Below are positions 1 through 33,525 of a stretch of DNA of 33,525 nt, piece after piece (within the stretch, counting starts at the first letter, position 1; every line of letters begins with the position of its first letter). A program made the position numbers and the translations under genes. The notes beneath the pieces are model-generated. The model was not told the origin of the DNA. It ran no database searches and saw nothing but the letters and a program-made list of their open reading frames with translations. Location: positions 9,946 through 43,470 of the forward strand of contig CAZOZW010000010.1 in the NCBI GenBank assembly GCA_964584385.1, read 5' to 3'. Source of the DNA: an uncultured Candidatus Peribacteria bacterium (GTDB lineage: Bacteria > Patescibacteriota > Gracilibacteria > CAIRYL01 > GCA-016699755).

Positions 1-160
1 CGAGAAATCGACCAGCGCGATACTTTTGGCATAAAGATGGTGGTTGTAAGCTATCTTCGAGATTGAACATGACGGTTGTTGCGAACTTTGACTTGGGTGT
101 AAGCAATACACCTTTACTCAAGCTATTGGTACATTTCAGGTTTGTTCTACAAATCTTTTA
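1..160. repeat. Direct repeat copy 1 (partner 2274..2433), cut by the window edge
   Basis: Gap-free hand alignment to 2274..2433 gives 127/160 identical positions. Two 10-nt blocks (61-70, 81-90) are perfectly conserved. Confidence 0.8.
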
Positions 161-294
161 CATTCTTCGCGTTTTCGGCTGCACTCTTGCCGCAAGCAAC
201 CATCGTAATAGTACATGGTTACCGCCTAAGATGACGTAAGTCGATTTAGTTAAGCGATATATGCGTATGCTAAGATACTCCCTTATTCGGAGCT

Positions 295-2088
295 TCATGG
301 CATTTGGATGAGTGAATTGGCATATTCTTCTATCCACATATATTTGTTCGGAGAAAGTCGGGTAGCATCCGCAGCATTGTTTGGATTTAATCCTCTGGCT
401 GTTTCCCAGCTATTGGGGATTCCATCTTTATCCGAATCCGTTGGGTAACTTCCTGTGGCAAACCTCGGAATACCACCGACTTCGGAGACAGAGTCGATCA
501 ACCGGAAAGAGGAAATATTTACTGCTCGTTTATCCGCAGCATCACGACGAGGAACAGTCGCTCCGGCATGTTGTAGCACTAATCTCTGCGCTTGATTTGC
601 ACTTTGAGTGGTAACTCCTGTCGGGCTGAAGAGCGGCTTGTTGGAAACAATATTATTAAATGCCTTGTTCCCAATTACAACATCTGATGCTCTTCCTGAT
701 TCCGAAACATTACCACTTATATAGATCTTGCTGTTTGACGGATATCTATTGCCCCAGGGTGAATCTCCAATAGCAATCCCTTTCGACGGTTTAATCCAGT
801 TTCCAATCACATGCCCTACCTGTTTGGCGTCATTAGAGACGCTTTTTAGCATACTTGGGTTCCAACCTAAAGAAAGATTTCTGGTTGTAACATTATTGAT
901 AAACTCGAATTGTCGGTGATCACCTTTTACGAGCGGGTTACGCGCACCATTATGATTCCAAAGGTTATGATGAAGGGTGGTATTGCGCATGTTATCGCCC
1001 CAAAGGGTTGCATAGCTGTGGCATCCCTTTGGATGCTTGCTGCAGTTAAGTGTTTCGCTGATAATCGACCACTGGACAGTGAGATTGTTCACCGGACCAC
1101 CGTTCGATTTCTGCGTGATATCCAATGCGCCATCAGACCCCCATCCTATCGAGGTACGATCGATAATAACGTCATCATTGCGGACTTTTAAAGCATCCCA
1201 GCCATCTGCCTCCTCGGCGTTGGGTGGATCACCGGGGCGAAATCGCATTCCTCTTATGATCACATTCTCTCCTACCGCTGTTACGGCCCCGGTAATAAGA
1301 ATGCCGTCTCCGGGGGCAGTTTGTCCAAAAATCGTCGCATTGGGGGCAATATCCACTTTTCTTGGTCTTAGTCGAATAGTCCCGCCGGTTTTAAAGATAA
1401 TAATGCGAGGTCTGTTTAATGTTGCAGCCGCCCGCCAGCTTCCCGGGCCCGAATCGTTCAGGTTTGTAACGTAAACGATTTGTCCACCTCGGCCTCCCGT
1501 TACGCATCGTCCCCAGCCTTCAGCGCCAGGAAATGCAGGAATACAATTTGGCGAATATGTCCCCGACGATGAGCTATTATCTGTCGGATATTCAACTTCT
1601 TCAACTTTACTATACCGCCCGATCTGCCACATCGGCTTGGAGCACTGCCGATTCGCACATCCGCAATTCCATTTCTGATTCGCCCAAGTACAGGCAAAAA
1701 AGATATAGTACCCATTCCCTCTCACCGAACTGGGCGTTATCGTCGCAGCAGATTCTCCACTCGCCCATGGTCTGTACGCCGGATTATCACTCAATGCTCT
1801 TCCTCCTTCAAACCGCATCTGTCTCCAGCTACTCCCATCTAAATAAAACCCACCCCGATACACGATCTGGTTTTGACCCATCGACGCACTGATCGTTACC
1901 TCATCTCCCGAACAATCGACCGAGGTCATCGAGCCACCACCAAAAAAATTCCTCACCGATCCAAACCCACTGGGCGTATTACCGATCTGCTGACCACACG
2001 CCGCACTAAGACTCAATTGTGGAAAGAAAAAGACGCCGATTAGCGCGACTGAAATATGGAGGAGGTATTTATTTACTTTGTTTTTCAT
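295..2088 (-). CDS. Secreted pectate-lyase-fold (right-handed beta-helix) protein with a Cys-rich N-terminal domain
   Basis: ORF 295..2199 trimmed to ATG 2088, which opens a signal peptide (MKNKVNKYLLHISVALIGVFFFPQLSLSAA). FPGAEGWG..TGGRGGQIVYVTNLNDSGPGSWR and NPLVKG motifs are typical of pectate lyases. C-terminal tail DSDKDGIPNSWE..GLNP. Confidence 0.8.
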   Translation of the reverse strand: MKNKVNKYLLHISVALIGVFFFPQLSLSAACGQQIGNTPSGFGSVRNFFGGGSMTSVDCSGDEVTISASMGQNQIVYRGGFYLDGSSWRQMRFEGGRALSDNPAYRPWASGESAATITPSSVRGNGYYIFFACTWANQKWNCGCANRQCSKPMWQIGRYSKVEEVEYPTDNSSSSGTYSPNCIPAFPGAEGWGRCVTGGRGGQIVYVTNLNDSGPGSWRAAATLNRPRIIIFKTGGTIRLRPRKVDIAPNATIFGQTAPGDGILITGAVTAVGENVIIRGMRFRPGDPPNAEEADGWDALKVRNDDVIIDRTSIGWGSDGALDITQKSNGGPVNNLTVQWSIISETLNCSKHPKGCHSYATLWGDNMRNTTLHHNLWNHNGARNPLVKGDHRQFEFINNVTTRNLSLGWNPSMLKSVSNDAKQVGHVIGNWIKPSKGIAIGDSPWGNRYPSNSKIYISGNVSESGRASDVVIGNKAFNNIVSNKPLFSPTGVTTQSANQAQRLVLQHAGATVPRRDAADKRAVNISSFRLIDSVSEVGGIPRFATGSYPTDSDKDGIPNSWETARGLNPNNAADATRLSPNKYMWIEEYANSLIQMP

Positions 2089-2094
2089 AAGTAT

Positions 2095-2122
2095 ATTATA
2101 CACATTTATAATAGTATGTAAA
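2095..2122 (-). promoter_or_regulatory. Sigma-70-type promoter, TTTACA-16-TATAAT (minus strand), ending 6 nt before ATG 2088
   Basis: Minus strand reads tttaca tactattataaatgtg tataat atactt ATG. The predicted +1 coincides with the A of the start codon. Confidence 0.5.
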
Positions 2123-2273
2123 TATATAATGATGAACAATGCTTGAGTTGTTTTAGGTGGAACATAGCTTTCCTCCGCCGGTGCGAGTACCCCCCACATT
2201 TTACAATTGTTATGGTTCTGCAGACATCAATAAACCAAAAATAAGGGCAACCCGTTCCACATGTTTCTCTGGT

Positions 2274-2433
2274 TGGGAAATCGATCAGCGCGATATGTTT
2301 GGCAGAAAGATGGTGCCTCTAAACTATCAGTGAGATTGAACATGGTGGTTTGTGCGAACTTTGACTTGGGCGTATGCAATACACCTCTGCTTAAACGATT
2401 GCTACACTCCAAGTTCCGTCCACAAATTTTTTA
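2274..2433. repeat. Direct repeat copy 2 (partner 1..160)
   Basis: 127/160 identity to 1..160 without gaps. It lies upstream (minus sense) of the pectate-lyase-like gene. Confidence 0.8.
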
Positions 2434-2457
2434 AAAAAAACCGTTCATTGCCATAAA

Positions 2458-2499
2458 AATACTGCATTAAAACGTAATCTACCGTCTTAATGCAGTATT
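2458..2499. repeat. 42-bp palindromic element, copy A
   Basis: aatactgcattaa aacgtaatctaccgtc ttaatgcagtatt: perfect 13-bp arms around a 16-nt centre. Confidence 0.9.
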
Positions 2500-2532
2500 C
2501 TATGTCATGCGACAATCTTCGTATTCATCATA

Positions 2533-2567
2533 AAACAAAAAAGCGCCTCACCAGAGGCGCTTTTTTT
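2533..2567. terminator. Bidirectional rho-independent terminator
   Basis: Stem GCGCCT/AGGCGC (2543-2548 / 2555-2560) with a 6-nt loop, an A-run on the left and a T7 run on the right. It lies 16 nt downstream of the stop of the minus-strand gene ending at 2583. Confidence 0.8.
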
Positions 2568-2582
2568 AAACTATATCAAGTC

Positions 2583-3797
2583 TTACTCGGTGCAAATATT
2601 CTCGCACGGAATTCCGTCTCCATCTTGATCGAGTGACTTGACGCCGCAGCTGCTTAAGAAAAACTTCGCTTCTTTGCAATCAACCATTTCGGCACATGTC
2701 GATTTCGATGCGCAGTAGCCCGCCATCGGGTTGCCACCCGTATTCGGGAATAGGGCGCTGCTTTGATCCGCCGCTTCATCATTCGGCAAGCTGCAACTTG
2801 TTTGTTCGGCGATCGTTTCAAGCTGCTGTGTGCCCATTCGGCGTGATTCGTCGCTAAAAATCCATGTCGGGTAACCGGTAATCTCTTTATCTTTGCAAGT
2901 CTCTTCGTCTTCGTCGCAATCGACATAATCGATTTCTGAGATGCTATCGCCGAATAACGCTTTTTGGGTTGTGCAATGTTGGCACCATTCAACCCCGTAA
3001 AATGTTGCGCCGGCATCGGTTACGCAAGTGGCGAATGTCGCCATATCGTTTGTTTCAGCGCTGGTGGTTTGAGAAGTCGAGTTGCTACTGCTACCGCTAA
3101 TGCTCACGCTTGAGCTGGTTTCGGTTTCTTCATCGTCGGTTGATTCTCCTGTTGTAGTATTTTCGGCAGAATCATCGCTCGCGCTTTGATCTGTTTCTTC
3201 GGTTGCGTCGGTATTTGCTTCATCAACAGCCTTTTCCGCCTTGCTCGTGTCATCGACCAACGGTTTGTTGTTCATGCCACGGTAGCGGCATTCAACCAAA
3301 GCGGCTCCCACCAAATCCATTGCTTTGCATTCTTTTTTTACTGCACGCTTTTTGACGATGTGATCTTTCATCATCACTTTTACGTTTTGGCGAAAACACT
3401 GGCGCACCTCTTGCGGAGTAGTCAAACGCTCGTCATTCACACAATCCATTTTCGATTTAACGATTTGCTTCACAAAGATCATCCGTTGCTCTTTGCGTTC
3501 TTTTGCCACTTTTTTTCGCAGATCTTTGCGCATCTCGGCGCATTCTTCTTCGGTGTGCCCACCTTTTTCAATACACTTGTCGACCCAAACATCAGCCCGT
3601 GCCTGACGTACGCCTTGTTTGGCTTGTCGCAATTCTTGCTTGGCGTCTTTCACGTTTTGACGCGCCTCTTTGCGCTCATCTTTGGCTTGTTGAACCTGTG
3701 CTTTGCGCTCTTCGGCGGTTAATGCCTCGGCAGTGGCAAGCGGAGCGGCTAATACGGCAATCATCAGCATTGCCAAAAAACTTTGAATATACTTCAT
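2583..3797 (-). CDS. Secreted multidomain protein: Lys/Glu-rich helical region, acidic Ser/Thr linker, thioredoxin-like CxxC domain, Excalibur Ca-binding domain
   Basis: ORF 2583..3911. ATG 3797 gives a canonical signal peptide, MKYIQSFLAMLMIAVLAAPLATA-EA; ATG 3824 is an alternative start. FYGVEWCQHC..ITGYPTW resembles the thioredoxin-like domains that accompany VKOR. The C-terminal DQDGDGIPCE matches the Excalibur DxDxDGxxCE motif. Confidence 0.75.
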   Translation of the reverse strand: MKYIQSFLAMLMIAVLAAPLATAEALTAEERKAQVQQAKDERKEARQNVKDAKQELRQAKQGVRQARADVWVDKCIEKGGHTEEECAEMRKDLRKKVAKERKEQRMIFVKQIVKSKMDCVNDERLTTPQEVRQCFRQNVKVMMKDHIVKKRAVKKECKAMDLVGAALVECRYRGMNNKPLVDDTSKAEKAVDEANTDATEETDQSASDDSAENTTTGESTDDEETETSSSVSISGSSSNSTSQTTSAETNDMATFATCVTDAGATFYGVEWCQHCTTQKALFGDSISEIDYVDCDEDEETCKDKEITGYPTWIFSDESRRMGTQQLETIAEQTSCSLPNDEAADQSSALFPNTGGNPMAGYCASKSTCAEMVDCKEAKFFLSSCGVKSLDQDGDGIPCENICTE

Positions 3798-3854
3798 AAA
3801 AATGAAAAAGAAATAAAACTTCATCACTATCCGCGAATCGAACGAAAAAATCAA

Positions 3855-3883
3855 ATGCAACGCTTGTAAAAATCTGCTATAAT
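3855..3883 (+). promoter_or_regulatory. Promoter for ftsX with an extended -10 (TGcTATAAT)
   Basis: atgcaa-17-tataat, with TG at 3875-3876. It sits 34 nt upstream of ATG 3917. Confidence 0.5.
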
Positions 3884-3916
3884 CTTTTGATATAACAACG
3901 AATTGAGCCACAAATC

Positions 3917-4885
3917 ATGAACTATTGGGTAACGAGCATAAAACGGGTTTTTGCATATGCGGCAGCCGGAGCATGGCGTAATCGCATTAATCTCTTTTTT
4001 TCGGGGGCGGCGCTTTCATTCCTTTTCTTTTTTATGCATTGCGCCGGGCTGGGCGTTGCCGTCAGCGGTGGCGTGATCGACAACGTGCAACAAAAAATCG
4101 ATATTGCGGTGTTTTTGCAAAATTCCGCCGATTCGTTTCAAGAAGAAGCTTTTCGGTTGGCGCTCGAACGAAAGAAGAAAACCGGCGAGATCCGCGATTA
4201 CTGGAAGCTCGATAAAGACGAAGCGTTTATGATGTTTAAAGAGCAATACCCGGCGCAAACCCGCTTTTTAGAACGCTATCAACTGGCGAATCCACTTTCG
4301 ACCGTGTTCGGCATCACCCCGCAACCGGGCGCCGCAGGAGCTGCCACAATTACCCAGTTCGTGCTCGAAGAGCAATGGCAAACGACCGTCGACCAAAATC
4401 GCTTTCGACAAAGCACCGAAGAGCGGGCGCGGGCGCAGCGCGTTATGACCGTGCTCGAAACAAGCCGCACCTTTATCTACGCTTTGCAAACCTTCTTTTT
4501 TGCCATCGGCTTTGTGCTGGTGCTTTACTTCGTCTCAGAGGCGATTCGTCGCCATCATCGCGAAATGGTGATTATGCGGCTGGTGGGCGCGCGGTTTTTC
4601 TTCATCCGCATGCCGTACTTGATCGAAGGTTTGCTCGTTACTGCAATCGCACTTATATTCAGTATCTTTCTCTTTGCTCGCTTTTTAGATGCCGTCCGCG
4701 CAGCGGCAAACAACATGCTCGCCGGATTGGGCATTGAAGAAAGCTTTATCGAAACGGCGCTCGGCGAATCAACGAGCTCGAACATAGTTGTGACCAACGG
4801 CTTTTTTATGATATTACTTTCAGCGGTGGCGGCTTTTGTCGCGATTGAATGGGCGCTTCGAAAACGTCTGTTCCACCAGATTTAA
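3917..4885 (+). CDS. ftsX: Cell-division ABC permease-like protein FtsX
   Basis: One N-terminal TM, a roughly 150-aa extracytoplasmic domain, then three C-terminal TMs. MRLVGARFFFIRMPYLIEGLL is typical of FtsX. Confidence 0.8.
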   Translation: MNYWVTSIKRVFAYAAAGAWRNRINLFFSGAALSFLFFFMHCAGLGVAVSGGVIDNVQQKIDIAVFLQNSADSFQEEAFRLALERKKKTGEIRDYWKLDKDEAFMMFKEQYPAQTRFLERYQLANPLSTVFGITPQPGAAGAATITQFVLEEQWQTTVDQNRFRQSTEERARAQRVMTVLETSRTFIYALQTFFFAIGFVLVLYFVSEAIRRHHREMVIMRLVGARFFFIRMPYLIEGLLVTAIALIFSIFLFARFLDAVRAAANNMLAGLGIEESFIETALGESTSSNIVVTNGFFMILLSAVAAFVAIEWALRKRLFHQI

Positions 4886-4894
4886 AATGCAGAT

Positions 4895-5599
4895 GTGAAA
4901 ACCGAAGTCGTACATGCGGTGGTATTACAAATAAAACCGCTTAGCGATTACGATGCGGTCATCACCTTTTTTAGCGAAACCGAAGGACGATTGGTATTGG
5001 TAGCCAAAGGGATTCGTCGCCCAAAGGCAAAACTCTGCGGATTGGTGCAGCCGCTGCATTTGTTACAGATCGAGCAGTTGCCACCAAAATCAGAAACCGG
5101 GATGGGACGCCTGATCCGCGCCGAACTGCTCGGTGAAAAACGAACGGATTTTCCGCCCGAAGTGTTTTTTTATGTCGAACTCGCTACCGCGCTCATTCGC
5201 GAACAGCAGCATCATGCCGAGTTCTTCTCGCTTCTTCGTCAGCTTCCGCAACAACTTGCTGATGCGAATACCATTGTCATCTATTTATTAAAAACTATTA
5301 CTCTGTTCGGCTACTTGCCGATTTTCACCCATTGCGCAATCACCGGCAAAAAATTCACAACCGCCGCCAAATGGCAACCAACCGGCGAATTGATCGCACT
5401 TACCCAACGCCCCGCGGTTGGCATTGAAGTAACATTCGCCGAAATAAAACTATTGGCGTTTTACCAACGCGCCGCCTTTGCCGATTGCCAAAAAGTCACC
5501 GTCACCGACGAAACGCTTACAAAGATATTCCGCTTTCTCGTCGGCTTTCTCGAAGAACAAGGTGTAATGCTCAAAACCCGCGACCTTATTCCGCTGTAA
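4895..5599 (+). CDS. recO: DNA repair protein RecO
   Basis: GTG start 9 nt after the ftsX stop. The N-terminal OB-fold signature VVLQIKPLSDYDAVITFFSETEGRLVLVAKGIRRPK and the length (234 aa) fit RecO. Confidence 0.85.
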   Translation: MKTEVVHAVVLQIKPLSDYDAVITFFSETEGRLVLVAKGIRRPKAKLCGLVQPLHLLQIEQLPPKSETGMGRLIRAELLGEKRTDFPPEVFFYVELATALIREQQHHAEFFSLLRQLPQQLADANTIVIYLLKTITLFGYLPIFTHCAITGKKFTTAAKWQPTGELIALTQRPAVGIEVTFAEIKLLAFYQRAAFADCQKVTVTDETLTKIFRFLVGFLEEQGVMLKTRDLIPL

Positions 5600-5783
5600 T
5601 ATCTGCTTCGGCTTCAATCGCGGGATTATTCAAATTCGCCTCAAAGTATTCGGTTTTGGTGAACGAGTTGAAAAATAAATACATCACGGCGGCAATGCCA
5701 AAAACTACTGTTGCAATCGTTATCCAATCGGTGCCGTAATCGTCGGCGGTTTCTTGATCGTTACTGTTGAATCGATTTTTCAT
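5586..5783 (-). CDS. Small single-TM protein (65 aa), hypothetical
   Basis: Acidic N-terminus followed by the TM segment DWITIATVVFGIAAVMYLFF. Convergent with recO, with a 14-nt overlap. Confidence 0.45.
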   Translation of the reverse strand: MKNRFNSNDQETADDYGTDWITIATVVFGIAAVMYLFFNSFTKTEYFEANLNNPAIEAEADITAE

Positions 5784-5826
5784 TGTCTTTTACAATTCAT
5801 TGCATCATAGCATAATTGTTTGATCG

Positions 5827-5855
5827 TTGACAAATTTTCGCTGCAAAGGTAAAAA
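5827..5855 (+). promoter_or_regulatory. Promoter TTGACA-17-TAAAAA
   Basis: A consensus -35 and 17-nt spacing, about 85 nt upstream of ATG 5940. Confidence 0.55.
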
Positions 5856-5939
5856 GAGTTCCATTCGTAATTTTGGCTTATTGAGCACAGTTACGATGGT
5901 ACGAAGATCTTTAAACTTTAGCAGTAGCGAGGTTCAACA

Positions 5940-6308
5940 ATGAATCCATACTATAGAAATCAGGTTCTTCGCCTGAGATACTTTTTTGTTGAGATCAAGA
6001 ATCAATTTGAGACTTCTCAATGCCTTACAGAGCAGCATTCATCATATGTAGCCGAAAAGTGCCCCAGCAGCGCAGAGCATCTTTTGGAGTTATCACCCGG
6101 ATACATCAAGACTTTGTATTTATCGATTGGAGAGCCGCAGTATTCAATACTCACTCATCGATTTGATTTGGTTACAACAAATTTCAAAAAGTTGAACCAA
6201 CGAGCCACATCTCTACATGATAAAATCGGACTCATCAGACACCTTATCGTTCTATCGCAGAATTTTATCAATCTTCTCGATACACTTTTGCTAAACGACC
6301 TTGAATGA
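5940..6308 (+). CDS. Hypothetical small soluble protein (122 aa), island 1
   Basis: SD GAGG 8 nt upstream. It has its own promoter and terminator. I recognise no family motif. Confidence 0.6.
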   Translation: MNPYYRNQVLRLRYFFVEIKNQFETSQCLTEQHSSYVAEKCPSSAEHLLELSPGYIKTLYLSIGEPQYSILTHRFDLVTTNFKKLNQRATSLHDKIGLIRHLIVLSQNFINLLDTLLLNDLE

Positions 6309-6316
6309 TCTTTTAT

Positions 6317-6343
6317 AACCGCGTGTATATACGCGGTTTTTTT
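6317..6343 (+). terminator. Rho-independent terminator
   Basis: Stem AACCGCGT/ACGCGGTT with a 6-nt loop, followed by a T-run. Confidence 0.8.
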
Positions 6344-6362
6344 GAGCCATTATTCGCTTCAT

Positions 6363-6391
6363 TTGACATTGCATACTATCGAAAGTAAAGT
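6363..6391 (+). promoter_or_regulatory. Promoter TTGACA-17-TAAAGT
   Basis: A consensus -35 and 17-nt spacing, about 90 nt upstream of ATG 6480. Confidence 0.55.
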
Positions 6392-6479
6392 AACCATCCA
6401 ATCGTAAGCAACGGTTGCCACGTGCAACTCGCTTCGTTGGGAATGAACCTTAACCTAAATCTCCACGGGAGCAATAAAC

Positions 6480-6788
6480 ATGAACGAACCAGTTAGAAAT
6501 CTACTGATGAATCTTATGTTCTTAAAAGAATCGCGAGACTTTGTTGAGCTTAAGGAGCGATATAAGATTGTAGAAAAAGAAATATCTAATGCGATATGTC
6601 GGGTTGATCGTAACTTTGAGACTATCTGCAATTACTACTTAAAGTTGTTCAAGAAGATGGTGCAAAACGGCATTGTCTATGAAAACGATATCTATCCGAT
6701 TCTTGGGATTTTGAGCCAATGGTACGGCGTAACCGAAATCTACGCAATACCGGTAGAAATCGATAAGAACAAGGCACGTCTAATGTAA
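6480..6788 (+). CDS. Hypothetical small protein (102 aa), first gene of a two-gene operon
   Basis: SD GGGAG 9 nt upstream. The next gene begins 14 nt after its stop. Confidence 0.6.
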   Translation: MNEPVRNLLMNLMFLKESRDFVELKERYKIVEKEISNAICRVDRNFETICNYYLKLFKKMVQNGIVYENDIYPILGILSQWYGVTEIYAIPVEIDKNKARLM

Positions 6789-6802
6789 GCGGAGAAACGA
6801 AT

Positions 6803-7186
6803 ATGAGCCAAAAAATAAGAGAGAAACTTTTTCAGACCAAGGCGATATTGGCAAATGCCTTAAGCCGAGATCTTGTGAGTTTTTACGATGATATTGCTCG
6901 CTGGAGTGATAATCGCGATATTTATCTTTTATACCGACTTATTGATCTATGGTACAACGAGGAGGCAAGCCTTTTGGGTCGGCAGCATGGGATTGATTTG
7001 CCGATGGCAGTTCAAAGATTGTTGCAAACGACTGTGCTGTTCGGTCAGCAATACAATGCCCTGCAGTATAGCGATGCCAGCAAATGCAACGTGCAAGAGC
7101 AGTTGCAAAACATCAACAATGTTATCCGGCTCATCAAGGAACTTGAAGCACTTTGTGATGCAATGCTGAATAAGCTTGAAAAGTAG
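6803..7186 (+). CDS. Hypothetical small helical protein (127 aa)
   Basis: SD GGAG 9 nt upstream. It is followed by a strong terminator. Confidence 0.6.
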   Translation: MSQKIREKLFQTKAILANALSRDLVSFYDDIARWSDNRDIYLLYRLIDLWYNEEASLLGRQHGIDLPMAVQRLLQTTVLFGQQYNALQYSDASKCNVQEQLQNINNVIRLIKELEALCDAMLNKLEK

Positions 7187-7207
7187 GCACAGAGGTTCTG
7201 TTATCTT

Positions 7208-7238
7208 CTCCTCACCGATTCATCGGTGGGGAGTTTTT
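7208..7238 (+). terminator. Rho-independent terminator
   Basis: An 11-bp stem, CTCCTCACCGA/TCGGTGGGGAG (one G.U pair), with a 4-nt loop and a T5 run. Confidence 0.8.
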
Positions 7239-7245
7239 CTATTTA

Positions 7246-7274
7246 TTGCATAATACTGCATTAACACGTATAAT
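7246..7274 (+). promoter_or_regulatory. Promoter TTGCAT-17-TATAAT, overlapping palindromic element copy B
   Basis: The -35 abuts the left arm of the element. The perfect TATAAT lies in the 16-nt centre of the palindrome. Confidence 0.55.
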
Positions 7275-7293
7275 AACGTATTAATGCGGTATT
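7252..7293. repeat. 42-bp palindromic element, copy B
   Basis: aatactgcattaa cacgtataataacgta ttaatgcggtatt. One arm position has A replaced by G, which gives a G.U pair only in plus-strand RNA. Confidence 0.9.
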
Positions 7294-7309
7294 TCTTTTT
7301 ACAACAAAC

Positions 7310-7729
7310 ATGACATTTCAATTTCTTGCACAAATGGTGCAAAAGCCGCGGCGCACTATTGAATCGTTCTTTTTTCGTCATCATCTTTCCATTAAAAACC
7401 CTGCCGATGTGCGCATGTACTTAAATACCATACAAAGTGGCAAGCGCATCGAAACCAAACAACGCAGTACGGCTCACTTAAAACCGTATCAATTCAAACC
7501 CAAGCCCGAACCAAACTTTTTAGATATCGATAATAATGCTTTTTTAGAGCGGGGGATGGAGCGCATGCTCAAGCGTGAGAAGTGGAGCGATTTTTTACTG
7601 ATCAAAAAGATCTTCGGCGCAGAGCGGATCAAAGATCGAATCGAGAGGCAAATTGTACAAGAACAACGATATGACAGAGAACCATCGGCGTTTTTAATCC
7701 GCTGTGAAGAATATTTTGACAATCCTTAG
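7310..7729 (+). CDS. Hypothetical basic protein (139 aa), possible N-terminal HTH
   Basis: No SD. The ATG lies 16 nt after copy B. The N-terminus FLAQMVQKPRRTIESFFFRHHLS looks HTH-like by eye only. Confidence 0.5.
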   Translation: MTFQFLAQMVQKPRRTIESFFFRHHLSIKNPADVRMYLNTIQSGKRIETKQRSTAHLKPYQFKPKPEPNFLDIDNNAFLERGMERMLKREKWSDFLLIKKIFGAERIKDRIERQIVQEQRYDREPSAFLIRCEEYFDNP

Positions 7730-7839
7730 AATCTCAAGTAAAAGATACATCCAACAGAATACACTGCGCGGTTTTAAAAACACGCAACGTGTTAGTTGGA
7801 GATTTTGAACCTAAGCATCAACGAGACTCGGAGAATAAA

Positions 7840-8238
7840 ATGTCAGATAAAGAAACTCTTTGCCAAAAAATCGATGCGGTTCTGTCATACTATGACATGA
7901 ACCCATGTCTTAACGAAAAAATTCGATTCTCTGGGCAACAATCGCACATTATTTACAATGATTGTTCTGTGTCCTTTCGGATGGGCTATTACAAAGTGCT
8001 TGCCGATATTAAGAGGTATGCGAAAGCAACTAATGATATAATGGTTGCGTACCTTGCTCAGCAGCTCTGCAATGAAGCTGATGAAATGCAGAAGTTTATC
8101 GCCTTTTGCTACGATACTATTGAAAAAATGGGGGGAGAAGAAGTTGAGGATGCAATTTGTGAATGCAGAGAATGCTTTGTCTCCAAATCACAAATGAAGT
8201 TGATAGGTTGCAAGCGTGAGTTGCAATATTCAGCTTAA
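7840..8238 (+). CDS. Hypothetical small Cys-containing protein (132 aa)
   Basis: ORF 7789..8238 trimmed to ATG 7840, which has SD GGAG 7 nt upstream. C-terminal CECRECF..C cluster. Confidence 0.6.
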   Translation: MSDKETLCQKIDAVLSYYDMNPCLNEKIRFSGQQSHIIYNDCSVSFRMGYYKVLADIKRYAKATNDIMVAYLAQQLCNEADEMQKFIAFCYDTIEKMGGEEVEDAICECRECFVSKSQMKLIGCKRELQYSA

Positions 8239-8249
8239 GTTCAAAACGC

Positions 8250-8278
8250 TTCCCCGGTGCATGCCGGGGAGTTTTTTT
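8250..8278. terminator. Rho-independent terminator between convergent genes
   Basis: Stem TCCCCGG/CCGGGGA with a 6-nt loop and a T7 run. It sits between the stops at 8238 (+) and 8286 (-). Confidence 0.75.
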
Positions 8279-8285
8279 GATGCAA

Positions 8286-8663
8286 TTACGTTCGCGAATG
8301 AATCCCGATCTTGTTTCCTTCGGTGTCGTTGGCAGTAATCATAAAACCGAATTCGCCAATATCTTTGCGTGGCATTACAATGGTCCCACCAGCTTGTTGT
8401 ACCTTTTTTTCGTCTGCGGTTAAATCTCCACTTGGTGAAGTAAAATACACCATCACTCCGTCTTGCGAGGGGGTATAATCTTTACCGCTGCATAATGCTC
8501 CACTGGCTCCATAGCCATCATCCATCGGAAACCACGCCATCTCACCATCCTCCCACGGGATCATCTCGAAATTTTTATAGCCGAAAACTGCTTGGTAAAA
8601 CGCTTTCGCACGATCCATATCTGTTACCGGAACCTCGACCCAACCAATTGGATTTTTTTGCAT
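8286..8663 (-). CDS. VOC (glyoxalase/bleomycin-resistance) family protein
   Basis: 125 aa. The N-terminal IGWVEVPVTDMDRAKAFYQAVFG and the overall pattern are typical of small VOC proteins. Confidence 0.75.
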   Translation of the reverse strand: MQKNPIGWVEVPVTDMDRAKAFYQAVFGYKNFEMIPWEDGEMAWFPMDDGYGASGALCSGKDYTPSQDGVMVYFTSPSGDLTADEKKVQQAGGTIVMPRKDIGEFGFMITANDTEGNKIGIHSRT

Positions 8664-8922
8664 GTTTGTCGAACAGAGAAAACTTCAATGTAAACATGCG
8701 CTTATTCGAGGCAGAAGTCAATAACGAGAATCGTTATCATCATTGGAAAAAACCGGCTTTTGGTTGTGCTATGGGAGCAGATAATTTGCAAATACTTGCT
8801 TTTTATAAATTATCATGTTAAAAATACTTACCATTTTCTCTTCGACGTTATAAAAAAACGTACGAGCGAAGTGGAGAATTGAACCTTTTTATCAACGACA
8901 AGTTATTCAAGGGGTGGGTAAG

Positions 8923-9519
8923 ATGAGCTACAGAAACTTAGCGAAAACACTTTTAAACGAGGTCAGCCAGGTAGGATTAGGTATGGAAGAGATGAATGAA
9001 TTTATCTATGAATTGGAAACACTCGTTAAATGGAAATATGCTTACGACGAAGGGAGTCGGGAACGGCGATTGCTAGAGCTGGTAGATAGCTGGCGCGGAG
9101 ACATTGATTATCGTAAAAAAAATCAATTGAGCGATGTTCCGGCGTTTTATGAGGAGTCGATTAAGGATTACCTCGAGATCTTGGTTGAAATAACAAAGCC
9201 GCTCGCTGAAATGGACTTGTATGAGCTAATCAACAAGATTTGCATGCACATCATCAGCTACCCCGGCTTAAGCCCATCAAACCATATGTTTGAGTTTGAG
9301 GCCGTAATACCAGCTTTGATTATAAAGCTTAATCTAGCTAATCAGAACGAGCTGGCGGTTGAAATCAAAACGAAGTATGAAAGCATACTTACTCAAGATG
9401 CCCAAGATGGAGCAAGAACAGAGTCGTGGAGTAGTGTTGCTTTTTATGCAGCACAACGACGCAGAAAATTTTGCGATTGGCTTTTACCAAAGTTACATCA
9501 GTTCAATATTAATTCTTGA
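8923..9519 (+). CDS. Hypothetical soluble protein (198 aa), island 1
   Basis: ATG 8923 is preceded by GGGGTGGG; GTG 8914 is an alternative start. I recognise no family. Confidence 0.6.
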   Translation: MSYRNLAKTLLNEVSQVGLGMEEMNEFIYELETLVKWKYAYDEGSRERRLLELVDSWRGDIDYRKKNQLSDVPAFYEESIKDYLEILVEITKPLAEMDLYELINKICMHIISYPGLSPSNHMFEFEAVIPALIIKLNLANQNELAVEIKTKYESILTQDAQDGARTESWSSVAFYAAQRRRKFCDWLLPKLHQFNINS

Positions 9520-9552
9520 GTATTAGATGGGTGAGATAAAGGTTTAACTATT

Positions 9553-9576
9553 GCCCCCGCTTGCGGGGGCTTTTTT
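9553..9576. terminator. Rho-independent terminator overlapping the stop of the convergent GNAT gene
   Basis: Stem GCCCCC/GGGGGC with a 6-nt loop and a T6 run. Confidence 0.75.
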
Positions 9577-10105
9577 ACTTGCTCTTCGATAGAACCAAGT
9601 CGGTGCGATCATCGTATCGCTTTTCGGCATGAGCAGCGAACCCCGCTGCCCGATACAAATCGACAACATGCTTATTCCAGCTTGCAGAATTAGTCTGCAC
9701 CGTAAAGCCCAAGTCGCCTTGCAAAAATAAAAACCCGATTTTTCGGTTGAATGCCAAAAAGCAGTTCAGCAAGTCTTTGCCAATGCCTTGTTGTTGGTAC
9801 TCGGCATCAACGGCAAGCTCACTGATATAAATCGAATTCTTAGGGTATTGGTGATTTTCTTCTGCGGCGCGCTCGTATCCGATCATTACACCGATTGGCT
9901 TTTTTTGATTCAACACAACCAAGCTGTGTTGCCATTTGCAAAGAAACTCCCTGTTTCGTTTACTCTCCGCTAAAACTTTAATAGCGGTGTATTCTACCAG
10001 TTTAATTTGCTCGAGCATTTTTGCGATTCCTTCAGCATGTTCTTCGACATATTCTCGATTCAATCGTACTACCGAAAATCCGTTTACTTCTGCAATTATC
10101 TTCAT
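9575..10105 (-). CDS. GNAT family N-acetyltransferase
   Basis: ELAVDAEYQQQGIGKDLL contains the QxxGxG acetyl-CoA motif. 176 aa. Confidence 0.8.
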   Translation of the reverse strand: MKIIAEVNGFSVVRLNREYVEEHAEGIAKMLEQIKLVEYTAIKVLAESKRNREFLCKWQHSLVVLNQKKPIGVMIGYERAAEENHQYPKNSIYISELAVDAEYQQQGIGKDLLNCFLAFNRKIGFLFLQGDLGFTVQTNSASWNKHVVDLYRAAGFAAHAEKRYDDRTDLVLSKSK

Positions 10106-11046
10106 TTATTGTTCACCGCTTCGTTTTTGATTTTTTCCGCACCAAATCGCCTGATTACATCCTGAAACACCGGTTGCAATAAAACCCATGGAACTTCAGA
10201 AAGGAGTACCACCAAAAGTACCGTTGGTGAAAAGTATGTGCCAGCTAAAAGAATTATCAGTCCGTTGTTCATAAATCCGAGCATGAGGGCATTCGTCCAG
10301 CGTTCTTGCACGGTTTTCGTTGGCATTACAAAACCGATGATAAAGCGAGACACAAATAGCAGAAGCAACCCGATCACAATAAAAGCGGCTAAGAGTGGGT
10401 CGCCAAAATTCAATAGTTCGTCGCGACTTTCGGCAATAATCACCGCTAAAAAGAGCGACATGATCATAACCCCGGCAGCTCCGCCAATACCTATCATCCG
10501 TTCGCGCATTTTTGGCAAAAACTTGCTTACCAGAATTGCGGCGATCGCCGGAACAAAAATCATCCTCGCTAAAAATAAACCCATCTCTGTTGCCGAAACC
10601 GCTACTTCAACATCGAACAAAAGCTCGCTTAAAAACGGAATACTCAGCGGCGCCAACAAAGAAGTAAGAACGGTAAAGGCGGTAGCCCATAGCACTTTTA
10701 AATTATGTAAACCGGCGATCAGCGAATTTAATACGGCGCCAGGCGCTGCCGCCAAAAGTACAAAACCGATCATAATCTCTGGCGGGGCAGAAAACAGTAA
10801 AATATAAATTACGAGCGGAAACAAAACCATTGTTAACGCGGCAAATGCAAGCAGTTTAAAAGCATTCTGTCGCAGATGAATCAGTTCGCCAAACCGGATT
10901 CGCAAACACCCCAAAAACAATGTCATCATCAGTAATTCGTCACCGATTGGTTCGAGCGGTGAAAATAATTGCGGGGCGATTAACGCGGCTGCCGAAAAAG
11001 CGCCCAAGAACAAGCCGAGATTTTGTGTAATAAATGTTCTGATCAT
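10102..11046 (-). CDS. Bile acid:sodium symporter (BASS/SBF-like) family transporter
   Basis: 314 aa with about 9-10 hydrophobic segments. The AAAPGAVLNS motif and the length fit BASS. ATGA overlaps at both ends. Confidence 0.6.
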   Translation of the reverse strand: MIRTFITQNLGLFLGAFSAAALIAPQLFSPLEPIGDELLMMTLFLGCLRIRFGELIHLRQNAFKLLAFAALTMVLFPLVIYILLFSAPPEIMIGFVLLAAAPGAVLNSLIAGLHNLKVLWATAFTVLTSLLAPLSIPFLSELLFDVEVAVSATEMGLFLARMIFVPAIAAILVSKFLPKMRERMIGIGGAAGVMIMSLFLAVIIAESRDELLNFGDPLLAAFIVIGLLLLFVSRFIIGFVMPTKTVQERWTNALMLGFMNNGLIILLAGTYFSPTVLLVVLLSEVPWVLLQPVFQDVIRRFGAEKIKNEAVNNK

Positions 11047-11300
11047 TTCTTCCAGCGTTCAAGTCGTGGAATGCCGCGCGTAAACAGCCATGCTACAAAG
11101 CGATTCATGCCTTGCTCGCGCATTTTTTCAACGCATAACGCCTGCATTTTTTGCGCTGTATCGATCTCGGGTAAAGTGAATGTGCCGTTTTGATAGCAGT
11201 ACGAACAATATTTTTCGGTCTTGCTGCCGTTTTTCTCTGTTCCACCACCTTTCGGATCTTGCCGTAGTGGCATACCACAACTTTGACACATTTTCATCAA
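11043..11300 (-). CDS. Putative zinc-ribbon protein (Zn_ribbon_2-like)
   Basis: MCQSCGMPL...KYCSYCYQNGTF has two CxxC pairs. 85 aa. Confidence 0.7.
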   Translation of the reverse strand: MMKMCQSCGMPLRQDPKGGGTEKNGSKTEKYCSYCYQNGTFTLPEIDTAQKMQALCVEKMREQGMNRFVAWLFTRGIPRLERWKK

Positions 11301-11368
11301 TCATCAAAAAGCAGGGTCAATGTATCAACTTATTACCAATTTTGCGAATCTCTCTTCTTGGCAGATAA

Positions 11369-11722
11369 TTATTGCAGTGCTTGCTGAATATAATAGGTCA
11401 GGTTTTTTTCTTCTACATCAGCCAGGCTTTTGAGCTTGAGGTGACGACGATATTTACCGTTCCCCTCAAGGAGTTTATCATCATCGGCAAAAGTATACCC
11501 TTTAGTAAATTCGAAGGAAACATGGTGCTCATAGGCAAAAATGCCGCCAAAATCATCATCTTTGGTAAACATGATACCGCCGTACATTATTCGCTCGGTT
11601 ACCTCTGCGTTTTGCCCAAATACGATTTTGCGCGCTGTTTGTACAATTTCGTACTGCTGCGGTGCAAATTCTTGCAATTCATCTAAGAACTGTTGCACTT
11701 TTGGGTCTTGCGATTGCTTCAT
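11369..11722 (-). CDS. DUF1801 (YdhG-like) domain protein
   Basis: ORF 11369..11767 trimmed to ATG 11722, because the upstream ATG lies inside palindrome copy C. IMYGGIMF...HVSFEF pattern. Confidence 0.65.
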   Translation of the reverse strand: MKQSQDPKVQQFLDELQEFAPQQYEIVQTARKIVFGQNAEVTERIMYGGIMFTKDDDFGGIFAYEHHVSFEFTKGYTFADDDKLLEGNGKYRRHLKLKSLADVEEKNLTYYIQQALQ

Positions 11723-11757
11723 ATATCTCTCTAAAATGTTAACGACTCTGCTTTGAA

Positions 11758-11799
11758 AATACTGCATTTACACGGTGGTTCGCGTCTTAATGCAGTATT
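11758..11799. repeat. 42-bp palindromic element, copy C
   Basis: aatactgcattta cacggtggttcgcgtc ttaatgcagtatt. It directly abuts the stop codon at 11800-11802 of the upstream (minus-strand) gene. Confidence 0.9.
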
Positions 11800-12171
11800 T
11801 TACACATGTTGATCGATCAATATCGGGTTTCCATCGGGATCGAGCATCACAAAACTTCCGGGTCCGCTTTCGCCATCTAAACTCTCTTGCTCGGTTGTAA
11901 CGCCGCTTTCTATAATCTTTTTGTGGAGCTTGCGCACATCTTCGAATTCGCTGAGGGTTTCGCAATTCTGATTCCACCCCGGATTAAACGTGAGGATGTT
12001 GTTTTTGAACATGCCTTCAAACAGACCAATCACCGTATCACCGTTTTTCATGATCAAATACTTATGCTCCGCTTCACCGGCAAAAACGCTGAATCCCAGT
12101 TTTTCGTAAAACTCTTTTGATGTCTGTAAGTCTTGTACGGCAAGGCTGGTCGAGAATGCTCCAAGCTTCAT
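11800..12171 (-). CDS. VOC (glyoxalase) family protein
   Basis: ORF 11800..12324 trimmed to ATG 12171 (MKLGAFSTSLAVQDLQTSKEFYEKLGF). The C-terminal DPDGNPILIDQ is typical of VOC proteins. Confidence 0.7.
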   Translation of the reverse strand: MKLGAFSTSLAVQDLQTSKEFYEKLGFSVFAGEAEHKYLIMKNGDTVIGLFEGMFKNNILTFNPGWNQNCETLSEFEDVRKLHKKIIESGVTTEQESLDGESGPGSFVMLDPDGNPILIDQHV

Positions 12172-12307
12172 GGTAGGTAAAAGTTCATTAAGAGCATACG
12201 AAGACTTTTTACTTTGGCGCAAGGGAATATTATTTACAGTAAAAAATCCTCTTTCTCGCTTCCGTTTGGTGATGATTCTCCCTCGGAGGCGAAGGTTTCT
12301 CATCAAA

Positions 12308-12826
12308 TCAATCATCTGACTCAATGCGCGACTTTAACCTTTTAAAATACTCTCTTATTGGTGAAAAAATATACCTCAACATTAAAAAGATAACCAGAAC
12401 TATGATCGAGTAAAATAAACCCATCAACAATGTGGTTAAATATGATGACAGAAATGAGTAAATGGGGCTATCGGCATTCCTGTTAAAAATATTGCGCCCA
12501 TGACCAAAAAACAATTTCAAGAACTCGCCAGCCATGAACATGGCATTAATGCCCAAAAACTTATCAATAACTACTACGCATTGAAGGAGTGATTTTGCAT
12601 AGGCGCTTATCATTAAGTTTTTAGATTCCTTTAATCGATCACGTTTTATTAAGTATGAGTCTAAAAAAACATAGGCAAACCACCAGCAAAAGATTCCACT
12701 GAGTATGCCGAGTATCCAAACGAGAGAATCGGTTAGTTCTAAAGCAAAATACCATGCCACAATTGTATTGACCGCAACAAGCAATACCCATTTTAGCTTC
12801 GTTTTTCGTGTTGCTGGCAGTCTCAT
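12308..12826 (-). CDS. Hypothetical four-TM membrane protein (172 aa)
   Basis: Four hydrophobic segments. It starts 19 nt downstream of the tRNA-Ser 3' end. Confidence 0.55.
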   Translation of the reverse strand: MRLPATRKTKLKWVLLVAVNTIVAWYFALELTDSLVWILGILSGIFCWWFAYVFLDSYLIKRDRLKESKNLMISAYAKSLLQCVVVIDKFLGINAMFMAGEFLKLFFGHGRNIFNRNADSPIYSFLSSYLTTLLMGLFYSIIVLVIFLMLRYIFSPIREYFKRLKSRIESDD

Positions 12827-12845
12827 TCTTTGTCAGAATTATTTA

Positions 12846-12937
12846 TGGCGGAGAGAGAGGGATTCGAACCCTCGGTCCCGATAAATCGGGACAACGGTTT
12901 TCGAGACCGTCCCATTCGACCGCTCTGGCATCTCTCC
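12846..12937 (-). tRNA. tRNA-Ser (anticodon CGA), CCA encoded
   Basis: The reverse complement is GGAGAGATGCCAGAGCGGTCGAATGGGACGGTCTCGAAAACCGTTGTCCCGATTTATCGGGACCGAGGGTTCGAATCCCTCTCTCTCCGCCA. It has a 7-bp acceptor stem, an anticodon stem ACGGT/ACCGT with loop CTCGAAA, a long variable arm and a GGTTCGAATCC T-arm. Confidence 0.9.
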
Positions 12938-12968
12938 GCGTGTCGAGTCAAAAATCAATCTACGCTAT

Positions 12969-13667
12969 TTAGCGTCTTCTTGGCAATTGCTTTTCTCTTT
13001 TTGTGTAGGTAAATGTAATTCCCGAATCGCCGAATGAAAGCTTGTGCCCGCTTACTCGAACATCTTTTTTGCTATTGCGCGACAGAATAAAGATACACAT
13101 CTCATGCGCTCTCAATCGGGTATTGAAATAATCGCGTGCCTCACTCTGTGCTCCAATCGCTTGAATAATCCTTTGGTTGATTTCTTGGTACGAATGATGA
13201 AATTCAGTGATCTGACTTCTTTTCGATTCTTCTATCAAGTCTTTTATAACATCTGGCAGGGTATAACGAAGTACGGTTTCGTTGTTCCCATGAAGAGATC
13301 TGGCGGTTTCAAGTGGTAAGTCTTGAATTGGTTTAACTATTTCAACGAACGGTTTCTCGTTCGAGTTATCTCTTTTTCCACCACGATTATCTTTGCGAAT
13401 CTTGTTTTGAGTCGGCGGTGTGATTACATGATTTATTTTTGAACCTGTGGATTGCCTTGCTTTTTTAAGAATATCAATTGCCCTAAGTGTCACAGCTTCA
13501 TCTACCGTGTTTACTTGAGCAATATAATTAAGCAGCATGCGATAGTGGTTCTGGAGTTCTTCGGTGATCTGCTGAATCTCAAACAGCTCATTCGGGGTGA
13601 TTGTGCCGGGCTTTGCTTTTAATTTCTTATCGAGTTCATCTACGATATTAAGCTCAGGATTGTTCAT
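12969..13667 (-). CDS. Hypothetical protein (232 aa)
   Basis: Long ORF in the same orientation as its neighbours, with a basic central linker. No recognised motif. Confidence 0.55.
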   Translation of the reverse strand: MNNPELNIVDELDKKLKAKPGTITPNELFEIQQITEELQNHYRMLLNYIAQVNTVDEAVTLRAIDILKKARQSTGSKINHVITPPTQNKIRKDNRGGKRDNSNEKPFVEIVKPIQDLPLETARSLHGNNETVLRYTLPDVIKDLIEESKRSQITEFHHSYQEINQRIIQAIGAQSEARDYFNTRLRAHEMCIFILSRNSKKDVRVSGHKLSFGDSGITFTYTKREKQLPRRR

Positions 13668-13716
13668 GTAATCTGATTAAGACCACATTTAACGTGAAAT
13701 GAAAACTAATGTCAAA

Positions 13717-15096
13717 TTATTGTACTTCGGGTTGCTCCATGAGCTTGTCCATCACAATCGCTTTGATCTCATCGAGTTTTTCTTGGGTGCGGGCCTCAAA
13801 TCGTAGCGTAATTTTTGGCGAGGTATTGCTCGCACGAACAATTCCCCAAGCTCCGTTATCAAAATCGATCCGAACGCCGTCGATCGTCAGACACTTTTCT
13901 TCGCCATATTGTTCAACGAAGTATTTTACCAAGCGATCGATCACCAAGAATTTGGAATCTTCGGGGCAACTCACTTTTAGCTCTGGTGTGTTATATACTT
14001 TTGGTAGGTCTGCAAAATGTTCTGGCAATGCCTTGCCCGATTTTTGGACGATTTCGAGAACCTTCGCCGCTGCCAAAAAGGCATCGTCGAAGCCGTAGTA
14101 GTTTTCACCGAAAAATAAATGACCGCTTACCTCGCCACCGAGCAGCGAGCCAACCTCGCGCATTTTTTCTTCTACGAACGAGTGCCCGGTTTGTACCATT
14201 ATTCCTTCACCGCCGCGCTCGGCGATCTCATCGAACAAAACTTGGGTCGCTTTAAGGTCGATTACGATTTTGGCATTTTTTTGACGTGTTAATAAATCCC
14301 GCGAAAGAATCAATAGAATTAAATCTGCCGGGTAGCTAACACCGTCTTTATCGACAAAACCAACGCGGTCGCCATCGCCATCGAACGCAATGCCGATATC
14401 TGCCTTGTGGGCTTTTACCGCTTCTTTTAAATCGGCTAGATTCGCTTCTTCTTCGGGGTCGGCATCGTGGTTGGGAAACGTGCCGTCGACCTCACAGTAA
14501 AGTGGGATAACATCGCATCCCAGACGAGTAAACAACTCGGGAGCGAATTTGCCGGGCACGCCGTTACCAGCGTCGATAACCACTTTTGGTTTACCGGGGA
14601 TCTCGATCATCGATTCGAGCTTTTCGAAATACTCTTCTACATAATCTTGTTTCGTCTCTTTTCCTTTGCCGATCTCAAAATCCATTGCTTCGCATATCTC
14701 GAGAATCGCTTGAATCTCGTCGCCGCAAACCGCATGGGCACCATGGCGTTGCAGTTTAAACCCGTTGTACTCACGTGGATTATGGCTGGCGGTAATGTTC
14801 ACGCCGCCGTCGAATTCGCCGTGGCAGATCGAAAAAAACAAAAGTGGCGAAGTCGCAAGCCCCACATTCGTCACATCGGCTCCGGCACTCAATACTCCTT
14901 TGATGAATGCGCTTTGCATCGCTTCGCCACTTACGCGCCCGTCGCGCCCAACGGCAATGTTCGGCTTTTCGATGCCGTCATTACGGATTAAATATGTCGC
15001 ATAAGCTTTGCCGAGTACTTCTGCCCCGGCTTCGTCGAAATCTTCACCGGCTATGCCGCGAATATCGTATGCACGAAAAATATGATCCTTTAACAT
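13717..15096 (-). CDS. Phosphomannomutase/phosphoglucomutase (alpha-D-phosphohexomutase)
   Basis: ORF trimmed to ATG 15096 (MLKDHIFRAYDIRG). Catalytic TASHNP loop, DGDGDR metal loop and GEVSGH sugar loop are all present. Confidence 0.9.
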   Translation of the reverse strand: MLKDHIFRAYDIRGIAGEDFDEAGAEVLGKAYATYLIRNDGIEKPNIAVGRDGRVSGEAMQSAFIKGVLSAGADVTNVGLATSPLLFFSICHGEFDGGVNITASHNPREYNGFKLQRHGAHAVCGDEIQAILEICEAMDFEIGKGKETKQDYVEEYFEKLESMIEIPGKPKVVIDAGNGVPGKFAPELFTRLGCDVIPLYCEVDGTFPNHDADPEEEANLADLKEAVKAHKADIGIAFDGDGDRVGFVDKDGVSYPADLILLILSRDLLTRQKNAKIVIDLKATQVLFDEIAERGGEGIMVQTGHSFVEEKMREVGSLLGGEVSGHLFFGENYYGFDDAFLAAAKVLEIVQKSGKALPEHFADLPKVYNTPELKVSCPEDSKFLVIDRLVKYFVEQYGEEKCLTIDGVRIDFDNGAWGIVRASNTSPKITLRFEARTQEKLDEIKAIVMDKLMEQPEVQ

Positions 15097-15118
15097 AATC
15101 TGATAATGAGATAATAAA

Positions 15119-16270
15119 CTATTTCTTATTCTTTTCACGCTCTTCTGCCTCAAGCATTGCTTTCTTCTTGCGTCCGCGACCGCTCGGTTTAGGGTTCCAC
15201 TTCGAATCATCGAAGTCGTATGCCGCACGACCGACACGAATGAACGCATCTTCTTTTTGCAAGTTGAGCGAGATAGTACCGACTTTAACGTCACGTTGTT
15301 GTTGTACGCGTTTGACTATCTCTTTTTTGCTGAGCGGACCGTCTTCTTTTAAAATAGAAGCAATAACATCTGCAACCGTACCGGGGTTATAGCCCCATTC
15401 ACGCAGGGCGTACATGCCTCTGCCAACCAGGACGAACTCGGGGTAGCGAATCAAATCGTTGTGAACGGCTTGAACGGTTACCGGGCGGTTGTCGAATCCT
15501 TCGCTCGAAATAGTGTTGGCGATTTCGATAAAGTGCATTGGCTGGTTATGCTTACGCATAATGATCAACGCTTTATCGTGGATACTCTTCGGGTTGATAT
15601 GACGCCATTCTTGTAAGCCCCAGTGGTTCTCATCAATCTTACGAAAACGGACATCAGCCGAGATCACAGCTAAGATTTTTTCATAAGCGTCGGCTTCCAT
15701 CTGTAATCCCTTTGCTGTTTTTTCAACGAGCTCGGGAGTAGTAATGACATCACCTTTTTTGTTCGTTACCTGGTAAGCACATTTAGCGATGCTTTTTACT
15801 TCTGACATGTTCGTCATGCTTTTTTGATACCAAAAGCGATGAAAGCTTTTTGGTGAATCGCTCCGTAAAACCCCGGGGGTGATTGAAAGCGCAAGGCGTA
15901 CGATATGACCGTTCACCGGCGATTCGGGGCCATGCAGCTTTGAAAGCACTTCGGTGATGATCTGTTTTTCGCGGCAAAGCCCGCCATGGTGGCCGAGGAT
16001 TTGCGTGATGGTACCACTAACCCGTTTGATCTTCGTGTTGCTCGCATTGCGTTGCAGTTTGCGGAGCGCAGTGGCTTCGATCTGACGGATGCGTTCGCGC
16101 GTTACGGCGAATTTCTGCCCAATACTTTCAAGTGTTTTACGAGGTTCGTTATCGAGTGAGAACCGGTGTGTGATAACCGCTCTTTCTTTGTCGGAAAGAA
16201 CCATTAATAATTCTTGAACCATTTCTTCAAGATTGGTTGCTCCACCTTTGGTTGATGCTGTCGAAACCAT
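15119..16270 (-). CDS. Sigma-70 region-4 HTH protein with C-terminal HARE-HTH-like winged-helix domains
   Basis: LSDKERAVITHRFSL..LESIGQKFAVTRERIRQIEATALRKLQ is region 4; no region 2 is visible. MHFIEIANTI..FVLVGRGMYALREWGY resembles the RpoE-delta/HARE-HTH domain. Confidence 0.7.
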   Translation of the reverse strand: MVSTASTKGGATNLEEMVQELLMVLSDKERAVITHRFSLDNEPRKTLESIGQKFAVTRERIRQIEATALRKLQRNASNTKIKRVSGTITQILGHHGGLCREKQIITEVLSKLHGPESPVNGHIVRLALSITPGVLRSDSPKSFHRFWYQKSMTNMSEVKSIAKCAYQVTNKKGDVITTPELVEKTAKGLQMEADAYEKILAVISADVRFRKIDENHWGLQEWRHINPKSIHDKALIIMRKHNQPMHFIEIANTISSEGFDNRPVTVQAVHNDLIRYPEFVLVGRGMYALREWGYNPGTVADVIASILKEDGPLSKKEIVKRVQQQRDVKVGTISLNLQKEDAFIRVGRAAYDFDDSKWNPKPSGRGRKKKAMLEAEEREKNKK

Positions 16271-16602
16271 AAGAACTGAAAAAAAGAAGATTTTGGCTCT
16301 ATATAATGCTTATACTCGTTGCATGTCGTGGTATTTCCTTTGTGTAGGCTGCTAACATTTGCATTCTTCATGCTTGCAAAGAATTTTTCACTTGTCAAAT
16401 CCTTTTCCCGTAATCTTTTTGTCATAATCCTCAGATATCCGTTGCTACAATTGAATATGCAAATCGCAGAAAATCTCACTCTTTTCTTTCATACCACACA
16501 AAGTAGCGTTGGCAACATTTTTTCTTGCTTTTTTGGTAAACATCGGCAACAAAGGTGGTACACTGTCCAAGATTTTTCTATCCTTACTAAAATATTGTAA
16601 TC

Positions 16603-17952
16603 ATGGGTGAATATTTGCGAAAGACAATACCGGAGAATTTCTTTTTGCGACGCTGGTATTCGGTGGTTCGTTCAACTATGGCTGCCATGTATTATGGTTT
16701 TCCTGCCAAAGAATTACAAGTGATCGCCGTAACCGGTACCGATGGCAAAACCACAACCACTTCGATGATCGCGCACATTTTGCGCAAATGTAATAAAAAA
16801 ATCTTAACCATCACCACAGCCGAAATTCGCATGGGGCAATTCGTGATTCCTGTTGATAAGCGTACCACCCCCGATGCCTGGATGTTACAGCGATTTTTCA
16901 AAGAAGCGGTTAAACAAAATATCGAAATCGTCGTACTCGAAGTATCATCACACGCCTTGGTACAAGGTCGAATTTTTGGGGTCGGGGTCGATTCCGCCGT
17001 ACTTACGAATATAACCCCCGAACATCTCGATTATCATCGCACTTTTGTTGGGTATCAACTGGCGAAGAAAAAGCTGTTCAAAGATTACCTCAAGCCAAAC
17101 GGGGCGGTCATCTTAAACCTCGATGACCAATCGGGCAGAGCATGGAGCCGTGAGTTTTTGGCAAAAGGCAAAAAAGTATATACCTATTCTGCCAAAGGCG
17201 ATGCCCGCGCAACCCGTGCCGCCGAAGAGATTACCTATCACGACAAAGGCGTGGAGTTCTTATTACACGATAAAAACAAAGAGTGCAATGAGCGAGTGTT
17301 CGTGCCGGTGTTTGGATCGTTTAACGTCGCCAATGCCTTGGCGGCTATTCTGGCGGTGCGCCCGGTTGGCATCTATTGCCCCGAGGCGGCCGTGGCGATG
17401 AAAGATTTTCCCGGTATAGCGGGGCGTATGGAGCGCATAAGTGTTGGGCAAGATTTTACCGTTTTTGTCGATTTTGCACTTACCCCCGGAGCATTCACGA
17501 AAATGCTTGCCTCGGCGCGACGCATGGCAAAGCGGCACAAACTCATCGTCGTATTCGGCTCACCCGGCAGCCACCCCGACCCCGAGGTTCGAAAAGAGAT
17601 CGGCAGAATTGTTGCTAACGAAGCAGATCTGGCAATTGTGACCGATGACGAGACATATTATCAGAATCCGAAACAGATTCGCTCGCAACTGCTCGATGGA
17701 GCATTTGCAGCCTTGGGCGAAGCGGCATTCGTCGAAAAGGTAAAAGAGATCGGTGATCGCCAGCGCGCAATCGAATTCGCCATTTCAAGTGCGGTAAAGG
17801 GTGACGTGGTGGTGATCTCGGGAATGGGTCATTTGACCACCCGCAATATGGGCGGCACAGAAACATCGTGGAGCGATATTGAAGTAGTGAAATCGCTGTT
17901 AAGAAAACGAGTCTATTCTGCGAACAACCTTCCTTCTTCAGAAACTCAATGA
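16603..17952 (+). CDS. murE: Mur ligase, MurE-like (UDP-MurNAc-tripeptide synthetase)
   Basis: P-loop VTGTDGKTTT, the DYHRTFVGYQLAKKKLF motif, and GRMERI. 449 aa, so the N-terminal domain is short. Confidence 0.7.
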   Translation: MGEYLRKTIPENFFLRRWYSVVRSTMAAMYYGFPAKELQVIAVTGTDGKTTTTSMIAHILRKCNKKILTITTAEIRMGQFVIPVDKRTTPDAWMLQRFFKEAVKQNIEIVVLEVSSHALVQGRIFGVGVDSAVLTNITPEHLDYHRTFVGYQLAKKKLFKDYLKPNGAVILNLDDQSGRAWSREFLAKGKKVYTYSAKGDARATRAAEEITYHDKGVEFLLHDKNKECNERVFVPVFGSFNVANALAAILAVRPVGIYCPEAAVAMKDFPGIAGRMERISVGQDFTVFVDFALTPGAFTKMLASARRMAKRHKLIVVFGSPGSHPDPEVRKEIGRIVANEADLAIVTDDETYYQNPKQIRSQLLDGAFAALGEAAFVEKVKEIGDRQRAIEFAISSAVKGDVVVISGMGHLTTRNMGGTETSWSDIEVVKSLLRKRVYSANNLPSSETQ

Positions 17953-18824
17953 AAAATGGCGTCTTACTGATCGATAAACCCGAAGGCATGGCGAGCTTTG
18001 CCGTTATTAGCGAGGTGCGCAAAAAACTCGGTATAAAAAAAGCCGGGCACGCCGGCACACTCGATCGCTTTGCCAGTGGTGTACTGGTGGTAGCGGCGGG
18101 TGAGGCAACAAAAGCGCTCTCTAGTTTCTTGATCTCGACCAAAGTCTACGAAACCGAGATCGTATTCGGGGTAACCAGCAAAACCCTCGACCCAACATCC
18201 GACCTTGAGATCGGTGAACCGATAGTCGAACCGAAAAAAGCCGAACTCGAAACGGCGATCAAAGATTTTATCGGCGAGATCGAACAAGTCCCACCGGTTT
18301 ATTCGGCATTAAAACGCGGTGGAAAACGAGTCAGCGACCGCGCCCGTAAAGGCGAGAATATCGAGCTTAAGCCACGTCCGGCAACTGTTTTATCTGCCGA
18401 TATTTTAAATAGTGGTATTTACGAAGACGGACGGTTCAAAGATCATTTCTACGTTACCGTGCGATTAAACGTTGGCTCGGGGTTTTACGTACGCAGCTTT
18501 GCCCGTGATTTTGCAAAAAAATTCAACACCACCGGCATTTGCGCACGGTTGCGTCGTCTGTCTGTTGGTCCGTTTTTAGTCGGCGATTCCATTTCTCCCG
18601 AGGTGATCAACGAATTTGCCGTACGTGAGATCAGCCCCGAAATGTTTTCGTTCGAATCGGTGCATATCAGTAAGCCCCACGCCGAGCGCTTTATGGCAGG
18701 GAATGCTGTGTATATTCCTCACGAAAATGCTGAACGGGTGGCGGTGTTTTGCCTAAAAAACTGGCTTGGGTTTGGTAAAATGCAAGAGGGGATGCTGCAA
18801 CCGGCGCGCGTGGTAAAGGGTTGA
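17949..18824 (+). CDS. truB: tRNA pseudouridine(55) synthase TruB
   Basis: GVLLIDKPEGMASF..GHAGTLDRFASGVLVV contains the catalytic Asp motif. ATGA overlap with murE. Confidence 0.9.
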   Translation: MKNGVLLIDKPEGMASFAVISEVRKKLGIKKAGHAGTLDRFASGVLVVAAGEATKALSSFLISTKVYETEIVFGVTSKTLDPTSDLEIGEPIVEPKKAELETAIKDFIGEIEQVPPVYSALKRGGKRVSDRARKGENIELKPRPATVLSADILNSGIYEDGRFKDHFYVTVRLNVGSGFYVRSFARDFAKKFNTTGICARLRRLSVGPFLVGDSISPEVINEFAVREISPEMFSFESVHISKPHAERFMAGNAVYIPHENAERVAVFCLKNWLGFGKMQEGMLQPARVVKG

Positions 18825-18849
18825 CAAAATCGTTTTCATGTATTTAAAT
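18821..18849 (+). promoter_or_regulatory. Promoter TTGACA-17-TTAAAT, overlapping the truB stop
   Basis: A consensus -35 and 17-nt spacing, about 90 nt upstream of ATG 18940. Confidence 0.55.
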
Positions 18850-18939
18850 GCAGCCGGTTTTAACCGTGTGTCGTATTCTCGGTAAACGGCGAATGCGACC
18901 TGATCTTTTCATCATTACTTTTCGATAGGGGAAACACCA

Positions 18940-19290
18940 ATGATTCTTTTCGGACTCATCTTGATTCTTGTTGGATTAAGCTACGTTTACGGGCTATTTC
19001 GACTGTTCGTTGCCCGAAGATTTCTCAAATATGTTTTTGTTACTTTTGTTTGGGCGACTGCTGGCTTTTGTTCGGTTGTATATCGCCAAGAGATTTATTT
19101 GGCTCAAGATTTTTTTGCCAAGATTATAGAAGATGTTCTTCTGTATCTGCTTGATCCGCTACCCATCATATTCTTACTGATGGTAATATTGCCACTGGTA
19201 ATTGCGGTTTTACGGTATATCTATCGCGATTGGCAAAGAGAGCGAAGTAATCGTAAACAACAAAACGCGATTGGAAAATCGAAAGAATGA
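18940..19290 (+). CDS. Three-TM miniprotein P1 (116 aa) with a basic C-tail
   Basis: SD GGGG 9 nt upstream. Three hydrophobic segments, then the tail RDWQRERSNRKQQNAIGKSKE. Confidence 0.65.
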   Translation: MILFGLILILVGLSYVYGLFRLFVARRFLKYVFVTFVWATAGFCSVVYRQEIYLAQDFFAKIIEDVLLYLLDPLPIIFLLMVILPLVIAVLRYIYRDWQRERSNRKQQNAIGKSKE

Positions 19291-19300
19291 AACAAACAAT

Positions 19301-19333
19301 GGAGTCGACATTAACTCGACTCCATCTCTTTTT
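19301..19333 (+). terminator. Rho-independent terminator
   Basis: Stem GGAGTCGA/TCGACTCC with a 7-nt loop, followed by atctcttttt. Confidence 0.7.
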
Positions 19334-19339
19334 ACATGT

Positions 19340-19381
19340 TCTACTTCATTTACACGTATCTCACCGTATTAAAGCAGTATT
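19340..19381. repeat. 42-bp palindromic element, copy F (degenerate left arm)
   Basis: tctacttcattta cacgtatctcaccgta ttaaagcagtatt. It keeps the 13+16+13 geometry. The left arm matches the consensus at 10/13 positions and the right arm at 12/13. Confidence 0.7.
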
Positions 19382-19395
19382 TTATGCGAATATGC

Positions 19396-19424
19396 TTGAC
19401 GAAAATATATTCTTATTGAAAAAT
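19396..19424 (+). promoter_or_regulatory. Promoter TTGACG-17-AAAAAT
   Basis: Good -35 and 17-nt spacing. It starts 15 nt after copy F and lies 85 nt upstream of ATG 19509. Confidence 0.45.
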
Positions 19425-19508
19425 GCGCGCGATTCAATAGAATCGTGTATTGACGAACAACCATATGGTATGTGTCGTCTGGCCATTAAAAACATGGAGT
19501 GAAATCTG

Positions 19509-19802
19509 ATGACAAACGAATTATTGGTATTCTTCTTTTTCGTAGTTTTCGTTTTGATGACGACTTTTGAGTTCAAGCAACCTGGAACCTATCATTTCGG
19601 GTTTATTGTAAGCTTGATATCACTTTTGGTAATTGGATTATCTTTGATGTACCCCGTACAAACGGAAGAATGGACTTTGAAAGCACTTGATTTCACCTTT
19701 GGACTAATCCCAGTTCGCGAACTCATTGATGAGTACCGTGGAATATTCTTTGTTGGGGCGTTAGTCCTAATGCTCGCGTCTACCTTTTGGAATAGGAACT
19801 GA
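19509..19802 (+). CDS. Three-TM miniprotein P2 (97 aa)
   Basis: SD GGAG 9 nt upstream. Three hydrophobic segments. Confidence 0.65.
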   Translation: MTNELLVFFFFVVFVLMTTFEFKQPGTYHFGFIVSLISLLVIGLSLMYPVQTEEWTLKALDFTFGLIPVRELIDEYRGIFFVGALVLMLASTFWNRN

Positions 19803-19818
19803 GATAGCATTCATGTTG

Positions 19819-19855
19819 CCGGAGAATTACCTATTGCGTATTCTCCGGTTTTTTT
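19819..19855 (+). terminator. Rho-independent terminator
   Basis: Stem CCGGAGAAT/ATTCTCCGG with a 12-nt loop and a T7 run. Confidence 0.75.
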
Positions 19856-19936
19856 CTGTAATAGATTTGATTCGGCTTTTCGTGAGCACGAATACAATCG
19901 GTCCTTTCTTTTATCGGCTTGTTCACCGGAGGTAGT

Positions 19937-20308
19937 ATGTATATTTATATCGCCCTATTACTATTGATCGCGGGATGGGGGTTTATGATTCTGTTCTCAT
20001 TGATTTTCAGTTCGATTCGTATGATTCGGGTGAGACTCGGGCAGATCGAACCTTTGCCCGACCAAACCGCACGTATTCTGGTTCGATTTGTTTTAGGGGT
20101 AATCCTTATCATCTCTTTTGTTTTGATCAATAACAATGCCGGGCATGTCAGTCATTGGATGATGAACAGTTTGCCACCGGTTCCTGTTGATACGGTTATT
20201 TTATTCGTTATTTGCGGCTGGGGTCTTGCCCCGTTTGTTTACCGTCGACTTGTGCGCATTGCGCATGGTCGACTAATAAAGAATACTTCGGTTATGTTTC
20301 GAGCCTGA
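19937..20308 (+). CDS. Three-TM miniprotein P3 (123 aa) with a basic C-tail
   Basis: ORF 19919..20308 (TTG) trimmed to ATG 19937, which follows SD GGAGG. Three hydrophobic segments, then the tail YRRLVRIAHGRLIK. Confidence 0.65.
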   Translation: MYIYIALLLLIAGWGFMILFSLIFSSIRMIRVRLGQIEPLPDQTARILVRFVLGVILIISFVLINNNAGHVSHWMMNSLPPVPVDTVILFVICGWGLAPFVYRRLVRIAHGRLIKNTSVMFRA

Positions 20309-20318
20309 TAAAAAATAT

Positions 20319-20346
20319 GCGGAGAGAGAACATCTCTCCGCTTTTT
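20319..20346 (+). terminator. Rho-independent terminator
   Basis: Stem GCGGAGAGA/TCTCTCCGC with a 5-nt loop and a T5 run. Confidence 0.8.
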
Positions 20347-20351
20347 AGAAA

Positions 20352-20393
20352 AATACTGCATTTATACGCAATTCACCGTATTAATGCAGTATT
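20352..20393. repeat. 42-bp palindromic element, copy D
   Basis: aatactgcattta tacgcaattcaccgta ttaatgcagtatt. An extra half-site, gcagtatt, follows at 20401-20408. Confidence 0.9.
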
Positions 20394-20529
20394 TTTGCTC
20401 GCAGTATTATCATTTGCCAAAACAAATATTCCATGATTAAATATCGCCGATTCACTTTGATGAATCTTTCGTATTTCAGTCCAATTCTTTTGCGACTGAA
20501 TTCTGAAACTTTACATAGGAGTTATACAA

Positions 20530-20925
20530 ATGATGACCAGTTACACGGTAGCATCTGTCATTCTGGTTTGTTTGTTTTGTAGTATGTTATTGATTGCCGG
20601 TATGATTCGGCAATGGCGACAGAATAAAAACCAGTCTGAAACCAATCGATTGGATTTCAATATTCAGTGGTTACGCCGAGCCTGCTTGTTCACCTTGTTG
20701 ATCGCAACGATTACGCTCGTAATGCGTCCGCAATATTTCTTGCCGTTGTTGCCGCAGTCCGACGCTTCTGCTGGTATAACGATCACGATTTTCGGATCGA
20801 TATTCTGCGTTTTTCTGTACTTGGGTTTGCATCAAGTTGTTGCTTTCTTTACGCAAATCCGCTCCCAGAAAGATAAAGAGTACGAGCAGCTCTCGAAGTC
20901 GATTTTTTCGAGATCTGAGCAATAA
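20530..20925 (+). CDS. Three-TM miniprotein P4 (131 aa) with a charged C-tail
   Basis: SD AGGAG 8 nt upstream. Three hydrophobic segments, then the tail RSQKDKEYEQLSKSIFSRSEQ. Confidence 0.65.
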   Translation: MMTSYTVASVILVCLFCSMLLIAGMIRQWRQNKNQSETNRLDFNIQWLRRACLFTLLIATITLVMRPQYFLPLLPQSDASAGITITIFGSIFCVFLYLGLHQVVAFFTQIRSQKDKEYEQLSKSIFSRSEQ

Positions 20926-20938
20926 CTCTGTATGTGTT

Positions 20939-20966
20939 GCCCGGGGACCATCCCCCGGGCTTTTTT
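20939..20966 (+). terminator. Rho-independent terminator
   Basis: Stem GCCCGGGG/CCCCGGGC with a 6-nt loop and a T6 run. Confidence 0.8.
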
Positions 20967-20976
20967 AAAGTCTGAT

Positions 20977-21004
20977 TTGCAATGCGATATGCATATTGTA
21001 CAAT
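20977..21004 (+). promoter_or_regulatory. Promoter TTGCAA-16-TACAAT
   Basis: Good hexamers, 88 nt upstream of ATG 21092. Confidence 0.5.
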
Positions 21005-21091
21005 ATTTACGGTTCGAATGAATCGTGTTGGGCGATAAATCGAAGGATTATGTTGCCCGCCCTTTAACATCAACGTTTTTTGGAGAAGAAA

Positions 21092-21463
21092 ATGGAGAAC
21101 TACATCCACGTGGTTTTATTTGTTTGTACTGCTGTGTGGCTGCCACTTATTTTTATGATCTTGCTTTTTACCGGTTTATACATGGCAATCGTGTTTCGAC
21201 GGAGTATCGAAACTCCGTTCTTTTATTTGGTAAAAGTTTGGAATTTGATCGTTGGCCTTTTTATTGTTCTTTTAGCACTTGGGATGGTTACTGACCGCGA
21301 CGAGACCGGGTTTAATGCCTTTCTAAAAGAATACCTGCCGATGATACCTGAAACTGCTCTAGCGTCGGGGGTCGCCTTTATGCTGATTGTGAGTTGTACT
21401 CTGTATTGCATGGGAATTCTCGGTTGTAAGTTGATTGCTATTTCACTACAGGAGTCGAAATAA
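21092..21463 (+). CDS. Three-TM miniprotein P5 (123 aa)
   Basis: ORF 21080..21463 (TTG) trimmed to ATG 21092, which has SD GGAG 6 nt upstream. Its stop TAA shares one base with the next start (TAATG). Confidence 0.65.
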   Translation: MENYIHVVLFVCTAVWLPLIFMILLFTGLYMAIVFRRSIETPFFYLVKVWNLIVGLFIVLLALGMVTDRDETGFNAFLKEYLPMIPETALASGVAFMLIVSCTLYCMGILGCKLIAISLQESK

Positions 21464-21858
21464 TGGAACTGATTCTATTTTATATTGTCTGTTTCTTGTG
21501 GCACATGCTGCTTTTAGCCAGTCTGATCAAGTGGATTGATGTTGGTTACCAAGACGACCTAATGGTCGTTACACGGCGTGCTGAGGCAATCGTTCTGATT
21601 CCGCCATTTTGCGTCTTATTGGCTGCAGAAATCATAATCGCTGTTTTAGATGTTCAGCCGTCGATTCCCCGAATCGATGTTGGTTTTCCTTTGTTATTGA
21701 TTTTGGCTGCGTGCTTGTTTTTTGTTGGCATTATGCTGTTTATGCTTGTGCGATTTGCAGTGATTCGGTTTTTCGTATCACAACATGTTGCCAATCAACT
21801 CATGATGCAGGGTATTATTGATCAAGCGAAACAATCGATACTTACTAAAATCCACTAA
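21463..21858 (+). CDS. Three-TM miniprotein P6 (131 aa)
   Basis: SD AGGAG 8 nt upstream. Translationally coupled to P5. Confidence 0.65.
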   Translation: MELILFYIVCFLWHMLLLASLIKWIDVGYQDDLMVVTRRAEAIVLIPPFCVLLAAEIIIAVLDVQPSIPRIDVGFPLLLILAACLFFVGIMLFMLVRFAVIRFFVSQHVANQLMMQGIIDQAKQSILTKIH

Positions 21859-21870
21859 GCGTTCTTGTTT

Positions 21871-21898
21871 GCCGGTGAATTCGTTCACCGGCTTTTTT
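21871..21898 (+). terminator. Rho-independent terminator
   Basis: Stem GCCGGTGAA/TTCACCGGC with a TTCG loop and a T6 run. Confidence 0.8.
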
Positions 21899-21904
21899 AC
21901 GGTA

Positions 21905-21933
21905 TTGACAAAAGTATATTGATCGTTCAAAGT
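21905..21933 (+). promoter_or_regulatory. Promoter TTGACA-17-CAAAGT
   Basis: Consensus -35 but a weak -10. It lies 95 nt upstream of ATG 22029. Confidence 0.4.
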
Positions 21934-22028
21934 GCTATTGAATCGATGAATGATCGGTTTCGCAAAAGCAAGTCTAACTTGGCTTTTGCAGCAGTCCATT
22001 CAAAACACCACAGTAGATGGGAGAAGTC

Positions 22029-22358
22029 ATGTCTTTAATACATATTATTGAATCGACAATAGCTCTGGCATTACTTTTTGTGCTGGTGAATGTTTTTCTT
22101 GAATATCGAGAAAGACAGAAAAACTTCATAAGTCACGAGGTGCATTCGGTGCGCCAACAATATAGCCTGGTTTGGCTTGGTATTCTCATCATTATCGAAG
22201 CCGCATTAATAGTAATCGGAGATAAGATCTTTTTCTTATCGACGATGGTCGATGCGAGTATGGTCTTGTATTTGCTTTTGATCGGCATGCTTGTAATAGC
22301 ATTATTCTACTATGCCGTAGGTGCTTGTGTATTTATACATTCAATCCCGAAAAGGTAG
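22029..22358 (+). CDS. Three-TM miniprotein P7 (109 aa)
   Basis: ORF 22017..22358 (GTG) trimmed to ATG 22029, which has SD GGGAG 5 nt upstream. Confidence 0.65.
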   Translation: MSLIHIIESTIALALLFVLVNVFLEYRERQKNFISHEVHSVRQQYSLVWLGILIIIEAALIVIGDKIFFLSTMVDASMVLYLLLIGMLVIALFYYAVGACVFIHSIPKR

Positions 22359-22369
22359 TTTGCGATTCA

Positions 22370-22397
22370 CCGGCGACAGCGTGTCGCCGGCTCTTTT
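22370..22397 (+). terminator. Rho-independent terminator between P7 and the convergent ligA
   Basis: Stem CCGGCGAC/GTCGCCGG with a 5-nt loop, followed by ctctttt. Confidence 0.7.
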
Positions 22398-22399
22398 GC

Positions 22400-25012
<2,613 letters not shown>

Positions 25013-25013
25013 T

Positions 25014-25286
25014 TTAAGCTCCAGAATCCATCACCGCTTGCACCTGAGAGCTGGTTGAATTTGCAACATCAGAAACTTCGGCACTTTGCACTTCGGCAAA
25101 TGCCGAGGAGTTTTCAATTGCATCTCTCGATTCGGCGATGGTATCAACCACATTCTCGTTCCACCAATCGGCGATCTCACTCGAATTCTCAACTGCCAGG
25201 TATCCACCGGCGAATAATAATCCGCCGATGGCTGCATATTTCAACCATTTTCTTCGCCCACCCGATTCATTGAATTTTTCTGCCAT
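25014..25286 (-). CDS. Small N-terminally anchored membrane protein (90 aa), hypothetical
   Basis: Basic N-terminus, the TM segment YAAIGGLLFAGGYLAV, and an acidic Ser-rich tail. No SD. Confidence 0.5.
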   Translation of the reverse strand: MAEKFNESGGRRKWLKYAAIGGLLFAGGYLAVENSSEIADWWNENVVDTIAESRDAIENSSAFAEVQSAEVSDVANSTSSQVQAVMDSGA

Positions 25287-25518
25287 AAATAATCGCTAAA
25301 CCTGAATGCATCACCATTTTAAAAATACTTTTTCTATTTTGCAAATCTCCGATTATTCGCTTGCAGAAGAAAGATATGTGATACTTATAAAAACTATTTA
25401 TACAGATGATTTGTTCTTTGCCTGAGAATCTGGTAAAAAGCTGCGGCTGCTCGGATTGCTTTTTTGCAATACCGTAGTGGTACACGAAATTCTTTTACAA
25501 AACCGGGGAGACGGAATA

Positions 25519-25707
25519 ATGGCAAGACAATATCAAGAATCTATCGATGATGTACGATATTCGGTGTCATACCCTGAAAGAAAGTCTCATTATCCCGAGC
25601 CCAAAAAGTGCCCGCACTGTGCAGGCACCGGCAACGGTGAGATGACCGAATGGGGTTTTACCGATTCATGTAGTCATTGTCGCGGAGAGAAAAGATATGT
25701 GAGGTAA
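25519..25707 (+). CDS. Zinc-finger miniprotein (62 aa) with a DnaJ-type CxxCxGxG motif
   Basis: ORF trimmed to ATG 25519, which follows SD GGGGAG. CPHCAGTG ... CSHCRGEK. Confidence 0.6.
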   Translation: MARQYQESIDDVRYSVSYPERKSHYPEPKKCPHCAGTGNGEMTEWGFTDSCSHCRGEKRYVR

Positions 25708-25723
25708 AAGAATGATCTCGATG

Positions 25724-25756
25724 GAGTCGCGTATATTTGCGACTTCATCCTCTTTT
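25724..25756 (+). terminator. Rho-independent terminator
   Basis: Stem GAGTCGC/GCGACTT (one G.U pair) with an 8-nt loop, followed by catcctctttt. Confidence 0.6.
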
Positions 25757-25766
25757 GATTTTATAA

Positions 25767-25808
25767 AATACTGCATTAATACGGTGATCTGCGTTTAAAT
25801 GCAGTATT
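25767..25808. repeat. 42-bp palindromic element, copy E
   Basis: aatactgcattaa tacggtgatctgcgtt taaatgcagtatt. Confidence 0.9.
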
Positions 25809-26104
25809 TTTTAATATGAAACGGAGCAGGTTGCCCTCGCCGTATTCCTACCGCACACCAGCTCCTGCTGCAGTCGTATTATTTATATTGATAGTCGGTA
25901 TTTCGTTCAGCCATAAGAAATGTTTAAGCCAGTGTGCCCATACTCCCATATATCGAATACGCATAAAACGTCGCGATTGTGTGAAGTGTATCGCACCCGC
26001 TCCGGCGAAGTTTAGAATCGTAATTCGTAATTCGATATTCTTAATTCTTACCCTTCGTAAATCTTAAATCAGACTTCTTACATCTGTTTTGCCGTTATTC
26101 CAAC

Positions 26105-28411
26105 CTATATCTGAATCATCCGCTGTTGGTGCTCGCGAATCGTCTCTAATCTACTTGCCGGTATCACCTTTAATAATTCTTCATCGGTGGCTTGCAAAAT
26201 CGCCTGTACGCTACCAAAGGCTTTCAGCAACGTTTGGCGGGTTTTTGTTCCAATACCGGGTATTTCATCTAATTGCGATTTTGTTTCGGCGGCTTTGCGT
26301 TGCTGCTTGTTAAACGTTACGGCAACGCGGTGGGCTTCATCGCGGATTTCTTGCAGCAATAAATTCTCGGGCGCTTCTTGCGGAATGGGTAATGGTTCGC
26401 CGCTACCGGGGATGTAGATTTCTTCGTTACGTTTGGCGATAGAACAAACCGGGATTTTGCGGAACAGGTTGTATTTGCGTAAAACTTTTACCACTGATGA
26501 AAGCTGACCCTTACCGCCGTCGATCACGAGCAGATCGGGGATTTTTTGGATCGCTTTACGCAAATCGTTCGGAACGACTTTCATCACGATCATTTCGACA
26601 TCTTCATCTTTTTTCCGCTGATCGATTTTTGCCTGAAACGCCTTTGGTGGTTTTTTCTCTTCGTTAAACCCAATCGATTTGAGCGAAACTTTCCAGCGGA
26701 GGCGCTCTTTGCGAATAAACGCACGGATGATCTTTTCGTCAGAATGCAGTACCAACGTTTTGATGATCTCGGTGCCCATGCCGCCGGTGCGAAATTCGGG
26801 CAGTACGATCACCCCGCCGATCTCGGCCATTTTGCCCCAACGACGGATACGGGCGTAGCCAACGGTTTTGCCGGTGATCTGTTCGATGAATGCATATTGC
26901 TGTTCGCAGTCTTTGCCGCTTAATAAACCGGCTTCTTCGAGTTCTTTATCGATCTCTTTTACCCGTTCGGGGTCGGTGATCTGTTCGCAGCGCAAAATCT
27001 CCACACCGCGTTCGAGCTTGCGTAATCGTCTGCCAAGCAATTCGGCCATTGCCGCAAAGTCATCGATCTTGCCTTTGGGCAAACTGCGCATTTTATATTT
27101 GCGATATTCGCCCTTGGCAGGTTTGCCATCTATAAATACCACGCGCGAACCAACCGGGTGTGTGCCCGATAAATGGCTGATGTCGTAGCATTCGATGCGT
27201 TCGGGCAAGCGGGGGAGTTCGAGCGCTTTTTTAAGATCTTCTAAGACTTCGGTCTTTTGGAATGATGCTCGGGTGTTGAGTGCTTGTAGGTTGGCGTTTT
27301 TACATGCCAGTTCTAAAAGTTCTTTCTTTTTCGCTTTTTGCGGGATGCGTACTTCTACTTTGTGCCCGCCAATGGTAGCGGCATATTCGCTCCAGCTGGT
27401 ACATTCTTCGTTGGTGTACAAATCGGGGATGATGATCAGCGGTGGGATCTCACTCGCAAGTGAGAGGTAGTCGCGCAAAAAGGCGGCAAAAGTTTCGTTG
27501 CGGGTTTCGGCATTTTGCAGGACAAAATTCTCGCTGCGAATAATCTTCCCGTGGCGTATGTAAAACACATGAAAGAATGATTTTTCGCGCTCGTTGGCAA
27601 AACCGATGATATCTGCCGAGAAATTCTCGACCACCGATGCCGCTTGGCGCACATCCATTTCCTCAACACCGTTTAATAAATCGCGAAACCGCGCCGCCCG
27701 TTCAAACTCCTTTTTTTCAGCGGCGAGCATCATCTCCAGTTTCATCCTTCGTTTCACCGATGTCGTCTTTCCCCGTAAAAAATCGGCCAGTTCCATCACC
27801 TCTTCGTGGTAGTCGTGCATACTGATCCTATTATCGCAAGGCGCTGTACAACGGTGGATTTGGTAATCTAAACAGGGGATTTTGCGTTTTTCGGGATTAC
27901 TCGTAACCGTACCCCCCGGGCTGATACCAACCTTGCAGGTGCGGAACTGCAATACCTCACGCAAAAAATCGAGCGTTTTGCGAATATGACTCGCCTTTAC
28001 GTATGGCCCGAAATACATCGCGCCATCTTCTTCTTTTTTACGGGTGAACTCCACACGCGGATACGCCTCTTTGCCGATCTTCACATATAAAAAGTGTTTA
28101 TCGTCGCGCAGTACCACATTGAACGGCGGCTGCTCGTTATGGATCAAATTCGCCTCGAGCAATAGCGCTTCGGTTTCGCTTTGGGTCACCACCCATTGAA
28201 TATTGGTGATTTTTTCGACGAGCTTACGCGTGCGTGCGCCATGATTTGCAGATTTATGAAAATAGCTGCGTACTCGGTTTTTCAAGATCTTTGCCTTGCC
28301 GACATACAATAGATCTCCACTCGCATCATAAAACCGGTACACTCCCGGTGAATCGGGGAGCTTGTTGAGGAGTACGCCGATCTCTTTGGGGAGATCTGGG
28401 TTTTGGTTCAT
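26105..28411 (-). CDS. uvrC: Excinuclease ABC subunit C (UvrC) with an internal GNAT-like insertion
   Basis: ORF trimmed to ATG 28411. GIY-YIG N-terminus (GVYRFYD..LLYVGKA), a UVR domain, IECYDISHL, DGGKGQL and a C-terminal HhH2 (IPGIGTKT). 768 aa, against about 600 for a typical UvrC. Confidence 0.9.
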   Translation of the reverse strand: MNQNPDLPKEIGVLLNKLPDSPGVYRFYDASGDLLYVGKAKILKNRVRSYFHKSANHGARTRKLVEKITNIQWVVTQSETEALLLEANLIHNEQPPFNVVLRDDKHFLYVKIGKEAYPRVEFTRKKEEDGAMYFGPYVKASHIRKTLDFLREVLQFRTCKVGISPGGTVTSNPEKRKIPCLDYQIHRCTAPCDNRISMHDYHEEVMELADFLRGKTTSVKRRMKLEMMLAAEKKEFERAARFRDLLNGVEEMDVRQAASVVENFSADIIGFANEREKSFFHVFYIRHGKIIRSENFVLQNAETRNETFAAFLRDYLSLASEIPPLIIIPDLYTNEECTSWSEYAATIGGHKVEVRIPQKAKKKELLELACKNANLQALNTRASFQKTEVLEDLKKALELPRLPERIECYDISHLSGTHPVGSRVVFIDGKPAKGEYRKYKMRSLPKGKIDDFAAMAELLGRRLRKLERGVEILRCEQITDPERVKEIDKELEEAGLLSGKDCEQQYAFIEQITGKTVGYARIRRWGKMAEIGGVIVLPEFRTGGMGTEIIKTLVLHSDEKIIRAFIRKERLRWKVSLKSIGFNEEKKPPKAFQAKIDQRKKDEDVEMIVMKVVPNDLRKAIQKIPDLLVIDGGKGQLSSVVKVLRKYNLFRKIPVCSIAKRNEEIYIPGSGEPLPIPQEAPENLLLQEIRDEAHRVAVTFNKQQRKAAETKSQLDEIPGIGTKTRQTLLKAFGSVQAILQATDEELLKVIPASRLETIREHQQRMIQI

Positions 28412-28534
28412 GAAGACGCGGGCGAAGAGTTTCGTTAAAGATTTTAACATTGTTTTCAACTGCAATAAAAGTTGATTAAATCGGCTTTTGTAGCGTAAAA
28501 GGCGTGCAGTTTTACTTCGTTTTGGTGGGTGTTG

Positions 28535-29251
28535 TCAATTGTTTTTTGGTTCCTGATTGCCAAATCCTTCATGTTTAATGCAGTTTTGTATGTCGTTCGC
28601 ACATTGTTCATCGGTAAAAAGTCGCATTGCAAACGGATATACCTGAGCCGATTCGTCAGTTTTTTTATGCATTGCTTTGAGTTCGTAGCACTTTTGCCAT
28701 AATTGCATGCATCGTACGACGGTGGCATTTATCGTTGCATCGATGATTACACCGTTTTGCTTATCGCCACAATCTTCACCCTGTTTCAAAAAAATATATT
28801 GCGGCATGAATGGCACTTTATTCAAAAAGCGTACGAATGTACCATTTCTTTTGTCGATGATCTCGTCGATCTGATCTGAGATCACATATTTATAATCATA
28901 ATAATCAACGACTGTGCTGATCCAAACAATAGGATCTTTGATCAACAAGTATTTGTTTTCGCGAACAGCTCTGCGTGATTTTTTCTCTACATTCTGACAG
29001 ACCGGTTCTTTTACTTCCATAAGCAAAATTTGATTTTTGCCGATAAACTCATTCACTAAACTCCGGTTTTGTTGGAGCGAATCGTACAAATCAGGCTTAA
29101 TTGGATATGAAGTGCTGATGGTTTCGCCGAGCGTGGCTGAATGGATTTGCTCGAATAATCTTTGATTATACAAAACCATCTGACCCGCTTGCTCTCTTGC
29201 TTTTTTGCTTGCCGGTAATTGCGCTGCGCGGTGTTTTTCGATTGTGTTCAT
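28535..29251 (-). CDS. Hypothetical protein (238 aa)
   Basis: Long ORF. ATG 29251 is preferred over GTG 29290. No recognised motif. Confidence 0.55.
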   Translation of the reverse strand: MNTIEKHRAAQLPASKKAREQAGQMVLYNQRLFEQIHSATLGETISTSYPIKPDLYDSLQQNRSLVNEFIGKNQILLMEVKEPVCQNVEKKSRRAVRENKYLLIKDPIVWISTVVDYYDYKYVISDQIDEIIDKRNGTFVRFLNKVPFMPQYIFLKQGEDCGDKQNGVIIDATINATVVRCMQLWQKCYELKAMHKKTDESAQVYPFAMRLFTDEQCANDIQNCIKHEGFGNQEPKNN

Positions 29252-29412
29252 CGGCGGAGTAAAACGTTGGTGAATATTGCGCACATTCACAACCCGGGCG
29301 AGTCGTTCATCAAAAATTCAAGATAACTCGAATAAGGCATGGTATATCAACAAATAAGTTGAGATATGTCAAATATTCGTGTAAAATAGAAATTGAAACT
29401 ATATTTTTCATC

Positions 29413-29550
29413 ATGAAAAAAACAAACAATAAACCGAGCGAAATCGATCAGCTCCGCTTGCAGCTCCGCCATACTCAAGAGATTGTCTTACTCGGACTCT
29501 TTATTCTTGGCGTTGGCGTATTTGCTCTTTTAATGGGGGTTAACCTCTAG
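29413..29550 (+). CDS. Possible tail-anchored miniprotein (45 aa)
   Basis: MKKTNNKPSEIDQLRLQLRHTQE followed by the TM segment IVLLGLFILGVGVFALLMGV. No clear SD. Confidence 0.35.
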   Translation: MKKTNNKPSEIDQLRLQLRHTQEIVLLGLFILGVGVFALLMGVNL

Positions 29551-29704
29551 TACTGCAAGAAAGAGACTTTCGTATACAAAAATTTGCCGAAGGCGCTTTT
29601 CATCCCCCTTTCGTAAAGGGGGAATTCAAGGGGGATTTTCGAGATTGAATTTGCTGGTCTATTCGTTTAAAGCAGAGAGAAGTCAAAGAAGGCACTTCCT
29701 TATT

Positions 29705-30763
29705 TTAGGTAGTGTTTTCGAGCGTTAAGAGGGGAATCTCGAACTCGGTAAAGGCGCGACTCGGCACATCGGTTGCGGTAATAAGCACTTGGTGCCCGTA
29801 AACGGCTTCGAATAAATGTCGCCGACGATCGGCATCCAGTTCCGAAAACACGTCGTCGAGCAGTAAGATCGGACGGTTTTTCGTCTGCTTTTCGATATAC
29901 TCTTTTTCCGCCAACTTGAGCGATAACACGGCGCTGCGCACCTCACCGCGTGAACCGGTAGATTCAAGCGATTGCCCATCGAGATGAAACTCAAAATCGT
30001 CGTGATGGGCGCCATGTGTCGTACTTTTGCGAAGCAGGTCGATCGAATACGATTCTTTTAGTTTTTGCGCCAGCTCGGCTTCGGTATCGGGGCAAAAGCG
30101 TACCCGTAATTCTTTCGTTGTCCCCGAAATCCGCGCATAATGGCGTTGTATCGATTGTTCACTATTCGCAAAAAAATCTCCCCTTTGCTTAGTTACTTCT
30201 GCCGAAGAAATCGCCAACTCAAGGTCGTAAAAATCCAGTTCGTTTTTTTGCGCCAGCCCATCGGCAATCCGTTTGAGTAATGCATTGCGGTTTTTCAAAA
30301 CCTCTTCAAAACGCCGCAAGCTCCTATAGTGCGACGGAAAGAGCGGAACGAGCAATCTGTTCAAAAACCTTCGGCGATGGGTTGGCGAGGCATAAGGGAG
30401 TTGCATTTCTTCAGGCGAGAACAGTACGGCAAAAAAATCTTTTTTGCTTAAGTATTCTGGCGTACTCAGTTTTACATCATTCTTGCTGAGGCGATTTTGC
30501 GTTCGCGGCTTTAAGGCGTATGCCATACGCAAGGTTTCGGTTTCTGCTTTCAGTTCGATCTCGCCGAAATCTTCACCGTGTTGAATTACTTCGCGCATGT
30601 GGCGAGAACGAAACGAACGAGTAGTGGCAATCAGAAATACCGCCTCTAAAATCGAGGTTTTGCCGCTGCCATTACTCCCCGTAATAAATAAGCCATTCGG
30701 CGCAATATCTGCAGAAAAAGACTGATGATTGCGGATGTTTTGAAAGGCAATCTGCTCAAGCAT
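29705..30763 (-). CDS. recF: DNA replication and repair protein RecF
   Basis: ORF trimmed to ATG 30763 (MLEQIAFQNIRNH). Walker A GSNGSGKTSILEA, signature SRGE, Walker B LLLDDVFSELD. Confidence 0.9.
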   Translation of the reverse strand: MLEQIAFQNIRNHQSFSADIAPNGLFITGSNGSGKTSILEAVFLIATTRSFRSRHMREVIQHGEDFGEIELKAETETLRMAYALKPRTQNRLSKNDVKLSTPEYLSKKDFFAVLFSPEEMQLPYASPTHRRRFLNRLLVPLFPSHYRSLRRFEEVLKNRNALLKRIADGLAQKNELDFYDLELAISSAEVTKQRGDFFANSEQSIQRHYARISGTTKELRVRFCPDTEAELAQKLKESYSIDLLRKSTTHGAHHDDFEFHLDGQSLESTGSRGEVRSAVLSLKLAEKEYIEKQTKNRPILLLDDVFSELDADRRRHLFEAVYGHQVLITATDVPSRAFTEFEIPLLTLENTT

Positions 30764-30774
30764 TTTTCTGTTGT

Positions 30775-31275
30775 TTAATCTTCGAGTAAAGCGCGTGCGT
30801 ATTGTTTGAGAATACTCTTGATCTTCGCTTCGTAGAATTTTTGCCAGACATAGCCCACGAGTCCGCCGAATACCGCTGCCAAACATACGGTAAGCAGGAG
30901 TAAGGCAGGAACATCATTGCCGAGGAAGATCACCAACGCTAAACCTACTACAAGCCCCACTAGCATCGGCCCCGCCCAGTATTTATTCTTCGTCTCGTCG
31001 GTGGTGGCATTCGGCAGATTTGCCAAGCGCAATACGGTGTTCGTTTTTAAAATGACTCCTTCGCCGCCTTTGTCTTTGAGCAATTCCTCGATATCTTTTT
31101 TTTGCAAGGTGTCGATGATCTCAGCAAGATGCACTTCTACAAATTTACTCGAAAGGGTGACATTACCCGAAAATTCGGTGGGGTCATCGGGTTCGTATTT
31201 AAAGTTAACCGGCCGGACGCGAAAGGGGATTTTTCCCATGGGTGAAAGAATGCTATTTCTCATACATGATTCCAT
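30775..31275 (-). CDS. Hypothetical membrane protein (166 aa): soluble N-domain plus two C-terminal TMs
   Basis: ORF immediately upstream of recF with an 11-nt gap. The start is uncertain (31275, 31263 or 31239). Confidence 0.55.
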   Translation of the reverse strand: MESCMRNSILSPMGKIPFRVRPVNFKYEPDDPTEFSGNVTLSSKFVEVHLAEIIDTLQKKDIEELLKDKGGEGVILKTNTVLRLANLPNATTDETKNKYWAGPMLVGLVVGLALVIFLGNDVPALLLLTVCLAAVFGGLVGYVWQKFYEAKIKSILKQYARALLED

Positions 31276-31358
31276 ATTTTTTATAAAAACGCAAAAAAAG
31301 AGCTGGCATTGTAATGCGTAAAAGCTCTACAATAGACAAGAAAACCACACGCGAGATT

Positions 31359-32192
31359 ATGAAAAATATACTGCTGTTCGGGGCGCAAGGCATGTTGGGT
31401 TCTGAGCTGTTCGAGCAACTGACCGCAAACGAGAATTTTAACGTAACTCCTTTGGCACGGTTTAATTACGACCTGCATTTTCCCGAAGATATCGAATTGG
31501 CGTTCGAAGAACAAAACCCCGATATCGTTATCAACTGCGCGGCATATAGCAATGTCGACCTGGCAGAAAACCCCGAAAACGAAAAAGAGGTTTTTTCGCT
31601 CAACACCAGGGCACCGGCGGTAATGGCTGCCGAATGCGGCAAAAAGAAAATCCCCTTATTCCCTTTTTCAACCGATTACGTCTTTAATGGTGAAAAAGCC
31701 CCTTACGACGAATCTTCTAATCCCGACCCGATTAACGTTTATGGCGAGTCGAAGCTCGATGGCGAAATGGCGATTTGGGAGTTTTGTGAAACGGCGATCA
31801 TCATCCGTACCAGCCGCTTGTATGGCAAAGGACGCGATAATTTTATTCATTCAACAATCCGCAAAGCAAAGAAAAATCAGCCGATTGTGGCGATCAACGA
31901 TGAGATTGGGTGCTTTACCTATTGTAACGATCTTGCCGAAGAAGTGGTTTTAATGATTGAAGATGAAGAATTTACACCCGGCGTGATCCATTTAGTAGGT
32001 GAAGATGCGGCAACGCCACTGCAAGTCGCCGAAGCGATCGTTGCAAAAACCGGCTCCGCTTCAGAAATCAAACCAATTACCGGTGAGTCGCTTAAACGCG
32101 CGGCTGTTCGCCCGAAAAACTCCACTCTCATCACCAATCGTGCCGAAAGCCTGCGCGGGTACAATGCGGTACTCGACGAATTGTTGTCGTAA
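31359..32192 (+). CDS. rfbD: dTDP-4-dehydrorhamnose reductase
   Basis: ORF trimmed to ATG 31359. Rossmann motif LLFGAQGMLGS, then STDYVFNG and YGESKLDGE (the YxxxK catalytic motif). Confidence 0.85.
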   Translation: MKNILLFGAQGMLGSELFEQLTANENFNVTPLARFNYDLHFPEDIELAFEEQNPDIVINCAAYSNVDLAENPENEKEVFSLNTRAPAVMAAECGKKKIPLFPFSTDYVFNGEKAPYDESSNPDPINVYGESKLDGEMAIWEFCETAIIIRTSRLYGKGRDNFIHSTIRKAKKNQPIVAINDEIGCFTYCNDLAEEVVLMIEDEEFTPGVIHLVGEDAATPLQVAEAIVAKTGSASEIKPITGESLKRAAVRPKNSTLITNRAESLRGYNAVLDELLS

Positions 32193-32199
32193 TCGATCT

Positions 32200-33471
32200 A
32201 TGAAATCTGTCATTAAAAACATCGGGTTTAAGCTACTGCTTTCGCGAGCGCGCAAAGTACTCGCCCAAAAACCGGAGATTATCGGCATTACCGGTTCGGT
32301 CGGAAAAACGAGTACCAGAGCTGCTATTACCGCAGTGCTCAGCAAAAAGTATATCGTTAGTTCTCATCCGGCTAATTTTAACACGCCGGTTGGCTTGCTC
32401 CTTTCTATTCTCGAAATCGACGACTATGCAACATCGATCACTGGTTGGATCAAGCTTGTGTGGCATGCCTACCGTAAGCCACTGCCCAAACCCGAAATCC
32501 TTGTGTTAGAATTCGGCATCGACGCCCCCCAAGACATGGAGCGCTTGCTTTCGGTAGCCCAGCCCGATATCGCCGTTATTGCCCCGATTGCCGGTGTTCA
32601 CCTGGGCGAGAAGCAGTTTTCGACTGTTGCTCAAATCCGAGAAGAAAAACTCAAGCTCGCTCATGCAGCCAGACAGTTTGTTATTGGGAACGGATTCGAC
32701 CACGAAACGACACATAAACTCAACGATGAATTGCCCGATCAATGCCGGTTTTTTGGCGCAACGGCAACTTCGCATTACCGACTCGACGATATTTCGATCG
32801 GCAACTTGGGAACAACTTTTCGCATTGATGAAGAGTACTATTTTGTTCCGGTGTACGGAAAGTTTCAGCCACAGATATTTGCGCCGGCGATTATTCTCGG
32901 TCAATTGAAGTCGGTGAATGCTGCCGATATCAAATCTGCCCTTTCGCATTTTCAGCCGCCGGCCGGACGTGGACGCATTATACCGGCAAAGCAGAACTCT
33001 GTCGTGTGGGATTTTTCATATAACAGCTCGCCGATCGCCGCCCAAGCCGCGTTGTTCGCCCTGCCGGAGATTCCCGGGTATTCGCGTAAAATCGCACTTT
33101 TAGGGCAGATGAACGAACTCGGTAATCGTGCGATCAAAGAACATCTGCTATTGGCGAAGATCGCCACTGAACAAGCTGATGTGATTATATTCGTTGGCGG
33201 ATACGACCAAGAGTTCGAGGCGGGTGTTGATTCGAAAAAACCACTGTATTGCTTTTCAAATGCGCACGAAGCCGGCACTTTTTTACAGACTTTTCTTGAA
33301 GAGTACGATTTTGTTTTAGTGAAGGGTTCGCAAACGAATGTGTATCTCGAAGGGGCAATCGAGCAGATCCTCGCAAATCCAGCCGATAAAAAACTGCTCT
33401 GTCGCCGATCGGATCACTGGGAAAGCGTTCGCCAAAAACATTTTTCAGCGCAAAACAGCGTTCATGAATAA
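32200..33471 (+). CDS. murF: Mur ligase, MurF-like (UDP-MurNAc-tripeptide--D-Ala-D-Ala ligase)
   Basis: ORF 31999.. trimmed to ATG 32200, which lies 7 nt after the rfbD stop. P-loop GITGSVGKTSTR, GRGR, and MNELG. Confidence 0.7.
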   Translation: MKSVIKNIGFKLLLSRARKVLAQKPEIIGITGSVGKTSTRAAITAVLSKKYIVSSHPANFNTPVGLLLSILEIDDYATSITGWIKLVWHAYRKPLPKPEILVLEFGIDAPQDMERLLSVAQPDIAVIAPIAGVHLGEKQFSTVAQIREEKLKLAHAARQFVIGNGFDHETTHKLNDELPDQCRFFGATATSHYRLDDISIGNLGTTFRIDEEYYFVPVYGKFQPQIFAPAIILGQLKSVNAADIKSALSHFQPPAGRGRIIPAKQNSVVWDFSYNSSPIAAQAALFALPEIPGYSRKIALLGQMNELGNRAIKEHLLLAKIATEQADVIIFVGGYDQEFEAGVDSKKPLYCFSNAHEAGTFLQTFLEEYDFVLVKGSQTNVYLEGAIEQILANPADKKLLCRRSDHWESVRQKHFSAQNSVHE

Positions 33472-33525
33472 TGGTGACATATTGCAATCATCACAAAAAT
33501 ACAGTTTTATATTTTTACGATTTTT

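Follow-up and report, generated by a model that had tools for sequence, protein, structure and literature searches.

A probable accessory island of seven small three-helix membrane-protein genes in the truB–ligA slot of a Peregrinibacteria-like CPR genome

Described systems and the truB–ligA array

Small immunity proteins with 3–4 TM segments, BmiA and PmiA, are thought to act as membrane-embedded shields against colicin-M-like bacteriocins in Burkholderia and Pseudomonas (PMC5277000). They are polytopic inner-membrane proteins of about 137 aa with a cytoplasmic C-terminus, which combine a common topology and a short outward motif beside a TM segment with near-zero sequence conservation, and toxin-less orphan copies occur (PMC5277000). 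The seven genes described here (P1–P7), which lie between truB and ligA in a 33.5-kb window (the whole stretch of DNA that was analysed), resemble them in all of these respects, including the missing toxin gene. The PmiA/BmiA genes, however, are single and adjoin a ColM-domain bacteriocin gene or its remnants, whereas the array genes stand seven in a row with neither within 33.5 kb; the motif is D[T/S]xGxP in PmiA/BmiA and LPxφPxxD in the array, and no sequence or profile link between the two was found. Membrane immunity genes also occur as tandem strings of non-identical members, e.g. tsaI (PMC9484751). The S. aureus tsaI (encoding a membrane protein) and esaG strings and the streptococcal tipC string consist of different small genes on one strand, as does the array, and their strain-variable, recombination-shaped repertoire is a further likeness, as is the action of TsaI against a membrane-depolarising toxin to the role considered below for the array (PMC9484751). 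Their paralogues are clearly homologous, share conserved blocks and adjoin a T7SS toxin gene, whereas the array proteins have no significant mutual similarity, no secretion system or LXG/Rhs/CdiA-type gene accompanies them, and each unit has its own terminator.

Class I holins of the lambda S105 type are proteins of about 100–130 aa with three TM segments, an N-out/C-in orientation and a charged cytoplasmic tail, which the array proteins match in size, topology and tail (PMC9636201). They could accordingly be imagined to accumulate in the membrane and form oligomeric holes that serve lysis, protein release or programmed death, and tight terminators around each gene would fit toxic products. 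Such a membrane-permeabilising role is nevertheless very unlikely, as endolysin, spanin and phage genes are absent nearby, prophage context is lacking, no PHROG or Pfam holin family was matched and no match was found in 50,697 phage genomes or BFVD, and a usable dual-start motif is missing (the alternative upstream starts of P3, P5 and P7 have no SD). Seven adjacent copies are also unlike the holin case, and we know of no precedent for a run of seven holins without cargo, which counts against this role. The first-pass annotation had likened the array to immunity arrays, class I holins and host-interaction proteins and had reported no toxin, lysin or transporter partner. The holin-like topology and the missing partner stood up: the 33.5-kb window was found to lack toxin and bacteriocin-precursor genes, C39 and ABC exporters, secretion systems, and lysin and phage genes. 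For the same reason, and with no homologue found, placing the array among holins or immunity proteins is, like a role in host interaction, an analogy.

Gene signals and the P4 variant

Seven plus-strand ORFs of 97–131 aa had been listed between truB and ligA, and all were found in place (Table 1). They form six transcription units, each with its own terminator (hairpin and T-run), and the coordinates agree with the coupling of P5 and P6 through a TAATG overlap. An SD-like site lies ahead of all seven starts, in keeping with the good SD ascribed to each, against a background of 4.8% per 16-nt window; six genes carry GGAG 4–9 nt ahead of the ATG, and P1 carries GGGGA. Strong terminators, earlier counted for five of the six units, are present in all six; that of P2 was overlooked by the scanner because of its long loop. 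TTGACA-type promoters had been assigned to four genes, and candidate −35 boxes can indeed be read upstream of P1, P2, P4, P5 and P7, but promoter-like sites are in no excess over shuffled sequence (13 versus 10.3 ± 4.1). The suspected AT-richness was borne out by the GC content, which is 0.385–0.418 (about 0.41) in the array versus 0.48–0.505 (about 0.50) in truB and ligA; it is 0.409 in coding sequence, 0.394 in intergenic sequence and 0.447 in the whole window, of which the other orphan blocks are also lower in GC than core genes. The coding strand of the array is T-rich (AT skew about −0.2), and T at the second codon position amounts to 0.39–0.53, comparable to the SBF membrane protein of the window itself.

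Table 1. Features of the truB–ligA slot (positions within the window)
Feature	Position	Strand	Basis
truB, conserved left flank of slot	17949..18824	+	PF01509 TruB_N
P1 candidate promoter TTGACA-N17-TTAAAT, overlaps truB stop codon	18821..18849	+	read from sequence; no statistical support
P1, 116 aa, 3 TM, N-out/C-in, 25-aa basic tail	18940..19290	+	ORF, topology, GGGGA 7 nt upstream; orphan
P1 terminator, hairpin and T-run	19299..19325	+	terminator scan
Dispersed 44-nt palindromic repeat copy, left arm degenerate	19342..19383	+	repeat analysis
P2 candidate promoter TTGAAA-N16-TAGAAT, 10/12 matches	19416..19443	+	promoter scan
P2, 97 aa, 3 TM, short third segment, very short tail	19509..19802	+	ORF, topology, SD; orphan
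P2 terminator, hairpin then 7 T, 12-nt loop	19819..19848	+	read from sequence
P3, 123 aa, 3 TM, loop 2 LPPVP, basic tail	19937..20308	+	ORF, topology, SD; orphan
P3 terminator, hairpin and T-run	20319..20341	+	terminator scan
Dispersed 44-nt palindromic repeat copy, 20-nt arms, 95% complementary	20349..20396	+	repeat analysis
P4 candidate promoter TTGCCA-N17-TTAAAT	20414..20442	+	read from sequence
P4, 131 aa, 3 TM, loop 2 LPLLPQSDASAG, 30-aa helical tail	20530..20925	+	ORF, topology, model; orphan
P4 terminator, hairpin (8 GC pairs) and T-run	20939..20960	+	terminator scan
P5–P6 candidate promoter TTGCAA-N16-TACAAT	20977..21004	+	promoter scan
P5, 123 aa, 3 TM, loop 2 LPMIP	21092..21463	+	ORF, topology, model; orphan
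P6, 131 aa, 3 TM, loop 2 QPSIP, start overlaps P5 stop (TAATG)	21463..21858	+	ORF, topology; orphan
P5–P6 terminator, hairpin and T-run	21871..21892	+	terminator scan
P7 candidate promoter TTGACA-N17-CAAAGT, weak −10 box	21905..21933	+	read from sequence
P7, 109 aa, 3 TM, loop 2 FFLSTMVDAS	22029..22358	+	ORF, topology, SD; orphan
Hairpin between convergent P7 and ligA; P7 terminator, possibly also that of ligA	22370..22390	.	terminator scan
ligA, conserved right flank of slot	22400..24592	-	Pfam ligase domains

A P4 allele in a sister sample differs at codons 73–112 by 21 substitutions, for which dS = 0.74, dN = 0.084 and omega of about 0.11 were obtained. Its loop-2 peptide is identical in spite of 5 synonymous changes, and the replacements are conservative and located in TM3. 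This divergence at such a low ratio suggests that P4 is old and constrained and argues that the array genes are real; the substitution pattern points to purifying selection on P4. An origin as non-genes, either chance ORFs or pieces of a decayed larger membrane-protein gene, would suit the T-rich composition and the absence of homologues, but is hardly credible in view of the SD-like sites and terminators, the skew of P4 substitutions to synonymous ones, the absence of tblastn similarity to PMT or to any other gene that fills the slot in relatives, and the minus-strand ORFs of the array region, none of which exceeds 86 aa.

The slot in relatives, orphan status and polymorphism

The truB product aligned over its whole length with its counterparts in syntenic relatives (about 45% identity), and the nearest relatives of LigA, one of which is named Candidatus Peregrinibacteria, showed 58–65% identity. 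Four syntenic relatives were compared (L018, L019, L020 and L021; LigA 62–64% identical), in which the flanks of the slot are otherwise syntenic. The slot is empty in L019 with a ligA–truB spacing of 48 bp, is occupied by PMT and one ORF in L020, and contains a PMT glycosyltransferase and three secreted or lipoprotein-like orphans in L018 and L021; one lipoprotein-like ORF and one protein with a faint PG_binding_1 match are among these slot genes, to none of which tblastn detected similarity of the array. The array is hence accessory and not core, as had been proposed, with a slot content that differs in every related lineage examined. An exhaustive HMMER (phmmer) search of 1.84 billion representatives of 15 billion proteins returned self-matches only for all seven proteins, each of which is a singleton 90% cluster. 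No match was found in Pfam, NCBIfam, PHROGs, PADLOC, PDB sequences, Foldseek, phages, plasmids or viral contigs, so that the profile searches called for at the outset placed none of the seven in a characterised family. By these searches, the array proteins are true orphans. The array is a typical CPR orphan island, and protein families enriched in CPR are mostly membrane proteins of unknown function (PMC6744442).

The sister-sample contigs are identical to the source over truB–P2 and P5–ligA, including P1 and P2; both break off at the P3–P4 segment, where the terminal stretch of one has diverged by about 17%. The exact P3 protein is recorded only from the 49-kb JGI contig of the source sample; the sister-sample contigs end before reaching P3 from either side, and no exact copy is recorded there. 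The P3–P4 segment thus appears polymorphic within the source population, as judged from two short contigs of one sister sample, in which the breaks could reflect low coverage but the diverged stretch could not. Taken together, we assign a probability of about 0.85 to an accessory, lineage-specific island of a Peregrinibacteria-like CPR genome, which comprises seven genuine membrane-protein genes in six separately terminated units in the variable truB–ligA slot, with P3–P4 apparently polymorphic.

Small bacterial membrane proteins are frequent binders of larger membrane proteins through their helices. The array proteins might likewise serve resident envelope machinery (transporters, pili, or the division or peptidoglycan apparatus) as small accessory subunits or as modulators. 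The neighbours in the window are housekeeping genes and other orphans, and the slot is set among cell-envelope genes, flanked by Mur ligases and with FtsX upstream; envelope genes also fill it in relatives, P4 seems to be under purifying selection, and the largely function-unknown membrane families of CPR would agree with such subunits (PMC6744442). This role is considered unlikely, since a partner of core machinery should be conserved along with it, and the array is homologue-less and absent from all syntenic relatives, while separately terminated units and population polymorphism are odd for housekeeping subunits. The lineage, CPR/Peregrinibacteria, also brings to mind variable surface or host-interaction proteins of an episymbiont, in which contact with the host or phages through the outward N-terminus and loop 2 would drive diversification. 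An accessory array that differs from lineage to lineage, a P3–P4 haplotype mosaic within otherwise identical flanks and the location of the only semi-conserved element in loop 2 are consistent with this. It is quite unlikely, as exposure would be limited to 10–27 residues and 0–4 N-terminal ones under the cell wall, and the P4 variant keeps the exposed loop and changes conservatively in TM3, which is the opposite of antigenic diversification.

Topology, relatedness and possible role

The three-helix layout recognised by eye was reproduced by Kyte–Doolittle analysis (19-residue windows, threshold 1.6), which gave three hydrophobic segments in six of the seven proteins; the third segment of P2 is shorter (residues 78–94, mean 2.06 over 17 aa). 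Charge distribution is compatible with N-out/C-in in all seven. Outside lie the N-terminus, which is uncharged or acidic, and a short loop 2 that contains proline and is acidic or neutral; loop 1 and the C-terminal tail, both basic, lie inside. For P4 and P5, single-sequence AF2 predicted three long helices interrupted at the prolines of loop 2, although at low confidence (pLDDT 73 and 66). Small ORFs with at least three TM segments number 0 in the other 30 kb of the window and only 3, unclustered, in 155 kb of related genomes. The clustering is therefore well beyond chance, with a local enrichment of >100-fold.

By analogy with the shields described above, the array proteins may be stand-alone, membrane-embedded proteins of immunity type, a tentative assignment of low confidence, though our best guess. 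Once inserted, each would use its helices and short outward loop to bind or occlude a toxin that acts on the membrane or in the periplasm, or the membrane target of that toxin; one toxin variant would correspond to each paralogue, and individual promoters and terminators would permit individual dosing. Homologues in other genomes are the rule for immunity genes directed against circulating toxins. Against the assignment count the lack of any homologue of the array in the 15-billion-protein search and the very small predicted outward surface (an N-terminus of 0–4 aa and a loop of 10–27 aa).

The seven had been described as unrelated in sequence, which agrees with the all-against-all BLASTP (no pair with E < 0.04) and with the exhaustive phmmer search, in which no array protein matched another. 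A MAFFT alignment placed LPxIPxxD ahead of TM3, and shuffled loops did as well as this loop-2 block (LPxφPxxD) in only 9–22 of 500 trials, a p of about 0.02–0.04 that is lost after correction for the regions and widths tried. Pairwise z-scores within P3–P6 were 2.2–3.4; neither a whole-protein motif search nor a forward-versus-reversed alignment test was significant. Paralogy of the seven is, as far as their sequences tell, statistically insecure. The marginal motif and the extreme local enrichment nevertheless make an old common origin likelier than seven separate arrivals, and we regard the seven, with modest confidence, as probable old tandem paralogues, which would have diverged past recognition because only hydrophobicity, topology and the loop-2 turn are constrained.

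Thymine-rich sequence is a ready source of transmembrane ORFs, as in the de novo TM proto-genes of yeast, which like the array are homologue-less ORFs of a T-rich strand coding TM helices (PMC7005711). The seven could correspondingly be unrelated young genes that arose de novo in T-rich DNA or were acquired singly and that have little function or none, their architecture being the default of a T-rich ORF; the strand composition, a GC below that of core genes as in the other orphan blocks, and the lack of homologues and of significant mutual similarity would all fit. This is very improbable, as the bacterial array differs from the proto-genes in its SD-like sites, terminators and single positive-inside topology throughout, and P4 at least seems to have been under long-standing purifying selection. 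The ancestral-looking gap of L019 would moreover offer no raw material for gene birth, and small 3-TM ORFs are rare elsewhere. At the DNA level, neither a duplication signature in the array nor a common upstream motif among its genes was found. The two palindromic elements noticed earlier within the array are both copies of one 44-nt element, which occurs four times in the window.

Genes and expression signals of the array

Seven plus-strand genes for three-TM miniproteins of 97–131 aa (P1–P7) had been proposed in the slot between truB and ligA by the first-pass annotation, and all seven open reading frames were found exactly where it had placed them (see the table below). The good SD site claimed for each gene was also present: GGAG lies 4–9 nt 5′ of the ATG in six of the seven and GGGGA lies at 7 nt in P1, against a background of 4.8% SD-like sites per 16-nt window. 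For P4 and P7, the start codons of the first-pass annotation match SD sites better than those of the metagenome gene calls. The TAATG coupling of P5 to P6 was confirmed as a one-base overlap. Terminators had been proposed for five of the six units (P1, P2, P3, P4, P5–P6 and P7), which was an undercount, as a GC-rich hairpin followed by a T-run was found for all six; the P2 terminator (19819–19848) carries a 12-nt loop and was overlooked by a consensus scanner. The expected AT-richness was reflected in a GC content of 0.385–0.418 for the array (0.409 in coding and 0.394 in intergenic sequence) versus 0.48–0.505 for truB and ligA.

Coordinates of the array genes and of the 44-nt palindromic element (approximate full extents), counted within the window
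Feature	Position	Strand
P1	18940-19290	+
P2	19509-19802	+
P3	19937-20308	+
P4	20530-20925	+
P5	21092-21463	+
P6	21463-21858	+
P7	22029-22358	+
Palindromic element, copy 1	11735-11780	
Palindromic element, copy 2	19342-19383	
Palindromic element, copy 3	20349-20396	
Palindromic element, copy 4	25744-25790	

In a sister metagenome sample (3300040789), the 2.3-kb contig L014 matched the window at 100% identity over P5, P6, P7 and the 3′ end of ligA, and differed from it by 21 substitutions, every one of which falls within P4 codons 73–112. A dS of 0.74 and a dN of 0.084 were evaluated for this variant stretch by the Nei-Gojobori method, giving an omega of approximately 0.11. The P4 loop-2 peptide LPLLPQSDASAG is kept in the variant allele despite five synonymous changes, and the six amino-acid changes are conservative and located in TM3 and just after it. 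Purifying selection acts on P4, and the array ORFs are real genes, as indicated by the SD sites, the terminators and the synonymous-biased variation of P4. That P1–P7 are functionless young genes is very unlikely.

Promoters had been claimed for four units. Promoter-like hexamers were readable 5′ of five units, but they were no commoner than in shuffled sequence (13 sites versus 10.3 ± 4.1, both strands together), and independent promoters for the array units are therefore only plausible. A shared element resembling GAATGAATCG, spotted by eye in six upstream regions, was rejected after a block search gave no support for it: the best blocks at 8–10 nt were not significant, and those at 12–14 nt were driven by a palindrome together with T-rich or promoter-like stretches. 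This 44-nt palindromic element, AAAATACTGCATTTAnACG-N8-CGTATTAATGCAGTATTTT, occurs in four copies in 33.5 kb, all intergenic and in both orientations, where none is expected by chance. Within the array, one copy is located between the P1 terminator and the putative P2 promoter and another between the P3 terminator and the putative P4 promoter, each close to both, and the RNA fold of 20309–20400, containing the P3 terminator and the palindrome, gave two stable hairpins with an MFE of −38.3 kcal/mol together. The element was absent from the related loci and viral contigs, and may act as a REP-like element, as an additional terminator or as an operator.

The metagenome annotation contains a 71-aa ORF at 19287–19502 (+), of which the ATG overlaps the P1 stop codon (ATGA) and the end lies 7 nt before the P2 start. 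This ORF crosses the P1 terminator hairpin and a palindromic repeat, and is a singleton without homologues. It is probably spurious; a genuine ORF here would make P1, the ORF and P2 translationally coupled. The small intergenic ORFs in the array overlap terminators, and no leader-peptide features were seen for them.

Membrane architecture and relationship of the seven proteins

The common three-TM layout was supported by hydropathy analysis, in which six of the seven proteins gave three segments under a strict threshold, the third segment of P2 being shorter. All seven share a charge layout in which positive charges are lacking ahead of TM1, loop 1 is basic, loop 2 is acidic or neutral and the tail is basic, the tails of P2 and P7 being just 2–3 residues long. 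According to the positive-inside rule, positive charges mark the cytoplasmic side of a membrane protein; the hydropathy and charge layout of all seven therefore fit an N-out/C-in topology, with loop 1 predicted inside and loop 2 outside. Single-sequence AF2 models of P4 (pLDDT 73) and P5 (pLDDT 66) exhibited three long helices and a chain break at the loop-2 prolines; these models are low-confidence and uninformative beyond the three helices, and gave no Foldseek match below E = 0.3 in PDB and BFVD. Small ORFs with at least three TM segments were not found in the other 30 kb of the window, and the 155 kb covered for seven related loci contained three, all unclustered. The array does not represent a chance occurrence.

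The seven proteins had been described as sharing no similarity, and BLASTP of all pairs likewise gave none below E = 0.04. All are singletons at 90% identity clustering, and an exhaustive phmmer search, run with the seven concatenated sequences against 1.84 billion cluster representatives that stand for approximately 15 billion proteins, recovered nothing at E ≤ 0.001 other than the match of each of P1–P7 to itself, and no cross-matches among them. Profile searches against Pfam, NCBIfam, PHROGs and PADLOC gave nothing above cut-off, no match was obtained in PDB sequences, phage genomes, plasmids and viral contigs, and no Rfam family matched. Forward and reversed alignment scores among P1–P7 exhibited no overall difference, an unbiased whole-protein block search recovered only hydrophobic stretches that were not significant, a block search of loop 1 against shuffled loops gave nothing, and no DNA repeats were detected between the array genes. 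MAFFT aligned a loop-2 element directly before TM3, which reads SLPPVP in P3, FLPLLP in P4, YLPMIP in P5, VQPSIP in P6, LLDPLP in P1, FGLIP in P2 and FLSTMV in P7, often with D next. In a block search confined to loop 2, the score of the corresponding block LPxφP(xxD) was equalled by 9–22 of 500 shuffles, a significance not robust to multiple testing, and pairs within P3–P6 gave z-scores of 2.2–3.4. These loop-2 and pairwise signals of paralogy are marginal, and some of them were picked out post hoc; when the rarity of the architecture and its more than 100-fold enrichment at this locus are also considered, we favor, by a modest degree, an old tandem duplication followed by divergence over seven independent arrivals.

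Turnover of the truB–ligA slot

The nearest relatives of LigA are 58–65% identical, one of which is from Candidatus Peregrinibacteria (CP065009.1). TruB shares only approximately 45% identity with its counterparts in the syntenic relatives, and the lineage is therefore poorly sampled; scans of GTDB genomes and metagenomes with TruB gave best matches of 33–45% identity and no close relatives. The synteny comparison, which was reached via LigA homologues and exact-protein look-ups, revealed that the order Mur ligase, truB, slot, ligA and RidA is kept in four relatives, among which the slot content differs. The ligA–truB gap is 48 bp in one of them (L019), while the slot contains a PMT-family glycosyltransferase and one ORF in L020 (12109–14222), and a PMT gene with three secreted- or lipoprotein-like orphans in L018 (12208–16210) and L021 (12156–16145). 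Among the orphans are a protein of 361 aa that matches PG_binding_1 faintly, a lipoprotein-like protein of 209–221 aa and a secreted-looking protein of 207–215 aa; the slot thus carries envelope-related cargo in the L018, L020 and L021 lineages. The reading of P1–P7 as accessory subunits of envelope machinery is considered rather unlikely. No array-like genes were present in the relatives' slots, and tblastn of the miniproteins against all the related loci fetched gave nothing below E = 0.05. The array was absent from the four syntenic relatives. Since the slot contents of these relatives differ and resemble nothing in the array, the array is accessory and the slot turns over between lineages.

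To look for a decayed PMT or other slot gene, the slot proteins of the relatives were compared with the window by tblastn; nothing fell below E = 0.05, and this origin was rejected. The array is bracketed by a 26-nt imperfect direct repeat (18747–18772 and 22394–22419; 77% identical, with TTTTGCCTAAAA exact). Mobile-island or att-like boundaries were also rejected for these copies, one of which lies where the C-terminal part of TruB is encoded and the other where that of LigA is encoded; because both sit in coding sequence conserved in relatives, the repeat is most likely due to chance. The start of ligA varies by source, giving 703, 730 or 760 aa, and a look-up of the epimerase, meant to extend the view past the right edge of the window, gave no exact-protein record. 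The window matches a JGI contig of 49,249 bp, which by coordinate arithmetic ends near window position 4351, so that the window, with its positions 1–4350, must derive from a different assembly of this population; a 43,470-bp NCBI contig with the same proteins is listed as well.

Another contig of the sister sample (L033) shows no difference from the window between truB and a point 12 nt short of P3, where it ends, and L014 begins inside P4 with a stretch diverged by approximately 17% beside 2.2 kb of perfect identity. Both contigs, L014 through its positions 1–131 and L033 through its end, terminate at the P3–P4 segment (window 19926–20865). This pattern is as expected from an assembly-graph bubble between two haplotypes, and suggests that the P3–P4 segment was replaced by recombination. 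It resembles a mosaic produced by recombination, or a haplotype bubble, restricted to two array genes, from which we infer a population-level cassette polymorphism. A full-length variant of P4 was not found in the 90% cluster collection.

Possible roles of the array and other orphan loci

The neighbors of the array are housekeeping genes (FtsX, RecO, Mur ligases, PGM, a sigma-70 factor, RidA, UvrC, RecF and an epimerase) and other orphans. The lack of a toxin, lysin or transporter partner was verified in the gene lists and by Pfam for the 33.5-kb window, in which no bacteriocin, exporter, secretion system, integrase or phage gene was found either. By analogy, P1–P7 may have an immunity-like shield role, to which we assign a probability of approximately 0.3 because no toxin is linked within 33.5 kb and the seven proteins are not plainly homologous. 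The closest working analogy would be the integral-membrane bacteriocin immunity proteins of BmiA/PmiA type, which are small polytopic inner-membrane proteins with 3–4 TM, a size and TM count predicted also for P1–P7, and of which orphan copies are known (PMC5277000). A cognate bacteriocin gene or its remnant is linked to BmiA/PmiA, whereas no Colicin_M or other toxin domain occurs within 33.5 kb here; their conservation is low save for an outward motif D[T/S]xGxP, from which the loop-2 LPxφP(xxD) of the array differs. Immunity genes that differ from one another have also been described in tandem strings, among them the gene for the membrane protein TsaI (PMC9484751). Like the present array, the esaG/tsaI/tipC and CDI/Rhs-orphan arrays consist of non-identical small genes in one orientation. 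The esaG/tsaI/tipC repertoire varies by strain; in the present array, variation of this kind may be reflected in the sister contigs, which break at P3–P4 with a P4 allele diverged by approximately 17%. In contrast, the esaG/tsaI/tipC paralogues are plainly homologous and accompanied by a linked toxin and secretion system, whereas P1–P7 have neither recognizable homology nor shared blocks, and the 33.5-kb window has neither partner. A more elaborate form of the immunity-like reading, in which independently transcribed, hyper-diverged three-helix shield proteins would form a new type of repertoire locus, diversified by cassette-like recombination (the P3–P4 mosaic), and would guard an ultra-small episymbiont against phages or membrane- or envelope-targeting toxins of its community, with no cognate toxin alongside and with an evolution too fast for sequence searches to detect the family, is improbable.

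The likeness to class I holins noted in the first-pass annotation holds for the predicted topology, but not for lysis-cassette context and family membership. Three TM helices with N-out/C-in orientation, as in class I holins (PMC9636201), are predicted for P1–P7, and the size and charged tail also fit, but such holins are encoded in a lysis cassette with an endolysin, in some cases also a spanin, in a phage or prophage, none of which occurs within 33.5 kb, and form sequence families, none of which P1–P7 match in Pfam or PHROGs; phage genomes and viral contigs likewise gave no match. We thus regard holin-like membrane permeabilisers as a distinctly poor prospect. Integron cassettes were rejected, since the inter-gene hairpins are near-perfect stems of 21–30 nt followed by T-runs, that is, intrinsic terminators; the attC sites and integrase of an integron array are absent, and the window gene lists contain no integrase or recombinase. 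Type I toxin-antitoxin repeats were also rejected, as the proteins are 97–131 aa with three TM versus less than approximately 60 aa with one TM, and no Rfam match was obtained. No type I antisense RNA partner was indicated, promoter-like sites on both strands being no commoner than in shuffled sequence.

CPR/Patescibacteria genomes are rich in small membrane proteins of unknown function, for which a role in symbiosis is suspected. A function of P1–P7 as surface or host-interaction proteins is considered unlikely. The array provides a compact case of seven orphans with one architecture, separately terminated, in a slot turning over between lineages, with one member (P4) under purifying selection and a population that appears to carry a mosaic haplotype. 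If a protective repertoire were true, small-membrane-protein immunity would extend to CPR bacteria, and such families could outrun homology searches, which would argue for architecture-based searches. If P1–P7 are instead ordinary membrane proteins confined to their lineage, the locus would count as just another CPR orphan island; such small membrane orphans are common in CPR genomes (PMC6744442), and hence the interest in the array is only moderate.

Several inter-gene slots differ between the source lineage and its relatives, as seen from a 251-aa orphan at 28535–29290 (−) between uvrC and recF, where L019 has just a 41-aa ORF call, and from the GAPDH and PanD genes, which are near truB in relatives and missing from the locus of the source genome. 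An orphan block at 5940–9519 (+) encodes five or six small soluble proteins of 102–201 aa with a GC content of approximately 0.40, like that of the array, and may be a second accessory island; its 201-aa protein (8914–9519), the only one scanned, gave no Pfam match. Within 12308–13667 (−), tRNA-Ser(CGA) (12846–12937) has an orphan on each side, one encoding a 172-aa protein in which four hydrophobic segments occur and the other a soluble protein of 232 aa.
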